From an uncultured marine group III euryarchaeote (GTDB taxonomy: Archaea; Thermoplasmatota; Poseidoniia; MGIII; CG-Epi1): a DNA stretch of 56,817 nucleotides. The notes under the pieces were generated by a model. The model saw nothing but the letters and a program-made list of their open reading frames with translations. It did no database searches and was not told the DNA's origin. The DNA is taken from contig CACAGG010000002.1 of NCBI GenBank assembly GCA_902531985.1, positions 1-56,817 on the forward strand, written 5' to 3'. The position numbers were made by a program, and so were the translations under genes. This document shows, piece by piece, positions 1 to 56,817 of this stretch (position 1 is the stretch's first letter; each line of letters starts with the position of its first letter).

Positions 1-272
1 ATAGGCCTAAGGATGAATGGAAAGCTTGGCCATTGGGAGATCCTCTTGAAAGACTCAAAAAGCATTTGATTGATTTAGGTGAATGGTCTAATGCAGACCA
101 AAAGAAATTAGAAAAAGAATTGGATGAATTAGTTATTAAATCTTACAAAGAAGCTGAAAAATATGGAACTTTAGCAGACGGTCCTTGGGCTTCTGAAGAA
201 ACATTATTTGAGGATGTTTACAAAAAACCGCCAAGACATTTAAGAAAACAAAGGCAGGAGTTAGGGATTTAG
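1..272 (+). CDS. 2-oxoacid dehydrogenase E1 component alpha subunit, C-terminal fragment (gene starts upstream of the window)
   Basis: The reading frame of the 33..272 ORF stays open back to nt 3 (RPKDEWKAWPLGDPLERLKKHL...). The C-terminal sequence is typical of TPP-dependent E1-alpha. It sits directly upstream of E1-beta, with stop TAG and the next ATG abutting at 270-275. Confidence 0.75.
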   Translation, partial: RPKDEWKAWPLGDPLERLKKHLIDLGEWSNADQKKLEKELDELVIKSYKEAEKYGTLADGPWASEETLFEDVYKKPPRHLRKQRQELGI

Positions 273-1286
273 ATGGCTCAGATGAATATTATTCAATCGG
301 TAAATTCAGCTCTTGATATTATTCTTGAGAAAGATTCTAATGTTTGTATTTTTGGAGAAGATGTTGGTTACTTTGGTGGTGTTTTTAGATGCACAGACGG
401 CCTTCAAGCAAAATACGGAAAACATAGAGTTTTTGATTCCCCACTGTCAGAAGGAGGTATTGTTTCTACAGCAATTGGTATGGGAATCAATGGATTAAGG
501 CCTGTAGCAGAAATCCAGTTTTCAGACTATATTTTCCCTGCATTTGATCAATTAACAAATGAACTTGCCAAATTAAGATACAGAAGCGGGGGTGAATATT
601 GGGCCCCTGTTACAGTTCGAACGCCATGTGGTGGTGGTATCCGAGGAGGCCATTATCATTCTCAAAGTCCGGAAGCTTATTTTACTCAAACTCCGGGTTT
701 GAAGGTGGTAATGCCTTCTAATCCTTACGATACCAAGGGGTTATTGATTACTTCTATAGAGGATGATGATCCCGTAATATTCTTTGAACCTAAACGACTG
801 TATAATGGGCCTTTTGATGGGGATCATAAGAAAGCAGCATTGAAATGGGATACACATCCTAAAGGAGAAGTTCCTGAAGATTATTATTCAATTCCATTGG
901 GTCAAGCTGCAATAGAAAGAGAAGGAAGTAAGGTTACCGTATTAACCTATGGAACAATGGTTCATGTAGCTCGAGAAGCTGCTGAATCTAGTGGTATAGA
1001 TGCAGAGGTAATTGATTTACGCAGTCTAGTACCTTTAGATATAGATACTATTGAATCTTCAGTTAAAAAAACAGGACGGTGTGTCATAGTGCATGAGGCA
1101 CCTCGTACCAGTGGTTTTGGAGGAGAATTGTCTGCACAAGTTCAAGAGTTATGTTTCTATCACTTAGAAGCGCCAATAGTGCGCGTTACTGGCTGGGATA
1201 CGCCATTCCCGCATTCTTTGGAATGGCATTATTTTCCTAGTCAGGAAAGAGTTATAGAGGCGATGAAGAAAGTAACGGAGCACTAA
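273..1286 (+). CDS. 2-oxoacid dehydrogenase E1 component beta subunit (transketolase-like)
   Basis: 337 aa. Family-typical segments include IFGEDVGYFGGVFRCT, FDSPLSEGGIVSTAIGMG, AEIQFSDYIFPAFDQ and YHSQSPEAYF. It lies between E1-alpha and E2. Confidence 0.9.
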   Translation: MAQMNIIQSVNSALDIILEKDSNVCIFGEDVGYFGGVFRCTDGLQAKYGKHRVFDSPLSEGGIVSTAIGMGINGLRPVAEIQFSDYIFPAFDQLTNELAKLRYRSGGEYWAPVTVRTPCGGGIRGGHYHSQSPEAYFTQTPGLKVVMPSNPYDTKGLLITSIEDDDPVIFFEPKRLYNGPFDGDHKKAALKWDTHPKGEVPEDYYSIPLGQAAIEREGSKVTVLTYGTMVHVAREAAESSGIDAEVIDLRSLVPLDIDTIESSVKKTGRCVIVHEAPRTSGFGGELSAQVQELCFYHLEAPIVRVTGWDTPFPHSLEWHYFPSQERVIEAMKKVTEH

Positions 1287-1287
1287 A

Positions 1288-2532
1288 ATGGCAAAACACG
1301 TATTCAAGCTGCCGGATGTCGGCGAAGGAGTTGTTGAGGGAGAGATAGTAAAATGGAATGTTAAGGTAGGAGAGACTGTAAAGGAAGATGAACCCTTAGT
1401 AGAACTTATGACGGATAAGGCAACAGTTTCGATTCCTTCCACAGTTAATGGTAAAGTAGTTTCAACAACAGGTAAACCAGGAGATATGATTCCTGTTGGT
1501 GCCGAATTAATTGTTTTTGAGGTAGATGGTGCCGGTAACGCTGAACCAGAGCCTGAACCAGAGCCTGAACCAGAGCCTGAACCGGTTAGCACTCCAGAAC
1601 CTGTAGCTAAACCACCAGAGCCTAAACCCGTATCAGTTTCAGCTCCAGCACCAATAACAACATCAGGAACTAAGCCTCTTGCATCACCTGCAGTAAGACG
1701 AAGAGCTAGAGAAGCTGGCGTTGATTTGTCACAGGTTCCAGGTACTGGTCCAGCAGGACGTATTTCTCACGATGATTTAGATTCATTTATTTCAGGTGGA
1801 GGACGCCTTGCGGCAGTTCAATCTGGCGTGAAAATGACAGGTATTGAAGAAGTTCCAGTTATTGGGTTACGCCGTAAGATAGCTGAGAAAATGTCTATTA
1901 GTAAGCGCAGTGCAGCACATTTCTCTTATTTTGAAGAAGTAGATGTTACTGAGCTCGAAAGTCTAAGACAGCATTTAAATTCTACAAAAACTGAAAATCA
2001 GCCTAAACTAACATATCTTCCGTTTATTGTTCAAGGTTTGATTAAGGCTTTAAGAAAATTCCCGCAGTGTAATGCAATTTACGATGAAGAAAAGGGTGTT
2101 GTATTAAGACACGAAGCAGTTCATGTTGGTATTTCTACACAAACAGATGATGGACTCATGGTACCAGTAATTAAGCATGCAGAGGCACGCGATGTATGGG
2201 ATACTGCAAATGAGTTAAGGAGAGTTACTTCAGCAGCTCGAGACAAGACAGCAACAGTTGAAGAACTAACAGGTTCAACTATTACAATAACTAGTTTAGG
2301 TGCAATGGGTGGATTGGGTGCAACTCCAATTATTAACCATCCTGAAGTATCAATAGTAAGTATCCACGCAGCAAGGGATCGGGCAGTTGTTAGGGAAGGT
2401 GAAATTGTTGTTCGCAAGATGATGAACTTAACTTCTTCTTTCGACCACAGAATCATTGATGGGTATGATGGAGCCTTGTTGATTCAAAATTTGAAGTCCA
2501 TGCTTGAATATCCAGCTACAATATTTATGTGA
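1288..2532 (+). CDS. Dihydrolipoamide acyltransferase (E2) with one lipoyl domain, an (EP)n/Pro-Ala linker, an E3-binding domain and a catalytic domain
   Basis: Contains the lipoyl-lysine motif (LMTDKATV), a subunit-binding segment (ASPAVRRRAREAGVDLSQVPGTGPAGRI) and the catalytic DHRxxDG motif (SFDHRIIDG). Confidence 0.9.
   Translation: MAKHVFKLPDVGEGVVEGEIVKWNVKVGETVKEDEPLVELMTDKATVSIPSTVNGKVVSTTGKPGDMIPVGAELIVFEVDGAGNAEPEPEPEPEPEPEPVSTPEPVAKPPEPKPVSVSAPAPITTSGTKPLASPAVRRRAREAGVDLSQVPGTGPAGRISHDDLDSFISGGGRLAAVQSGVKMTGIEEVPVIGLRRKIAEKMSISKRSAAHFSYFEEVDVTELESLRQHLNSTKTENQPKLTYLPFIVQGLIKALRKFPQCNAIYDEEKGVVLRHEAVHVGISTQTDDGLMVPVIKHAEARDVWDTANELRRVTSAARDKTATVEELTGSTITITSLGAMGGLGATPIINHPEVSIVSIHAARDRAVVREGEIVVRKMMNLTSSFDHRIIDGYDGALLIQNLKSMLEYPATIFM
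1543..1584 (+). repeat. 12-nt tandem repeat (gaaccagagcct x3.5) encoding the (EP)7 linker of E2
   Basis: The direct repeat is read directly in the sequence and translates to EPEPEPEPEPEPEP. Confidence 0.8.
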
Positions 2533-2538
2533 GGTTTT

Positions 2539-3957
2539 ATGGCAGAAATACGTAACTGTAAAGTTTTGGTAGTTGGCGCTGGACCTGGAGGATATGTCGC
2601 AGCAATTCGTGCAGGTCAACTTGGTTTAGATACTGTAATTGTAGAAGGTTCAAGAGCAGGAGGGACATGTTTGATTCGAGGCTGTATCCCTTCTAAAGCA
2701 GTCATACACGCGGCTTCTTCTTTTGAAGAACTTGAGAATCATTCAGGTAAAGGCAAAATGGGAATCAGTGTTTCTGGTAAACCCAAAGTTAACATGAAGG
2801 AATTAGTAAATTGGAAGGAATCAATAGTTACTAAATTGAATAAAGGTGTCGAAGGCTTATTGAAAGCAGCTAATGTAGAATTAGTCTCAGGTTGGGCTAA
2901 ATTCAGAAATGCGAAAACCTGTGAAGTTAGTGGTGGTGAAAAAGAATGGATAATCAATGCTGAGCATGTAATTTTGGCGAATGGATCTAAATCAGTAGAA
3001 TTACCATTTATGCCTTTTGATGAGAATATTATTTCTTCTACTGAGGCTCTTGAATTAGATGAAGTTCCTAAGAAATTAGTAGTTATAGGTGCAGGTTACA
3101 TCGGTTTAGAATTAGGCATAGCATACAGAAAGTTAGGTTCAGAAGTAACTTTTATTGAAGCGTTAGATCAAATTTTACCAATTTATGATTCTGAGATGAC
3201 TAGACCTATCAGTATGTGGTTGAGAAAACATAAGGTTACAGTTAATTTAGGCGCTAAGGCCAAAGGCGCTATCACCAGAGGAAAAGCTACTACAGTTGAA
3301 TATACCGATTCGGATGGTAAAGACCATAAAATTAAAGCTGATAAAGTTCTTGTTACGGTTGGCAGAAAGCCAAACACAGTTGGCTGGGGCTTAAGTAGAA
3401 TGGCTGTAGATATGGATGGGCCATTTGTTAAAGTCGATAAACAATGCAGGACTTCAATGAAGAATGTATGGGCCATTGGAGATATTATTGGAGAACCAAT
3501 GCTCGCTCACAAAGCTTCAGCACAAGGAGAAATGGTGTCTGAAATAATTGCAGGCCATCGTTTGGCATTCGAACCCGTATCAATTGCAGCAGTTTGTTTT
3601 ACGGATCCTGAAATTGTTGGCGTGGGTTTAACACCTGATGAAGCTAAGGATGAAGGAATAGATGTAGTTATTGGGAAGTTCCCTTTCGCAGCTAGTGGTC
3701 GTGCATTAGCAATGGATGCAGGTTCAGATGGTGGTTTTGTTAGGATTACAGCACGTTCAGATAATCATGTAATTGTTGGCATTCATGCCGTAGGTTCTCA
3801 TGTTTCTGAATTATCAGGAGAATTTGCACTTGCTATAGAGATGGGATCAAGACTAGAAGATATAGCCGGAACAATCCATGTGCATCCTACTCTGACAGAA
3901 GCTTTTGCAGAATCAGCCCTCGCCAGTCTTGGCCATGCGATTCACATTTCAAAGTGA
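2539..3957 (+). CDS. lpdA: Dihydrolipoamide dehydrogenase (E3)
   Basis: Contains an FAD-binding GAGPGGY, the redox-active disulfide motif GGTCLIRGCIPSK, an NAD-binding GAGYIGLE and the C-terminal interface motif HVHPTLTE. Confidence 0.92.
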   Translation: MAEIRNCKVLVVGAGPGGYVAAIRAGQLGLDTVIVEGSRAGGTCLIRGCIPSKAVIHAASSFEELENHSGKGKMGISVSGKPKVNMKELVNWKESIVTKLNKGVEGLLKAANVELVSGWAKFRNAKTCEVSGGEKEWIINAEHVILANGSKSVELPFMPFDENIISSTEALELDEVPKKLVVIGAGYIGLELGIAYRKLGSEVTFIEALDQILPIYDSEMTRPISMWLRKHKVTVNLGAKAKGAITRGKATTVEYTDSDGKDHKIKADKVLVTVGRKPNTVGWGLSRMAVDMDGPFVKVDKQCRTSMKNVWAIGDIIGEPMLAHKASAQGEMVSEIIAGHRLAFEPVSIAAVCFTDPEIVGVGLTPDEAKDEGIDVVIGKFPFAASGRALAMDAGSDGGFVRITARSDNHVIVGIHAVGSHVSELSGEFALAIEMGSRLEDIAGTIHVHPTLTEAFAESALASLGHAIHISK

Positions 3958-4595
3958 TTACTACCAATATAATTCAGGCAAATAACTCGACTCATCAAGA
4001 GATTGACACTTTGATGGCAGATCTGCAACAAAAAAGAATAAATGATGAAATTGCAGATACTCTAATTTTCGTTGAACACCCTGAAATTGTTACAATAGGT
4101 CGCAGAGGTATGCTGGACAATATTCAAGCACCAGATGGTTTTGATTCGTCGAGTGTAGACCGAGGTGGTGGATTGACTTGGCATGGTCCAGGTCAGTTGG
4201 TAGGTTATCCCATATTTAGATGGAAAGAGGAATCCGTTAGAACTGTAATAACTTCTATCGAAGAGTGGATTTTAATTTCTTTATCTAAATTCAAAGTAGA
4301 AGGAAACAGAAACAAAACAATGCAAGGAGTATGGTTTAATGGTTACAAAGTAGCTAGTATTGGCTTAGCCTTTAGTAAATGGGTTTCAAGACATGGTTTT
4401 GATATTAATTTAGATACACCAGAGGGGAGAATCGAGTCTGTAGAGGGATGCGGCTTACCATTAGGAAAACATACTTCTCTTTCTAAGTTAGGATATCAAA
4501 TATCTATAGAAGAAATGCAGAATTCGTTGCTTGAGAATATGTCTGAAATTTTAGGAAGAGAAGTTGGGAAAATAACTACTTTAGAAACTCTTTGA
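3954..4595 (+). CDS. lipB: Octanoyl/lipoyl transferase LipB
   Basis: Contains the RGGGLTWHGPGQLVGYP motif (RGGxxTxHGPGQ) and a conserved K in KVASIG. The GTG start overlaps the E3 stop by 4 nt, so it is probably translationally coupled to the dehydrogenase operon. Confidence 0.8.
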   Translation: MITTNIIQANNSTHQEIDTLMADLQQKRINDEIADTLIFVEHPEIVTIGRRGMLDNIQAPDGFDSSSVDRGGGLTWHGPGQLVGYPIFRWKEESVRTVITSIEEWILISLSKFKVEGNRNKTMQGVWFNGYKVASIGLAFSKWVSRHGFDINLDTPEGRIESVEGCGLPLGKHTSLSKLGYQISIEEMQNSLLENMSEILGREVGKITTLETL

Positions 4596-5934
4596 CAAGA
4601 TGTTGATTCTGATCTTTAAGTTCATGATGATTTTTCATCCAGGTTGTAGCTTTTTCAACACATATGGATTTAATCTCTCCAGTTAATAAATCACCTGAAA
4701 TATATTCATTCCTTATTCTTTCAAGCTCATTATCGTCTTCTTCAAAGAAATATCTGAGATATTGGTATGCTACATCAACATCAGGATTTCCTCCCTTGGC
4801 ACGATGTTCTTCAACAGTAGGTTTCCCTCCTGAGAATGATGACTTAATTTTCTTTTCAATATCTTTCATTGAATCATTTAGGAACATAGTAGTTTCAGGC
4901 TGGCTTGAACTCATCTTACCACCAGTCATTCCGACTGCAAATTGATGGTAGGTAGATGCTGGCTGCATTAGCCCCATTCCTCCCATTTGTCTTTCTAAAT
5001 TCAATAAATGATATTTGAGTTCATTATGCTCTCCATAGTTGGCATCTTTAATTTCAATAGTTCCATGTTTGGGATTTGCGTTAGTTTCGTTAAAACCGGC
5101 CTTTCTGATTGCAACAATAGCTTTATCGATTACTTTTTGTCTTTGTTTTTTATCGATTCCACCATCATCTCTCAGGCCCATTGTATTTTGATTATTATCT
5201 TGTATAGATAATCCAATTGTAACATTACCCGATTTATTTTCGTTGACATTAAACCAATTTGTTTTCGACACCATTCCTCTAGTTAATCTAATGTGTGGAT
5301 CTTGATCAATTCCAACAGGCACAACTATCGGCCTTAGCCCTCCATATTCCTCTAATTGAGGGTGAACAATATCTCCGGCCTGAACCAATGGAGACTGGAC
5401 ATGCGCTAAATTTGTCTCCCCAGAAAAACCGTAAATTGCTTCCATTTCAGATAAATTAGTTTTCTTTCCCAGTGTAAAGCCTAATTTTTGTACGACAGGC
5501 CTTTCAGATTGGAAATAAATGGACGTTTTATCAGGATCTAATCCCATCCCAGCATAATTAGAAATATATTCTTCAATAGCATATTTTCTACATTTTTCTA
5601 AGCTCAAACCCCTTGTTGCATGAGCTTCTAAATCAGCAACAGTTATTGTTACATCTCCACCCAAATCTTGAAACCATTTAGCTTGATCAATAACCATTTT
5701 GTGACCTAGATGAATTTGTCCAGAAGGCATTAATCCAGATAGGACGCCAAAACCTCTATCTCTCTTCTTTGATTGTAGAACATTATCTAAATCTCGATGG
5801 GCAAAAATTATACCTCTACGGTGTAAATGAGTAGGATTTGGTAGTTTAGTGTGGTCTATTGCATCTAAACCAAATTTATCGCAAATTTCTTTGTAGTTTT
5901 GAATACCTTTGCTTGCCCAAGGGTCAATTTTCAT
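4576..5934 (-). CDS. trpS: Tryptophanyl-tRNA synthetase (archaeal/eukaryotic type) with a large internal insertion
   Basis: By eye it is colinear with eukaryotic/archaeal TrpRS along its length: DPW...Y..I...FG, HIGH-type HLGH, GIDQDPHIRLTR, KMSSS (the KMSKS equivalent), FSGG...EEHR..GGNPDVDV and LTGE.K. Confidence 0.9.
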   Translation of the reverse strand: MKIDPWASKGIQNYKEICDKFGLDAIDHTKLPNPTHLHRRGIIFAHRDLDNVLQSKKRDRGFGVLSGLMPSGQIHLGHKMVIDQAKWFQDLGGDVTITVADLEAHATRGLSLEKCRKYAIEEYISNYAGMGLDPDKTSIYFQSERPVVQKLGFTLGKKTNLSEMEAIYGFSGETNLAHVQSPLVQAGDIVHPQLEEYGGLRPIVVPVGIDQDPHIRLTRGMVSKTNWFNVNENKSGNVTIGLSIQDNNQNTMGLRDDGGIDKKQRQKVIDKAIVAIRKAGFNETNANPKHGTIEIKDANYGEHNELKYHLLNLERQMGGMGLMQPASTYHQFAVGMTGGKMSSSQPETTMFLNDSMKDIEKKIKSSFSGGKPTVEEHRAKGGNPDVDVAYQYLRYFFEEDDNELERIRNEYISGDLLTGEIKSICVEKATTWMKNHHELKDQNQHLVKEFLK

Positions 5935-5949
5935 TATTTAGCTTAGAGC

Positions 5950-7056
5950 TTGGGGGGTAAAAGTAATTCCTCCCTCCTTTACCCACTTGTGGAAAGAGTA
6001 GTTTGGCCTAGAGCAATATTGCACTTGGATATGGATGCCTTCTTTGTAAATGTTCACATTCTAGAGAATCCAGAAGATAAAGAAATACCATTAGCTGTAG
6101 GAGGAAAGCCAGGTCAAAGGGGAGTTATTGCATCAGCATCTTATGAAGCTAGGGCAAAGGGTGTTCGCTCAGCGATGGCTTCTAGCAAAGCTTTGAAACT
6201 TTGTCCCGAATTAAAATTAGTCTCTTCCAATCGTCCAATGATTAGGTCGTGTTCATCTAAAATTATGGAAATTTTGGCAAGATATGGTACTTTAGAGCGA
6301 ATGAGCGTTGATGAGGCTTTTGTAGATTTATCTCTTCAAAAGAACCCTCAAGCTTTGGTTAAAACTATATTGAGACGTATTAAATCAGAGACAGATTTAC
6401 CCGCTTCGGCAGGATTGGCCACGTCTAAATTAGTTGCTAAAATTGCTTCAGATTTTGATAAACCGGAGGGCTTTACTGTAGTTAAACCAGGGAACGAATC
6501 TAAATTTCTAGCCCCATTAGAGATTAGGAAAATCTATGGTATTGGACCTAAGACAGCATCTCAGCTCAATGATTTGGGTGTGAAAATTTGTTCAGATATT
6601 GTATCAATAGATATTCAAAAATTGTTACCCATTTTTGGTCAATATTCAGTAAATTTGAAGAATAAGGCCAAAGGTGTTGATAATAGACCAGTAGACCCTT
6701 CACCTTGGATTGCTAAACAACAAGGTACAGAAAATACGTTTGAAAAAGATATTTCAGATTCAGACACCGTGGAAGCGGCTTTGTTTGAATTATGTGACGA
6801 AGTATCAGAGAGTATAGGTCAAATGGGACGTTCAGCAAGAACCATTACAATTAAACTTAGATGGTCCAATTTCAAAACAATAACTCGGCAAAAAACAGTC
6901 CCTGGTGAGATTCACAGGTCTAACGATATTTACAAAGTAGCAAAGGCTTTACTGTATGAAAATTGGAAACCAGGTAAGGCCATTAGATTGATGGGAGTTT
7001 CAGCAAGTAGATTAGGAATTTCAGATCAACAAAAATTAAAATTAGAATTCGAATAA
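5950..7056 (+). CDS. dinB: Y-family DNA polymerase IV (DinB/Dpo4-like)
   Basis: Contains ILHLDMDAFFVNV (catalytic Asp region), ASYEARAKGV, SVDEAFVDL and GIGPKT (HhH). The true start may be the TTG at 6019 (M-HLDMDAFF), because only 15 bp would otherwise separate it from the divergent trpS start. Confidence 0.88.
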   Translation: MGGKSNSSLLYPLVERVVWPRAILHLDMDAFFVNVHILENPEDKEIPLAVGGKPGQRGVIASASYEARAKGVRSAMASSKALKLCPELKLVSSNRPMIRSCSSKIMEILARYGTLERMSVDEAFVDLSLQKNPQALVKTILRRIKSETDLPASAGLATSKLVAKIASDFDKPEGFTVVKPGNESKFLAPLEIRKIYGIGPKTASQLNDLGVKICSDIVSIDIQKLLPIFGQYSVNLKNKAKGVDNRPVDPSPWIAKQQGTENTFEKDISDSDTVEAALFELCDEVSESIGQMGRSARTITIKLRWSNFKTITRQKTVPGEIHRSNDIYKVAKALLYENWKPGKAIRLMGVSASRLGISDQQKLKLEFE

Positions 7057-8481
7057 ACTTTTTTGTTTACTATCTGCTTTAGGATTTATTTTTGTAGTTT
7101 CTTCATCATCCTTTTTATCATCAAAACGGGGTTTATAGTTTAATGTTACCACTTCTCTTTCTTGTCTAAATTGTTGAGAATTTTCAATTATTTCAGTTAT
7201 GATTTTCTCTTTCTTTGAAACTCCCATTAGAATTGCTAGTTCATTTTCATTTAATTCTAATTTACCGGCTATTTTAGCAGCTTCATTTTTATCATTTCTG
7301 CAAATAGTTGAAATTACCGCTATTTGCTCCATCTTTGATTCTTTTATTGACTGATGTGTGGCAGTTCCTATTTTCCTTGCCAATCCGTCTCTATAACCAC
7401 GCTGAAATCGACTAGCTCCCATCTTCCTAATCCAAGAAGGAAATTGCGGCCTTCGTCCGCTTGTTGGATGAGTTTTTGATAAGGCGACTCCGCTTGACAT
7501 CAATTCAGATGCATAACCCCAAAGCCCATAATTTTGAGTTCTTGAAACACGAGATAATAGTAAATCTGCATAAGCTACTCTTTCATATGCACGTTCAATA
7601 TCGTTAGGATGTTTGTAAACGATAGGTATGTTGTCACTGACCCAAGTGGAAACATCTCTTGGTTGTTCATTTAATTCGAAAATGGCAGTTCTTGGTTCTT
7701 CAAAATTATCACTATTAAATATAATATTAAGAGTTTCAAACATTTCAGTTTCTCTGTCACGAGATCCTAGTTTCTCCAAGTCACTATCTAATATTTTCTT
7801 AGTCCCTTCAGACAAGGATTGTAAATCATTAATTGCACCTCTCAAGTCACCTTTAGCATTTTCAGCCATTTTAGTTATAGTATCAGATTCAATATCTAAT
7901 CCTTCATTTTCACACACTTTATTGAGGACCATAGCTACAGATACAGCAGATGGTTTTTGGAATTTCAAAGTTAAAGCTAATCTTTTGATTTTCGCTCCAG
8001 TACCTTTTGTTAGGTTGTATAAGTCATTCACAGTGATTATTACGGGTTGTTTTGTTTGTTCCAAAGTCTTTGATATTGCCTTTTTTCCACCTCTGTCACT
8101 ATAATTTTTAGTTTTATTTTTTGATTGTTGGGCTCTTTCGTAAAGATTGTCAGCTTCATCTAACAAAATAAGATTTCTTTCTGAAATTCCTTCACTTCCA
8201 AAAGTTTGGAATAAACCCGCTCTTAGAGCAGTTCCTTCTATGACTTTGCCAGAGCGCGCATCTGAGGCATTTAATTCAATTACTTCCCACCCCATGTCTG
8301 CAGCCAATGCAATAGCGGCAGATGTTTTTCCACAACCAGGAGGTCCTGAAAGTATGACTCCTCTTTTTGTCATATTCTCACCCCAAGATTGAGCCCAATT
8401 TTTCAAATCATTAATTGTTCGAGTATTCCCTATAATTTCAGATAGATTTTTTGGCCTATATTTTTCAGCCCAAGATTCCAT
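7042..8481 (-). CDS. rfcL: Replication factor C large subunit
   Basis: Contains WAEKYRPKNLSEIIGN, Walker A GPPGCGKTS and Walker B LLDEADN, plus an acidic/basic C-terminal tail ending in a PIP-like KQKSLFEF. Confidence 0.88.
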   Translation of the reverse strand: MESWAEKYRPKNLSEIIGNTRTINDLKNWAQSWGENMTKRGVILSGPPGCGKTSAAIALAADMGWEVIELNASDARSGKVIEGTALRAGLFQTFGSEGISERNLILLDEADNLYERAQQSKNKTKNYSDRGGKKAISKTLEQTKQPVIITVNDLYNLTKGTGAKIKRLALTLKFQKPSAVSVAMVLNKVCENEGLDIESDTITKMAENAKGDLRGAINDLQSLSEGTKKILDSDLEKLGSRDRETEMFETLNIIFNSDNFEEPRTAIFELNEQPRDVSTWVSDNIPIVYKHPNDIERAYERVAYADLLLSRVSRTQNYGLWGYASELMSSGVALSKTHPTSGRRPQFPSWIRKMGASRFQRGYRDGLARKIGTATHQSIKESKMEQIAVISTICRNDKNEAAKIAGKLELNENELAILMGVSKKEKIITEIIENSQQFRQEREVVTLNYKPRFDDKKDDEETTKINPKADSKQKSLFEF

Positions 8482-9272
8482 TACTCACCTAATTTCATCG
8501 TAAAGTGTAGTTTTTGGTAGCGCAATATAGATTTTGCATTTCTAGATATAATCCAAAACGAAACGAATATGCATATTCCACAAATCATCATTACAGTTCC
8601 AAAAGATGATTTGAATTCACGTTGTGTAAGGTCCATTATAGATATGTTCCATTGCCCATTAGCCATGTAAATCATTGTTGCACAAGCTGTAAATGAAAGA
8701 AATCCTGCAAAAATTAAGGATCTACTTTTTGTTCTTCCATATAACTGGACTATCGGGGAAATCAGTACTAAAAATAATGAGATTCCTAAAAGAGTAAAAT
8801 ATAAGCTCATGTAGGTTGTTTGGTAGTATCCAATTATGGATCCGGAAAGTCCTCCAGTCATCATACTTTCAGCCACCATTATCAAGGGCGCAAATGTTGC
8901 TACACCACATCCAAGAAATAAAAATCGAGCGATAGTAAGTAAAAGTTGAGGCCTTTTACTGTCTACATTTAATTGTTCTAATTTTTTGTAAGTTCTTTTC
9001 AGAACAAATCTAGATATCAAAACAGTAATGCTGACTAATGGTAAAAATAAAACAGAAATAAATACAATTGCTTTCAACAAATCACCCAGTAGAGGTAAAT
9101 CAGGAATATCAGCCCCTCTAGAATACAAAGACATTACTTCATCAGCATAGAAATAAGCAATAAATCCGATTGCAGCATACAATACAGCCATAAGTAACCC
9201 TCCAATAAAAATCCTTGAACCAAAACTACTGTAAATGTAGGCGTCTGGTTGGTCCTTAACAAATCTTACCAT
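8481..9272 (-). CDS. Multi-pass membrane protein (about 6 TM), function unknown
   Basis: The hydrophobic segment pattern supports a multi-pass membrane protein. Its stop overlaps the rfcL start by 1 nt (TAATG). I recognise no family motif. Confidence 0.6.
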   Translation of the reverse strand: MVRFVKDQPDAYIYSSFGSRIFIGGLLMAVLYAAIGFIAYFYADEVMSLYSRGADIPDLPLLGDLLKAIVFISVLFLPLVSITVLISRFVLKRTYKKLEQLNVDSKRPQLLLTIARFLFLGCGVATFAPLIMVAESMMTGGLSGSIIGYYQTTYMSLYFTLLGISLFLVLISPIVQLYGRTKSRSLIFAGFLSFTACATMIYMANGQWNISIMDLTQREFKSSFGTVMMICGICIFVSFWIISRNAKSILRYQKLHFTMKLGE

Positions 9273-9298
9273 TTTGTAGTATAAGGAGGCGGTATTAA

Positions 9299-11455
9299 TT
9301 AGCCTAACTCAAACCGCATCTGTTCAGGTCCTTTTCTACCGGTTAATTTTTCAGCTAGCGTAGTTCCGATTCCAGGTATATTATTCAAATCAGAATTAGA
9401 CGCATTTTTTACAGACTTTTGAGTTGTAAATCCTGCATTGAATAGTGAACGGGCCCTAACCCTTCCGACAGAATCAAGTTCTAATAATGGAAGAAGCTCT
9501 TTTCTAACTCCGTTATTAACTCTAATTTGTAATTCAGTGATTAATTTTGTGTGGTTTGGTGCAAGTAGTTCTGATAATTCACGCATAGCATACAAAATCC
9601 ATTCAGCAGTTTCCACTTTTGCCCTTATATCTCCTGGAGTAGTGGAATATCGTTTCAGCAAATGCTCTTCTGGGGTTTCTTCAATCCAATCAGTTAGTAA
9701 TAATGCAGTTTTCAAATCCCAAAGATAGAACTCTAATTCCACATGCTCTACGGGAGGAGGTAACATTAGATCGCCTTCCATTTGCATTAAGTGGGTCAGA
9801 TAAGTCTCCATTTCGTTTTTTCTAACATAAAGAGAATAAATGTCAGGAGTTCTTGCAATAGTGTGTAGCAAGCCTAAGGGATTAGCTTCAACGTCAGATT
9901 CGAGTGCATTTTTAATCAATACTCCAGATAAAGGATCAATGTACAATTGAGAAACTTTTCTTCCGAACGATGTGGCCTCTAACTTTTCATGTAATGATTC
10001 ATTAGCTGCCACAAAATCACCATTATTCCCCCCTTTGATTTCTATCAAACCTTCCTTGTCTAGAAAATCTAAAACTTTGTTTAGTCTATGTTGAGTTCTC
10101 CATAATTCACCTTGAGATCCAAACAATGTTTTTTCTAAGAAATTATGTAGAGATTCTTTTGTTTTTATTGTACCTGAGGCAATTAAGGACAGTAAGTGCG
10201 TTCTTAGTGCTGGTTCACTTCCTAATCTTGAAATTACGGGCTCAGTCTCACCATGGAAATAATTTTCCGTAAAAAAATCAATTTGGTCTCTATTTTTAGC
10301 AACTAAAATACCCTCTCCGTCGACATCAAAGCCAGGTCTTCCAGCTCTTCCTAACATTTGTTGTACTTCTAAAACGGGTAGTGGCTGATTTGATTGAAAA
10401 GAAGAATCCCATCTACTTAAGTCGCGTATAATTACTCTTTTTGCAGGTAAATTTACACCTGCAGCTAAAGTAGGTGTGGCACACAAGGCCTTCAATGATT
10501 TAGATTTGAAAGCTTCCTCAATTATTCTTCTTTGTCTATTAGTTAAGCCTGCATGATGGTACGCCACTCCATTAGAGATTAGCTTTGAAATATTTGAATC
10601 AACAGAAGTGGCTTCATCGGCATTTCTCTGAATCCTTTCTGAAAATTTTTCTAATATTTTCCTATCTTTGGCTTCTAACTTCTGGCCTATGTTTTTACTC
10701 AATTTTTTAGCTTGGGCCTCGGCAGATCTTCTTGTGCCAACAAAGACTAAGCATTGTTCAGGTAGATTGTCCAAAGAAAGCCCTTCGGCACCTTCTAAAA
10801 TTAGACTCTTATTTTGATTATCTTCCCATTCAATTATCTTTTCAATAGCGATTCCTTTCCTTAGCGGCACAGGTCTAAAATCACTTTCAACTAACGTTGC
10901 ACCTAACCAATCAGCAATTTCTTGTGAATTAGAAACTGTAGCAGACAAACCGATAATTTGTATTGAAGGATTAATTTCTCTGAATTTCGATAATGTTACT
11001 TCGAGTGTTGGCCCCCTTCCAGAATCGTTTAGAAGATGTATTTCATCAGAAACTAAACAGTTTACGTTAGCTAACCATGAGGGATTGTGTCGAATAAGCG
11101 AATCAGCTCTTTCAGAGGTTGAAACTATGATATCATATTTAGATAATCCTCTTGCCTTGTCATAATCACCTACAGATACACCTACCTTTGCACCCCCTAA
11201 AATATTTTTGCAAATATCTTTTAATTCTTCAACTTTTTCCCATGCCAAGGCTCTGAGAGGCACTAAGTAAATTCCTTTTTTTTTAGCTTTGACTGCCCTC
11301 ATTAGGGCTGCATATGCTACCAATGTCTTTCCTGCAGCAGTAGGCACTGAGACTAGAACAGAGTGGTCTTTTTCAACAAAATTTATTGCTTCTTTCTGAG
11401 GTGGATATAATTCTTTTATATTTAGATAATTCAGCAGTTCAGTTAGCAACCTCAC
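9299..11455 (-). CDS. hel308: Hel308/Hjm (Ski2-like) DNA helicase
   Basis: Contains Walker A VPTAAGKT, DEIH box (VSDEIHLL), SAT, QMLGRAGRPG (motif VI) and a C-terminal HhH-like GIG segment. Its length (718 aa) is typical for the family. Confidence 0.88.
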   Translation of the reverse strand: MRLLTELLNYLNIKELYPPQKEAINFVEKDHSVLVSVPTAAGKTLVAYAALMRAVKAKKKGIYLVPLRALAWEKVEELKDICKNILGGAKVGVSVGDYDKARGLSKYDIIVSTSERADSLIRHNPSWLANVNCLVSDEIHLLNDSGRGPTLEVTLSKFREINPSIQIIGLSATVSNSQEIADWLGATLVESDFRPVPLRKGIAIEKIIEWEDNQNKSLILEGAEGLSLDNLPEQCLVFVGTRRSAEAQAKKLSKNIGQKLEAKDRKILEKFSERIQRNADEATSVDSNISKLISNGVAYHHAGLTNRQRRIIEEAFKSKSLKALCATPTLAAGVNLPAKRVIIRDLSRWDSSFQSNQPLPVLEVQQMLGRAGRPGFDVDGEGILVAKNRDQIDFFTENYFHGETEPVISRLGSEPALRTHLLSLIASGTIKTKESLHNFLEKTLFGSQGELWRTQHRLNKVLDFLDKEGLIEIKGGNNGDFVAANESLHEKLEATSFGRKVSQLYIDPLSGVLIKNALESDVEANPLGLLHTIARTPDIYSLYVRKNEMETYLTHLMQMEGDLMLPPPVEHVELEFYLWDLKTALLLTDWIEETPEEHLLKRYSTTPGDIRAKVETAEWILYAMRELSELLAPNHTKLITELQIRVNNGVRKELLPLLELDSVGRVRARSLFNAGFTTQKSVKNASNSDLNNIPGIGTTLAEKLTGRKGPEQMRFELG

Positions 11456-11997
11456 CAGCTCTCATCTTGCTCATTAATTCCAAATTCAGGTTTACTTTGA
11501 AATGTTAAGTAAAGTGCAAATGCACCAGCTAGAGTAGAAAGTAGTAAGCTTCCTAATCCTATTATTGCGGCAGCACAGCCTAATAAGACAATGTTATAAT
11601 TTTGTTTTCTCCAAAGTTCTACACTACCCCAGAATGCCAATACTGCACATATTAATTCATAAAATAAAGCCCCTCTAAGAACTTGCCTCACAAAATCATC
11701 ATCTAATTCTCCACCATCAATTTCAAGCCCCATTTCATTCATCATCTCATTAGATTTTATTGTAGAACCTGCTACTTTCTCATCATCGCTTAGTATCCCG
11801 TTTAACGTCATTGCAGTCAATAATAATATGAATCCTGCAATAAGAAGTGCTAGCGCAGCTTGAGCTGGTTTGCTGGTTGAAGGATATAATTCTACAAGCC
11901 TGTTACCACTTTCTTCATCGCCACCCCAGTCTAATGATTCATATTGTGTTTCTTCCCAACCTTCAGAGTCATTAGGTGGAGGTGTTTGATTGTCCAT
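11452..11997 (-). CDS. Membrane protein with an acidic Trp-containing N-terminal tail (about 3-4 TM), function unknown
   Basis: The N-terminal tail reads NDSEGWEETQYESLDWGGDEESG and is followed by hydrophobic helices. There is a 4-nt stop/start overlap with hel308. Confidence 0.55.
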   Translation of the reverse strand: MDNQTPPPNDSEGWEETQYESLDWGGDEESGNRLVELYPSTSKPAQAALALLIAGFILLLTAMTLNGILSDDEKVAGSTIKSNEMMNEMGLEIDGGELDDDFVRQVLRGALFYELICAVLAFWGSVELWRKQNYNIVLLGCAAAIIGLGSLLLSTLAGAFALYLTFQSKPEFGINEQDESW

Positions 11998-12033
11998 TAT
12001 TCAAGCATTATTAGTGTCATAATAATGGTTCCT

Positions 12034-12306
12034 CTAATATTTGCTTAGCCCTTTCAATGTTCCACTGCTTGCAATAGTACTAATTTCTTCTTTTTTGTTC
12101 ATAATTCTTCTAGATTCCTCTAGTAAATTGTGACCAACAAGAAGAATTCCTCTTTTTCCATTGAATGTAATCAGTTTACATCTAATTTTTGACTTTAACG
12201 GATTAATTTCTCTTAATATGATTCTGTCAATTTCATTTCTATTGAAATTTCCTGAACATTCAAACAAGATATACCGTTTTCTTCCGCGCTTTTCTTTAAC
12301 TACCAT
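12034..12306 (-). CDS. rnp2: RNase P protein component 2 (Pop5/Rnp2-like), short form
   Basis: It has an N-terminal KRGRKRYILFE and a C-terminal SSGTLKGLSK, resembling the archaeal Pop5 pattern (KKRYIAF ... SGTIKRLK). At 90 aa it is shorter than typical Pop5 (about 120 aa). Confidence 0.6.
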   Translation of the reverse strand: MVVKEKRGRKRYILFECSGNFNRNEIDRIILREINPLKSKIRCKLITFNGKRGILLVGHNLLEESRRIMNKKEEISTIASSGTLKGLSKY

Positions 12307-12831
12307 CTATTCGAAAGCCTTTGTTAAATTTTTAATAATATTTTCTAATTTTTCTACACGTTCTTTTAAATTTTTGATTTCCTCTATCATATCCTTATCA
12401 CTATTGTTTTTTAGTTTATCTATAAGCCACGAATCAGTTTCCTCTTTTAATTTAATTATAGATTCTAGTTCGTTTTCATTAATCTCATCGTTGTTAGAAA
12501 TATCCTCTTGGCTATTTTCTATTTTAACTTCTTTAGATACGTCTTCTTGATTGGTTTCATTAACCTCATCACTATTGTTTGATTTTGATTGAGACTTTTC
12601 TCTTTGATAATCTTCTACAGTCATTATATTTCCTTCACTATCAGATTTAATCTTATCTTCTTCAGTTAAGAGTTCTAAGGCCCTTTTGAAATCACTCATT
12701 TCACCCCCGGCTTCTTTGAATGCTGTAAAAAGAGTCCCTGAATCTAATTTATATCCTTCCATTTTTAGGATATTTACAATATTTGCTTTTGCATCGTCCA
12801 TTCTATTTTCATTATTCTCAGGATATCCCAT
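12307..12831 (-). CDS. Hypothetical acidic protein with a small N-terminal globular (possibly wHTH-like) region, an acidic low-complexity centre and a C-terminal coiled coil
   Basis: It is a long ORF directly abutting the rnp2 start with no gap. No family is recognised, and the description rests on composition only. Confidence 0.5.
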   Translation of the reverse strand: MGYPENNENRMDDAKANIVNILKMEGYKLDSGTLFTAFKEAGGEMSDFKRALELLTEEDKIKSDSEGNIMTVEDYQREKSQSKSNNSDEVNETNQEDVSKEVKIENSQEDISNNDEINENELESIIKLKEETDSWLIDKLKNNSDKDMIEEIKNLKERVEKLENIIKNLTKAFE

Positions 12832-12908
12832 AGTTACTCATTTAGTCACATAATTTTATAGTTGATGCCAACTCAATACGTTTAATCCCCCCTTAATCCT
12901 GAACAACT

Positions 12909-14000
12909 GTGTCTCTTACCGATAAGATAGCTGAAATCGAAGAGGAAATTGCCAATACTAAATACAATAAGGCAACCCAACATCACGTTGGGAAGCTCAA
13001 GGCAAAACTAGCACAATTAAGAGAAGAAGTAGTGACTAGCTCCTCAGGTCCAAAGGGTAGTGGTTATGGAGTAAGAAAAGCAGGTGATGCTACAGTAGCT
13101 TTAGTTGGATTGCCGAGTGTTGGTAAATCAACGTTACTAAATGCTTTAACTGATGCAGATAGCGAAACTGGTTCATATGCCTTTACGACTTTAGATGTCG
13201 TTCCTGGCGTTTTAAAATATAGAGACGCAAACATTCAAATACTTGATTTACCGGGTTTGATCGAAGGTGCAGCGAGAGGGGCTGGAAGAGGTAAAGAAGT
13301 TCTTTCAGTAATAAGATCAGCAGATTTAATTGTTCATGTTATTGATGCTATTGAACCAGCACCACATGTCATCCTTAAAGAATTGTTTGATTCAGGCCTC
13401 CGCCTTAACAGTCGCCCACCAAATGGTAGTATTTCTAAAACAGGTATTGGAGGTATTGAAGTTATATCTACAGTTTCTCAAGAAATTGAGGAAGATGCAA
13501 TTAAATCAGTAGTTAGAGAATATGGCATTGTAAATGCACAAGTTGTTTTGAGAGAAAAAATAACACTAGATGACTTAGTTGATATTTTAGCAAAAACAAG
13601 AGTTTATTCACCTTCATTTGATGTAATAACTAAAGTGGACATGATTAACAAGAAACAATTGAAAGAAGTTAAGAAAAAGTGTACGAATAAGACAATAATT
13701 GAAGTCGCAGCACCTACTGGAAAGGGAGTTGAGAATCTAAAGAAGCAAATTTATAATTCTCTTCAATTCATATCGATTTTTATGAAACCACAAGGTGAAA
13801 AAGCAGATTTAGAAGAGCCTATGGTGGTAAGAAAAGGTACGTCTATTGCTGAAATTTGCCAACGCTTACATAGAGATTTTGTGCGTAAATTCCGTTATTC
13901 ACAAATATGGGGTCCTTCGGCTAAATTTCCCGGACAAACAGTTGGTTTACATCATGAAGTCCAAGATCAAGATATTGTTAGTATTATAACGCACAGGTAA
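12909..14000 (+). CDS. DRG/Rbg-family GTP-binding protein with a C-terminal TGS domain
   Basis: Contains G1 GLPSVGKST, G3 DLPG and G4 TKVD. The N-terminal IAEIEEEIANTKYNKATQHHVGKLKAKLA and the C-terminal TGS-like VGLHHEVQDQDIVSI are typical of DRG. The start codon is GTG. Confidence 0.88.
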   Translation: MSLTDKIAEIEEEIANTKYNKATQHHVGKLKAKLAQLREEVVTSSSGPKGSGYGVRKAGDATVALVGLPSVGKSTLLNALTDADSETGSYAFTTLDVVPGVLKYRDANIQILDLPGLIEGAARGAGRGKEVLSVIRSADLIVHVIDAIEPAPHVILKELFDSGLRLNSRPPNGSISKTGIGGIEVISTVSQEIEEDAIKSVVREYGIVNAQVVLREKITLDDLVDILAKTRVYSPSFDVITKVDMINKKQLKEVKKKCTNKTIIEVAAPTGKGVENLKKQIYNSLQFISIFMKPQGEKADLEEPMVVRKGTSIAEICQRLHRDFVRKFRYSQIWGPSAKFPGQTVGLHHEVQDQDIVSIITHR

Positions 14001-14002
14001 AT

Positions 14003-14953
14003 TTATTTGTTTAATCTTTTAATCAAATCAGCTTTTTTACCTGCAGTAGATAATCCCTTTTCTTTTAATTGTTCTTTGAGTTCAGCTACTTTCATTTTGC
14101 TATAATCTTTCTTATAAATTTCTTTTTCTTCATTACCTCTTCCAAAAAGACCCATGACTTTGGAAGCACCTTTCCCTATTCCTGACCTTACAGCTCCAGC
14201 TCCTTTTCCAATTCCTGAGCTAACAGCTCCAGCACCTCTCCCAATGCCCGATCTTACAGCTCCAGCGCCACGCCCTACTGCAGAACTTGCATTTCCTATT
14301 GCAGATTTTGTCATAGCTCCGCTAGATTTTAATCTATCTCCAATTTTACTATTTGATTTTGTTTCTTTTTTCTCTTCTACCTTCTTTTCAGTTTTCTTTT
14401 CTACTTTTGGTGCTTTTTTCTGTTTAGGTTTTAATTTAAGGGATGAACGAGGTTTGAAAACAATTTCAGGTTTGTTTGCTTTCTTTTCATTATATTCTTT
14501 TCTTGCAGAGTCGGTTGCTACAGACTCAGGTAGTTTATCTCCAAATCTATCTTTGTATCTTTCTTCTAAGCTTTTTCCTTTAGAGTCCATCATATGATCG
14601 AGTCTTTTGTGTATGTCTAATAATGGTCTCTTGCTTTTCTTTGCCCATTCAGTAGAGCTGCTTTGCTGGGCAGGAGTTCCAGCAGGTTCTGGAGATATCG
14701 TAACATTTGAATCAGCAATAGCCCCCACAGGGGCAATTTCGACAACAGGTTGAACAGATGGTGCGGCTTGGATTGCAGCAGGTGCAGCTTGAACGGCAGG
14801 TACTCCTTGATTAGGTTGTACTGGTTCTAGTGTGGGCAAGGCTGCAGGTACGGCTTGGACCGCTGCAGGAGCTGCTTGAACAGCAGGAGTACCTACCGGT
14901 TCTAAAACCGGAGGTTTTCTTTTTGGCTTTTTATTTCCACCGAACCATCCCAT
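14003..14953 (-). CDS. Low-complexity Lys-rich protein with a C-terminal SAP domain
   Basis: The C-terminus MKVAELKEQLKEKGLSTAGKKADLIKRLNK matches the SAP (SAF-A/B, Acinus, PIAS) helix-extended-helix motif. The N-terminal part has (P)AVQAAPAA repeats, the centre is K/E-rich, and there are 3.5 repeats of G(R/K)GAGAV(R/S)SGI. Confidence 0.65.
   Translation of the reverse strand: MGWFGGNKKPKRKPPVLEPVGTPAVQAAPAAVQAVPAALPTLEPVQPNQGVPAVQAAPAAIQAAPSVQPVVEIAPVGAIADSNVTISPEPAGTPAQQSSSTEWAKKSKRPLLDIHKRLDHMMDSKGKSLEERYKDRFGDKLPESVATDSARKEYNEKKANKPEIVFKPRSSLKLKPKQKKAPKVEKKTEKKVEEKKETKSNSKIGDRLKSSGAMTKSAIGNASSAVGRGAGAVRSGIGRGAGAVSSGIGKGAGAVRSGIGKGASKVMGLFGRGNEEKEIYKKDYSKMKVAELKEQLKEKGLSTAGKKADLIKRLNK
14162..14275 (-). 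repeat. Imperfect 33-nt tandem repeat (about 3.5 units) encoding G(R/K)GAGAV(R/S)SGI units inside the SAP-domain gene
   Basis: Codon-by-codon reading of the minus strand gives three full 11-aa units plus a partial GKGAS unit. Confidence 0.75.
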
Positions 14954-15117
14954 GATTTCACCAATATTTTTTGATTATGTTGAACATCCTTTCAAAGAGG
15001 CTAAATAGGGTTGGAGAACTCTTTGCTCTTCTTTCCGAGCGGGCGTCTCCAGCGTCATTTTTTGCACTCTCATCATTAGATGACATTTACATGTATTTAT
15101 AGTAATCAATTAAAAGC

Positions 15118-16953
15118 TTATTCACCCTCCTTATTTTTCCAACTCATCTTCTTTTGAATGAATCTTTTTCTGTTATAAGCTTTTATCAAATCTCCTTTTG
15201 TAATGATTCCTATTATTTTTTTATTATTCTTTTCATCAACTACAGGTAAGTGACTAATTTCCTTATAGCCTAAAGAATCTAAAGCATGTGTTAACGAATC
15301 TCCTATTGAAACTGTAACTAAATCAGTCGTACAATAATCAGCTACAGTTAAGTGCCTTTCATGGTTAACAGCAGCATCATGCACGTCTGACCAAGTGATA
15401 ATTCCATGTAAATCTCCATTATCATTAATAACAGGTAAACCCATATGTCCAGTATCTTCTATTATCTGTAAAGCCAGCTCTAAGGGAGAATCTGGCTTTA
15501 TTGTTATGAGATCTTTTGACATTGCTTCTTCAACAGTAATCATTCGCATCAAATCTTGACCAGTACCTAAATCAATCCGGATTCCTCTTTTAGCTAATTT
15601 TGAAGTGTAAAAAGAGTGTTCAGATAAAACATAACAAACAGCATCTGCAACAACACAGGAAAGCATTAAAGGAAGTATGATTTCATATGTTGCAGTCATT
15701 TCAAATAGTAAAACAATTGCAGTTAAAGTAGCACGCGTGGTCGATGCAACAAAGGCAGCCATACCCACTAAAGCAAATGCACCAGGATGTCCTACAATAT
15801 CATATGAATTTAAAATGAGTCCAAGAGCAGCTCCGATTGCAGCGCCTATAAACAAGCTGGGAGTAAATATTCCACCAGATCCTCCACTGCCTATAGAGAT
15901 AGTTGTAGCAATTATTTTTAAGGCCATTATAGATAAAACAAAAAGCAATAAACTTCCCATACTCGATGAAAAATTATCATCTGAAGGAAAGCTGTCTCCT
16001 AAGATTAAATTATTATTTTCATCACTGTCTAATGAAATTAAATCAGAAGTAACATCAAACCCATTTCCTAAAACATGTGGGAATGTCAATGCTATCAATC
16101 CAACACATAATCCTCCTAATGCAGTTTTAACAGGCATAGGTATATTGTCAAACTTATCGATATTGTCTTCAACAAAGTTCATCATTTTTATAAAAATTGC
16201 AGCAGCAAGTCCAATTATTACACCCAGTACAACGTAAAATGGATATTCAATGGGTGATTCTAGAGTATAAGCAGGAATGCTGTCGAAAGCTGCAACATCT
16301 CCAGTTAAACTTCTACCGACAGTTGTTGCAATCACTGCAGCGACAACAATAGGTATGAATGATCGTGTTTTCAACTCAGCTAACACCAATTCAATGGCGA
16401 ATAATACACCTCCTAATGGTGCATTAAATGCAGCAGTAATAGCACTTGCAGCTCCGCAGCCTACCATTGTACGGGTATCTTCTACAGTTTTTCCCGCGCG
16501 TTGACCAATTTCTGAACCAATTGTAGAGGAAATTACAACCATAGGCCCCACACGCCCTAAAGACATCCCGGTACCGATACATGCTGCAGATGCAAAACAC
16601 TTCGCTACGGCTTTTCTCGCGCTTAGGCGAGCCTCCTTAACGGCTACAGCTTCCATAACCATAGGAACACCAGCCCCCTTTGCTTCCTTTGACCAATATT
16701 CGATAATTAATCCTGCAATTAGCCCTCCCAACGCAGGGATAAAAATAATCATCCATTCTCTATCAGTTCCTTTGAGATTGTTTTCTATGAAGCTATCTCC
16801 ATAAAAGACTCCCTGGATACCCTGGCTCATAGATATAAAAATCCATGTCATCAAAGCAGCACATGCACCAGTAAATGCAGCTAATAAATTAATCTGAAGC
16901 ATTGGAGACTTGAAAACATCTTCAAGTCGCCTCATTGCATCAGAATCTTTCAT
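15118..16953 (-). CDS. ClC-family chloride channel / H+-Cl- antiporter with C-terminal tandem CBS domains
   Basis: Contains selectivity-filter-like motifs (GAGVP; GMSLGRVGP of the GxxxGxEGP type; GSGGSGGIFTPS of the GIFxP type). About 10-12 TM helices are followed by two CBS-like repeats. Confidence 0.9.
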   Translation of the reverse strand: MKDSDAMRRLEDVFKSPMLQINLLAAFTGACAALMTWIFISMSQGIQGVFYGDSFIENNLKGTDREWMIIFIPALGGLIAGLIIEYWSKEAKGAGVPMVMEAVAVKEARLSARKAVAKCFASAACIGTGMSLGRVGPMVVISSTIGSEIGQRAGKTVEDTRTMVGCGAASAITAAFNAPLGGVLFAIELVLAELKTRSFIPIVVAAVIATTVGRSLTGDVAAFDSIPAYTLESPIEYPFYVVLGVIIGLAAAIFIKMMNFVEDNIDKFDNIPMPVKTALGGLCVGLIALTFPHVLGNGFDVTSDLISLDSDENNNLILGDSFPSDDNFSSSMGSLLLFVLSIMALKIIATTISIGSGGSGGIFTPSLFIGAAIGAALGLILNSYDIVGHPGAFALVGMAAFVASTTRATLTAIVLLFEMTATYEIILPLMLSCVVADAVCYVLSEHSFYTSKLAKRGIRIDLGTGQDLMRMITVEEAMSKDLITIKPDSPLELALQIIEDTGHMGLPVINDNGDLHGIITWSDVHDAAVNHERHLTVADYCTTDLVTVSIGDSLTHALDSLGYKEISHLPVVDEKNNKKIIGIITKGDLIKAYNRKRFIQKKMSWKNKEGE

Positions 16954-17873
16954 TTAGTCAAAACCTCATTTCCCGATTTAGTGATTAGTAAAGTATGTTC
17001 CGATTGTGAAACAATACCATTGCCTAATTCATCTAAAACAGGATAATATGATACAATGCCAGCTCGCATTAATTTCTGCAAGTTCTTAGTTGCATCTTCC
17101 TGTATTTTGTGTAACCACCTTTCAGCAAATGGTAAACCGTTGTATCTATCACGAATTTCGATCATCAACTGAGTTGCCTTTTCATCTCTAATTTTCCTTA
17201 TTTGCCTAAGATGGTATATGTTCGAATTACGCTTTCCACCAACTCTACCAGCCCCATCTGTAACAAAAGGTTCTATTGCAACTATATCTCCGCTTGTTAA
17301 TACAGGACCTCCTCTCTCTCGGATACTAGGTATAGAAATCCCACTATGCAAATTATATCTTTTTATTCGATGGCCAGTTAAGTTTGCTATAGGTCTATAT
17401 CCGTATTGCTCAATTTTATCCTGCACAGCATGGCCGATTATTCCAACATTCACACCGGCACTAGCTACATCTATGGCGGCATTAAGAGCCTCACGTGAGG
17501 CCTCAATCATTTTTTCATATTCATTAGTTTCTATTTCAACAGTTAGAGCATTATCTCCAATATACCCGTCAATGTGAACTCCAACATCCAGCTTAACGAC
17601 ATCACCTCTTTTGAAGGTTTCTTTGCTTTTGGTTGAAGGTGTCCAGTGTGCACCTACATTATTTACAGCCAAATTAGTAGGAAAAGCCAAATCACCTCCG
17701 TTTTTTATTACATAACTTTCGATTTCTTCAGTTATAGTTAGCATATTTCCCCCATCTCTTATAAGGGATTTACCAAAGTGTAAGGCTTCTCGAGCCAATT
17801 TCCCGGCAGCTTTCCATTTTTCTTTTTCCTCAGGATTCAAGTATTCCCTCCAAGATAGTTGAATATAAAGCAC
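16950..17873 (-). CDS. map: Methionine aminopeptidase, type 2 (archaeal)
   Basis: By eye it aligns with archaeal MetAP: FPTNLAVNNVGAHWTP, KLDVGVHIDGYIGD, LTGHRIKRYNLHSGISIP, AIEPF and SQSEHT. A GGAGG-N6-TTG at 17840 (L12) is a plausible alternative start and would shorten the overlap with the upstream gene. Confidence 0.9.
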   Translation of the reverse strand: MLYIQLSWREYLNPEEKEKWKAAGKLAREALHFGKSLIRDGGNMLTITEEIESYVIKNGGDLAFPTNLAVNNVGAHWTPSTKSKETFKRGDVVKLDVGVHIDGYIGDNALTVEIETNEYEKMIEASREALNAAIDVASAGVNVGIIGHAVQDKIEQYGYRPIANLTGHRIKRYNLHSGISIPSIRERGGPVLTSGDIVAIEPFVTDGAGRVGGKRNSNIYHLRQIRKIRDEKATQLMIEIRDRYNGLPFAERWLHKIQEDATKNLQKLMRAGIVSYYPVLDELGNGIVSQSEHTLLITKSGNEVLTK

Positions 17874-18411
17874 CTATGCGGGTTATTTCAGGTTCGTCAT
17901 TCGTTAAATTAATAATTGTAGATTCAATTCCTTTTGGCTTTTCTCCATCTAAGTATATGCAATTACTACCAAATATTAGTTTAGCTTCATCCAGATTCTT
18001 AGCAATTTCATCACCGTGTAAATTAACGCTAGTAGTAACAATAGGTACTTCCTTCGTTAATTCTAAAGATGTTTTATTAAGAGGTATTCTGACACCAAGA
18101 TTGCCATTTCTCATTACTCCTTTAGCAAATTCTTTCTTTGATTTAAGTATTAGTGTAACAGGCCCAGGTAAGAATTCTTCAATTATTTTTTTAGCTTTTT
18201 TATTTGTATTACAAGTGTCATAGATGTGTTTTTTTTCACTAAACATAACACTCATTCCATTTTGTTTTTTACCTTTTAATTCAAATAATTTATCAACAGC
18301 TTCTTGGTTTGAAGGATCACACCCCATACCCCAAACAGTATCGGTAGGATAGATCAATAATTTCCCATTTCGTAATGCTTTTCTAGCCTCTTCGATGGAA
18401 ACCATAAACAA
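17830..18411 (-). CDS. tsaC: L-threonylcarbamoyladenylate synthase, YrdC-domain-only form (TsaC/Sua5 family)
   Basis: Contains the YPTDTVWGMGCD motif (PTDTxYG) and later GVRIP and SVNLHG segments. At 193 aa it has only the YrdC domain and lacks the Sua5 C-terminal domain. Confidence 0.8.
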   Translation of the reverse strand: MFMVSIEEARKALRNGKLLIYPTDTVWGMGCDPSNQEAVDKLFELKGKKQNGMSVMFSEKKHIYDTCNTNKKAKKIIEEFLPGPVTLILKSKKEFAKGVMRNGNLGVRIPLNKTSLELTKEVPIVTTSVNLHGDEIAKNLDEAKLIFGSNCIYLDGEKPKGIESTIINLTNDEPEITRIGALYSTILEGILES

Positions 18412-18447
18412 TATGCAGAAGAAGTACTTTTAATGTCTTTTGATAAA

Positions 18448-19590
18448 TTATCTTTGCTCTATAGGTCTAAATGTACGGTCTATTTGACCTACATATCTAG
18501 CGCGAGGTCTAATTAATCGGTTATTTCGATATTGCTCAAGAACATGAGCAGTCCATCCTGCAATACGAGACATTGCAAATAAAGGAGTGAATAAATCGGT
18601 AGGAATATCCAATCCGTAGAGTAATGGCGCCGAATAAAAATCAACGTTAGTTATTATTGCTTTTCTGTCTTTGACTTGTTTCTCAATTTCTTCAGAGACT
18701 TCGAAGAGCTTCATGTCGTTCTTTTCTTCCCAGATTTTCTTCGCCATTTTCTTTAGATGTGGCTTGCGCGCATCATCCACCTTGTAAACTCTATGTCCAA
18801 AACCCATAATTTTTTGCTTTGTATCAAATGCATTTTGTATATAATCAGAAGCTTTTTTCTTTGTACCAACTTCAATAATCATATCCATTGCTTTTTCGTT
18901 TGCACCCCCATGTAAAGGGCCGCTTAATGTACCAACAGCAGAAGTAATTGCAGAGTGTAAATTTGCTAAAGTTCCTGCAGTAACTCTCGCAGAAAAAGTG
19001 GAGGCATTAAATCCATGATCTGCCAATAAGATTAGATACAGATTTAAAGCATTGACTTGAGTCTTAGAGGAATCTGTTCCATGTAGCATTTTAAGAAAAT
19101 CTTCCGCATGGCCCTTTGTGGGATCAGCTTCAATAATTGGTAGATTTTCTCTCGACCTGTGTATCATTGCAACAGCAGTTGCAATTTGACCCACTAATCT
19201 TAGAGCCTTAGGTGGTAGTTCTTTAAGAGGTACATTCTTTTCGTAATGGCCAAGTACAGAAACTACAGTTCTTAGGGTGCTCATGGGTGAGGTTTTACCC
19301 ACTAACTCAGTTATTATTTCAATGACTTCTTTTGGTAAAACTCGAGCTTCACCTATATTTTTAGTCATTTCATCTAATCTTTCTTTATTAGGTAATTCGT
19401 TGTCGTAAAGTAAACAAATAGTTTCTTCAAAGGTAGTGCTAAATGCTAAATCATCAATATTGTAACCACAATATCTGAGGATACCCTTTTCACCATTTAC
19501 AGAACTTAGAGTAGTATCTGCAGCTACAATGCCTTCTAATCCTTTTGTAGGTTCAGGAATTGAATCTTTGTTATCTTTTGGTAGCGACAC
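18448..19590 (-). CDS. gltA: Citrate synthase
   Basis: Contains GPLHGGANE, MGFGHRVYKVDDAR and AGWTAHVLEQ. The size (380 aa) fits the archaeal/Gram-positive type. The start codon is GTG. Confidence 0.92.
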   Translation of the reverse strand: MSLPKDNKDSIPEPTKGLEGIVAADTTLSSVNGEKGILRYCGYNIDDLAFSTTFEETICLLYDNELPNKERLDEMTKNIGEARVLPKEVIEIITELVGKTSPMSTLRTVVSVLGHYEKNVPLKELPPKALRLVGQIATAVAMIHRSRENLPIIEADPTKGHAEDFLKMLHGTDSSKTQVNALNLYLILLADHGFNASTFSARVTAGTLANLHSAITSAVGTLSGPLHGGANEKAMDMIIEVGTKKKASDYIQNAFDTKQKIMGFGHRVYKVDDARKPHLKKMAKKIWEEKNDMKLFEVSEEIEKQVKDRKAIITNVDFYSAPLLYGLDIPTDLFTPLFAMSRIAGWTAHVLEQYRNNRLIRPRARYVGQIDRTFRPIEQR

Positions 19591-19632
19591 TTTAGAACAC
19601 TAAAGAGTATTATATTTAGCAATTTGCCGAAT

Positions 19633-19986
19633 TTATTGTTTATATTCAGTTACTCGAATTCCAAAGTCACCCATTATTGCTTTTCTCTCCATAATTAGTT
19701 TCATTTTTTCATTAAATGCTTCCTCCAGATCAACATCCATAGCTATGGAATGTCCAATAATGAGTATTAGTAAATCAGCTAATTCTTCTGCCTTTTCGTT
19801 ATCAGACTTACCCTTTGTAAAGCATTCAGCTAATTCGCCCAGTTCTTCCATTGTGAGTAAAATACGATAAGACATATCGTGCCCACGGTATTTCACATTG
19901 CTAAAATCATGTTTATCGTGGAATTTCTGAACCTTTGCTAACATTTTGGAATATGTCTGACTCATCTTTTGCCATAGGAGAGCCAC
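19633..19986 (-). CDS. MazG-like nucleotide pyrophosphohydrolase (single-domain)
   Basis: Contains EELGELAE...EELADLLILIIG...DLEEAF..K, the all-alpha NTP-PPase pattern (EExxE...ExxD). Length is 117 aa. Confidence 0.7.
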   Translation of the reverse strand: MALLWQKMSQTYSKMLAKVQKFHDKHDFSNVKYRGHDMSYRILLTMEELGELAECFTKGKSDNEKAEELADLLILIIGHSIAMDVDLEEAFNEKMKLIMERKAIMGDFGIRVTEYKQ

Positions 19987-19990
19987 TTTG

Positions 19991-20923
19991 TTATGTTTTC
20001 TTTGCTATTTTTTCAGCTATGGAGATACATGCCATATAATCTTCAGCAGCTTCTCTCAAGCTTCCCAAAGTATCAGCCTGAATTGTAGCTTTTATGTAGT
20101 TCTGATGTAGTGTTGTTTCAACCCACCCTTTATTTTCAGGTTCAGTTGCTTTTAAAATGGCTTGAGCAGTCTTTTCATTATCAAATTTAATATTTAAAGC
20201 AACTTTATGTTTTATTATTTTCTTTATAGCTTTTTGACTTCCGCTACCGTATTGTGCGGCCTTCTTTTTTCTATAGGCAATTTCCTCAGGGAGACTAAAT
20301 TTTATAGCTAATTTTCTTAAAACTTCTTTTCCTATTTGACCTACACGTTCTTTCTCGCTAAATTTTTCAGCAACCTCAATAACATTTTCAGCTAAATATG
20401 GACAAGCTAATTCTAATCCAAAGATCTCAGTAATTTTATTCTCACGATTAGGCAATCTTTTTACTAAGTCCTGCACTTCTTTTTTAAGATTTTTTTTAGC
20501 TCCTTCTTTTCTGAATCTAGCATATCCTCCGAATAATTCATCGGCACCTTGGCCACACATTAAAACAGAATTAGAAGCATTTTTTGCAGCAATCCAAAAT
20601 GGAAGCATAAATTCTACTTCAATATTAGTTAAGTTTAATTGTTTTTGCATTTCTTTTGCTTCTGCAATCATTTCGCTTGGTTGAATTTCAATAGTTTTTA
20701 ATTTCATTCCGATTAATTTAGAAGCAGATTTAGCAGCTTTTAAATCATAAGAATTGGAAGTTCCAACAGCAATTAATTCAACATCCACATATTTTTTAGA
20801 AATGAAAGCAACTAATGCAGAGTCAATTCCCCCAGAGAATGCAACCGTAATTTTTTTTTTAGCAAATTCTTTAATTACAATATCTAATTCATGATAGAGT
20901 TTATCAAACAGTATTTCAGACAT
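19991..20923 (-). CDS. Asparagine-synthase-like PP-loop ATPase (no glutaminase domain) fused to a C-terminal Pcc1-like domain
   Basis: Contains the PP-loop AFSGGIDS, an AsnB-type GQGADELFGGY and KKAAQYGSG. The C-terminal roughly 70 aa (ALNIKFDNEKTAQAILKATEPEN...ATIQADTLGSLREAAEDYMACISIAEKI) follow the Pcc1/CTAG pattern. Confidence 0.65.
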   Translation of the reverse strand: MSEILFDKLYHELDIVIKEFAKKKITVAFSGGIDSALVAFISKKYVDVELIAVGTSNSYDLKAAKSASKLIGMKLKTIEIQPSEMIAEAKEMQKQLNLTNIEVEFMLPFWIAAKNASNSVLMCGQGADELFGGYARFRKEGAKKNLKKEVQDLVKRLPNRENKITEIFGLELACPYLAENVIEVAEKFSEKERVGQIGKEVLRKLAIKFSLPEEIAYRKKKAAQYGSGSQKAIKKIIKHKVALNIKFDNEKTAQAILKATEPENKGWVETTLHQNYIKATIQADTLGSLREAAEDYMACISIAEKIAKKT

Positions 20924-21495
20924 TATGAGGCAATAGTAGTTTTAGCAATAAATATTTCTAATTCTTTTAATGCTTTTTTAGCTTTTGCTAAACTAATTAT
21001 ATCTGTAACAATTAAAACGCCAGATTGAAAAATAATAAAACTTGCATCAGGTTCATCCATCCTCAAAACTAACCCACTAAATCGAGAGGGGTCATACTCA
21101 GCATTAGGTACTGCAAGTGCTAGCGTTTGGAGGTCTATGGTAGAGTTCATGTTACTTTTAACAACCATATTTTCCAGCTTAATTGCTCTCTTCATATTTA
21201 TTTTTGAGTCTAGCGGCTTAATTAGATTTCTTAAATTAGCTACGACTTCTTTTCCCTCGTCAAGTGAGGTTACACCCGTTACGATTAATTTTCCATTGGC
21301 AAACAGGATTCCCGCAGCTTTCAAACGCTTGCTACCAATAAATTTTGAGCTATTCATATCTATTTCAATGATTATAGAGGGATTTCCCGAACTAGAATAT
21401 CGAGCATTAGGTATTTCAGTTGCTAACTTCACTAATTCTACCTTTTTTCCTAGGTGAGATGCGACAATTACGTTCTCTACTTTTACTGGACCCAC
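20923..21495 (-). CDS. tbp: TATA-box binding protein (divergent, with an insertion in the first repeat)
   Basis: It has two imperfect repeats. Repeat 2 (NMVVKSNMNSTIDLQTLALAVPNAEYDPSRFSGLVLRMDEPDASFIIFQSGVLIVT) matches the TBP consensus well. Repeat 1 (VENVIVASHLGKKVELVKLATEIPNARY...) is more divergent. Confidence 0.8.
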   Translation of the reverse strand: MGPVKVENVIVASHLGKKVELVKLATEIPNARYSSSGNPSIIIEIDMNSSKFIGSKRLKAAGILFANGKLIVTGVTSLDEGKEVVANLRNLIKPLDSKINMKRAIKLENMVVKSNMNSTIDLQTLALAVPNAEYDPSRFSGLVLRMDEPDASFIIFQSGVLIVTDIISLAKAKKALKELEIFIAKTTIAS

Positions 21496-21533
21496 AACAA
21501 GTTCAAAACAGGCAAGTTTAATAGATTACCCTT

Positions 21534-22538
21534 TCAAGCAAATTCGTCAAATGGGTATGGTTCAGGCTTTATTTTACCCATTACTATTTTGGTTTCAGGT
21601 ACAGTTAGAAGTGGTATTGGCCAAGTAGGCCCATCTTCTATAGCCAGTCTAGGGCATGCAGTAATTACAGCTGCATCTATTCCCATTCCTAATAACTGGT
21701 CATGTGATTGATGAATACTTCCAACCATTATCGTTTCTCTACCACCTTTAATTAGTAGTTCTTCTATTTTTTCAGCTAATTCTATTCTTTTTTGACCTAT
21801 TTGGTTTGAGAATAGAACAGCCCATCTTTGTGCGTCTTTGGCCTTAGATATTGCAGCATAACGTTGCTTTAGGAAAGGCTTCGGATCAGCAATAGAAACT
21901 ATACCATTGTGTGGTTCAAGGCAAGCAACAGGTTTCCCTGTTGAAAGAGCTACAGTTAATGGATGAAATAGTCCGGTACCTATATACAAGAAGCCATCGA
22001 CTCTTAATCTTCTAGCAGCAGATGAATTACATCCTAATAATTGGCCTTGGCCGGCTAATCGAGGTCCGCCAGTAGTTACGCTTGTATCAAATCCATGCTT
22101 TTCCAGTATTTCACCAGCATAATCTACTAGGTGGAGATGCTGAGCAGTTGTTACGATTCCAATTTTATTGGGAAGTATATTTTTTATTTCATTAATAGCT
22201 TCAATTTCTAAATTTAAAGTTCCTGTATGTCTTACAGGTACAAAATAAGTAGGAATAGCATAGAACTCAGAATGATAAGGCATAGGCAAGTGACCCAAGT
22301 GAATCAGAGCGTCAGCACCTATTTCTTCTAGTGGTCTATCAGCAAGGTCACATGCACCATATGTTGGTTCACCCCAAAGAAGGACTTTTGCACCCGTTAG
22401 TTCATTGATTAAAGTTGTAATTTCATGTGATTTTGTTTTTAATCCATCAGGAACTTGAACGCCAATTCTTTTTTTATCCTTTAATTTTAGGCATACCTCT
22501 TCAATTCCGGGCTTCCAATCAAATGATATTTCACTCAT
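21534..22538 (-). CDS. dph2: Diphthamide biosynthesis enzyme Dph2 (2-(3-amino-3-carboxypropyl)histidine synthase)
   Basis: Size (334 aa) and colinear segments fit archaeal Dph2: RIGVQVPDGLK, YGACD, ADALIHLGH, TTAQH, LGCN and TGLFHP. Confidence 0.85.
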   Translation of the reverse strand: MSEISFDWKPGIEEVCLKLKDKKRIGVQVPDGLKTKSHEITTLINELTGAKVLLWGEPTYGACDLADRPLEEIGADALIHLGHLPMPYHSEFYAIPTYFVPVRHTGTLNLEIEAINEIKNILPNKIGIVTTAQHLHLVDYAGEILEKHGFDTSVTTGGPRLAGQGQLLGCNSSAARRLRVDGFLYIGTGLFHPLTVALSTGKPVACLEPHNGIVSIADPKPFLKQRYAAISKAKDAQRWAVLFSNQIGQKRIELAEKIEELLIKGGRETIMVGSIHQSHDQLLGMGIDAAVITACPRLAIEDGPTWPIPLLTVPETKIVMGKIKPEPYPFDEFA

Positions 22539-22584
22539 TAACTAATTGGCCCCTCTAAAACAGGATATAATAATTTTGTTTAAT

Positions 22585-22923
22585 TTATTTTAATCTTATT
22601 AAGTTCAATTCAAGAAGCTTTTCAAGAAATAATTGAACCCTTTTATCTGCAGGCGCCACTTCTTCGCCAAATTTAGAATCTAACTCATGAATGATGTCCT
22701 TTACTGTATGCATTTCATCACATAAGTTCCAAATAAGTGTAGTGTATTTGTCAAGAGGTCTTTTTACAATATCCGACCCTCCAATTCTATTGTATACCCA
22801 TTTTTCAATTTTGCCAAACTCTTTAGGATAACTAATGGTTACAATTCCTTTGTTTGTTAAACATTTAATTTTAGGATTATTAATTTTTGCAGGTTTCTTT
22901 AACAATATTTTATTTTTTTTCAT
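22585..22923 (-). CDS. PqqD-family (RiPP-recognition-element-like) small protein
   Basis: The C-terminal LIWNLCDEMHTVKDIIHELDSKFGEEVAPADKRVQLFLEKLLELNLIR fits the PqqD pattern. I prefer the ATG at 22923 (MKKNKILL...) over the track start at 23010, because that ATG overlaps the stop of an upstream small ORF (ATGA). The 23010 extension is Cys/Trp/Tyr-rich and looks like out-of-frame readthrough. Confidence 0.6.
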   Translation of the reverse strand: MKKNKILLKKPAKINNPKIKCLTNKGIVTISYPKEFGKIEKWVYNRIGGSDIVKRPLDKYTTLIWNLCDEMHTVKDIIHELDSKFGEEVAPADKRVQLFLEKLLELNLIRLK

Positions 22924-23087
22924 AATTTTTCCATACCAATAACCATAACTGCCAAAGTAGCAGCACCAGCAATTGCCGCATATCTTACTGCTAATTTTTG
23001 ATCTTGCCAAACAAATCTAGATACCCATACTAGCCATCCACTACCTATAGCTACTATTAGCATGGTTGCAAAAATTATACTCCACAT
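22920..23087 (-). CDS. Small (55 aa) two-TM membrane protein, not in the ORF track (below the size cutoff)
   Basis: Manual translation gives MWSIIFATMLIVAIGSGWLVWVSRFVWQDQKLAVRYAAIAGAATLAVMVIGMEKL*. It has two hydrophobic helices with a basic loop. Its TGA overlaps the ATG of the PqqD-like gene. Confidence 0.4.
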   Translation of the reverse strand: MWSIIFATMLIVAIGSGWLVWVSRFVWQDQKLAVRYAAIAGAATLAVMVIGMEKL

Positions 23088-23120
23088 GTTCACGTTTGCA
23101 CATTAGGAGGGATTAATTAG

Positions 23121-23196
23121 TGGTAGCCCCGCCAGGATTCGAACCTGGGTCTCAAGATCCAGAGTCTCAAATGATGGACCACTACACTACGGGGCT
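23121..23196 (-). tRNA. tRNA-Gln (anticodon CTG) with genomically encoded CCA
   Basis: The reverse complement reads AGCCCCG-TA-GTGTAGTGGTCCATCAT-TGAGA-CTCTGGA-TCTTG-AGAC-CCAGG-TTCGAAT-CCTGG-CGGGGCT-A-CCA. It has a 7-bp acceptor stem, a 5-bp T stem with a TTCGAAT loop, and a 7-nt anticodon loop CT-CTG-GA. Confidence 0.9.
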
Positions 23197-23221
23197 AACT
23201 AAGACAAAGCTCTATTCGGGG

Positions 23222-23231
23222 CATAAAAAAA
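23222..23231 (-). promoter_or_regulatory. Possible TATA-like box for tRNA-Gln
   Basis: On the minus strand, TTTTTTTATG lies about 26-35 nt upstream of the mature tRNA 5' end. The call rests on position and composition only. Confidence 0.3.
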
Positions 23232-23249
23232 CGTTGTTAGAATAACAAT

Positions 23250-23552
23250 TCAGTTTTCGTCATAGAAATCATCATCATCATCGAAGGAGAATTCAGCACT
23301 ATCTTCTCGTGTGAGTTCTATTTTATCTGGAAAATGCCTTAATATTACAACATCATCTAAATCCTGAACCCATCTGTATGGGATAATTATATTCTCGCCA
23401 TCTTTTACAAGTTCAGGAGTAGTTCCTGTAATCAAAAGAGCTGAAATCATACGCTGAGTTGTATCAAGTAAAACGTCATGAACAACTCCTAATCTTTGCC
23501 CATTTCGGGTGTAAACTGTTAATCCGGGCAGTCTTGAAGCTTCGTTAAGCAC
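23250..23552 (-). CDS. PRC-barrel domain protein with an acidic C-terminal tail
   Basis: Contains LTVYTRNGQRLGVVHDVLLD...IIIPYRWVQDLDDVVIL, a PRC-barrel-like pattern. Length is 100 aa. Confidence 0.7.
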   Translation of the reverse strand: MLNEASRLPGLTVYTRNGQRLGVVHDVLLDTTQRMISALLITGTTPELVKDGENIIIPYRWVQDLDDVVILRHFPDKIELTREDSAEFSFDDDDDFYDEN

Positions 23553-23617
23553 AGCTGGTTATCGGGTCCACATATAATTATTTTGCATGCCTTTCTTAAA
23601 GAAAATTTGGTAATAGA

Positions 23618-23626
23618 CTATAAATA
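23618..23626 (+). promoter_or_regulatory. Candidate TATA box (CTATAAATA) implying a leaderless rps17e transcript
   Basis: The motif lies about 24-32 nt upstream of the ATG at 23650. That spacing matches the archaeal TATA-to-TSS distance, and no Shine-Dalgarno sequence is apparent. Confidence 0.35.
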
Positions 23627-23649
23627 GAGGCCAAAAGTGAAGCTGATGC

Positions 23650-23841
23650 ATGGGTAGAGTAAGACCGACTTACATTAAACGCGTAGCAATCGAGCTTGTT
23701 AGGAATCACTCAGACAGATTTAATGAGGATTTTGATCACAATAAAGGGGTAGTTGCTGAACTAACAGATGTGGAAAGTTTGACTATGCGCAATAGAATTA
23801 CAGGTTATGTAACTCGTTATCGAAAACAGGAACAAGCTTGA
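23650..23841 (+). CDS. rps17e: 30S ribosomal protein S17e (eS17)
   Basis: The sequence MGRVRPTYIKRVAIELV...F..DF..NK is the canonical eS17 N-terminus. Length is 63 aa. Confidence 0.92.
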   Translation: MGRVRPTYIKRVAIELVRNHSDRFNEDFDHNKGVVAELTDVESLTMRNRITGYVTRYRKQEQA

Positions 23842-25127
23842 GTCATTACGATGTTTTAGTAGAAGGTGCAGGGCCAGCTGGCGCCACAGCTGCTTATTAT
23901 CTTGCGATGCAGGGGAAAAAAGTAGCATTGGTTGACAGGGCAAAATTCCCCCGTGAAAAAGCATGTGGTGGAGGCTTATGTGTCCACATTGAAGAATTTG
24001 ATCATATTATATCTAATTGGGATGATTTTTTGGAGTCACGCTGTCTAAGAGGTATTGTCTACGGTCCCGACTTCATGCCTGTAGATTATGTTGCTGAAAA
24101 ACCTTTTTTTTATAATATACGTCGCTTAAAATTTGATAATACACTAGTAGAATATGCAGTTAATAAAGGGGCGACTTTAATCCAAGGAGTAGCCGTTAGA
24201 GATTTTGAAATTTATGACGACAAAGTAGTTACTAAATTAAGAAATGGTGAAGAGATAACAAGTGATGTAATCATTGGAGCAGGGGGTTCTTTTGACTTAG
24301 TATCAAGAAGAATTCGTGAAATCGAGAACATGCCTATGAGATGGAAAGATGAAGACATTGCAATGGCACTTTATTTTGAAGTAGATGTAGGTCGAGAATT
24401 TATGGATAGAGTCTATGGTGATGAAAGAGTATCTATGGCTCATATCAAGTATCAAAATTTGGACGGATATGGTTGGTCCTTTTCTAAAGACACAGCATTA
24501 AATGTAGGAATTGGTTGTCCACGTTCAGTAATAAAGAAATTAAAGAAAAATGGTTCAGGATGGGATGAAAAGCAATATTTGTTGGACTATGTAGATACCT
24601 TGAAAGAACAAGGCTGGTTTCCTAAAGATATAGAAGTTACAAAAAAGATGATTTCTGGGGCTAGTATCCCAGTTGGCATGGGTATGAAATGTACGGTAGG
24701 GGATAGAATGTTAGTTATTGGCGATGCAGGTGGTTTTGTTTCTCCATTATCTGGTGAAGGACTTTACTATGCTTTGGATTCAGGACGTATTGCAGCAGAA
24801 TCGTTAGATACATTATTCAAAGAAGGTAATTTTGACAAGCAATCCATGATGTTATATCATGATACTTGGAGTAACAAATGGGGCGATGATTTGGAATGGT
24901 TGAAAGTTGGATGGCATTTATTGATGGTCATGCCTAATAGTTTGATTAGATATGCAGCACTAGATGAAGAGACGAAAGAATTTTTTACACACATGTTTGT
25001 AGGATCTATGCCTGCAGCTAAAATAAAAAATAAAGTCTTAGCACTTATCGCAAAAGGAGCTTTGACACATGATTTCTTAAGCCATGTTACTGGTAAACAT
25101 CAAGAAGTACCTTCTCTTACAAATTAG
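23838..25127 (+). CDS. Geranylgeranyl reductase family flavoprotein (digeranylgeranylglycerophospholipid reductase-like)
   Basis: Contains the FAD-binding YDVLVEGAGPAGATAAYYLA, then KACGGGL and GDAGGFVSPLSGEG. The TTG start overlaps the rps17e stop. Confidence 0.85.
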   Translation: MSHYDVLVEGAGPAGATAAYYLAMQGKKVALVDRAKFPREKACGGGLCVHIEEFDHIISNWDDFLESRCLRGIVYGPDFMPVDYVAEKPFFYNIRRLKFDNTLVEYAVNKGATLIQGVAVRDFEIYDDKVVTKLRNGEEITSDVIIGAGGSFDLVSRRIREIENMPMRWKDEDIAMALYFEVDVGREFMDRVYGDERVSMAHIKYQNLDGYGWSFSKDTALNVGIGCPRSVIKKLKKNGSGWDEKQYLLDYVDTLKEQGWFPKDIEVTKKMISGASIPVGMGMKCTVGDRMLVIGDAGGFVSPLSGEGLYYALDSGRIAAESLDTLFKEGNFDKQSMMLYHDTWSNKWGDDLEWLKVGWHLLMVMPNSLIRYAALDEETKEFFTHMFVGSMPAAKIKNKVLALIAKGALTHDFLSHVTGKHQEVPSLTN

Positions 25128-25134
25128 TTTTTTT
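25128..25134 (+). terminator. Oligo-T tract (T7) immediately after the reductase stop codon
   Basis: The sequence TAG-TTTTTTT is read directly. Archaeal intrinsic termination commonly uses oligo-T runs. Confidence 0.3.
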
Positions 25135-25164
25135 GGTGGAAAGGTATAAGAAGGAAGTTATAGA

Positions 25165-26190
25165 ATGTCTGATATGCAATCTGCTGATGAAGAATGGGAA
25201 GATGAAGAATGGGAAGATGAAGACGATTCTAGTTTCTTTTCAGGAATTTCAGTAGCCTCCAGAATGAAAGTAGGAGGGGCAACAGCAATTGTAGTTCTGT
25301 TGCTTTTATGTTCTATGATTTTCACTAATTTTGGTTTTTATTCAGGTGCGGGAAGTTTATCTGTTTTAATTGATGTTAATGAGGGTAAAGATCCTGGTGA
25401 TAGGACATTTAATGCAAATGTTCTAGCTACATCACCGACTTTTGGTATGTTAGCAAGTGAAGGCGAATATTCAATTGTTTTCAGTGGTTCCACACAAGTT
25501 TCAGGCAAGTTTGATATTAATGATGAAGGCAGAGGCTCATTTGAAGTAGATTATGAAAATTTCTTTGTATCAAATGGAGAGTATACTTTGGAAACAAGAT
25601 TAGGTAGTCAAGAATCAACAGATAGGGTTACTCTTAACAGGATTGCAGATAGCCTTACTGCAGAAGTGGTTAGTTTTGACGGAGTTACTGATGAGACCGA
25701 AGCAGTTTATCCTATAGATAAAGATTCAACAATTAATTTGAACATGCAATTTACAGCATCAGATTCAACAATTAATTTCATCAATCCTTGGGTTACAGGA
25801 TCTGCGAAAGTCTATCACTATGAGCAGCCTTTCAATGAAGACCAAGGCAAAAATTACTGGGACGACGATTCAGAACATGGTGGTTCTGCAGAAAGTGGAA
25901 CCTTAGTAGATACTATAACTTTTGATATAGATAGCTCAGGAGGAACTTATCGTTATTCATCAGGGGAAAACGTCAATTTTGATGAAGTCCAAGTAGGCCA
26001 GGTAAGTTTAAGTTTGAGACTAGATCCTAGTCAATTTTACGGTGAAGAAGGTAGTGGAGATTATACAGTTGTTTTCGATTTTACAAATGATTTCGGTTCT
26101 GATACTTCAAGTTTTGATGGCCGTACATATTGGGCTTGGTTTCATGTTTGTGAAACAGGTAGCAATGGTAAATGTAACGGTAATGCCTAA
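25165..26190 (+). CDS. Signal-anchored, highly acidic extracellular protein of unknown function
   Basis: It has an acidic N-terminal tail (EEWEDEEWEDEDD), a basic patch plus TM helix (SRMKVGGATAIVVLLLLCSMIF), and an acidic, beta-rich ectodomain of about 280 aa. No family is recognised. Confidence 0.6.
   Translation: MSDMQSADEEWEDEEWEDEDDSSFFSGISVASRMKVGGATAIVVLLLLCSMIFTNFGFYSGAGSLSVLIDVNEGKDPGDRTFNANVLATSPTFGMLASEGEYSIVFSGSTQVSGKFDINDEGRGSFEVDYENFFVSNGEYTLETRLGSQESTDRVTLNRIADSLTAEVVSFDGVTDETEAVYPIDKDSTINLNMQFTASDSTINFINPWVTGSAKVYHYEQPFNEDQGKNYWDDDSEHGGSAESGTLVDTITFDIDSSGGTYRYSSGENVNFDEVQVGQVSLSLRLDPSQFYGEEGSGDYTVVFDFTNDFGSDTSSFDGRTYWAWFHVCETGSNGKCNGNA
25186..25224 (+). repeat. 15-nt tandem repeat (gatgaagaatgggaa x2.6) encoding DEEWE-DEEWE-DED
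   Basis: The direct repeat is read directly in the sequence. Confidence 0.7.
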
Positions 26191-26868
26191 TTAAAAATCT
26201 CTCATTTTAGTTACTAAAAACCACAAATTCCAAATTCCGTCTTCCCAAGTATTTAGTTTAACTTCACCAACCCGTGCGTGAAATGGTACTGGAATTTCAA
26301 CAGCTCTTAAGCCTCTTTTGAAAGCTTCAATTTTAAATTCCTCGGATAAAGGCATACCGTCGCTAGTCAGTTTAACTTTAGAAATAACTTCTTTCTTGAA
26401 AACCCACATTCCACTCTGAGAATCTGTGATATTTATTCCGTGGAATAAATTAGTTCCAAAAGTTAGTCCCCAATTACCTATTTGGTGAGTAATGGTCATT
26501 GCATCAGAGTCCATTTTATCTAATCGATTGCAAGTTACGAAATCAAGATTATTATTTATTAAAAAAGCTAAAACATGAGGTATCTTATCAGCTGGATATG
26601 TAGTATCACCATCTATAGTAGCTACATAATCAGTATCTATAAGACTGAAGCCCGTTTTGTATGCTCGTCCGTAGCCTTTCCTAGGTTCGTTATGAACAAT
26701 TGCTCCTCTTTTTTCAGCTTCCTCTGCAGTATTATCTGTTGAATTACCATCTACAATCAAAACTTTTACATCAAGCCAAGGTAAGTTGCGAGGTATTTGA
26801 TCAATAGTAGGACCTATAGATTCTCCCTCATTTAATGTTGGAATGATTACAGTTAGGCTTATTGCCAT
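26191..26868 (-). CDS. Family 2 glycosyltransferase (dolichyl-phosphate hexose synthase-like)
   Basis: Contains VIIPTLNE, VDGNSTDNT and the DxD-like IDGDTTYP. Length is 225 aa. Confidence 0.85.
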   Translation of the reverse strand: MAISLTVIIPTLNEGESIGPTIDQIPRNLPWLDVKVLIVDGNSTDNTAEEAEKRGAIVHNEPRKGYGRAYKTGFSLIDTDYVATIDGDTTYPADKIPHVLAFLINNNLDFVTCNRLDKMDSDAMTITHQIGNWGLTFGTNLFHGINITDSQSGMWVFKKEVISKVKLTSDGMPLSEEFKIEAFKRGLRAVEIPVPFHARVGEVKLNTWEDGIWNLWFLVTKMRDF

Positions 26869-26919
26869 ATTAAGTTGTATGGAGCTCTGGTTTTAAGACC
26901 AACTGTGTTTTAGGCAATT

Positions 26920-27108
26920 ATGAATTTGTTATTCAAGCAAGTTGGCTCATCGTTTTTTTTGTTAATAGGTCTAATTGCTGCCTTATCTTGGTATGAATGG
27001 AAAGATTCCCCTTTGTGGGTATTATTTGTAGGAATTTCCTGTATTTTTGTGGGAGTTGTTGGTGCAGTGTTAACAATTCTGCAATCAGAAGAGGAAAAGA
27101 GTTCTTAG
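26920..27108 (+). CDS. Small two-TM membrane protein (62 aa), function unknown
   Basis: Two hydrophobic helices sit upstream of pyrD. The call rests only on ORF presence and hydrophobicity. Confidence 0.4.
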   Translation: MNLLFKQVGSSFFLLIGLIAALSWYEWKDSPLWVLFVGISCIFVGVVGAVLTILQSEEEKSS

Positions 27109-27152
27109 TTCCATTAACCTTATATCGAACCAGTTATCGACTTACTTTTTAG

Positions 27153-28268
27153 ATGAGCTTGCTTTATAGAACAATCCTTCGACCGGCAGTTTTTTTGCAG
27201 GATTCTGAAAAAGCACATTCACGAATATTGTCAGTTTTATCAGGAATGTCTCGGTCTAGACTTTCATTATCCTTGCTTGGAACTCTTTACCGTTCACCAG
27301 AACTTCCGGTAAAGCTTTTCAATCTTGATTTTCCAAATCCAATTGGAGTTGCAGCAGGCATGGATAAGAATGGAAGTGCAGTACCTTCATGGCAATCGAT
27401 AGGTTATGGATTTTGTGAAATAGGGGGAGTGACTCTTCACGAACAGCCCGGAAATCCAAAACCCAGGATGTTTAGAGCAACTAAAGATAAAGCCTTAATC
27501 AATAGAATGGGATTCAATAATATTGGAGCTAATGCCCTTCAGGAAAAATTACGATACTGGAAAGATAAAGGACTCTGGCCAGATTCGCCAGTAGGCATCA
27601 ATTTAGGAAAATCTAAGATAACTCCACTAGAAGACGCACCCTCAGATTATGCAGGTTCAATTAAGATATTATGGAAGCATGCGGATTTTTTTGTAATAAA
27701 TGTAAGCTCACCGAATACACCAGGGCTTAGAGATCTTCAAGAATCTAAGAATTTAGAATTAGTAATAAAGAAATGTTGTGAAATGAACAAGGAATGCTCT
27801 GAAGAGAATGATAGTACAGAAAAGCCTCTTTTAGTCAAAATAGCTCCTGAATTAGATGAGGGGTTCTTAGATGATATAGTGGAATTAGTAAAAAAGCATC
27901 AGCTTTCAGGAATTGTAGCAACCAATACAACAATTGATAGGCCAGAAGCAAAGCACTTCTCATCACAAAAAATTTACAAGGAAGTAGGAGGTCTAAGTGG
28001 AGCTCCGCTCAAAGATAAAAGTACGGATATAATACGTAAAATTTACAAATTAACAAATGGAAAAGTCCCAATAATTGGAGTTGGTGGCATTCTTACAGCA
28101 GATGATGCCTGGGAAAAAATAACTGCAGGTGCTTCAATTCTTCAACTTTATACAGGTCTTGTGTTTGAAGGTCCTTCAATAGCAAAAAATATAGTTAAGG
28201 GTTTGAATAAGAGGCTTAAAGCTGAAGGCTTTGAATCTGTTAGTGATGCAGTTGGAATTAATGCTTGA
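27153..28268 (+). CDS. pyrD: Dihydroorotate dehydrogenase, class 2 (quinone-dependent) type
   Basis: The N-terminal amphipathic extension (LYRTILRPAVFLQDSEKAH) is typical of class 2. Other motifs are GVAAGMDKNG, GFCEIGGVT, NRMGFNN, NVSSPNTPGLR (catalytic Ser rather than Cys), VKIAP and GVGGI. Confidence 0.9.
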   Translation: MSLLYRTILRPAVFLQDSEKAHSRILSVLSGMSRSRLSLSLLGTLYRSPELPVKLFNLDFPNPIGVAAGMDKNGSAVPSWQSIGYGFCEIGGVTLHEQPGNPKPRMFRATKDKALINRMGFNNIGANALQEKLRYWKDKGLWPDSPVGINLGKSKITPLEDAPSDYAGSIKILWKHADFFVINVSSPNTPGLRDLQESKNLELVIKKCCEMNKECSEENDSTEKPLLVKIAPELDEGFLDDIVELVKKHQLSGIVATNTTIDRPEAKHFSSQKIYKEVGGLSGAPLKDKSTDIIRKIYKLTNGKVPIIGVGGILTADDAWEKITAGASILQLYTGLVFEGPSIAKNIVKGLNKRLKAEGFESVSDAVGINA

Positions 28269-31200
28269 TTACTCTCTAATAACGAACTGAGCTTGACACA
28301 TAGGGCATCCAACCTGAATTGGTCTCTGGTCTGTTGTTATAGTTATCAAACCAGAACAATTAGGACATTGAAGGTTTACCGATTCAGGAGCAGCTTCCTC
28401 CCAATTTCCCCAATCATCTTCTTCTTCATTTCTAAAGTATCTTAGTCCAACAACACCCAGTAATCCAAGAACTACTGCAGCTCCACTGCCATAAAGGAGT
28501 AAATTGCTGCCATCTTCACTTTCTCCATTATTAGTTAATAAATTTTCTTCCACTATTACACTTCCTTGCCATGTATTTATTCCTCCCAAATTATCAGTAA
28601 CTGTTAATGTAATAGTATATGAAGTTGCAATCTCAAAAATGTAATCAAATTGTTGTTGAGCATTGTTAAATGGTAGAGTAACACCACTACTATCTATATT
28701 CCATCTGAAAGAAACTATGTTTCCGTCAGAATCATAAGAATTCATACCATCAAATGTTATTTGATCGCCTATGTTCACTATATTGACCAATGAATTGCTT
28801 CTTAATATTCCATTAACTGAAATAGTAGCTAAGGCTACAGGCACTATGTTTTCTTCTTCAGGCTCTTGGACATAAGCATATTTGCTTATTGTTTCAGTAC
28901 TATCTTCTATTTCAGCACTTAATTCAATACTACCTATTTCGTAGGGAGTCCATGTAAATACTATATAATTTTCTTGACCTGAAGATATTTCAATACTCTC
29001 TTGATGAATCATGTTTCCATCAGCATATGTTGAAACAATGGTATTTCCATCTTTACCTCCACTATTTTCTAGAGTTACAGTAATGGTCGTTTCTTCACCT
29101 TGATATAATGGATCATTCCATGAAATACTTTTAAATTCAAAATTTTCTTTAGGTTCTTCTATTTCTATGTCCTTCGTTACTTCATTATTATCTTCGGTAG
29201 TTTCTACAGGATCGGAATTGTCTAATTTAACTTTCACAGTATGTGTTCCTTTTATCGCATTCCATGCATAACTCAAAGATTTAGAAGATTCAGAGCTTAT
29301 TTGTTCATTCCCATTATCAACGGTTTCTCCATCAATCATCAATTCATAGTCTATTGCTCCACTTGTTTTTCCAAGATTTAATATTTCGAAATTAATTGTA
29401 ATCTCCTGCCCTTCCTCTAAGCTTCCTTCGAAGTTAATATTTGCAGGGGAAAAATCAGGTTCATCTGGAGGAGGACTTACGTCTATTGTAAACGTCCTTT
29501 CATCATTGTTACTATTTTGATCTTCGGGTTCTATGCTGACTAGCCTTGCAAGTAATTCACTTTCTCCTTCTATTGCATTCCATTCACCAGTAATAGTAAC
29601 TTCATTTTCCGCTTCGATTTCGGTTCCTTCTAGAGTAGCAAATTTATCATTATCATCATACCATCTAAGTTCAAAGTCGGTAGCCATTTCAGTTCCTTGA
29701 TTTTTAATTTTGGCATAGATGCTAATGTACTCATTGTGGGTAGGGTCGGAGTCATCAGTCCAAACATCAATAATCGCTAAATCAACGCCTTCAGCAGGCG
29801 CCTCGCTAACGGATACTTGTTCTATTGCAATGTTGTTATCTAAGTCATTTTCAGAGGGTTCTACATCATAAACTGTAACTTCGATATCATAATCACCCTC
29901 ATTAGGCATCCAATCGTAAGTCCAAGTTATATCAGAATCAACATCAATTGTTCCCAATGATTCAGTTTCAAGTTCTTCATCATTCGCAATTATCCTTATA
30001 GATGAATCATCTATGTCCATTGTTCCCTGATTTTCTATGTCTACTGTGATAGTCACAGTGTCTCCTTCAACCGGCTCATTTGGTGTAATGCTGATACTTG
30101 TAATGATTGCATCAGGTTGGTTGATATCAACAATCTCGTATCCATCAATGTATCCATAACCATAGTAGTAGTTGTATTTGTCACTTTCATCAGGTTCAGA
30201 TGCACTGCCATCGTGTTCACCATTCCAAGCTTCAGAATAGTCTTGCAGTCTATCTCTAACACCATTAGAGTTTGAGGTAGGAGCTAATGACCCATCAGCC
30301 TCGAGAAGTAATGCAGCCAATCCAGCTACAATAGGAGTAGCCATGCTAGTTCCGCTAAGTGTTGACCAGCCTTGTGCATTACTACTTCCAAAAAGGTTAG
30401 CATGACCTGCGGCAGCCCTTATATTACTTCCAGGAGCTACTACAGAAGGTTTTAGCTCATCCCATCTATCATCATCGCCGTCACTTTGCCTTGGACCGTA
30501 ATTACTGTAACTTGCTAAATCATCATTGTTCCTAGTTACATCTTCACTGTTATCCATAGCGCCGACAGCAATACTCCAGTCTGCAGCAGCAGGTGAAGGC
30601 ACTTCTTCGTCACCATCATTCCCCATCGCAATAATCACGGCAATTCCAGCAGCATTTGCTTGATTTACCAATTGAGATTGAGAATCAGTTCCATCACTAT
30701 CACTAGTTGTTCCCAATGACATTGACATTATTTGTATTCCATTATTCTTCTCACCATCATCTTCCCAATCAGTATTTACATTTTCAATACAAGCTTCAAT
30801 AGCTTCATTTATGTCAGCACTTGAACCGGATCCCCAATCAGCCATTACTTTCATATCAATTAATCTTGCTCCAGGAGCGACTCCTACATAGTCAGGTTCA
30901 CCGTCTCCATCTTCGTCATCATCTCCACCAGTTCCCAAAACAGTAGAGGCCACATGAGTTCCGTGTCCATCAAAGTCATCAGGATCTTCATTACTATCTT
31001 CTTCAGTTGTAAATTCGTAATTTCCCTGATCGTCCGTTGGACAGCCTCCATCACAATTCATTCCAGCGATAAATCTTCTAACACCTTGATCTTCATAGAC
31101 TCCAAAAGTTTCATGCTCATTATCAACTCCAGTGTCTAAGACAGCTACATTGATGCCTTCTCCATACAATCCCTTGTCCCAGACAACTGGAGAATACTCA

Positions 31201-31598
31201 TCAGAGTTTCTTACTTTGATAGCTTTCACGGCAGTATCTAGCATAGGATAGACAGGTGCTTGCCACTCAATAAGTTTTAAATCAGAAATTTTAGTCAAAT
31301 CATATATTTTCTCATGAGCTACATTATCGATACGTATAGCATTAATGTACTTGTAAATGTGATCTATTTCAAGGCCTATATTTTGTATTTGAGCAATGTG
31401 TTCTGTATTAGGCTCATACTCAAATATAAGTATAACACTTACATCTGCGCCATTACTCAGCAGATGATTCATTCTATCATCTATACCGTCTGCGTTTTGG
31501 TCAAAAAAACTCTTTTCGAATAGGACTTCTTCTGATACAGCTGCGTTAGGTATTAACGCGCTTAAAATTAAAATCAATGCTACAAGTGCCCCTCTCAT
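28269..31598 (-). CDS. Secreted/membrane-anchored subtilisin-like serine protease (S8) with a propeptide, multiple CARDB-like repeats, a PKD-like domain, a TM anchor and a cytoplasmic zinc-ribbon tail
   Basis: It has a signal peptide and the catalytic triad contexts VAVLDTGVD, HGTHVAST and GTSMATPIVAG. Repeated beta-sandwich modules end in E..D.NN/N.NN motifs. The C-terminal TM helix (AAVVLGLLGVVGL) is followed by RYFR and CPNC-x17-CPMC. Confidence 0.9.
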   Translation of the reverse strand: MRGALVALILILSALIPNAAVSEEVLFEKSFFDQNADGIDDRMNHLLSNGADVSVILIFEYEPNTEHIAQIQNIGLEIDHIYKYINAIRIDNVAHEKIYDLTKISDLKLIEWQAPVYPMLDTAVKAIKVRNSDEYSPVVWDKGLYGEGINVAVLDTGVDNEHETFGVYEDQGVRRFIAGMNCDGGCPTDDQGNYEFTTEEDSNEDPDDFDGHGTHVASTVLGTGGDDDEDGDGEPDYVGVAPGARLIDMKVMADWGSGSSADINEAIEACIENVNTDWEDDGEKNNGIQIMSMSLGTTSDSDGTDSQSQLVNQANAAGIAVIIAMGNDGDEEVPSPAAADWSIAVGAMDNSEDVTRNNDDLASYSNYGPRQSDGDDDRWDELKPSVVAPGSNIRAAAGHANLFGSSNAQGWSTLSGTSMATPIVAGLAALLLEADGSLAPTSNSNGVRDRLQDYSEAWNGEHDGSASEPDESDKYNYYYGYGYIDGYEIVDINQPDAIITSISITPNEPVEGDTVTITVDIENQGTMDIDDSSIRIIANDEELETESLGTIDVDSDITWTYDWMPNEGDYDIEVTVYDVEPSENDLDNNIAIEQVSVSEAPAEGVDLAIIDVWTDDSDPTHNEYISIYAKIKNQGTEMATDFELRWYDDNDKFATLEGTEIEAENEVTITGEWNAIEGESELLARLVSIEPEDQNSNNDERTFTIDVSPPPDEPDFSPANINFEGSLEEGQEITINFEILNLGKTSGAIDYELMIDGETVDNGNEQISSESSKSLSYAWNAIKGTHTVKVKLDNSDPVETTEDNNEVTKDIEIEEPKENFEFKSISWNDPLYQGEETTITVTLENSGGKDGNTIVSTYADGNMIHQESIEISSGQENYIVFTWTPYEIGSIELSAEIEDSTETISKYAYVQEPEEENIVPVALATISVNGILRSNSLVNIVNIGDQITFDGMNSYDSDGNIVSFRWNIDSSGVTLPFNNAQQQFDYIFEIATSYTITLTVTDNLGGINTWQGSVIVEENLLTNNGESEDGSNLLLYGSGAAVVLGLLGVVGLRYFRNEEEDDWGNWEEAAPESVNLQCPNCSGLITITTDQRPIQVGCPMCQAQFVIRE

Positions 31599-31637
31599 TA
31601 CATATTACAGCTTCATACGTCTAATAAAAGTATTGGA

Positions 31638-34184
31638 TTATTCTATTCTTCGTTGATATATTAGATATGTTATTCCGATAAGACTTAATCCTACGAAAAT
31701 AAAAGATATAATATTTCTATTTTCAGGGATATTATTGTTTATGTCAATTTGAATTTTTACTTCAGCAGTTATGTTTGGATTACCAATGCTATTAACTGTA
31801 AATTGAGCATTGTATTGTTTTGACTCATTTCCTTTTAGCCCTAATCCTTTTATTTCAATTTCTTCGAAAGCTTCAATTAAAAAATATGTTTCAGTAAGGT
31901 AAAGATTAAGTCCACTGTCTAAATTTTTATCTAATTTAAAATGATCATTTCCATTTCCATTATTTGTTACAGTTATTATTACGTTATTATTTGTATTTTC
32001 AGCTTTTATTCCAACACCATAATATTGAGGTACGTTTACAGTAATATTTCCTTCACCAGATTTAATTCCATTACGGTCCACAAGATTGAATGGCACACGA
32101 TAATCTCCTGTCTCAGTATCTATCGGCGGTTTAATGCGAATTAATGTCTCACTTTCCTCTGCAGTATGATAAAAATTAGTACCTTCAAAATCCCAACCAT
32201 CTAACATGTCAGGCTCAATTGAAATATAATCCCATGCTTGTAATTCTTCGTTACTAATAATTAAGTTACTCTCTAGCCATGGAAATTCGTAATTATCACC
32301 TTCACTAATTTCCATTTCTAGGATATTTTTATTTTGTACAGATACTTCATAATTATGCCCTCCCTTAGGAAAAATATTAAATGAATAGTTTGTAAAATTA
32401 TTGCGTGGGTCAATTTCAAACTCATCTTCAGATTTTACAGCAATATCCAATACATATGCTCCAGTTTGAGCATTTATTACTTCAATTTCCCAAGTTTTAT
32501 ATTCTAATGGATTAATTTCATCAAATAAAAATGTTTTTTCTTCGCCATTACTGTCAATGCTAACAGTTACATTGTTAGAACTTACAGTACCTGTATTTTT
32601 GATATTACCTTTGATTGTAAAATTGTCACCGGCTTCTAAATTTCGTACTTGCCAATCAATATTTCCCCTATTCACATAAATTAGAGGCTGTTCAACACTT
32701 AAATCAGGCAGCTGTAGATTTATGAATAAAGTATTATCAACATAATGATCTTCTAAGAAGCCATTATTTCCGTAGAGACCTATTTCTAGCGAATAATTTC
32801 CTGATTTTGTGGGTTGGAGCAAAACATTCGAAATAATTCCGTTACTAATATTTCCTTCAAAATGGTTTGTGACAAATCCTGCAGAATTAATTAGATTAAT
32901 TTTTATGATAGATGCATTTCCACTATATGTTCCATTAATAGATACACTATCATTATAGCCAGTTCCAGTGTCCACACTCACTGAGTTAATTATTTCGAAG
33001 TTAGCACTTTTACTTATCCCATTTCCATATAATTCAATAAAATTATACCATTCATTTTCTTTAATTTTTAAGTCATCATATCCCTCTTTTATTCCATTTT
33101 CAGGAAAATAAATTGTGAGTCCATGAGCTCGATCTACGGAACGCTTTTCAGGTTTTTGCCAATGATCCTCAACAAGTACAGCTTCATCTATGGCTCTCTG
33201 CAGATTATCAGCATGTTCCTTTGTATCAATCATTGGTACATGTGTACCGATATTAGTTGCTAAATCATGCAAGTCTCTGTAATTGGGATTTTGGTCATAT
33301 CTCTGTGTGTCCTCACGGGCATTTCTAATTTCATTTTTGTAAACCGGTAAAATATTTTTCAATTTGTAACTAAAATTATCTAATGCATACCATAAATTAT
33401 CTAGTTTTGCAGTATCTACAACTGCCGCAGTAACAGAATAGCTAGTGTAAACTGAACCATTTCTATAAGATTCCACGTAATCATTAACAACATGTTCAGC
33501 CAGTACTGAATTATCTAATTCATCGTCAAGTTTGTAAAGTAAATGATTGTAAGTCCATCCTTCAAGAGGTTCATATGCTTCAGATCCATGCACCATTTCA
33601 CTTTGATCTTTTAATTCGTAAGCAATCTCAAACATACCCATTAGGCATGCATCAAATCCAATCATCGTTAGTTTGGAATGGCCGGTTTCATATCTATATT
33701 GCTCTAGAGACTCTCTAATTTCTGGTACAGTGAGATAGCTTTCTCTATCTTCGGCAACTTTTTCCCATCCGCTACCATGATTCCAGATAACTAGAATTCT
33801 TTTTTCAGCAGGATATTCAGTAGTTGCCCAAATCATAAAATCTCGAAGTGTTTCCCCTTCGCCCATATCTAGCTCATTTGTCCAAGTAGAATTTATTTCG
33901 TTTAGTGGAGTTTCTTCTAGACCATGCTTTACCACATGATAAGCATGTGAATCACCTACTGTAGCTTGATCAGTAATAGCTACAATTTCTAAATGATTGT
34001 TGGATCCAATCATTTTCATTTCATTCAAATCATCTTCAACTTCTTGGTAAAGGCTATTATCTCCGGCCATGTAAATGTAAATCCCCCATTTGGGAATTTC
34101 TTCGTTGTCATCGGCAAAAATATTGGGGTTAGCCTGGAATGCTAGAATTAGCGCTAACAGCAATGCAGAGGTCTTCCTCATCAA
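31638..34184 (-). CDS. Clostripain-like cysteine peptidase (C11 family) with CARDB-like repeats and a C-terminal TM anchor
   Basis: After a signal peptide come YIYMAGDNSL...DLNEM, the His context WNHGSGW and the Cys context GFDACLMG, all characteristic of peptidase C11. The C-terminus is IFVGLSLIGITYLIYQRRIE. Confidence 0.8.
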   Translation of the reverse strand: MMRKTSALLLALILAFQANPNIFADDNEEIPKWGIYIYMAGDNSLYQEVEDDLNEMKMIGSNNHLEIVAITDQATVGDSHAYHVVKHGLEETPLNEINSTWTNELDMGEGETLRDFMIWATTEYPAEKRILVIWNHGSGWEKVAEDRESYLTVPEIRESLEQYRYETGHSKLTMIGFDACLMGMFEIAYELKDQSEMVHGSEAYEPLEGWTYNHLLYKLDDELDNSVLAEHVVNDYVESYRNGSVYTSYSVTAAVVDTAKLDNLWYALDNFSYKLKNILPVYKNEIRNAREDTQRYDQNPNYRDLHDLATNIGTHVPMIDTKEHADNLQRAIDEAVLVEDHWQKPEKRSVDRAHGLTIYFPENGIKEGYDDLKIKENEWYNFIELYGNGISKSANFEIINSVSVDTGTGYNDSVSINGTYSGNASIIKINLINSAGFVTNHFEGNISNGIISNVLLQPTKSGNYSLEIGLYGNNGFLEDHYVDNTLFINLQLPDLSVEQPLIYVNRGNIDWQVRNLEAGDNFTIKGNIKNTGTVSSNNVTVSIDSNGEEKTFLFDEINPLEYKTWEIEVINAQTGAYVLDIAVKSEDEFEIDPRNNFTNYSFNIFPKGGHNYEVSVQNKNILEMEISEGDNYEFPWLESNLIISNEELQAWDYISIEPDMLDGWDFEGTNFYHTAEESETLIRIKPPIDTETGDYRVPFNLVDRNGIKSGEGNITVNVPQYYGVGIKAENTNNNVIITVTNNGNGNDHFKLDKNLDSGLNLYLTETYFLIEAFEEIEIKGLGLKGNESKQYNAQFTVNSIGNPNITAEVKIQIDINNNIPENRNIISFIFVGLSLIGITYLIYQRRIE

Positions 34185-34216
34185 TATTCGTTATTGGACG
34201 ACTATAAAAACTCTTT

Positions 34217-34789
34217 TTATGCTTCCAACTTAGTTTCTTTTTCTGTAAAATAGCTACTGTCATTGTAATCTCTTAAAGAACAATAGACGGGAAATCCAAT
34301 AAGTGAAAATGTAACTATGCTAGATAAGAGATGATAAATCATAAATGGAATTCCTAATACATAAACTAAGATGAGATTATCAATGGTATGTGTATAAGAA
34401 AGCCAAAATACGCCAAAATTGGTCCATGTATCATAAACTAGTGCGAAAATTATTCCTGAACTAGTAAACTTATACATAGTTCCAGAGCTGAATTTCCCTT
34501 CTATTGCCTTTTTGTATTTGGCAGTTATAAATGAAACTAGCATAAATCCTGAATATGTAAATAACAAAATCTTTGAAGAATTAAAATAACCAAGATATAA
34601 GTCACTAGCAATCATTATTGAGATTGTGACTATAAAAGACAGATAAATAGGTAAAAGCATTGATGCTAGAAAAACAGAGACCATTACAGTTTCGAAATTG
34701 TGATAATCGTGTAGGGCAATTCTACCAACAGACCCCATTAAAAATAATAAAATTGCGGTTGGCAAGACAGGTATTCTTAGTTTAGTCAC
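34217..34789 (-). CDS. Multi-pass membrane protein (about 5-6 TM), function unknown (possibly a small-solute transporter component)
   Basis: The call rests on the hydrophobicity pattern only. No motif is confidently recognised. Confidence 0.55.
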   Translation of the reverse strand: MTKLRIPVLPTAILLFLMGSVGRIALHDYHNFETVMVSVFLASMLLPIYLSFIVTISIMIASDLYLGYFNSSKILLFTYSGFMLVSFITAKYKKAIEGKFSSGTMYKFTSSGIIFALVYDTWTNFGVFWLSYTHTIDNLILVYVLGIPFMIYHLLSSIVTFSLIGFPVYCSLRDYNDSSYFTEKETKLEA

Positions 34790-34855
34790 TTTATAGCATT
34801 TAGACCCATCAATAAAAATAGTTCTGTGGTTTTTTAATTCTCTTTTGACTTTTGT

Positions 34856-35602
34856 TTAAGGCATAACTGCCCTTACCATATTTCTCCATATTACACCTTT
34901 TTCTCTATTAGAAATAGGATTAGCGGGGCTTGGATGAGGGATCTTTGTTATTTCTAAATTAGAAATTTGTTTTTTGGAAATTATTTTGTTCATCCTTTGT
35001 TCAGCATAATTTCCAACAGCAATAACTTTTTTCGCTTTTAAAGCATCAATCACTTCTAAAACAGTTGAATCACATAGTTCTAAAATATTTTTTGAAGCAC
35101 TTAATGGAAGCTTATCGGGAGTTATATTTTTACCAATTACATCAAACATCCATAGTGGAAAATGATTCATCACATAAATTTTAGAAAAAGCATTTTTTGG
35201 TTTTCCATAAATGTCTTTCACCAAGCTCCATATTCTTCTTCCGGAGATCTCAGGCTTATTACATTCTAAACCATAAACAATTCTCTTTGGATGCATTTCT
35301 TTCAATTTCTTTATTTTAATATTTTTTATCTTCAAATATTTTTCTACTTGTTCAGGACATCCGAATGGTATGCCTGTATTTCCCATACCATGTCCCGGAT
35401 TCATGCCTAGAATTACAGTTTTTGCACCAAGGCCGCCATATAACTCTATGTATTTTTTGTGAATCTCCCAAGCGTAATCCAATGGATTATATGTCAACTC
35501 AATATTGGGGCAATTGCGAGTTAGTTCCTTTCCTAGAATGGTTGCCTTGTCGCGGAGATTAGCAGAACAATCAAGTATTTTTTTAACGCATTTATTTTTC
35601 AT
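34856..35602 (-). CDS. smug1: SMUG1-type (family 3) uracil-DNA glycosylase
   Basis: By eye it is colinear with vertebrate SMUG1: YNPLDYA, motif 1 GMNPGHGMGNTGIPFG, HPKRIVYGLEC..PEISGRRIW, NITPDKLP, VGNYAEQR and motif 2 HPSPANP. Confidence 0.88.
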   Translation of the reverse strand: MKNKCVKKILDCSANLRDKATILGKELTRNCPNIELTYNPLDYAWEIHKKYIELYGGLGAKTVILGMNPGHGMGNTGIPFGCPEQVEKYLKIKNIKIKKLKEMHPKRIVYGLECNKPEISGRRIWSLVKDIYGKPKNAFSKIYVMNHFPLWMFDVIGKNITPDKLPLSASKNILELCDSTVLEVIDALKAKKVIAVGNYAEQRMNKIISKKQISNLEITKIPHPSPANPISNREKGVIWRNMVRAVMP

Positions 35603-35714
35603 TTTTACAGTTATACCGCCCTACCAATTTAAGATTGGATACGTATATTAATCTGTTATTTTTTTTCGACATTCTTTTATTAAGGGGCCTAATGCTGGAT
35701 ATTAGGCGATTGTA

Positions 35715-38576
35715 ATGGACGCGAATTACAGGAGTAAATTGTTAGCAAGTGCAGTGACTGCATTATTATTGATGTCTGGTTTAGTTTTACTAACTGGAGC
35801 ACAAGCAGGACCTGCAGACGATCTAGAAATTAGTGATGTGGTAGAGACGTTAGGTAGCCCACCACCTAGGGCAAATATTCCTTATGATTTAGATGTCACC
35901 TGGGAGAATGAAGGAAGTACAGATTATGATGCAACTGTAAGGTTGTATGATGATTGTGATATGTCTTCTGTCGAAGCTGAGTCAGAAACTATAAGCATGG
36001 GTGCCGGAGAATCTGGAACGGTTTCTCTTCAATACACATTTAGTGAAGTTGGAGAAGTATGCTATTCGGCAGCAATCTACTACAGCTCTACAAACTATGG
36101 CGAATTTGAAGTATACATGAATGTCGAACCTGAAACAGGAGATGCAGATCTTTGGGTTCAACTAGACATGGAAGGTAGTAACTTCGCAGCTGGTGAGCCA
36201 GCAGATGTAATCTTCCAATATGGAAACGAGGGAGACGTTAGCTCACTAAATCCAGTGACTTTAATGGCTTATTTCGATCCTATAGATAGCGACCCTACTA
36301 ATTATTTCGATCCTTCACCATTTGTATTTGATTATCTAAGTCCGCCTCCAGCAGATGCACCACCCGAAGCTGAAAGGATGGAATGGCAATATACTATTCC
36401 AGAAGATACTGAAGATGGTAAGTATAAATTTACCGTAATTATTGATTCCGAAGAAGAAAATGTAGAGGAAGATCCTAATTTAGATAACAATATAGAAGTA
36501 TTAGAGGTTTGTATTGGAGACTGCAGTGAACCAGATTTACAAATTTGGGAAGGGGCTGGTTTTGACTCTTTGAGAGCTCAACCTGAAGAACCGGTAGCAG
36601 GAACTACAGTTTCTTTCTTTTATTCATTAGAAAACATTGGAGAAGGCGATGCAACGCCTCCAGGTCCGTTTGATGATGAAGACGGTGAATTTGTGATGTA
36701 TCTTGAAATAAGGAAGTGTCCTGATGAAGACTGTGAAGGTCAACCTTGGGTTAAAGTTAATCAAACAGAGCAAGTTAGAACTGCTATTGGGGCAGGAGAA
36801 GTTCTAAGTGATGATATGGGTTTAAGACTCAATTGGAGTACGAGTCCTGAGGATTCAGGTTTTTGGAATGTTAGAGTTATAGCAGATGGCGAGAATGTTA
36901 TCGAAGAATCTAACGAAAATAATAATGATCTTGACTGGTATAAAGTACACAGCGCTTATTTAGAATTAAAAGAGCAGAGACCTGATTTGATTGTCACTGC
37001 TATAGATGAAGGAGAAGACAAGGTCTATCAAGGTGATCCAGTCATTATAACTGTAGCCGTTTCACAAACCGGTTTGGGAGATGCTATGGCAGATGATGCT
37101 GAAGTACAAATTAAGGTTAAAGATCCTGATTTGAATGTTATAGATTGGTTTACCATTGATGAACCTTTAACAGTAGGTATAGCTCCAGAAACAACCTTTT
37201 TTGAATATAATTGGACTCCAACTAAATTGGGTGTCTACGAGTTTTATGCTTATGTAGACAGACAAGACACTATCCTTGAATGGGAAGATGACAATAATGA
37301 GTATCCTAATGATAAATATATTGAAGTATTTGAAAAATTACCAGATCTTCAAGTTGTTAGCATGTCTATGTCTCCAGTCAATGAAGAAGGATATGCAATG
37401 GTGGGCGTGAGTTCAGAGATAACTGCAACTATTGCTAATCTTGGAGTAAGAGATATGACTTCCAGTGAAGGTACAAAATTAGAGGTTACATTCTATACTT
37501 CAGCACCATTTGTATCTGAATTAGGTACTATTAATGTTGACAAAGCTTTACTGATAGGGGAAACAGTTGATATTACAATTCCGTTTACCTTTTCAGGTAA
37601 TGATCAGTATCGCATTGTTGCAAAAGTTGATGAGTCTAAACTAATTTCAGAATCGAATGAAAATAATAATGAAAATTACAAGAACATATATGCAGTAAGT
37701 TCAATAGACGCATATGTCGAAAACATGAGCGTTTTTATTGGGGACAATCTTGCAGGTAAAGATCATCCAATAACCTTTGATTTGGGTATGGCAAACCTTC
37801 CCGATGAAGGCACTTATAGGCTCTTTTTCAACGTTTCAGTAGATGGTACTTTTGGTTGGGGAGATGTCCTTTCTTTATCTACACAAAATATGACCGGTTA
37901 CTATCCAATAGGAACTGGTTATAGTGTATCCCAAGATTATGGTCTTGGTTACATTGACTTTAATTCAAGTTACAATCATCAAACAGTAGTTATACCTTGG
38001 ATTCCTAACAAGGACAGAACAGATACTTACAATGTTTCAGTAGAGGTAAGTAGTGTAATTAATGTTGATGAAACTAATGATTTAGCCTATGCAGGTATTA
38101 CAATTGAAAAATTAACAACTAATTTAGTCGTCGATGCTATCAAAGTTACCGAGGCAGATGGTTCAGCTACTATCAAAGTTACAGTAGGTTATCCTCAAGG
38201 TGAACAATCACAGTTAGATGCTGAAGTTTCTTTAATGGTGTACCGAGCTGTAGACTATGAAGAAGGAAATCCGCCTATAGATCAACTAACTACTAAAACA
38301 ATTACAGGTATTTTGAAAGGAGACTCTCGTCCGGTTTCATTTACTTGGGCAGTTAAAAATGGAGATTATATCTTTGTAGCAGTTCTAGACCCAGATGATA
38401 AAGTCAAGGAAGTTAATGAGGATGATAATGCATATCCTTCCTTGAAAACTACATTTGGAACATCAGGACCTGCAGTTACTGAAGAAGAAGAAGATGAAGG
38501 ACTTCTTCCAGCTCCATCAGTTATAGCCGCATTAGGAATAATTGGCGTAGTCGCACTGTCACGTAGAAGAATTTAA
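35715..38576 (+). CDS. Large acidic cell-surface protein made of CARDB-like repeats, with a signal peptide and a C-terminal TM/sorting signal
   Basis: It has an N-terminal signal sequence and at least 7 repeats, each ending in E/D-x-NE-x-NN-type motifs (DPNLDNNIEV, ESNENNNDLDW, EWEDDNNEY, SESNENNNENY, NEDDNAY). The C-terminus is LPAPSVIAALGIIGVVALSRRRI. Confidence 0.8.
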   Translation: MDANYRSKLLASAVTALLLMSGLVLLTGAQAGPADDLEISDVVETLGSPPPRANIPYDLDVTWENEGSTDYDATVRLYDDCDMSSVEAESETISMGAGESGTVSLQYTFSEVGEVCYSAAIYYSSTNYGEFEVYMNVEPETGDADLWVQLDMEGSNFAAGEPADVIFQYGNEGDVSSLNPVTLMAYFDPIDSDPTNYFDPSPFVFDYLSPPPADAPPEAERMEWQYTIPEDTEDGKYKFTVIIDSEEENVEEDPNLDNNIEVLEVCIGDCSEPDLQIWEGAGFDSLRAQPEEPVAGTTVSFFYSLENIGEGDATPPGPFDDEDGEFVMYLEIRKCPDEDCEGQPWVKVNQTEQVRTAIGAGEVLSDDMGLRLNWSTSPEDSGFWNVRVIADGENVIEESNENNNDLDWYKVHSAYLELKEQRPDLIVTAIDEGEDKVYQGDPVIITVAVSQTGLGDAMADDAEVQIKVKDPDLNVIDWFTIDEPLTVGIAPETTFFEYNWTPTKLGVYEFYAYVDRQDTILEWEDDNNEYPNDKYIEVFEKLPDLQVVSMSMSPVNEEGYAMVGVSSEITATIANLGVRDMTSSEGTKLEVTFYTSAPFVSELGTINVDKALLIGETVDITIPFTFSGNDQYRIVAKVDESKLISESNENNNENYKNIYAVSSIDAYVENMSVFIGDNLAGKDHPITFDLGMANLPDEGTYRLFFNVSVDGTFGWGDVLSLSTQNMTGYYPIGTGYSVSQDYGLGYIDFNSSYNHQTVVIPWIPNKDRTDTYNVSVEVSSVINVDETNDLAYAGITIEKLTTNLVVDAIKVTEADGSATIKVTVGYPQGEQSQLDAEVSLMVYRAVDYEEGNPPIDQLTTKTITGILKGDSRPVSFTWAVKNGDYIFVAVLDPDDKVKEVNEDDNAYPSLKTTFGTSGPAVTEEEEDEGLLPAPSVIAALGIIGVVALSRRRI

Positions 38577-39355
38577 TGGATCACACAGCACTGTTATACT
38601 TTGTCGGTCCGGCAGGGGCAGGTAAATCAACATTAGTTGCAACACTGCAAGAGTGGATGCAGCACTATCGTTATGATGGCGTTGCCATTAATTTGGACCC
38701 CGGAGCAGAGACTGTAGCTTACGAAGCTGCAATAGATGTTCGAGAAAAATTCACATTGACTGAGATTATGGAAGAGTATAGTTTAGGGCCTAATGGAGCT
38801 CAAGTTGTTTGTGCAGACTTATTGGCCCTTGAACTTGATTGGATAAAGGAGCAAATTGACGAAGTTAATTGTGATTATTTTCTTCTAGACACTCCTGGAC
38901 AAACTGAATTGTTTCTTTACAGGGAAGCTTCAAAAGTATTTGTTGAAAATTTATCTGAAAGAGCTGCAATGGTTTTGCTTTTAGATCCTCTTCTATCGCG
39001 GACTCCAGAAGGTTTTGTTACACAATTACTCTTAGCTTCCGCAGCACATCTGCGATTCCCAATACCCATGTTTCCAGTTTTAACTAAATGTGATTTAATT
39101 AAGCAAGAAGAGATTGACCAAATAAGAGAATGGGCTGCAGATCTAGACCAATTAGCTATGGCTATGCCTAATTTATCAGGAATGTCTGGAGTTCTTTCAT
39201 CAGAGTTACTCCGAGTCCTTCAGGTTTTGGCTCTAGAATCAAACTTGCTGGCAGTATCTTCAAAAGAGGGAGAAGGAATGGATGACTTATACTCAATAGT
39301 TCAGTCAACATTTGCAGGCGGAGACGATCTTGAGGCACACTCTGACAGCAATTAA
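38576..39355 (+). CDS. GPN-loop GTPase (Npa3/XAB1 family)
   Basis: Contains G1 GPAGAGKST, the eponymous GPNGA loop, DTPGQTELF and a G4-like TKCD. Its ATG overlaps the preceding TAA by 1 nt (TAATG). Confidence 0.88.
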   Translation: MDHTALLYFVGPAGAGKSTLVATLQEWMQHYRYDGVAINLDPGAETVAYEAAIDVREKFTLTEIMEEYSLGPNGAQVVCADLLALELDWIKEQIDEVNCDYFLLDTPGQTELFLYREASKVFVENLSERAAMVLLLDPLLSRTPEGFVTQLLLASAAHLRFPIPMFPVLTKCDLIKQEEIDQIREWAADLDQLAMAMPNLSGMSGVLSSELLRVLQVLALESNLLAVSSKEGEGMDDLYSIVQSTFAGGDDLEAHSDSN

Positions 39356-39400
39356 TTTTCAGTAGTTATTATTAATAGTAGTATTTTTATGAGATAATAT

Positions 39401-40132
39401 ATGACTCAGCCAATACCTCTTATCGTAGATAGAAGAGGCTCAGTTTTGAATTTAGCACTGAACAATCCAGAAAGAAAAAATGCACTAAATTCAGAGATGA
39501 TGGGAGCCTTGATTGCTGCAATAGAGGAATCTAAGAATTATGATGAATTAAGAGTTATAATTATTCAAGGTAAAGGCGATGCATTTTGCTCAGGAGCTGA
39601 TGTTAATAGTTGGAAACCTAGCGAATTACAAGAACTATTGAAAGCGATATCACTGTGTCCAATACCTACCGTTGCAGACGTTCATGGAGTTTGTTTGGGA
39701 GGAGGAATGGGTCTAATTTCAGCTTGTGATTTTATAGTAGCTAAACAAGAGACAACCTTCGGTTTTCCTGAAATTCAAATAGGCCTGATTCCTGCAGTCA
39801 TCTTTCCTTACGTTTCTTCTAAACTTCACCATTCAAAAATTAGGGAATTATTTATTACAGGGGAAAGGTTTGGAAATAAAAGGGCAATAGAGTTGGGATT
39901 ATTATATCATAATGAGGATATTCAATCTTTAATTTCATTAATTAAAAAAGGTGCCCCATCTGCTCAAAAGCATGTTAAGGCGTTGCTCAATAGTAATGTT
40001 TTATCAAAATCAATAGAAGAGAGAGATTTAGAGTTAGCTAATTTAATATCAAAGATTAAGGAAGATGAAGAGTGCAAGGAAGGAATAAATTCATTTTTAG
40101 AAAAACGTAATCCAAATTGGGTAGAAGAATGA
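39401..40132 (+). CDS. Enoyl-CoA hydratase family protein, probably methylglutaconyl-CoA hydratase
   Basis: Crotonase motifs are present (FCSGADV; GGGMGLISACDF; FGFPEIQIGLIP). The substrate assignment is inferred from its position directly upstream of the methylcrotonyl-CoA-carboxylase-like genes. Confidence 0.8.
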   Translation: MTQPIPLIVDRRGSVLNLALNNPERKNALNSEMMGALIAAIEESKNYDELRVIIIQGKGDAFCSGADVNSWKPSELQELLKAISLCPIPTVADVHGVCLGGGMGLISACDFIVAKQETTFGFPEIQIGLIPAVIFPYVSSKLHHSKIRELFITGERFGNKRAIELGLLYHNEDIQSLISLIKKGAPSAQKHVKALLNSNVLSKSIEERDLELANLISKIKEDEECKEGINSFLEKRNPNWVEE

Positions 40133-41598
40133 TTAAGAAAATACTTATAGCAAATAGGGGGGAGATTGCATGCAGAATAATAAGGGCATGTAATGAAATG
40201 TCAATTAAAGCAGTTGCAGTTTATTCAGATGTAGACGTTGATTCTCCACACGTCCTAATGGCCGATCAAGCTGTAAACATAGGATCTGCCAATCCTTCAG
40301 AAAGTTATTTAAATTTTGATAAAATAATAAACGCAGCTAAGGAGACTGGGGCCGACGCAATACATCCAGGATATGGTTTTTTGTCAGAGAATGGAGCTTT
40401 TGCACAGTATGTTAAAGAATCCGATTTGATATTCATAGGGCCAGAAGCAGATACAATAAAATCAATGGGAGATAAGGCAGAATCTAAACAAATGATGTTT
40501 GAAGCCGGAGTTCCAACAATTCCAGGAAGTGACGGCGAGTTAGTAGGAAATATTGATTCTATAGCAAGAGACATAGGCTATCCTTTGATGGTCAAAGCTG
40601 CAGCAGGTGGTGGAGGCAAGGGCATGCGAGTAGTGAGGAATGAGGGTGAATTAGATTCCTCCATAGAGGCTGCTAAGAATGAAGCTAGAAACTCATTTGG
40701 TAATGATACCTTAATACTTGAAAAATTCCTAGACAATCCCCGTCATATAGAGGTTCAAATTCTTGGAGATAAGAATGGAAATATAGTACATCTTTATGAA
40801 AGGGAGTGTTCCATTCAACGAAGACATCAAAAAATTATAGAGGAATCTCCTTCACCTGCTATAACAAATAAATTTAGAAAAAAAATGGGAGAGGCAGCAG
40901 TCAAAGCAGCCAAAGCTGCGAATTACAGCAATGCAGGTACTGTAGAATTTCTTTATCAAGAGGGTGAATTTTATTTTTTAGAAATGAATACTCGGTTACA
41001 AGTTGAGCATGGAGTAACTGAGATGGTTTGTGGCATAGATATTGTAAAGTGGCAAATACGAGTGGCTCAGGGGGAAAGTTTAACATTTTCACAAAAGGAC
41101 ATTAAGCAAAGAGGCCATTCTATAGAATGTAGAATATATGCTGAAGATCCTTCGCGGGGCTTCCTTCCAACACCTGGCTTTATTAGAAAAATGATTTTAC
41201 CAGAGGGTCCAGGAGTTCGTAATGATGTAGGCGTTTCTGAAGCTCAAGAAATAACCAGTTCTTACGATCCACTTTTAGCGAAATTAGTGGTTTGGGATTC
41301 AGATAGGGGCTCAGCCATTCAACGTATGGATTTGGCACTTTCTAATTTTGTAATTCTAGGGTTGATTACTAATCAACCTTTCTTAAGAGATATAATGAAA
41401 AATGAATCTTTCCAGAAAGCTTCTTTTTCTACTAATTTCATCGATGAAAATTTTAAGGATTGGGACTTTCCAGCTCTTGATCCTCAGGTGCTTGCTTTAG
41501 CATTACTTAGTTCAAAAGCATCTCAAGCCCAGATATCTTCTTCTGCAGAATCTTATTCTCCTTGGAGCAATAATAGAGGTTGGAGACAGGGAGTTTGA
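40129..41598 (+). CDS. Biotin carboxylase subunit of an acyl-CoA carboxylase (stand-alone, no fused BCCP)
   Basis: Contains MIKKILIANRGEIA, GYGFLSEN, KAAAGGGGKGMR, the ATP-grasp segment EMNTRLQVEH, and ECRIYAEDP. I prefer the ATG at 40129 (ATGA overlap with the hydratase stop) over the TTG at 40117. Confidence 0.92.
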   Translation: MIKKILIANRGEIACRIIRACNEMSIKAVAVYSDVDVDSPHVLMADQAVNIGSANPSESYLNFDKIINAAKETGADAIHPGYGFLSENGAFAQYVKESDLIFIGPEADTIKSMGDKAESKQMMFEAGVPTIPGSDGELVGNIDSIARDIGYPLMVKAAAGGGGKGMRVVRNEGELDSSIEAAKNEARNSFGNDTLILEKFLDNPRHIEVQILGDKNGNIVHLYERECSIQRRHQKIIEESPSPAITNKFRKKMGEAAVKAAKAANYSNAGTVEFLYQEGEFYFLEMNTRLQVEHGVTEMVCGIDIVKWQIRVAQGESLTFSQKDIKQRGHSIECRIYAEDPSRGFLPTPGFIRKMILPEGPGVRNDVGVSEAQEITSSYDPLLAKLVVWDSDRGSAIQRMDLALSNFVILGLITNQPFLRDIMKNESFQKASFSTNFIDENFKDWDFPALDPQVLALALLSSKASQAQISSSAESYSPWSNNRGWRQGV

Positions 41599-41600
41599 TT

Positions 41601-42092
41601 ATGGATAAAATCACTTTAGGATCAAATAGTTATATGTCAAAACTAAGACGTTCAGGCTCAGAATTTACTTTGAGTGTAAATGGTGAAACTTTCGCAGGAA
41701 CTTATTCTAAGAAGAGTAATGGGGCTATTGAAGTATCAATGAATGATACGAATTCAATTGGTTTTTCCGAAAAGAATGGTAATGAAATTTATGTTTTTTT
41801 GAATGGTGTAAATTATGTTCTTAAGAGAGAATCAGGTGTTTTGAAGGACAATGCATTTGAGGAGGAAAGCAGAGATACAGTTTTGAGTCCAATTACAGGT
41901 AAATTATTGGATAAAAAAGTAGAAAGCGGAGATTTGGTGAGTAAAGGCGACGTAGTAGTAATTTTAGAAGCTATGAAAATGGAGCATAGATTAAAGGCAC
42001 CTAGAGACGGGAAGCTTTCAAAACTTACATTGGCACAAATTGGAGATCAAATAAAAGAAGGTGAATTGATGTTTGAGTTGGAGGAAGAATGA
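41601..42092 (+). CDS. Biotin carboxyl carrier protein (separate polypeptide)
   Basis: The C-terminal biotinyl domain carries the EAMKMEH biotinylation motif. I prefer the ATG at 41601, preceded by GGAGACAGGGAG, over the alternative start at 41580. Confidence 0.85.
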
Positions 42093-43696
42093 GCATAATA
42101 CAAAGTAAACATAATTCTAATTCAGAGGAGGCTACAAAGAATAGGGCCTTTAATCAAAAGATTTTAGAGGAATTAAGACAAAAAATAAAGGAACACAGCA
42201 AAGGCGGACGTCCTGAAATGGTAAAACGCCATAAGGGAAGGGGCAAATTACTAGCAAGAGAAAGAATAGAGGAATTGATTGATTCAGATACGCCTTTCTT
42301 GGAATTGTCAACTTTGGCAGCTCATGGCTTGTATAATGATGAAGTACCCTCTGCAGGAATAGTAACGGGTATAGGTGTTATTCATGGCAGGGAAGTGATG
42401 ATTATTGCGAATGATGCTACCGTAAAAGGAGGAACTTATTACCCTTTAACAGTTAAGAAACATCTCAGAGCTCAGGAGATAGCCCAAGAGAATTGTTTAC
42501 CCTGTATTTATCTTGTAGATTCAGGAGGAGCCTTCTTGCCAATGCAAGACGAAGTTTTTCCAGATAGAGATCACTTCGGAAGAATATTTTACAATCAATC
42601 TCAAATGTCAGCAAAAGGAATTGCCCAAATTGCAGTAGTTATGGGGTCGTGTACTGCAGGAGGAGCTTATGTTCCTGCAATGTCTGATGAAACTATTATA
42701 GTTAAGAAACAAGGCACTATTTTTCTTGGAGGCCCTCCTTTAGTTAAAGCTGCGACCGGCGAAGAGGTAAATTCCGAAGATTTAGGGGGGGCGGACGTCC
42801 ATACGCGAAAGAGTGGTGTAGCAGATCATTATGCAATAAATGATTCACACGCTATAGAAATTGCTCGAGATATTGTTTCCAATCTTAATCGCTTACCAAA
42901 ATCTAAATTGAATATCAAAGAGCCCGAAGATCCTATCTATAGCTCTGAAGATTTGTATGAGATTATACCTGAAGATTCAAGGCTACCATATGATGTCAAA
43001 GAGATTATTGCTCGCTTAGTTGATGGTTCTAAATTCCACGAATTCAAGTCAAATTATGGTAAAACTATAGTTTGTGGTTTCGCTAATATTATGGGTTATC
43101 CTATAGGTATTGTTGCAAATAATGGCGTGTTATTTTCAGAATCCTCTCTGAAAGCAACTCATTTCATTGAGATGTGTTGCCAGCGTAAAATACCTCTTGT
43201 TTTCTTGCAAAATATAGTTGGTTTTATGGTCGGTAAAGATTACGAATCAGGAGGCATAGCTAAAGATGGAGCAAAGATGGTAATGGCAGTTTCCAATGCT
43301 AAAGTTCCTAAATTTACAATAGTAATTGGAGGTTCATTCGGAGCTGGAAATTATGGCATGTGTGGAAGAGCATACCAACCACGTCAAATGTGGATGTGGC
43401 CTAATGCCAGAATTTCAGTTATGGGTGGAGAGCAGGCTGCAGACGTTTTAGCAACAATTAAGCAAGATCAGCTTAAGTCTAAAGGAAAGACTATGACAAA
43501 ATCAGATATCAAGAAATTGAGAGACCCTATATTGGAAAAGTATGAGGCTGAAGGTAATCCCTATTATTCAACAGCAAGATTATGGGATGATGGAATTATA
43601 GATCCCATGGATACGCGTATGATTCTTGCATTGGGGATTTCTACTTCATTGAATGGGCCCTTGGAAGACACAGATTTTGGTGTTTTCAGAATGTAA
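42089..43696 (+). CDS. Acyl-CoA carboxylase carboxyltransferase subunit, methylcrotonyl-CoA carboxylase beta-like
   Basis: The segment [39 protein letters not shown] is close to the MCCC2-type sequence as I remember it. At 535 aa the protein carries both CT half-domains. The start overlaps the BCCP stop (ATGA). Confidence 0.9.
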
Positions 43697-43729
43697 CTGT
43701 TAAATATAACCCTTAATCAGCTTTAAACA

Positions 43730-43900
43730 ATGGAAGAATCCATATGCCGTATTGAATTGGAAATAGATGAACAGGTTTTCATAGCTAAGGTTCAAACAGA
43801 TATGGGCGGTCCTCGTGAATATCAGAGTAAGCGCTTTGACAGACTCTTAACGCAATTGATGACCGAGTTACAGGCTGAATTTGAACCTGACTTTGAATGA
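43730..43900 (+). CDS. Small acidic protein (56 aa), not in the ORF track
   Basis: Manual translation gives MEESICRIELEIDEQVFIAKVQTDMGGPREYQSKRFDRLLTQLMTELQAEFEPDFE*. Its TGA overlaps the ATG of the next small ORF (ATGA), suggesting a coupled pair. Confidence 0.35.
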   Translation: MEESICRIELEIDEQVFIAKVQTDMGGPREYQSKRFDRLLTQLMTELQAEFEPDFE

Positions 43901-44079
43901 GCCTTTTTCCATTTCTAGCCCCATTAAGTGTAGGTTTGAGTATTTTCTTTAGTTATTATTTAATGAAATATGTAGCTAAAAAAATGGGAAAGCCTATTCC
44001 AAATTTGGGTGAGTTAATGTACCCCATGCATCACAAAGATTCAAAAATAGATAAAAGGTATCGGAAGAATAAACCTTGA
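43897..44079 (+). CDS. Small single-TM protein with a basic tail (60 aa)
   Basis: One N-terminal hydrophobic helix is followed by a K/R-rich tail. The ATGA overlap with the upstream small ORF is the main support. Confidence 0.4.
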   Translation: MSLFPFLAPLSVGLSIFFSYYLMKYVAKKMGKPIPNLGELMYPMHHKDSKIDKRYRKNKP

Positions 44080-44123
44080 TTGAATAATACCTTTTTATAC
44101 TGAGTAACTACATTGGTATTGGT

Positions 44124-46079
44124 GTGTTTATGCATAAGCAAGCAATTTTTCTATTAGTCTGTTTGATATCAGTTGTTTTTCTTTCTAACGTTGAAGGAGA
44201 ACCTGAAGTTTTTATGACAACTATTAATCCAAATAGTATTGATAATCAGCAAGACGAAGAAGTCAGTTTTGAAGGGGATTGTAATATTTGTACAGAAGAT
44301 GAGTTGGGATATTTCTATTGGAACTCATCAATAGAGGGAGTTTTACATGAAGGTTCGAATCCTGCAGAAATTAATTTTATGCTTTTATCTTCTAATTTTC
44401 ATACGGGTGAACACAATATTACTCTACAAGTTGGCGATAATTCGGGTATTTGGAGTTCCATAACTGATAATTCTACTGCAACATTGAATGTAGCAGGACG
44501 AGATGGAGGTGGGGGAGGAGATGGTTCCATAAATGTTAACTTCGCGATAACGCCTCCTTCTTTTCATCTAGGTGAAACTGCACGTTTTGAAGCATGTACA
44601 GAAATGCAGCCAGAACCTCAACCATGTCACGGCGACATAAATGCAGATCTAGATTTTAAATGGGAGATACAATGGGAAGGTGAAGAAAATTGGTCATATC
44701 TTAATGATCAAGAAGCTTTTGATTATATCAATTTTATTGAAGGTAATCATGTAGTGAAACTAACTATAACCGATAATTCAGATGGTAGTGAAGCATCAGA
44801 TACTGAAGAAATTATAGTTTTCCCACCTATACCTAATGTTTCTATTTCAGGTAATGAACAGGTGACAATTAAGGAAGGCGAATCACTTGAGTTAATGGCT
44901 ACTTGTTATGATAATAAAAATGAGGAAATTAATTGTACGTATGAATGGGAAATTTGGGAAAGTAAAGATAATGGAGATTTATTGTATACCTTTAGTACAC
45001 AGACTATAACTCTTAATCAATTAACCAATGAAGTTAACCAATATGACATTATGGCTAGAGGATCAGATGAATTGGGTACTAATTCTGCATGGGCTCTTGT
45101 TTTTGTAACAGTAAACCCTCCTAACCAGGCACCTTCAGCAGTAATTACCATATTTCCGCAGTCATTGGGTGGTTTAACTCCTGAGTATTATCAGTATTCT
45201 AATCTGACTTTCAGTTCAGCTAATTCGGATGATTCTGATGGTAGTCTTGTGGCATTCAATTGGTGGTTCAACAATGAAATTGTTTCAACATCTGAGAATT
45301 GGGTTTCTTCGTTTTATGAAACTGGAATTTATCAAGTTAAGTTAGAAGTTAAAGATGATAGTGGTGTTTGGAGTTCTAAAGTATCCACAAATTTCAAAAT
45401 AATTGAAAATACAGAACCTAAAGTAGACTTCACTTTTGAGCAAATAGGTAACTCTTTTGTTTTTAACTCAACTTCTAGTGATTTAGAAGGATATATTGCT
45501 AGCTATTTGTGGTGGAACTATGAAGATTTGTCTGCATTTTCAACTGAAGAAAATTTCACATGGAGTCCAGAAGAATCTGGAACTTATAGTATAACTTTTA
45601 GAGCTACTGATGATGGCGGTAGATCTTCAGAGATAACTAAGATAATTGAGGTAAAATTAGTAGAGAAGAAAAATTTTGTAGCTACTTTTAGTTCAAAGAA
45701 TATTAATCCTGGCGACAGCTTCATTATTGATTTCTCAAATACAACCGGATCAGTAGAGTACTTTGAGATAGTAGTTACTTCTCCAAATGGTAGTAGAGAA
45801 ACTTATGAAACTACAGCGTTTGCCTATACTATAGTATTTGACAATAAAGGAACATATGCATTAGATATCACTGTGATTTGGGAAGATGGTGATGCACAGG
45901 AGGGTCTTTCAGATTGGTATGGCCCTACAGTTTATGTGGGAACAGACGATGAAGAAGAGAAAGTAGACGACGGTGTTCCGGAAACTCCGTCCGAAGAAGA
46001 TACAGGTTTACCATCAATTTCTATTCTAGTTTCGATGATTATTGCATCATTAGTAGCTATAGGTAGACGTCAAAGGTAA
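44124..46079 (+). CDS. Acidic surface protein with about 5 PKD-like repeats, a signal peptide and a C-terminal TM/sorting signal
   Basis: Repeating modules of about 90 aa carry (F/Y)xW(E/W)-type cores (FKWEIQW, YEWEIWE, FNWWFNN, YLWWNYE) and G.Y.(I/V).L.V.D... strands. The C-terminus is GLPSISILVSMIIASLVAIGRRQR. The ATG at 44130 is an alternative start. Confidence 0.8.
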   Translation: MFMHKQAIFLLVCLISVVFLSNVEGEPEVFMTTINPNSIDNQQDEEVSFEGDCNICTEDELGYFYWNSSIEGVLHEGSNPAEINFMLLSSNFHTGEHNITLQVGDNSGIWSSITDNSTATLNVAGRDGGGGGDGSINVNFAITPPSFHLGETARFEACTEMQPEPQPCHGDINADLDFKWEIQWEGEENWSYLNDQEAFDYINFIEGNHVVKLTITDNSDGSEASDTEEIIVFPPIPNVSISGNEQVTIKEGESLELMATCYDNKNEEINCTYEWEIWESKDNGDLLYTFSTQTITLNQLTNEVNQYDIMARGSDELGTNSAWALVFVTVNPPNQAPSAVITIFPQSLGGLTPEYYQYSNLTFSSANSDDSDGSLVAFNWWFNNEIVSTSENWVSSFYETGIYQVKLEVKDDSGVWSSKVSTNFKIIENTEPKVDFTFEQIGNSFVFNSTSSDLEGYIASYLWWNYEDLSAFSTEENFTWSPEESGTYSITFRATDDGGRSSEITKIIEVKLVEKKNFVATFSSKNINPGDSFIIDFSNTTGSVEYFEIVVTSPNGSRETYETTAFAYTIVFDNKGTYALDITVIWEDGDAQEGLSDWYGPTVYVGTDDEEEKVDDGVPETPSEEDTGLPSISILVSMIIASLVAIGRRQR

Positions 46080-46552
46080 ATTTTCTCTTTACGAATTTGC
46101 TGAGTCCAGTATCCTAAAACGGCACTCATGATTAGTTCAGATCCAGCTATTGCGAAAAATAGAGCCTCATTGTTGATAATATCGATAGAATCTTCTTCTT
46201 CATAATCAACAAAGAGAGTAAATTGCTTTATGATATAATTTTCGTCTTCGTAAAATGCAGTGAAAATGATATCATATCTCCCTTCAGCATAAATCACGTG
46301 TGAAACATTTGTTGCATTTGAATATCTAGTGTTAGGACCGCTTACATCTCTTCCAAAATCCCAAAGGATTGATTCAGTGTCTTCAGTGCTTGTTACACTG
46401 AAATTTACATTTTGTCCAGATTCAATAAAGGCAATGCCTGGAGCACCATAAGTGATATTCTCAGATGTTGCATTAATCGTAATCTCACTTGAAACTGTAG
46501 GTAGTAAAAGAATGGAGAAAATCAGAATAAAATTAAAGTTGAACTTTCCCAT
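46070..46552 (-). CDS. Small secreted protein with a single PKD-like domain and a C-terminal TM anchor
   Basis: It has a signal peptide, then ILWDFGRDVSG...HVIYAEGRYDIIFTA (the PKD WDFGDG...H.Y...G.Y pattern) and a TM helix. Its start overlaps the csl4 3' end by 20 nt. Confidence 0.6.
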   Translation of the reverse strand: MGKFNFNFILIFSILLLPTVSSEITINATSENITYGAPGIAFIESGQNVNFSVTSTEDTESILWDFGRDVSGPNTRYSNATNVSHVIYAEGRYDIIFTAFYEDENYIIKQFTLFVDYEEEDSIDIINNEALFFAIAGSELIMSAVLGYWTQQIRKEKIYL

Positions 46553-47081
46553 AAATTTTAGAAATTTTTCTTGGAACCCTTCTTCTTAATTCTTCAGACC
46601 ATAGTTCGCCTTCTACAACCTTCAAAACATCATGAGTCACATTACATCTGGCAAAAACGACGCCATCGTTATCAGCATTGGTAGACAATTCAATAGCAGG
46701 TGAATTTTTAATCACGGTAGCTTGAATTAAATCATTAGATTGGTAAACATCAGTAATGTTGGATACATAATCTTTAGACATTTTTGCAACATGTAAAGTT
46801 CCGACAGTATAATTTCCTATTGAGCGTTTCTTACCCTTAACTTTTAAAATTTCTACAGAAGCCATACTTTCTCTAGTCATTTGAATTCTTCCAAAGACGG
46901 TGTCTCCTTCATTTATTTCTAAGGGAACTGAAACTGAAGGTTCAATACTGATTTTCATTTGCTTATTATCTTCTTTTACTTCACCGCAAACACCAGCAAA
47001 CAATTCTCCATTTTCTTCGTAAACACCTTTGCCAGGCATGTATTCCATGGCACTTGCTAATTTATCGCCGGGTTGTTTCAT
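46533..47081 (-). CDS. csl4: Exosome complex RNA-binding subunit Csl4 (zinc-ribbon ligands lost)
   Basis: By eye it is colinear with archaeal Csl4: PGDKLA..EY.PGKGVYEENGELFAGVCG, GD.V.GR and GTLHV...S.DYV... Confidence 0.85.
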   Translation of the reverse strand: MKQPGDKLASAMEYMPGKGVYEENGELFAGVCGEVKEDNKQMKISIEPSVSVPLEINEGDTVFGRIQMTRESMASVEILKVKGKKRSIGNYTVGTLHVAKMSKDYVSNITDVYQSNDLIQATVIKNSPAIELSTNADNDGVVFARCNVTHDVLKVVEGELWSEELRRRVPRKISKIYGKVQL

Positions 47082-47085
47082 ACGA

Positions 47086-47670
47086 TTATCGCAGAGAAGC
47101 TATGTGATAAAGTATTGCTTTCTCCTTCTTGCTTTCTTTAGTATGAAAAGGCATACTTCTTTTTATCATGAAATCAAACTCATAAGCTGAGATTATCTTT
47201 CCAGAGTTTTGTTTAACAAACCTTTCGATAAATTCTCTAGTCTCTCCAAGATGAATGGTCCAAATATTTTCAGCAATTTCTAGAGATTTTTTTAAAAAGC
47301 TGCGATCAGAACCTGGCCTTTGAGATCCAAAGGGTGGATTCATTAAAACAGTTTCAAACGGTTCTTCAATATTCTCAATAGCTAAATTAACCCATCTGAT
47401 ATCTAAATCTTCTTTTGTAGAATATTCTTTTGCAATATTTAATGCATCTTTATCAATTTCATATCCTGTGACATTTGCTCCAGTAATTGCAGCACCAATA
47501 GCTAATCTTCCAGTACCACATCCCAAGTCGGCAACGCTTGCAGACAAATGTCCCAACGATTTGGCTTGTTTTATTATTTCGAAAACAACATCTACGGGAG
47601 TAGCGTATTGTTCAAGTTCAGGCTTAGGGTGACTAAAATCGGGAGAATTGAATAATATCTTTGAGTTCAT
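47086..47670 (-). CDS. METTL5-like SAM-dependent (rRNA m6A-type) methyltransferase
   Basis: Contains LEQYATP, ADLGCGTGRLAIGAAITGA, GYEIDKDAL, the NPPF catalytic motif (LMNPPFGS), and FLKKSLEIA...H...TREF. By eye it is colinear with METTL5. Confidence 0.8.
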   Translation of the reverse strand: MNSKILFNSPDFSHPKPELEQYATPVDVVFEIIKQAKSLGHLSASVADLGCGTGRLAIGAAITGANVTGYEIDKDALNIAKEYSTKEDLDIRWVNLAIENIEEPFETVLMNPPFGSQRPGSDRSFLKKSLEIAENIWTIHLGETREFIERFVKQNSGKIISAYEFDFMIKRSMPFHTKESKKEKAILYHIASLR

Positions 47671-49934
47671 ACATTTCTTACAAATTTATAATTATTCTCA
47701 AAAATTTCACCACTAGCATGTAATCCTTTGATTATTTGTTCTACTTTAGCCCTAGAATAGCCTTCTTCCTCCATAATATCACAAATTTCTTGCTCACCCA
47801 CGCCTTGTTTTCCTTGTTCATCGATTATTGACAATACACGTGCTCTTGGGTCTATGTCTTTCTTTCTTTGTTCAGCATCCATTCCAGAGAATGCATAATC
47901 TACATCACCACGGAGAGTTACGGAGAGGAATAGGTCCATCATTTCAATGGCATGATCTGCGTGTTTGACTTCTACAGTCTCTGAAAGATACATTTTGGCA
48001 TCAGCTTCAGATAATCGTATTATCGATTCAAGTTGTCTTGGTGTAATTGGCATTGTCTTATCTTGCTCATCAGTATTATGGTATCTATTTCGCAAACCGG
48101 TATAGTATACTTTTATTTTATATTGAGCTTCCGAAGTCATGACTGGCCTCAATTTTTTAGCATATGATATATACAATCTAAGTAATCTTTGATCTATAGG
48201 TCCTTCTAATGATCTAACAGCAAGCTGATCTTCATCAATAGCTTCACCAGGAATAAGTTCCTCACCAGCTCTGTGACTACTTAAAATCTTATCAGCTAAT
48301 AAATTATCCCTTTCAGGATCAGGATCGTCTGTAATTATAAAGAAAATATCAAATCTACTTAGTAATGAGATTGGCATGTTAACTTGAGGTGGAAGAGGCA
48401 TAGTCATGTCGAATCTACTTCTTTTTGGATTTGCTGCAGCAAGTACTGAACATTTTGATTTTAATTGGGCATTTATTCCTGCTTTAGCAATACTGATAGT
48501 TTGCTGTTCCATAGCTTCATGCATTGATGAACGATCTTCTTCAGACATTTTATCTATTTCATCAATACAAGCAATACCGCCAGAAGCTAATACCAAAGTT
48601 CCAGCTTCTAAACTCCATCTCCCTTCACCAAATTCATCTCTTACTGCGGCTGCAGTTAAACCGGCTGCAGAGGTAGATTTACCAGTAGCCATTACACCTC
48701 TTGGAGCTATTCTTGACGCCGAACGTAATAATTGAGATTTTGCTAAACCAGGATCACCCATCATCAGCATGTGAATATCTCCTCTTATTCTCGTACCGTC
48801 AGGAAGTTCCTTTGTTACACCTCCAAATTGTTGTAAAGCAACAGCCCTTTTTTCCCAGTTCATTCCAAAAATAGTCGGAGCAATAGAGTCTCTAATTCTT
48901 TCAGCTATATCTTCTTGAAGAGATAATTCTTTTATTTCTTTTAATTCGCTTGCAGTTGGTTCAACATTCTCTTCTTCTCCAATTTTCTCATCTATACTGT
49001 GTGCATACAGGTATATGTCAAATTCACTTTTTTGTCTTCGACCTTGAAATTGAGATTTTGGTTTAATTATACCAACAATTGCGACTCTATCTCCAGGCTG
49101 TATTTTATGGGCTAATGAACTTTCAAAATAAGCAGTTAATCTTTCAGGTTGAGCACCTGGTGGTAAGTCTTCAGGATATTCTTGTATTTCTACCTTTTGA
49201 GAGTCAATAAATTGAGATAAATTTTCTTTTAATTTAAACTCAGCACATTTGCATGTCTCAGCAGTACAACGGGTAGGTTCTCTCATGGTGAAGAAATCCT
49301 GGATATAGGAATTCTTATGATTTTCCCAATCACATTCGAAAATACCAATTTCCATTCTTGGTCTTACTGGAGTGGCTTTTCTTACTAATCCATTTAATCT
49401 AACAGTTCTGTAGAGGTGTTCTTTTCTTAAACCACTAATTTCTACATCATAAAGCTCGCCAGGTATTCCCATAGGGACTACATCTAGAGTTATCTTTGTT
49501 CGGTGTTCCTTTCTCACCCTTTTCTTTGTATCATCGTCAATGAATTCTTGTACTACTAGTTTGGCAGCTTCTAAGGCATCATCTAAGTTCCATCTTAAAT
49601 TACTTGATAATCTTGCATTAAAATCAGTCACAGATTCCCAAGTGATCCGTATTGCCCTATCTCCATCAGGATATTCTTTTGCTATTTTTAAAATCTCATC
49701 GCTGTAAGTAGGTATGTTATTTTCATCAATACCCCTTCCTTCACACTCGGGGCATGTTATAGTATCAGGATCGTCTGTAGTTCTCTCATATTCAATTCGT
49801 CCTAGACCTCCGCATTTTACACACTTAGGTGCAGAAAATTCCTTCCCATTTCTATCTACAGGTCGATTCCGTGAGTCCTGAAAGAAGGAGCGCCAAAGCT
49901 CCATAAGTTCATCTACTGCAATGTCATTTTCCAA
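47667..49934 (-). CDS. mcm: MCM replicative helicase with an extra DnaJ-type zinc knuckle in the N-terminal region
   Basis: Contains Walker A MMGDPGLAKSQLL, Walker B IACIDEIDKM, the arginine finger SRFD, IAKAGI, an N-terminal OB/zinc region and a C-terminal wHTH-like end. The start is TTG, and the ATG at M11 is an alternative. Confidence 0.93.
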   Translation of the reverse strand: MENDIAVDELMELWRSFFQDSRNRPVDRNGKEFSAPKCVKCGGLGRIEYERTTDDPDTITCPECEGRGIDENNIPTYSDEILKIAKEYPDGDRAIRITWESVTDFNARLSSNLRWNLDDALEAAKLVVQEFIDDDTKKRVRKEHRTKITLDVVPMGIPGELYDVEISGLRKEHLYRTVRLNGLVRKATPVRPRMEIGIFECDWENHKNSYIQDFFTMREPTRCTAETCKCAEFKLKENLSQFIDSQKVEIQEYPEDLPPGAQPERLTAYFESSLAHKIQPGDRVAIVGIIKPKSQFQGRRQKSEFDIYLYAHSIDEKIGEEENVEPTASELKEIKELSLQEDIAERIRDSIAPTIFGMNWEKRAVALQQFGGVTKELPDGTRIRGDIHMLMMGDPGLAKSQLLRSASRIAPRGVMATGKSTSAAGLTAAAVRDEFGEGRWSLEAGTLVLASGGIACIDEIDKMSEEDRSSMHEAMEQQTISIAKAGINAQLKSKCSVLAAANPKRSRFDMTMPLPPQVNMPISLLSRFDIFFIITDDPDPERDNLLADKILSSHRAGEELIPGEAIDEDQLAVRSLEGPIDQRLLRLYISYAKKLRPVMTSEAQYKIKVYYTGLRNRYHNTDEQDKTMPITPRQLESIIRLSEADAKMYLSETVEVKHADHAIEMMDLFLSVTLRGDVDYAFSGMDAEQRKKDIDPRARVLSIIDEQGKQGVGEQEICDIMEEEGYSRAKVEQIIKGLHASGEIFENNYKFVRNV

Positions 49935-49987
49935 GGACCATAGCCATACGGCAACCCGTTAAATATCTATGGTAAAGAATTAATTTT

Positions 49988-50896
49988 TTATCCGCCAAAA
50001 AGACGTTTGAAAAAACTAGGTCTGTTTGCTTTAATTTCAGCTTCAAGATTTATTCTTGAATCTACAGCAGCCATAAAATTCGGATTAATTTCCAGCGCTT
50101 TATCAAAAGCAGCTAATGCCTTTTCTCTTTCTCCCATAGCCTTCCAGAGCACAGTACCTTTGTTTACCCAAGTGTCAACAACATAGGGATTCAAATCCAA
50201 TGCTTTTTCAAAAGCTTCTAAAGCTTCTTCAGGTTTGTCTAATGCATACAAAATATTACCTTTATTTCGGTGTAAGGTATCATCATTTTTATGGGATTTT
50301 AAAGCATGGTTACAAACTTTAAGTGCAGCCTTATTGTCATCTTTCTTTCTAAGAACCATAACTAAATCATTGTGGGCTTCTTTCATGTCTGATTTGAATT
50401 TAATAGCATTCTTCAGACACTTTTCGGCGTCATCGTATTTCTGGACAAGCATTTTGGCATATCCTTTGTTATACCAAGCTTCTGCATCTCTTGCATTGAG
50501 TCTGAGAATAGCATTCCAACATTTATCAGCTTTACCAAATTTCTTCAATTTTGTTAATAAAATTCCCAAAGATTTCCATCCATCTATGTCCTTTGGTTTA
50601 CTTTGAGTAGCCATGTGATAAGATCTAATTGCTTCTTCATAATCGCCTAACAATTCAGAAACTTCAGCCTTTCCTTTCAGTGCTTCAGCATGGTTTGGAC
50701 TTTTTTTTAACACAGTTTCAAAGGTGCTTCGTGCATTGTCAGGATCGCCTAATTCATATTGAACACGTCCAAAAGCTACTCTTGCAGGAATATCTCCTGA
50801 ATTATCTCTTAAGATACTGTCTAGTAAATTATAAGCACCATCAAGGTCTCCGTTATAGAGTAAATCATCTAATGTTTTTTGCCACTTTGCTGCCAT
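49988..50896 (-). CDS. TPR-repeat protein (about 8 TPRs)
   Basis: It has repeated 34-aa units with the W/Y..G.....Y..A...F..AL...P pattern (for example AEAWYNKGYAKMLVQKYDDAEKCLKNAIKFKSD). Only 2 nt lie between its start and the upstream V4R gene's stop. Confidence 0.85.
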   Translation of the reverse strand: MAAKWQKTLDDLLYNGDLDGAYNLLDSILRDNSGDIPARVAFGRVQYELGDPDNARSTFETVLKKSPNHAEALKGKAEVSELLGDYEEAIRSYHMATQSKPKDIDGWKSLGILLTKLKKFGKADKCWNAILRLNARDAEAWYNKGYAKMLVQKYDDAEKCLKNAIKFKSDMKEAHNDLVMVLRKKDDNKAALKVCNHALKSHKNDDTLHRNKGNILYALDKPEEALEAFEKALDLNPYVVDTWVNKGTVLWKAMGEREKALAAFDKALEINPNFMAAVDSRINLEAEIKANRPSFFKRLFGG

Positions 50897-50898
50897 GT

Positions 50899-51348
50899 TT
50901 ATTTCTTATCAAATTTGAAGAGTCTTGTTTCCTCTCCTACCAATTCTTCTACCACACTATAAGGTTGTTGTAAGAGCCCTTCAAGTACTCCGGAGAGACA
51001 TCCAGCAGTGAAATCACAATGATTCTCAGCTCCAATTATTCCAATCTCAAGTAAATTTTCTAGCTTAACAACTATGTGTTCCTTGTTTGAATCTAATACA
51101 AAAAGATGTCCTAATCCAGCTTCGGCCCATGCTTGGTTGAGTACCATATCTAAATCGTCAGTACCCATGCCAACATAGTTGACTGAAAGACTATTTCCTA
51201 CAGTGTGCCCACAGTTGAAAAGAATTCTTCTAGCTTTTTCAGAACCCACTCCTTGCAATTCAGTCCATAAAGTACCAAGAAAGGTACTAGGCAAAACTAG
51301 GATATCAGATGTTTGAACGCCAACGTCCGTATCGTAGAAGTCATCCAT
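50899..51348 (-). CDS. V4R (4-vinyl reductase / Bet3-like fold) domain protein
   Basis: Contains ARRILFNCGHTVGNSL...WAEAGLGHLFVLD...IVVKLENLLE...NHCDFTAGCLSGVLEGLL...VEE. This follows the V4R pattern (G..G......GlG.l.....v.v.ns.e.....C.f..G.l.G), but the distal Cys pair seen in many V4R proteins is absent. Confidence 0.55.
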   Translation of the reverse strand: MDDFYDTDVGVQTSDILVLPSTFLGTLWTELQGVGSEKARRILFNCGHTVGNSLSVNYVGMGTDDLDMVLNQAWAEAGLGHLFVLDSNKEHIVVKLENLLEIGIIGAENHCDFTAGCLSGVLEGLLQQPYSVVEELVGEETRLFKFDKK

Positions 51349-51362
51349 AGGGCTTAGCCCTT

Positions 51363-51902
51363 CTATGACATTCCCTCAACCATCTTCTCAGAAATATTCT
51401 GAAAAGCTTCACCTACATTTCGACCATCTTTTGCAGAGGTCATCATGAACTGTGCGTTGAGTTTCTTTGATACTTCAGACATTTCTTTTTCGCCAAATAA
51501 TGCTTTATCCATCAAATCACATTTATTAGCAAGCAATACTACAGGGATTTCTCCAGTTACCTGCATTAATGTCTTAATCCAATCGATAGTAGAAAGTAGA
51601 GTTTCTCTGCGAGTTATATCACAAACAATCATTGCGCCTTCTGAACCGCGGTAATAAGCTTGTTTGACATTTCCGAGTGTTTTTTGTCCAGCAACATCCC
51701 AAATCATGAGTGTTACATCAATATCTGGCTTTGCACCGCCAGATCTTAATTGGACCTCTTTCTTTACAATTTTAGCTCCAATTGTTGTTAAATATTTGTC
51801 ATCGAAAGCGTTTATAACGAAACGACGAATCAAACTAGTCTTTCCTACAGCAGGATCGCCGAGCACAACAATCTTCTTTGATACTTTCTTAGCAGCCATC
51901 AT
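51363..51902 (-). CDS. Ras-superfamily small GTPase (Rab/Ras-like)
   Basis: All G boxes are present: G1 GDPAVGKT, G2/switch I YLTTIG, G3 WDVAGQ, G4 NKCD and G5 TSAK. It is 179 aa with no C-terminal Cys lipidation motif. Confidence 0.88.
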   Translation of the reverse strand: MMAAKKVSKKIVVLGDPAVGKTSLIRRFVINAFDDKYLTTIGAKIVKKEVQLRSGGAKPDIDVTLMIWDVAGQKTLGNVKQAYYRGSEGAMIVCDITRRETLLSTIDWIKTLMQVTGEIPVVLLANKCDLMDKALFGEKEMSEVSKKLNAQFMMTSAKDGRNVGEAFQNISEKMVEGMS

Positions 51903-51960
51903 GGTTCTCTACCTCGAGGTTTAATCATTGTTGAGACTCTATTTAATATTAATCAATATT

Positions 51961-52755
51961 TTAGATAATTTTTTGCTTATTTTCGCAAATGTGGGTACTT
52001 CTTTGCCCTACAATGATTCTTGTTACTGGTTTTTTACAGTGTGGGCAAGGCTCACCAGTCTTCCGGAATATTTTCAATTGCTTCCAAAAATCTCCTTTTT
52101 TACCTTCAGGACCTCTAAAAGTTAGGAACGTTGTCCCTCCATAACTTATCGATTTTTTTATTATATATCTTATATCTCTATGTAGTTGTTTTTTTTCGAC
52201 CTTTGTTAAAGTATTGGCTTTTCGCATAGGATGTATTGACGATCTGAATAAAATTTCATCAGCTAAATAGTTTCCGATACCTGCTATAAATTGCTGATTC
52301 AATAGTAATGGTTTCATCATTCCAGTTCTTTTTTCTAGCATTTCTTCAAACTTGTTAGAAGTAAACTGCTTGCTTAGAGGTTCAATTCCAATATGTCCTA
52401 CAATTTTGTTGATATTTTTAACAATCCAAACGCGTCCAAATTTCCTATAATCTACAAGGCATAATTTTTGGCCATCAGTAAAATTAATCTCCACAGTAGT
52501 ATATTTTGGAGTCTCACCCTTTGTAATATCTATTCTCCCAGTCATTCTTAAATGGATTATGATATGGTGTGTGTTTAGATTGATTATTAGATATTTTCCT
52601 CTTCTGTCTAATCCAAATATTTTTTGCCCCTTCACAAGGTTAAAATTAGAATCAGATGCTCTATGCCAGAGAGCTTTCCCTCCGTTAGCTTCTAAACCAA
52701 TTAATGGTTTAGCTAATCCAGTTCGATAAGAGTCAACCTCAGGTAATTCAGGCAT
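51961..52755 (-). CDS. fpg: Formamidopyrimidine-DNA glycosylase / endonuclease VIII family (Fpg/Nei)
   Basis: It has the N-terminal catalytic MPELPEV, an H2TH segment (LLNQQFIAGIGNYLADEILFRSSIHP) and a C-terminal zinc-finger region (CPHC...HIC). Confidence 0.85.
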   Translation of the reverse strand: MPELPEVDSYRTGLAKPLIGLEANGGKALWHRASDSNFNLVKGQKIFGLDRRGKYLIINLNTHHIIIHLRMTGRIDITKGETPKYTTVEINFTDGQKLCLVDYRKFGRVWIVKNINKIVGHIGIEPLSKQFTSNKFEEMLEKRTGMMKPLLLNQQFIAGIGNYLADEILFRSSIHPMRKANTLTKVEKKQLHRDIRYIIKKSISYGGTTFLTFRGPEGKKGDFWKQLKIFRKTGEPCPHCKKPVTRIIVGQRSTHICENKQKII

Positions 52756-52802
52756 GAAATCTTTAGGGCGAGACGGTTTTAATCTCCTGTCCCTACAAAC
52801 TT

Positions 52803-54221
52803 GTGCTTAGATTGTATAATACAGCAAAACGCAAAATGGAAGACTTTCATCCGATAGAAGAAGGTAAAGTGGGAATGTATGTTTGTGGTTTAACTGTTTA
52901 CAATGACATGCATTTAGGCCATGCACGCACGTACATTGCATTCGATGTAATTCGTAGATGGTTAGAGTATCTTGGTTACGAAGTAAATTTTGTGCAGAAT
53001 CACACAGATATTGATGATAAAATTATTAAAAAAGCTAATGATGAAGGTCTCACTTCACATGATTTAGCTAATAAATATGTTAGTAGAACTATGGAAGATT
53101 TGAAAAGTCTTCAAGTTCGTCCTCCTACACATATGCCCAAAGCTACAGATTTCATTCCAGAAATGATTGAAATCATATCCGATTTAATTTCCAAAGGTAA
53201 TGCTTACGTTACAGATCCAGCTCAGGGAGCACTTGCTTCAGACGTATATTTTGATGTAATATCAGCTTCTGAAACTTTTGGAACATTGACAGGACAGAAA
53301 ATTGAAGACATGGAAGCTGGGGCTAGAGTTGCAGTAGATAGTAGAAAGAAGCATCCATCTGATTTTGTGTTGTGGAAAGGAGCTAAACCTAATGAGCCAA
53401 ATTGGAAAAGTCCTTGGGGTTTAGGAAGGCCAGGCTGGCATATCGAGTGTTCAGCAATGTCTTTATCTCACTTAGGTCAGCATTTTGATATCCATGGAGG
53501 AGGTATAGATCTTAGATTCCCTCACCATGAATCCGAAATATTGCAATCTGAATGCCACACAGGGCATTCTCCAATGTCAAACTATTGGTTACATTCAGGG
53601 CATCTTACAGTTAATAATGCAAAAATGTCAAAATCATTGGATAATTTTTTCTTGGTAAGGGACGTCATGAAAGAATATAGTGCCCCAATACTTCGTTTTT
53701 ATTTGTTAAATGGGCACTACCGCTCACCAATTGATTTCAGTGACAATAATTTGAAAGAATCTTTGTCTGCTTATAGACGGCTTGAAGGTTCCTATAATAG
53801 ATTGTTGACAATAGAATCTAGTGGTTTAGAAAGGCCCTCATATTTAGTTGAAGCGACTAAAGCATGTAGAGATGATTTCATATCAGCTATGAATGATGAC
53901 TTCAATACGCGTGAAGCTATTGCAGCTCTTTTTCAATTGTCACGTGTTTCAAATAATTGTGATTATTCCTTAATTGATACTGAATTGCTAAAAGAAGTAA
54001 TAGAGATTTTTGAACTTTATGGAAACAAGGTATTAGGCTTATTTGGATTAGACGTATTAGATTCAAATTTAGAATCCGAAATTGAACAATTAATATTAGA
54101 TAGAGATGAAGCCCGAAAATCCAAAAATTGGTCAAAATCAGACTTAATACGTGATAGACTAACGTCTATGGGTATTGAAATTCAAGATACTCCTGAAGGA
54201 ACCAAGTGGCGTAAGATTTAG
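52803..54221 (+). CDS. cysS: Cysteinyl-tRNA synthetase
   Basis: Contains YVCGLTVYNDMHLGHARTY (HIGH), WGLGRPGWHIEC, HGGGIDLRFPHHE and KMSKSLDN. The start codon is GTG. Confidence 0.93.
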   Translation: MLRLYNTAKRKMEDFHPIEEGKVGMYVCGLTVYNDMHLGHARTYIAFDVIRRWLEYLGYEVNFVQNHTDIDDKIIKKANDEGLTSHDLANKYVSRTMEDLKSLQVRPPTHMPKATDFIPEMIEIISDLISKGNAYVTDPAQGALASDVYFDVISASETFGTLTGQKIEDMEAGARVAVDSRKKHPSDFVLWKGAKPNEPNWKSPWGLGRPGWHIECSAMSLSHLGQHFDIHGGGIDLRFPHHESEILQSECHTGHSPMSNYWLHSGHLTVNNAKMSKSLDNFFLVRDVMKEYSAPILRFYLLNGHYRSPIDFSDNNLKESLSAYRRLEGSYNRLLTIESSGLERPSYLVEATKACRDDFISAMNDDFNTREAIAALFQLSRVSNNCDYSLIDTELLKEVIEIFELYGNKVLGLFGLDVLDSNLESEIEQLILDRDEARKSKNWSKSDLIRDRLTSMGIEIQDTPEGTKWRKI

Positions 54222-54223
54222 AT

Positions 54224-56764
54224 TTAATTTCCTAAATTATTTTTTCTACGGTAGTTGTATCCTACAATCAAAAGAACGGAGGCTACAGGCATTAGGAGAG
54301 TTCCAAACTCAGGTATAGATTCCCAATCACTTACAGCTTGATCATTGTCCCCTTCAGTTGATAATTGAATATAATCTGCACCGCCTGCATTAACTGCAGT
54401 ATTATGCGTCCAAATACCTGCACTTGGTAATAAATCACCGGAAGAGTTACAATCGCCATCATTGCCACTGCCATCATTCCAGCATACACCATCAATTACA
54501 AACATCTTATTGTCTTCATTGAAACCAGATTCAACTCCAGTTTCATCGTTTCCAGAATCACTATCTACCATGTAAACCATATCATCATTACCTAAAGTAA
54601 GCCCACTTGTACAAGTTGTCGTAGCTCCACTGTCTAGATTTCCAGATAAAGAACATCCAGTATCGTCGCTTACATCATCATAGATTTGAATTCCGTCTAA
54701 ATTTATTTGTGCAGAGTTAGAGTTGAAGATAGTTACAGTATTTGTATCTGGATCAACTTTACTAATCATTAGACCACCTGCAAAGGCTTCTTTTTCATAT
54801 GTATTCCATCTTACTTCATCAATTATCCCATTAAAGTTAGCAATAGAAGTAGATCCAGAAATATCTCCAGAACCGATATAATATTCTACATTACCAGCAC
54901 TAGGATAGTTTGTAGTATCTTTAATATTGAAATTAATCAAATCAGGATCACCACTGTTACTTATTCTGACATTGTTAATGAAAACACTAATTCCATTCTT
55001 TATACCGTTACCATCATTATCATTTGAGACTGCAATGTGGTACCAAGTGCCAGTATTGAACTGGGTCTGACTGTTGAAATATTTTTTGTTAACATCACTA
55101 TCGTCACACATGTCAAAACATAATTCCAGATATCCGTTTCTAATTCCTATCTGCAATTCGTCTTCACTTTCATCGATACTTCCTAGACCCTCACCATCTC
55201 CAATGAAAAGAATAGGCATACTTGTAGAACCATCTCCAATATCACTTGGATTAATCCAAGCTTCGAAAGACCAGTCGTTATTGTGGAACGAAGGCTGGTC
55301 TGCATTAGTAGCATAGTCGCCAGTTCCATCTAGAGTTAATCCATTACCCATTTTTCCAGAAGAACTAGTTGTTGGATCTCCGCCAGTTGTCAAAGTTCTA
55401 TCATTACCTCCAGAATCAAGTAAATCATCGTTGAATCTGTAGTAAAAGTAAGTGTCTGTTTGAGCAACAAATCTTCCACCATCATTTATGGTTGTAAAAG
55501 ATTTAGATGAATCTTCATCTCCATCCCATCCCACAATGTGAATCCAATAGTCACCTTTAACGATCTCTAATTCTATTTCACTGCCACTTGCTGCAGCATC
55601 AATTAATTCACCGGAAGTCCATTCCCAATCATTGTTGGTTTCTCCAGTCCATTCCTTCAAAACTCTTTTTGTTATAATTCCGTATTGACCTTTAATCTCG
55701 ACCATCATTTCAGCACCAATACCCATTCCTATTGACGAATATCCAGTAGTGTAATCATTATCGGTATCAATCATAACAAAAATGGTGTCTTCATTAGTTA
55801 ATACAGGTAAAGGTGTTGAAGCTTGATTTGAAGCTCCAGGTTCGCTATTTCCATTACTAGTTTGAGCTCCTGGAATTGATTTAGCACTGTAGGAAGGAAC
55901 AGATACTCCATTCAATATATTTCCACTAACACTTAGATACATGAACGCGTTACTGTTTTTTTCTACAGCTGCATAATTCTGAATATCAATGTGTTCAGAT
56001 TCAGCAGTAGAAATTATGTTGAATTGTTTTTCAACATTCATCCAGTCTCCAAAATAACCGTCAATAGTTATTTCTGAGCTTTCACTTTCAACGTTGTTGT
56101 TTGACATCTCCGCAATCATTTCAGATATTGCAAAATTATTGCCGTTTAGCAAGACGATAGTATCAGCTAAATCAAAGCTGTCTTTATTGTCTGTAGTTTG
56201 CCATACAACTTTAACTTCGCTTCCAGAAGTTAACCCTAGATCAAAGAGAGGTATTTGAGCTTCTATATTATTTCCAAGTGTGCGAGCATTAACTGAATTT
56301 AATAGATTAAAGCCATTCCAATCATTATTTTCTCTATTGTTGTTGAATGCATATAGTATTGAACTTAATACAACTTGTTCTTTACCATACATTTCAACCA
56401 TATAATCCGCACCAATGCCCGGTATTGAGTATCCGGTATCTGAATTGTCATCAGTGTCAATCATAACTCTTAGTGTGTATCCTTCTGATGAGTAGAACAT
56501 AGGTTCATCAGTAACTGTTAGAATTGATAAATAAATCGAATCTGCAAAAATCGAGGTGGACACAATGTCCATATTTGCGTTGTTTACATTTCCTTGTTGC
56601 TGTTCAGTAGATTCGATACCGTCCCAATCCCCTGAATCACCATCAACAGTTATCTGAGAGCTTTCATTCGTTTCCCAAAGCAATAGCAATGAAACTCCGG
56701 CAAATAAAAGGAGAAATGCTGAAATGGTTGCAGCCATTGCATTTCGGTTTGTAACTCGTACCAA
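54224..56764 (-). CDS. Large acidic surface protein with two N-terminal duplicated modules, a LamG/concanavalin-like domain, a lamin-tail-like (LTD) domain and a PEF-CTERM-like anchor
   Basis: It has a signal-like MAATISAFLLLFAGVSLLLLW and LamG_3-like segments (LTLDGTGDYA...WSFEAWINP...TWYHIAVS...ISVFINN). An LTD-like segment reads MISKVDPDTNTVTIFNSNSAQINLDGIQIYDD. The C-terminus is IPEFGTLLMPVASVLLIVGYNYRRKNN. The start is ambiguous (TTG at 56764 or ATG at 56737), and the frame stays open to the window edge. Confidence 0.75.
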   Translation of the reverse strand: MVRVTNRNAMAATISAFLLLFAGVSLLLLWETNESSQITVDGDSGDWDGIESTEQQQGNVNNANMDIVSTSIFADSIYLSILTVTDEPMFYSSEGYTLRVMIDTDDNSDTGYSIPGIGADYMVEMYGKEQVVLSSILYAFNNNRENNDWNGFNLLNSVNARTLGNNIEAQIPLFDLGLTSGSEVKVVWQTTDNKDSFDLADTIVLLNGNNFAISEMIAEMSNNNVESESSEITIDGYFGDWMNVEKQFNIISTAESEHIDIQNYAAVEKNSNAFMYLSVSGNILNGVSVPSYSAKSIPGAQTSNGNSEPGASNQASTPLPVLTNEDTIFVMIDTDNDYTTGYSSIGMGIGAEMMVEIKGQYGIITKRVLKEWTGETNNDWEWTSGELIDAAASGSEIELEIVKGDYWIHIVGWDGDEDSSKSFTTINDGGRFVAQTDTYFYYRFNDDLLDSGGNDRTLTTGGDPTTSSSGKMGNGLTLDGTGDYATNADQPSFHNNDWSFEAWINPSDIGDGSTSMPILFIGDGEGLGSIDESEDELQIGIRNGYLELCFDMCDDSDVNKKYFNSQTQFNTGTWYHIAVSNDNDGNGIKNGISVFINNVRISNSGDPDLINFNIKDTTNYPSAGNVEYYIGSGDISGSTSIANFNGIIDEVRWNTYEKEAFAGGLMISKVDPDTNTVTIFNSNSAQINLDGIQIYDDVSDDTGCSLSGNLDSGATTTCTSGLTLGNDDMVYMVDSDSGNDETGVESGFNEDNKMFVIDGVCWNDGSGNDGDCNSSGDLLPSAGIWTHNTAVNAGGADYIQLSTEGDNDQAVSDWESIPEFGTLLMPVASVLLIVGYNYRRKNNLGN

Positions 56765-56817
56765 GGGTATCCTGGAATATCCGCCGATACCTGCGCCATT
56801 GGTTAATCCGTTACCGT

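Follow-up and report, generated by a model that had tools for sequence, protein, structure and literature searches.

An AsnB-related PP-loop domain fused to a Pcc2-type KEOPS subunit in marine group III archaea

The archaeal KEOPS complex has the form of a chain, Cgi121-Bud32-Kae1-Pcc1, at the end of which a further subunit, Pcc2, pairs with Pcc1. Pcc2 has been known only since 2023 and is assigned a presumably structural role, that of keeping KEOPS from dimerising. The Pcc2 proteins described to date (Daugeron et al. 2023, PMC9889334; PDB 7A66 and 7A67) are free proteins of about 80-90 residues, distinguished from Pcc1 by a pair of acidic residues (D/E-D/E) that replaces N-S/T in box 2 of helix alpha2. 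In vitro they do not directly affect t6A catalysis, and many archaea do without them: only 11% of DPANN genomes and 38% of Asgard genomes encode Pcc2 (PMC9889334). The word “asparagine” does not occur in the text of that paper, in which “fusion” and “fused” refer only to tags, to an engineered Pcc1-Pcc1 and to Kae1-Bud32.

The gene described here encodes a Pcc2 that is not free but joined to an enzyme related to asparagine synthetase, and for the enzyme part one of the closest described systems is that of the GAT-AsnB-like-Dph6 (DUF71) fusions. The joining of an AsnB-like domain to Dph6 was noted in 2012 by de Crecy-Lagard et al. (PMC3541065), where a reviewer raised the question of the function of the AsnB-like part. 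In those proteins, as here, a member of the same AsnB-related subfamily (33-39% identical across the domain and likewise matched by DUF7411) is attached to a protein that modifies the translation apparatus; however, their partner is diphthine-ammonia ligase and a GAT domain is usual, whereas the protein described here has no GAT domain, and the attached subunit of KEOPS is non-catalytic. A looser parallel is the TsaN fusion (TsaD-TsaC-SUA5-TcdA), in which, according to the part of the publication consulted (PMC10484737), enzymes of t6A synthesis are coupled to TcdA, an ATP-dependent domain that activates the t6A carboxylate. The analogy is one of logic only, an ATP-dependent enzyme being joined to t6A-synthesis proteins in both cases; TcdA is E1-like and not homologous to AsnB, and any activity of the marine group III (MGIII) domain on t6A is putative.

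The fusion gene lies in a window (the whole stretch of DNA analysed, of 56,817 nucleotides) from an MGIII genome, and its features, together with those of two nearby genes, are collected in Table 1. In an AF2 model of the fusion protein the mean pLDDT is 88.4, values below 50 being confined to residues 221-225 in the KKKAAQYGSG loop, and only a few residues link the two domains. That the protein has this two-domain architecture, and that its tail is a Pcc2, we regard as close to certain on the evidence set out below.

Table 1 Positions of the fusion gene, its domains and motifs, and two nearby genes (numbering of the window; residue numbers refer to the encoded protein).
Feature	Position	Strand	Remarks
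Whole fusion gene	19991..20923	-	One open frame, 310 aa and stop; AsnB-like PP-loop domain followed by Pcc2 domain
AsnB-type adenylating domain without glutaminase, “GQGADE”/DUF7411 archaeal subfamily	20210..20923	-	Residues 1-238; Pfam, TIGR01536, Foldseek
PP-loop SGGIDS	20819..20836	-	Residues 30-35; aligns to SGGLDS of E. coli AsnB
GQGADELFGGY	20522..20554	-	Residues 124-134; Gln125 opposite E. coli AsnB Glu348
KKKAAQYGSG loop, subfamily hallmark	20240..20269	-	Residues 219-228; K220 aligns with AsnB K449 (1ct9_A)
Pcc2-type KEOPS subunit domain, beta-alpha-beta-beta-alpha	19994..20209	-	Residues 239-310; profiles, model, tree
Glu294-Asp295, acidic pair of helix alpha2 box 2, Pcc2 mark	20039..20044	-	Pcc1 has Asn-Ser/Thr here
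YrdC-only threonylcarbamoyl-AMP synthase, TsaC type	17830..18411	-	193 aa; Sua5_yciO_yrdC, E 1.1e-44
Dph2, diphthamide synthesis radical-SAM enzyme	21534..22538	-	Diphthamide_syn, E 2.5e-67

The initial annotation had read residues 1-235 as an enzyme resembling the C-terminal domain of AsnB but having no glutaminase domain, and this reading holds. Pfam Asn_synthase matches residues 22-146 (E 1e-29), both SGGIDS and GQGADELFGGY are present, and no GATase family is matched anywhere in the protein, whose start is only 29 residues ahead of the PP-loop. DUF7411 is also matched within the domain (35.9 bits), while PF01902 (DUF71/ATP_bind_4, Dph6) is not among the profile matches of the protein. A Foldseek search with the AF2 model places E. 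coli AsnB, carbapenam synthetase, beta-lactam synthetase and human ASNS on top (E 2.8e-12 downwards), and the combination of SGGxDS on a Rossmann-like fold with an AsnB-type second motif identifies the domain as an AsnB-type synthetase domain of the PP-loop ATP pyrophosphatase superfamily. What it has in common with AsnB and with the beta-lactam and carbapenam synthetases comprises the synthetase fold, SGGxDS, GxGxDExFGGY and counterparts of AsnB R387 and K449. Five PP-loop residues (S30, G31, G32, D34 and S35) are invariant in alignments of 45 and of 28 sequences, as are K220, K221 and Q224 in the former and K220 and Q224 in the latter; in fused and free forms taken together, the PP-loop, D128, K199, K220 and Q224 vary little or not at all.

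There are nonetheless clear differences from AsnB, in which Glu348 is needed for acyl-adenylate formation. In a residue-level alignment to 1ct9_A it is Q125 that stands opposite E348, and Gln occupies this position in all 119 fused-family matches, in 112 of 133 representatives and in 103 of 114 motif-bearing longer relatives, so that the chemistry may differ. In addition, K376 and D384 of AsnB have no counterpart in the alignment, the domain is roughly 100 residues shorter, and the fusion contains no glutaminase domain. Scores against the AsnB equivalog models lie well below their cut-offs (TIGR01536, 111 bits against 267.1; NF006949, 102 bits against 499). The enzyme domain is a member of an archaeal AsnB-related subfamily, and not a glutamine-hydrolysing asparagine synthetase B.

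For the tail, which had been called Pcc1-like, the assignment to the Pcc family of KEOPS domains is upheld by Pfam, NCBIfam and Foldseek, but its identification as Pcc1 is not. It had been recognised that a lack of significant similarity to Pcc would overturn the proposal; in the event, such similarity was found both with profiles and with a search based on the model. The Pfam Pcc1 family (PF09341, cut-off 20.9) scores 25.8 bits with the whole protein and 29.7 bits with a 79-residue tail, and the NCBIfam model named “KEOPS complex subunit Pcc1” (NF011470, cut-off 27) scores 40.9 and 44.6 bits respectively; the tails of more distant fused homologs reach only 16.9-19.4 bits with PF09341, which is under its cut-off, and one locus (L026) gives no match. 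A single-sequence phmmer search of the PDB with the tail returned nothing at E<=10, and a profile was needed: one made from 13 fused tails matched Pcc2 and Pcc1 among the solved chains (E 3e-5 to 2e-4) with no unrelated chain below E 1, scoring 26.8 bits with Pyrococcus abyssi Pcc2 as against 18.2 bits with Pcc1 of the same species. Modelled alone, the tail gives the strand and helix order listed in Table 1 (pLDDT 86.1), and the best 21 Foldseek matches listed for this model are all KEOPS Pcc1, Pcc2 or LAGE3 chains (TM 0.71-0.81).

As to which paralog the tail represents, the acidic box-2 pair is present in all 17 fused ORFs examined (E294-D295 in the protein of the window), whereas N-S takes its place in the stand-alone Pcc1 of the window's assembly. 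Together with L57, D63, C67 and A71 (tail-alignment numbering), the pair makes up a set of free-Pcc2 marks that is invariant in the fused tails. In a tree of 72 domains over 72 columns, many forks of which are unresolved, a Pcc1 clade (SH-aLRT 96) comprises all 30 ORFs with an exosome/prefoldin context, and the opposite side (support 82) holds all 12 fused domains and 25 Pcc2-type ORFs. The fused domain is Pcc2, the fifth KEOPS subunit of archaea, and not Pcc1. It resembles the Pcc2 of Daugeron et al. (PMC9889334) in its fold, its family profiles, its acidic pair, its place outside the Pcc1 clade and its occurrence as a second Pcc-family gene beside a canonical Pcc1; it differs in forming the C-terminal 72 residues of a 310-residue enzyme fusion.

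That the fusion might supply the only Pcc1 of its lineage, as had been suggested, is contradicted by a canonical stand-alone Pcc1 of 75 residues on another contig of the assembly (C24), in an exosome-L37ae-Pcc1-prefoldin-beta context; among solved chains it matches those of Pcc1 but not that of Pcc2. Besides Pcc1, a search of 25 genomes of the order gave no further stand-alone Pcc gene above E 0.004, so that the fusion stands as the one Pcc2-type gene detected in the genomes of the order; exactly two Pcc genes are present in 30 of 33 other Thermoplasmatota genomes. Overlapping Kae1 and Bud32 genes are present on contig C5 of the assembly of the window, in which, at 75% completeness, Cgi121 was not found. 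The proposal of a nearby YrdC-only TsaC gene is borne out by its TIGR00057 score (L-threonylcarbamoyladenylate synthase; 158 bits, cut-off 123.2) and by Pfam, and PF01300 matches no other gene in the assembly. As a neighbour, however, it adds little, because its linkage to the fusion is kept in one family only, inside a long syntenic block, and was not seen in the second family of the order.

Fused-type copies were found in 37 of 41 genomes of the order (marine group III), the other four comprising one contig-edge fragment and three genomes without a match that are 60-70% complete; the 40 genomes of the sister order yielded none. Full-length homologs across the order are 43-79% identical within the family and 37% identical in the second family; the two families share only 35-37% identity, yet both keep both domains. 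Two short proteins, P0150 (74 aa) and P0146 (100 aa), match the tail region only. Their first residues correspond to Met residues that are internal in close homologs, and most contigs in the collection that yielded them are short; they are treated here as probable fragments rather than as free Pcc2. The fusion is thus restricted to one order and conserved across it. Nor does the architecture turn out to be a common, named family with a known role outside KEOPS, which had been put forward as another outcome that would tell against the proposal. A literature search that covered main texts found nothing on a fusion of Pcc with an AsnB-like domain, though the supplementary tables of PMC9889334 may list MGIII proteins among the Pcc2 matches. 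Database entries for 309-residue fusion proteins bear the name “KEOPS complex subunit Pcc1” or “asparagine synthase (glutamine-hydrolysing)”; both labels are wrong for these proteins, and the assignment as a Pcc2 fusion corrects them.

Elsewhere the enzyme subfamily occurs stand-alone, with a GAT domain (longer relatives such as P0282 carry GATase_6/7) or fused to Dph6. Among the matches listed, 12 of 120 longer relatives are Dph6 (PF01902) fusions, with or without a GAT domain, and in Woesearchaeota and Nanoarchaeia such proteins are named diphthine-ammonia ligase. Unfused copies, such as a homolog of roughly 480 residues in Thermococcus or Methanococcus, are found widely among archaea, usually away from KEOPS genes. 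In 36 Thermoplasmatota loci with a free AsnB-like gene, a Pcc gene lies within 6 kb in just two, one of these being Pcc1 across a divergent gene; the conserved neighbours, by sequence reading, are topoisomerase-like, endonuclease III-like, FolC-like and Hyp genes, which reflect lineage synteny only. Translation-modification genes do not figure among these conserved neighbours, and no Elp3, Dph2 or Dph6 was seen in the 36 loci. A species-wide scan of 66 archaeal loci gave as KEOPS links only two MGIII fusions, one Archaeoglobales locus (where a Pcc-type ORF lies on the opposite strand at a distance of 3.2 kb) and a locus with Sua5-Kae1 nearby. An independent linkage is seen in another family of the phylum, where genome G089 has, within 4.5 kb and on one strand, an unfused AsnB-like gene, an ORF, a Pcc2-type gene, a translin-like gene and Bud32. 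Neither TBP nor Dph2 nor YrdC was seen among the conserved neighbours of Pcc2-type genes. Taken overall, the subfamily is tied more often to diphthamide genes than to KEOPS genes. The ESM Atlas returned only clusters named “asparagine synthase domain”, and no literature was found on DUF7411.

The reading tentatively preferred here, which falls somewhat short of being probable, is that the fusion tethers an ATP-dependent, carboxylate-activating enzyme to KEOPS. Tethering is plausible because the fusion is old and conserved and because one independent cluster, that of G089, brings together AsnB-like, Pcc2 and Bud32 genes; against it must be set the rarity of KEOPS linkage among free AsnB-like genes and the commoner ties to diphthamide. 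In such a scheme the tail would still heterodimerise with the stand-alone Pcc1, and the short linker would keep the enzyme domain by the Kae1/Pcc1 end of the complex, the site of anticodon-loop binding. The domain would use ATP to adenylate a carboxylate, and the acyl-adenylate would be resolved either with ammonia, giving an amide, or with an internal nucleophile, giving a ring, as in the AsnB-fold beta-lactam synthetase. Whether the enzyme domain acts while bound to KEOPS is almost evenly balanced, though not quite in its favour; if it does, the fusion may set a second chemical activity beside the anticodon loop of the tRNA. The most obvious carboxylate in that position would be the threonyl carboxylate of newly made t6A37, but as the substrate t6A is only a guess, and a rather doubtful one. 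Counting against it, the t6A derivatives listed in the part of PMC9654439 consulted include no amide, and ct6A is given there for Bacteria and Eukarya only.

A broader and more speculative scheme, which we consider improbable, would have the “GQGADE” subfamily carry out ATP-dependent amidation or cyclisation of carboxylates in the translation apparatus, the target being set by the fusion or operon partner. The Pcc2-fused member would then convert fresh t6A37 to an undescribed amide or cyclic derivative, as an archaeal, non-homologous counterpart of TcdA, and an Elp3-adjacent paralog would amidate cm5U34 to ncm5U. To our knowledge no enzyme for the latter amidation has been identified in any organism. 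An AsnB-like paralog does lie directly downstream of Elp3 in the same genus; among the matches listed in a literature search, none tied asparagine synthetase to Elp3 or ncm5U in archaea.

Other explanations have to be weighed against a KEOPS-tethered enzyme. It could be that two independent neighbours have simply become joined, the tail serving as an ordinary Pcc2 in KEOPS and the AsnB-like domain pursuing an unrelated amidation of its own, after an ancestral gene pair lost its stop codon in compact genomes, unopposed by selection. Genomes in the family are indeed small (0.7-1.6 Mb), the same gene order is seen unfused in G089, with the AsnB-like gene upstream of Pcc2, the free copies lie mostly away from KEOPS genes, and a subunit without direct effect on t6A catalysis in vitro (PMC9889334) probably tolerates cargo. 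Yet Bud32 also belongs to the G089 cluster, and the two families of the order, though deeply diverged, have both retained the fusion, in which the linker is very short. Fusions of unrelated proteins that last so long are uncommon, which counts against independent neighbours, and we judge this explanation unlikely, if worth keeping in mind. The retention of a stand-alone Pcc1, and the invariance of L57, D63, C67, A71 and the acidic pair, which argues for an unchanged partner surface, weigh on a different possibility, namely that the Pcc2-derived tail has left KEOPS to become a dimerisation or adaptor module for the enzyme, the KEOPS of the order having four subunits. Such recruitment seems quite improbable, even though homodimers of Pcc2 are possible (PDB 7A66 is titled “structure of Pcc2 from Pyrococcus abyssi”), many archaea manage without Pcc2 as noted above, and the extra N-terminal domain that is normal for AsnB is missing in the fusion.

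The neighbourhood of the fusion gene suggests further readings. Dph2 lies near it in both families, in the order Dph2-TBP-fusion (two genes upstream) in the first and directly adjacent, as fusion-Dph2, in the second (locus L025); on an Altiarchaeia contig a free copy is convergent with an adjoining Dph2 fragment. With the Dph6 fusions described above, this would fit an AsnB-like domain that acts on elongation factor 2 together with Dph2 and Dph6, for instance in or around the ATP-dependent amidation of diphthine, the Pcc2 tail being incidental or else coupling two modifications of the translation apparatus. Of 28 other genomes in the family, however, 27 have a canonical Dph6, as do all 32 genomes searched in the remaining three families of the class, so that amidation is already covered; neither Dph2 nor Dph6 is near any free copy in the 36 Thermoplasmatota loci, and the Pcc2 tail is left unexplained. 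A role in the diphthamide pathway therefore appears improbable too. PF01902 was not found in the assembly of the window, which at 75% completeness probably just has a gap there; replacement of Dph6 by the AsnB-like domain was also considered and is rejected, PF01902 being present in 59 of 61 genomes of the class. Three genes upstream of the fusion, the ORF at 22585-23010 contains a PqqD domain (35.6 bits, cut-off 23.4), and since lasso cyclases share the AsnB fold, the domain might be a RiPP-type (lasso-like) macrolactam cyclase working with this PqqD-like protein. The NCBIfam macrolactam and lasso cyclase models give weak matches (E 4e-4 and 0.063), but their scores of 19 and 12 bits compare with cut-offs of 300 and 525, Dph2 and TBP stand between the two genes, neither a leader peptidase nor a precursor came to notice, and in the 66 archaeal loci no free member outside MGIII has a PqqD neighbour; a cyclase of this kind is hardly credible.

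That the sole Pcc2 of these archaea is welded to a conserved, ATP-using enzyme suggests that this end of KEOPS can serve as a docking site for further chemistry at the anticodon loop. The fusion also provides a concrete handle on the reaction catalysed by an archaea-wide, AsnB-related subfamily about which questions have been asked since the Dph6 fusion of 2012. If it is true that the enzyme acts on t6A, or on another carboxylate of the anticodon loop, it would define a new tRNA modification in an abundant group of uncultivated marine archaea.

The Pcc-like tail of the fusion gene, i.e. residues 239-310, lies within a single uninterrupted ORF of 310 aa, and these residues score above the curated cut-offs of both the Pfam Pcc1 family and the NCBIfam model "KEOPS complex subunit Pcc1". 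Modelled alone, they give a beta-alpha-beta-beta-alpha fold (pLDDT 86.1), and among the matches listed in a Foldseek search with this model, ranks 1-21 are all KEOPS Pcc1, Pcc2 or LAGE3 (TM 0.71-0.81). Because the profile cut-offs are exceeded and these ranks are all KEOPS chains, the observation in the initial annotation of a Pcc-family domain joined to a PP-loop enzyme is confirmed, similarity to Pcc1 being found in both profile and structure. A TsaC gene had also been claimed to lie near the fusion gene, and this too is borne out, as a YrdC-only threonylcarbamoyl-AMP synthase on the same strand.

Features of the window (all on one strand and, the tail apart, ordered along transcription) and of other loci discussed in the text
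Feature	Sequence	Position	Strand	Remark
PqqD-domain ORF	window	22585-23010	-	PqqD domain 35.6 bits
Dph2	window	21534-22538	-	
TBP	window	20923-21495	-	
Fusion gene, AsnB-like + Pcc tail	window	19991-20923	-	
Tail, residues 239-310	window	19994-20209	-	
MazG-like ORF	window	19633-19986	-	
Citrate synthase	window	18448-19590	-	assigned by reading of sequence alone
YrdC-only threonylcarbamoyl-AMP synthase	window	17830-18411	-	
Methionine aminopeptidase	window	16950-17873	-	assigned by reading of sequence
Elp3	L008 (G000 contig C1)	51-1373		
AsnB-like paralog	L008 (G000 contig C1)	1378-2283	+	directly downstream of Elp3
Subfamily-Dph6 fusion gene	L184	7536-9428		
Subfamily-Dph6 fusion gene, with GAT domain	L185	7338-9467		DPANN-like contig
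Free AsnB-like gene, Dph2 fragment, aIF5B-like gene and TBP	L144	7956-12730		Altiarchaeia contig
Free Pcc2-type gene	L107 (G002)	4044-4514		sister order

The window's assembly, G000, is of a marine group III archaeon; it comprises 971 kb in 56 contigs and is 75% complete. Its sole YrdC-family gene is that in the table, of the short TsaC type (193 aa, without a SUA5 domain); the longer Sua5 form is usual in archaea. The PqqD-domain ORF, immediately upstream of Dph2 in a synteny kept across the family, encodes an RRE-like protein without obvious RiPP partner genes. Database labels on homologs of the fusion protein are Poseidoniia or Thermoplasmatota.

Most archaea have two Pcc paralogs, for which box 2 of helix alpha2 is N-S/T in Pcc1 and D/E-D/E in Pcc2, as set out in parts of Daugeron et al. 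2023 (PMC9889334). In the fused tail box 2 is E294-D295, and an acidic pair occurs in all 17 fused ORFs examined. On contig C24 of G000 lies another gene of the Pcc family, an ORF of 75 aa whose box 2 is N-S, and it is flanked by L37ae and prefoldin beta downstream of exosome genes; across the phylum, 30 Pcc ORFs sit in loci with prefoldin beta and/or L37ae genes. The C24 ORF matches solved Pcc1 chains and gives no match to the P. abyssi Pcc2 chain, while a profile built from 13 fused tails scores 26.8 bits against P. abyssi Pcc2 and 18.2 bits against P. abyssi Pcc1. A maximum-likelihood tree was built from 72 Pcc domains over only 72 columns and leaves many forks open; in it, a Pcc1 clade (SH-aLRT 96) contains all 30 context-defined Pcc1 ORFs, that of G000 included; opposite this clade all 12 fused tails group with 25 Pcc2-type ORFs (support 82), and three very divergent ORFs from one family branch outside both groups. 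Exactly two Pcc genes were found in 30 of the 33 Thermoplasmatota genomes checked, and in 25 genomes of the window's order a single fused copy is accompanied by a single small Pcc1, with no further stand-alone Pcc found in them (the exceptions being a fragment at the edge of a contig, a single absent copy and three matches at E > 0.01 within long ORFs). It follows that the fused tail is the Pcc2 of the order. The suggestion that it might be the lineage's only Pcc1 was thus mistaken, the search of the rest of G000 for stand-alone paralogs having yielded a Pcc1 on C24 and no free Pcc2. In the sister order the Pcc2-type ORF is free in the sole genome where it was detected (at most 156 aa, and probably shorter), and in G006, a complete-looking genome of the other family, NF011470 at E<=0.1 found no member of the Pcc family.

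The fusion itself belongs to the window's order. Of 81 genomes of the class surveyed, 41 are of this order, and 37 of these have fused-type matches, 36 of them covering sequence from both domains and the other truncated where its contig stops; in one additional genome a fragment of the tail at the start of a contig is all that was matched, and the three that lack a fused copy have a completeness of 60-70%. The fusion is absent from all 40 genomes of the other order, where the sole matches are three weak ones to AsnB genes of the ordinary long kind. When 1.84 billion representatives (50% identity) were searched, only two of the entries listed, P0028 (309 aa) and P0121 (348 aa; from the order's second family), covered both domains, and a few short entries resemble fragments. 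The remaining close relatives listed (31-41% identity) have the enzyme domain only, either as free proteins of ~230-280 aa or within proteins of 400-650 aa whose additional N-terminal sequence, in those scanned, is a class-II glutamine amidotransferase domain (e.g. the Pyrococcus furiosus "asparagine synthase-related protein", 471 aa). Among the species-representative genomes scanned, the subfamily turned up in Methanomassiliicoccales, Methanomicrobiales, Methanobacteriaceae, Methanosarcinales, Archaeoglobales and Thermococcus, and also in Bathyarchaeia, Nitrososphaeria, Altiarchaeia and Asgard contigs. Near the fused family in feature space, rank 21 of the ESM Atlas consists of 339 AsnB-domain proteins of ~274 aa, 94% from Uroviricota tailed phages.

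For residues 1-238 the main Pfam match is Asn_synthase (E 1e-29), DUF7411 and NAD_synthase matching more weakly, and the score against the AsnB equivalog model is only 111 bits (cut-off 267 bits); a Pfam search found no glutaminase family on the fusion protein. An AlphaFold2 model from a 45-sequence alignment (mean pLDDT 88.4) has as its best Foldseek matches in the PDB E. coli AsnB, carbapenam synthetase, beta-lactam synthetase and human ASNS. Residue-level alignment shows the PP-loop (SGGIDS; SGGLDS in AsnB) and the second motif to be common to the fusion protein and E. coli AsnB, and R387 and K449 of the latter both have counterparts, whereas K376 and D384 have none and Glu348, required in AsnB for acyl-adenylate formation, is aligned to Gln125. 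Glutamine at this position is a rule of the subfamily, being present in 119/119 fused-family matches, 112/133 global representatives and 103 of the 114 longer relatives with a locatable motif.

Since the tail retains the positions conserved in free Pcc2, and Pcc1, Kae1, Bud32 and TC-AMP synthase were all found in G000, the simplest reading of the sequences is that the fusion protein would be the Pcc2 subunit of the order's KEOPS (Cgi121, PF08617, was not found in this 75%-complete assembly). It may otherwise be that the tail was recruited merely as a dimerisation module. As a Pcc2 subunit, the protein would hold its enzyme domain rigidly at the Pcc1 end of KEOPS, because in the model that domain ends only a few residues ahead of the tail's first strand; in published KEOPS-tRNA structures the Pcc1 end lies near the anticodon stem-loop. 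Its PP-loop, together with conserved Lys and Asp residues, points to adenylation of a carboxylate at the expense of ATP. Given the absence of a glutaminase domain, the nucleophile would be either ammonia in free form or, as with beta-lactam synthetase, which has the AsnB fold, a group that the substrate itself carries. The obvious candidate carboxylate would, at a guess, be that of t6A37. Such coupling of an enzyme to t6A synthesis exists in nature, t6A enzymes being joined to TcdA in the TsaN fusion (described in a portion of PMC10484737); t6A is a conceivable substrate, if an improbable one, and the chance that the enzyme domain works on KEOPS at all might be put at a little under even.

Gene neighbourhoods bear on this in more than one way. 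In G089, from another family of the phylum, one strand carries within 4.5 kb an unfused AsnB-like gene, an ORF of 209 aa with no Pfam match, a Pcc2-type gene (box 2 D-D; NF011470 43.3 bits), a member of the translin family, another gene and Bud32. In G142 the distance between a free copy and the Pcc1-prefoldin pair is 1.2 kb, and the gene separating them is transcribed divergently; at L185 Sua5 and Kae1 lie 1.2 kb from the GAT-AsnB-like-Dph6 gene, and on an Archaeoglobales contig a Pcc-type ORF lies 3.2 kb from the subfamily gene, on the opposite strand. Searched with single sequences or a small profile, by which divergent genes can be missed, such links are rare, occurring in 2/36 Thermoplasmatota loci and 4/66 archaeal loci, two of the latter being the marine group III fusion itself. 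The fusion may be a neutral one of neighbouring genes.

The role of the enzyme domain may also be tied to diphthamide. In both of the order's families Dph2 is kept close to the fusion gene, rearrangement notwithstanding, and at L144 an unfused AsnB-like gene and an N-terminal Dph2 fragment of 93 aa are convergent, and beyond the fragment lie an aIF5B-like gene (by reading of sequence) and then TBP; thus a TBP-Dph2-AsnB-like neighbourhood recurs in a second phylum. (Dph2 at this locus appears split or truncated.) Among the matches listed, Dph6 (PF01902) is fused to a subfamily member in 12 of 120 longer relatives (P0190, P0296, P0321, P0326, P0328, P0333, P0353, P0357, P0368, P0374, P0390 and P0395); these fusions are from DPANN-type archaea, and some of them include a GAT domain. 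An AsnB-like-Dph6 fusion was noted in 2012, when a reviewer asked what its AsnB-like PP-loop domain catalyses (de Crecy-Lagard et al., PMC3541065, in part). Replacement of Dph6 by the AsnB-like domain is excluded because canonical Dph6 occurs throughout the class; nearly all relatives carry it, and it was not found in the 75%-complete G000. A 301-aa paralog of the enzyme domain (34% identity, without a Pcc tail, and with Ile replacing Gln125) immediately follows Elp3, on its downstream side, in G000 and in all 18 other genomes of the genus where it was found, and was not found in other genera of the family; speculatively, it is a candidate for the amidation of cm5U to ncm5U.

Some fusion proteins are automatically annotated as "KEOPS complex subunit Pcc1", others as "asparagine synthase", so the domain match is not new to databases; no published description of the fusion was found in the literature searched, the supplements of the Pcc2 paper (PMC9889334) excepted. 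The subunit of KEOPS is thus a known one, its fused form is undescribed, and its partner is a member of an uncharacterised enzyme subfamily.

Follow-up and report, generated by a model that had tools for sequence, protein, structure and literature searches.

Do the three genes of a tightly packed archaeal cluster, encoding a Rab-like GTPase, a V4R-fold protein and a TPR protein, act as one functional module, and if so, is this module a prokaryotic counterpart of the Rab-TRAPP relationship? The cluster (hereafter the triad) lies in the 56,817-nucleotide stretch of DNA analyzed here, which we refer to as the window. The TRAPP core, built of Bet3/TRAPPC3-family and longin subunits, is the GEF that acts on Rab1/Ypt1. 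In prokaryotes, the main known example of a small Ras-like GTPase with a dedicated partner is MglA, whose GAP is the Roadblock/LC7 protein MglB. The V4R domain was proposed to be the ancestor of the TRAPP subunit Bet3, a proposal that was made from structure alone and in which GTPases go unmentioned (Podar et al. 2008). A GTPase-V4R operon that is conserved across the Thermoplasmatota and under strong constraint would represent the first genomic evidence that a V4R fold and a Rab-like GTPase cooperate in a prokaryote.

The locus and its host

The original prediction described three packed genes on the minus strand of a genome that looked euryarchaeal rather than Asgard, and the ORF list and the sequence give the same coordinates. 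The gene order on this strand is GTPase, V4R, TPR, with 14 nt between the GTPase and V4R genes and 2 nt between the V4R and TPR genes. The host belongs to the Poseidoniia / Marine Group III in the phylum Thermoplasmatota and is therefore indeed euryarchaeal, not Asgard. The genes and their upstream region are as follows:

51903..51960, minus strand: probable promoter and leader of the triad, from sequence and conservation
about 51940-51954, minus strand: TATA-like element ATTAATATTAAATAG, conserved in the upstream-region alignment of 12 loci (A7)
51911-51915, minus strand: Shine-Dalgarno-like GAGGT, conserved in the same alignment (A7)
51363..51902, minus strand: Rab-like small GTPase, 179 aa (Pfam Ras 4.6e-41; complete G1-G5)
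50899..51348, minus strand: V4R-fold protein, 149 aa (AlphaFold2 model and Foldseek; family profile)
49988..50896, minus strand: TPR protein, 302 aa, about 7-8 repeats, proposed scaffold or effector (TPR_1 6.5e-38, TPR_2 5.5e-36)

Within the triad, the conserved TATA-like element is found only upstream of the GTPase gene. Positions 51903 to 51960 probably represent the promoter and leader of the triad, which as part of our preferred explanation would be transcribed as a single unit. Scans for sigma-70 promoters and intrinsic terminators, which are not meaningful for an archaeon, returned no more hits than expected from shuffled sequence. The neighboring genes encode CysRS, Fpg, MCM, a methyltransferase and Csl4; the genes for MCM, the methyltransferase and Csl4 likewise overlap or abut, and short spacers are common in this streamlined genome. 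A PEF-CTERM-like sorting signal was considered for a neighboring surface protein and was not confirmed by NCBIfam.

No Roadblock gene (custom Roadblock HMM) and no KaiC-like gene (KaiC HMM) were found in the 56.8-kb window, and neither the operon nor the window contains a longin gene. The absence of a Roadblock gene, noted already in the original prediction, thus holds for the window; however, the orthologous gene pair in Methanomassiliicoccales directly follows a Roadblock/LC7 gene.

The GTPase

Two of the motifs that define the GTPase are located as follows:

51837..51860, minus strand: G1 / P-loop GDPAVGKT, residues 15-22 (read from the translation)
51684..51701, minus strand: G3 / switch II WDVAGQ, residues 68-73 (alignments A4, A5)

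The protein is a single domain of about 180 amino acids, and every G box of the Ras superfamily that had been read from the sequence is at its expected place: besides G1 and the DxxG of G3, these are the switch I threonine (T40 in YLTTIG), G4 (NKCD, 126-129) and G5 (TSAK, 155-158). The NCBIfam model small_GTP also matches (3.5e-23). The core of the P-loop motif is invariant in every aligned GTPase lineage, the position of Pro17 being variable, and the catalytic position is occupied by Gln73 in this protein and by Glu, His or Arg in other lineages.

The best solved relatives are a Thorarchaeota Rab (7ezb, 2e-33), followed by Rab23, Rab21, Rab22, Rab6, Rab5 and Rab7, and members of this family are named 'Rab family GTPase' by NCBI. 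With regard to the Rab motifs (YYRGA, xVxDIT, RabF1-RabF3), the sequence contains YYRGS and IVCDIT and its LMIWDVAGQ resembles RabF2, and the RabF1 and RabF3 regions differ. The GTPase does not fall into the MglA family: its G3 motif WDVAGQ keeps the Asp that is missing from the TxPGQ type of MglA, it groups with Rab/Ras-type sequences, and the window contains no Roadblock gene. A C-terminal Cys (CC, CxC or CAAX) for geranylgeranylation is found neither in this protein, which ends in ...EKMVEGMS, nor in any ortholog; the N-terminus is basic (MMAAKKVSKK) and lacks Gly2.

The V4R protein

Gene 2 was originally assigned to the V4R domain. Taken by itself, the protein matches Pfam V4R (PF02830) with an E-value of 0.0094 and 16.5 bits, which is below the cut-off of 31. 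The profile of its family reaches proteins above the Pfam V4R threshold (e.g., P0075, E 1.8e-13), and eight of the ten scanned relatives pass this threshold with 32-58 bits. The protein also matches the V4R part of the NCBIfam model MsvR (2.4e-6). At the sequence level it is not a member of the Bet3 family, since Pfam at E <= 0.1 lists V4R only and no TRAPP/Bet3 model; a phmmer search against the PDB sequences returned nothing at E <= 10.

In the structure predicted by AlphaFold2 (pLDDT 82, pTM 0.78), three long N-terminal helices are followed by two beta-hairpins, each preceded by a helix. Foldseek searches of the PDB with this model recovered the V4R domains of MopR, PoxR and DmpR (TMq 0.70-0.73, E about 4e-6, probability 1.00), the anticipated Bet3-family subunits of TRAPP (TRAPPC6, Bet3, Trs33 and Trs31 chains; TMq 0.64-0.69, E about 2e-4, probability 1.00), and the V4R protein MJ1460 (TMq 0.61, probability 1.00). 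The model thus indicates that gene 2 has the V4R/Bet3 fold and that it is nearer to the bacterial V4R sensor domains than to Bet3. Two regions set the protein apart from canonical V4R proteins:

51286..51348, minus strand: invariant acidic-aromatic N-terminal extension, MDDFYDTDVGVQTSDILVLPS (alignment A2)
50947..51018, minus strand: degenerate zinc site (alignment A3 with canonical V4R proteins)

Residues 1-16 are predicted to be disordered (pLDDT <50), yet their positions are invariant in the alignment, and the extension is a candidate for a short linear motif that docks a partner. Its MDDFYD motif is restricted to the V4R clade with a TPR neighbor, and canonical V4Rs without such a neighbor lack it; this co-occurrence is in line with a function of the three proteins in one module. 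The canonical zinc pattern is C-x22-E-x2-C-x7-C, of which only Cys111 and Glu134 are kept in the window; both C-terminal Cys have been lost throughout the MDDFYD clade, through replacement (Val137) or deletion. A Cys-based zinc site is present in Thor-TRAPPC3 and PoxR and lost in mouse TRAPPC3 (Tran et al. 2024).

The sensor V4Rs (XylR/DmpR/MopR/PoxR, MJ1460 and the C-terminal domain of MsvR), which include the best structural matches, share the helix/beta-hairpin topology, and their zinc ligands align with Cys111 and Glu134. In contrast to these sensors, the protein from the window stands alone, without an AAA+ or DNA-binding output domain, lacks two of the four zinc ligands, has the additional acidic peptide, and in the sampled loci is always encoded after a GTPase gene.

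The TPR protein and its C-terminal tail

Gene 3, originally estimated to have about eight TPRs, encodes a TPR protein according to the database matches, in which TPR_1 accounts for five significant stretches and many further TPR models are represented. In every complete Marine Group III locus, and also in the divergent loci L030-L032, it is located directly 3' of the V4R gene. A further feature is found at its end:

49991..50020, minus strand: C-terminal amphipathic tail PSFFKRLFGG, resembling a MinD-type membrane-targeting sequence (sequence match)

The membrane-targeting sequence of E. coli MinD is KGFLKRLFGG (PMC5471200), and seven of eight positions are identical between FFKRLFGG of the tail and FLKRLFGG of MinD. 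The hydrophobic moments are similar (0.51 for the tail, 0.45 for MinD), and the orthologs carry KGFLRRIFGG, KGFISRIFGG or PSIWKRIFGG. All 64 ORFs that carry the tail motif represent this TPR gene, and it occurs in none of about 3,600 other ORFs. The tail has the properties of a MinD-type amphipathic C-terminal targeting sequence, and this 10-residue motif suggests that the protein may bind the membrane; the difference from MinD is that the motif would be part of a TPR scaffold and not of a ParA/MinD ATPase. A role of the locus in anti-phage defense was also considered and rejected: no PADLOC model matches the GTPase or the V4R protein, and the TPR protein gives generic TPR matches only.

Conservation of the triad in Marine Group III

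The order GTPase-V4R-TPR is kept in 25 genome loci and in about 50 metagenome loci. The neighborhood of CysRS, Fpg, triad and MCM is syntenic as a whole in most Marine Group III loci; these loci therefore do not provide independent evidence for a link within the triad. In L030 an MscS-type channel gene is located upstream, and in L031/L032 a glycosyltransferase gene is found upstream and no MCM gene downstream, with the triad retained in each case. The survey of gene neighborhoods, which the original prediction had called for, thus reveals that the triad persists under changed flanks.

The GTPase sequences are 82-99% identical across Marine Group III, compared to 59-85% for MCM. The dN values are 0.015-0.021 for the GTPase and 0.14-0.17 for MCM; at the protein level the GTPase changes about 7-10 times more slowly. 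The dN/dS estimates, which exclude the 55%-identity clade with its saturated synonymous sites and remain rough because of dS saturation, are about 0.016 for the GTPase, 0.02-0.07 for the V4R protein and 0.03-0.06 for the TPR protein, versus 0.06-0.09 for MCM. On this rough scale the triad genes (about 0.015-0.07) are below their neighbors MCM and Fpg. All three genes are under strong purifying selection, which speaks for real genes.

The GTPase-V4R pair beyond Marine Group III

A Rab-like GTPase gene is located directly upstream at 9/9 sampled V4R gene positions, which represent seven locus types. In Methanomassiliicoccales the cluster consists of Roadblock, GTPase, V4R, a KaiC::MglA-like fusion, KaiC and KaiC; the G3 motif of the GTPase domain that is fused to KaiC (locus L033) is GTPGQ and of the MglA type. 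Other Thermoplasmata harbor a duplicated pair in the order GTPase, V4R::DUF835, GTPase, V4R, which in two NCBI Thermoplasmata loci (L123/L124) is followed by a HEAT-repeat gene, and the pair is also present in L125 and L126. DUF835 has been classified as an inactivated KaiC domain, iKaiC (PMC5847659). The neighbor-joining trees of the GTPase and the V4R protein contain the same major clades, and they indicate that the pair was duplicated en bloc.

Fusions connect TPRs to this GTPase family. TPR::GTPase fusion proteins of 335 aa are named from Thermoplasmatales and Thermoplasmatota MAGs. In the AlphaFold2 prediction for a natural fusion (A6; pTM 0.52), the TPR half is good and the GTPase half has a pLDDT <55. 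Orthology between the TPR protein from the window and the TPR part of the fusions was considered and rejected: with 30% identity, the similarity is that of generic TPRs. The GTPase family also has many solo members, encoded without an adjacent V4R or TPR gene (L096-L105, L109-L111, L114-L122); the GTPase therefore does not strictly need an adjacent V4R.

We suggest that the triad is one version of a wider Thermoplasmatota cassette with a constant core, a GTPase gene followed by a V4R gene. The accessory parts of the cassette would vary: a TPR protein in Marine Group III, Roadblock and KaiC-like ATPases in Methanomassiliicoccales, and iKaiC and HEAT repeats in other Thermoplasmata.

Discussion

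The triad outlasts changes in its flanks, the GTPase-V4R pair recurs, the trees of the two proteins agree, and TPR::GTPase fusions exist. These observations argue for treating the three genes as one module, and we favor, with a probability of roughly 0.55, the explanation that they form a single transcription unit encoding a membrane-associated small-GTPase switch module. The original prediction went further. Its first part, that the three genes act together, is borne out by the observations just listed, but the proposed likeness to Rab and TRAPP is not: sensor V4Rs are closer than Bet3, Pfam recognizes V4R only, and the window contains neither a longin nor a Roadblock gene.

For the physical interactions, the direction in which the proteins act, membrane binding and the cellular output we propose the following. 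The Rab-like GTPase would be a nucleotide-dependent switch. The V4R protein would be its dedicated partner, most likely a regulator or sensor that works as a dimer and makes the nucleotide state of the GTPase respond to a hydrophobic ligand or a protein signal. In the MDDFYD clade, this partner would have acquired an acidic docking peptide at its N-terminus and lost its structural zinc site. As scaffold or effector, the TPR protein would hold the complex at the cytoplasmic membrane through its MinD-type C-terminal amphipathic helix. We assign membrane attachment to this tail because the GTPase has no site for prenylation or myristoylation. Precedents for a TPR protein in this role exist, as MglA-GTP recruits the TPR protein SgmX, and Rac-GTP binds the TPR domain of p67phox, which thereby senses whether a Ras-superfamily GTPase is loaded with GTP. 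The fusions support a direct TPR-GTPase relationship in the family studied here too; in contrast to the functional parallel, the sequence relationship to p67phox is that of generic TPR repeats only.

One could assume that the adjacency is inherited synteny in a compact genome and that the three proteins have independent functions: housekeeping for the GTPase, hydrocarbon binding for the V4R protein, and a generic chaperone role for the TPR protein. CysRS, Fpg, MCM, methyltransferase and Csl4 are also syntenic in most Marine Group III loci, and the spacers of the triad are matched by those among the last three genes. However, this explanation, which we disfavor and consider very improbable, is difficult to reconcile with an adjacency that survives the change of both flanks, with a pair that recurs in distant orders alongside different accessory genes, with congruent trees and an apparent en bloc duplication, or with the TPR::GTPase fusions. 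An alternative explanation starts from an ancestral KaiC-like ATPase hub, in which the V4R protein was the small-molecule input sensor and the GTPase merely a relay. If this were the case, then the triad of Marine Group III would be a remnant whose KaiC-like and Roadblock partners are encoded elsewhere in the genome, with the TPR protein a later, lineage-specific addition. In Methanomassiliicoccales the pair is followed by KaiC-like genes, including one with a fused MglA-like GTPase domain; these genes are compatible with such a history, and so are the V4R::DUF835 fusions and the phenolic ligands bound by the canonical V4R domains to which the model is matched (MopR, PoxR, DmpR). Nevertheless, we consider it unlikely, given that neither a KaiC nor a Roadblock gene is present in the window, that the V4R protein of Marine Group III has half lost its zinc site and shares a strong constraint with the TPR protein, and that the fusions independently support the TPR link.

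The V4R protein might also be a Bet3-like subunit of an exchange factor for the Rab-like GTPase, and the pair a homologue or forerunner of TRAPP-Rab1. The confident fold matches to Bet3, TRAPPC6, Trs33 and Trs31 agree with this possibility, as do the Rabs among the relatives of the GTPase, the loss of zinc-binding cysteines as in mouse TRAPPC3, and the Roadblock gene that adjoins the same pair in Methanomassiliicoccales, the Roadblock fold being akin to that of the longin subunits, which make up the catalytic core of TRAPP. However, the bacterial ligand-sensing V4R domains are closer than Bet3 (E 4e-6 vs 2e-4), Pfam assigns V4R alone to gene 2, and the longin subunits to which TRAPP mainly owes its catalysis, Trs23 and Bet5, have no counterpart here, just as the window has no Roadblock gene. 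The Roadblock protein of Methanomassiliicoccales may instead serve the KaiC-fused, MglA-like domain with its GTPGQ motif, and V4R relatives that are fused to iKaiC domains point to signal transduction rather than vesicle tethering. We therefore doubt that the triad is a forerunner of TRAPP, and regard this as decidedly unlikely. More speculative in its scope, and in our judgment similarly improbable, is the idea that GTPase and V4R are an ancient archaeal regulator-switch pair older than Asgard. Here the V4R dimer would set the nucleotide state of the GTPase directly, as a GEF or a GDI-like holder and with Roadblock in Methanomassiliicoccales, the whole would be a living prokaryotic version of the Bet3 + longin/Roadblock + Rab arrangement ancestral to TRAPP, and the MinD-like TPR tail would replace prenylation.

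Returning to the switch module that we favor, the similarities to MglA and MglB are instructive: in both systems a small single-domain GTPase is encoded beside a dedicated partner, a TPR protein is the likely effector or scaffold (SgmX for MglA), and the orthologous GTPase gene of Methanomassiliicoccales directly follows a Roadblock gene. The conserved partner in the window, however, is a V4R protein and not a Roadblock protein. The analogy to TRAPP consists of a Rab-like GTPase linked to a V4R/Bet3-fold protein, a link that here would follow from the genes, and of the lost cysteines; the likeness is at the level of the fold only, and the analogy is unproven because the V4R protein is nearer to bacterial sensors and the window contains no longin or Roadblock gene.

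In the literature on V4R with GTPase, Roadblock or KaiC and on Rab in Thermoplasmatota we did not find the GTPase-V4R pairing, although the Methanomassiliicoccales variant may have been described earlier; the 2017 mBio study of KaiC-like hubs by Makarova, Galperin and Koonin may cover a cluster of this type. The form in Methanomassiliicoccales adds a Roadblock gene to the pair. The recurrence of the switch-V4R pairing across related archaea makes the proposed V4R/TRAPP-Rab link testable in a prokaryote, and the triad proteins are small and likely soluble, and thus tractable for biochemistry. Three 'hypothetical' genes, which rank with the most conserved ones of an abundant, uncultured group of marine archaea, would gain a role, and a TPR partner with a MinD-type helix is proposed as the route to the membrane for a GTPase free of lipid anchors. 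V4R is not reported for any MglA or Rup group by Wuichet and Sogaard-Andersen (2015), where the words V4R and TPR are absent. The small GTPase genes of the Asgard archaeon MK-D1 are reported to be located, in general, outside operons that encode Roadblock, longin or TRAPPC3 proteins (PMC10933270), whereas the GTPase-V4R pairing described here is a conserved operon.

Linkage of the GTPase, V4R and TPR genes

Three neighbouring minus-strand genes encode a Rab-like GTPase (gene 1), a V4R-fold protein (gene 2) and a TPR protein (gene 3), and we judge it probable, at roughly three chances in four, that their products constitute one functional module. The original prediction had proposed a self-contained module of GTPase, partner and scaffold; this proposal gains support from a gene order kept in changed contexts, recurrence of the GTPase-V4R pair, congruent trees, TPR::GTPase fusions and strong constraint, which widen its base beyond the window. 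The predicted positions and strand of the three reading frames proved exact, with gaps of 14 nt (genes 1 and 2) and 2 nt (genes 2 and 3) read from the sequence. The triad, as given by the ORF listing, and its flanking genes are:

52755-51961, minus: bacterial-type Fpg/Nei (H2TH) DNA glycosylase gene, 58 nt upstream of the triad
51902-51363, minus: gene 1, GTPase, 179 aa
51348-50899, minus: gene 2, V4R-fold protein, 149 aa
50896-49988, minus: gene 3, TPR protein, 302 aa
49934-47667, minus: MCM gene, 53 nt downstream of the triad

Near-identical loci belong to Candidatus Poseidoniia / Marine Group III, phylum Thermoplasmatota, so that the host was correctly called euryarchaeal and not Asgard. 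Two elements 5' of the GTPase gene are conserved within the subclade, one TATA-like (TGATTAATATTAAATAGAGT, at about 51,940-51,954) and the other SD-like (CTCGAGGT); sister clades have TTAAATA or TTATATA elements at a comparable distance upstream of this gene, and genes 2 and 3 have no comparable upstream space. We infer that the region upstream of the GTPase gene is a putative promoter.

Most Marine Group III loci share the whole neighbourhood (CysRS, Fpg, the triad, MCM, a methyltransferase gene and Csl4), and because of this synteny these loci alone prove little. However, divergent V4R relatives (41-42% identity) in other contexts still have the order GTPase-V4R-TPR. Among the related loci compared with the window (L-numbers), L030 has an MscS-type channel gene upstream of the three genes; in L031 and L032 they are preceded by a glycosyltransferase gene and followed by an unrelated ORF of 258 aa, with MCM absent. 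In L030 and L031 the Fpg/Nei gene, which most Marine Group III loci keep directly upstream of the triad, is missing from this position.

In other orders, too, canonical relatives of the V4R protein are encoded directly after an orthologous Rab-like GTPase gene, 40-49% identical to that of the window. Five Methanomassiliicoccales loci, one in a complete genome (L033:5035-9215, CP070739.1) and four metagenomic (L034, L036, L037, L038), carry a six-gene cluster in the order Roadblock/LC7, GTPase, canonical V4R, KaiC-like::MglA-like GTPase fusion, KaiC-like, KaiC-like; the fusion is 393 aa long, with GTPGQ as G3 in its GTPase part. A cluster of this type may have been described already by Makarova et al. 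2017 in their work on KaiC-like hubs. Thermoplasmata MAGs and freshwater or sediment contigs have a tandemly duplicated pair in the order GTPase, V4R::DUF835 (iKaiC), GTPase, V4R (L123/L124:4001-7459, from NCBI Thermoplasmata; L112:3995-6629; L106-L108, L113). In L123/L124 the duplicated pair is followed by a HEAT-repeat gene, which indicates that an alpha-solenoid partner recurs in another repeat family. With two further V4R lineages that show GTPase-V4R adjacency (L125, L126), the GTPase gene lies immediately 5' of the V4R gene in 9/9 sampled V4R positions from seven locus types. GTPase and V4R trees built by neighbour joining recover the same major clades. Both place the two pairs of the duplicated locus as sister groups, implying that the pair was duplicated as a unit. 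Counting against linkage, solo genes are common in the same GTPase family (L096-L105, L109-L111, L114-L122).

A related GTPase clade (52-55% identical to the GTPase of the window) consists of 335-aa TPR::GTPase fusions with at least four N-terminal TPR repeats (L091:3518-4525; database proteins P0144, P0173, P0231 and others; named sources are Thermoplasmatales and Thermoplasmatota MAGs). The V4R gene is not adjacent at the fusion loci, and the AlphaFold2 model of a fusion was uninformative (pTM 0.52). As a Rosetta-stone argument the fusions suggest a relationship between TPR and GTPase, the TPR similarity itself being generic.

Divergence between the window and the same partner genomes for all genes (dS is near saturation, so the dN/dS ratios are rough; the dN ranking is still clear)
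GTPase: dN 0.015-0.021, dN/dS about 0.016
V4R: dN 0.03-0.15, dN/dS 0.02-0.07
TPR: dN 0.05-0.09, dN/dS 0.03-0.06
MCM: dN 0.14-0.17, dN/dS 0.06-0.09
Fpg: dN 0.15-0.23, dN/dS 0.08-0.11

Identity across Marine Group III ranges from 82 to 99% for the GTPase, against 59-85% for MCM. The GTPase (51363-51902) is thus more conserved than the neighbouring replicative helicase MCM (47667-49934): where MCM shows 61% identity the GTPase shows 88%, and where MCM shows 78-81% the GTPase shows 98%.

The three proteins

Gene 1 is a full Ras-superfamily GTPase. Every G box that had been read from the sequence was found, the catalytic Gln73 is present, and the protein matches Pfam Ras (4.6e-41) and NCBIfam small_GTP (3.5e-23). 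Its nearest solved relatives are a Thorarchaeota Rab (7ezb, 2e-33) and then eukaryotic Rab23/21/22/6/5/7, and family members carry the NCBI name 'Rab family GTPase [Thermoplasmatota archaeon]'. The GTPase has neither a C-terminal Cys nor Gly2, and therefore no obvious lipid anchor. The catalytic G3 residue depends on the lineage: Marine Group III has Gln, loci with a Roadblock gene have Glu (the Methanomassiliicoccales G3 reads DIAGE), and the others have His or Arg; this suggests that the control of GTP hydrolysis may differ among variants of the cassette. Some solo GTPase paralogs have Arg in place of the catalytic Gln. Solo paralogs (L096-L105, L109-L111, L114-L118; e.g., L114:3860-4540) also share a conserved acidic-aromatic N-terminal extension, (I/V)D(D/E)F(I/V)(E/D)WFL(D/T)E (e.g., DDFIEWFLDE), that recalls the N-terminal MDDFYD of the V4R protein in Marine Group III.

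The assignment of gene 2 to Pfam V4R holds for the family and not for the single sequence, which alone scores 16.5 bits, under the cut-off of 31; against the V4R part of MsvR it gives a match of 2.4e-6. The family profile finds only 68 relatives among 1.84 billion representative proteins, and the distant ones are bona fide V4R proteins above the Pfam threshold, some fused to DUF835. The predicted V4R/Bet3 fold is borne out by an AlphaFold2 model (pLDDT 82, pTM 0.78), which matches the V4R sensor domains of MopR, PoxR and DmpR (TMq 0.70-0.73, E about 4e-6), the Bet3-family TRAPP subunits TRAPPC6, Bet3, Trs33 and Trs31 (TMq 0.64-0.69, E about 2e-4) and the V4R protein MJ1460 (TMq 0.61, E about 2.5e-4); weaker matches include BcsD and H-NOX. 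Judged from this model, gene 2 is a V4R-fold protein in spite of its sub-threshold Pfam match, and it stands at least as near to ordinary prokaryotic V4R domains as to Bet3. In alignment with canonical V4Rs, whose zinc pattern is C-x22-E-x2-C-x7-C, gene 2 keeps Cys111 and Glu134 and has lost both C-terminal Cys. Its invariant N-terminal peptide, MDDFYDxDxGxQTxDILxLPS, is disordered in the model (residues 1-16, pLDDT <50) and limited to the clade with a TPR partner. In four database proteins from single short contigs (P0059, P0060, P0061, P0062), part of the V4R sequence is joined to unrelated sequence or to PF00145, PF00211 or TPR; these look like assembly or gene-calling chimeras, but P0061 could reflect read-through from V4R into TPR.

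A Pfam search confirmed gene 3 as a TPR protein. Its C-terminus, RPSFFKRLFGG, is identical at 7/8 positions to KGFLKRLFGG, the membrane-targeting sequence of E. coli MinD (PMC5471200). Variants in TPR orthologs of overall identity down to 57% read KGFLRRIFGG, KGFISRIFGG and PSIWKRIFGG, and all 64 occurrences of the motif in about 3,700 ORFs of the window and all compared loci are in the TPR gene. The helical hydrophobic moment is 0.51 for this tail and 0.45 for the MinD sequence. The tail thus adds to the module an unexpected putative membrane-targeting element of the MinD-type amphipathic kind.

Proposed function and relation to known systems

The best explanation, which we favour by a modest degree, is a membrane-associated GTPase switch with a cognate V4R partner and a TPR tether or effector. 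The GTPase is switch-competent and has no membrane anchor of its own, the V4R protein is its co-inherited partner, an alpha-solenoid partner is co-inherited or fused (TPR in the window, HEAT repeats elsewhere), and the TPR protein has a MinD-type amphipathic tail. The TPR protein would tether the system at the cytoplasmic membrane and act as scaffold or effector; Rac-GTP, which binds the TPR domain of p67phox, and MglA-GTP, which recruits SgmX, are precedents for a TPR effector. The V4R protein would act ahead of the GTPase as regulator or sensor, with its acidic N-terminal peptide as a candidate ligand for the TPR groove. By analogy with PoxR, Thor-TRAPPC3 and Bet3 family members, among which dimers are found (PMC10933270), it is probably a dimer.

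This GTPase-V4R-TPR switch would work like the prokaryotic small-GTPase system MglA/MglB, but membership in MglA fails, since MglA lacks the G3 Asp that this GTPase retains and the window has no Roadblock gene. By similarity the GTPase is Rab-like, but the prenylation motif by which eukaryotic Rabs are defined is missing. With TRAPP the V4R partner shares the V4R/Bet3 fold; however, no longin partner is found in the window, Pfam lists no TRAPP/Bet3-family model for gene 2, and its structure is nearer to the sensor V4Rs than to Bet3, so that gene 2 is not supported as a TRAPP member. The V4R::DUF835/iKaiC fusions and the KaiC-like neighbours elsewhere point to signal transduction, rather than vesicle tethering, as the probable role of the wider cassette. 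The original analogy to Rab and TRAPP is a legitimate lead that is unproven and, in our estimate, improbable.

A survey of prokaryotic Ras-like GTPases reported neither V4R nor TPR neighbours (PMC4316618), and GTPases go unmentioned in the paper that put V4R forward as Bet3's ancestor (PMC2253512). In a structural study of Asgard Rab, Roadblock and TRAPPC3 proteins, the MK-D1 GTPase genes lay generally outside operons with Roadblock, longin or TRAPPC3 (PMC10933270). 'Are there Rab GTPases in Archaea?' includes single Rab-like sequences from a Thermoplasmatales archaeon and Aciduliprofundum, with gene context not given (PMC4915359). Set against these papers, the probable module stands out as a small-GTPase system of prokaryotes whose class of partner had not been reported before.

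Other genes in the window

The products of three large genes (28269-31598, 31638-34184 and 35715-38576), a subtilase (S8), a clostripain-family (C11) peptidase and a third protein, all contain CARDB domains and seem to be secreted or located at the surface, which would fit a protein-degrading marine heterotroph. An 846-aa surface-type protein (54224-56764, minus), for which NCBIfam gave no sorting-domain match, ends in IPEFGTLLMPVASVLLIVGYNYRRKNN, which resembles a PEF-CTERM-type archaeal sorting signal. At 40117-43696 on the plus strand, genes for biotin carboxylase and carboxyltransferase form an acyl-CoA carboxylase cluster.
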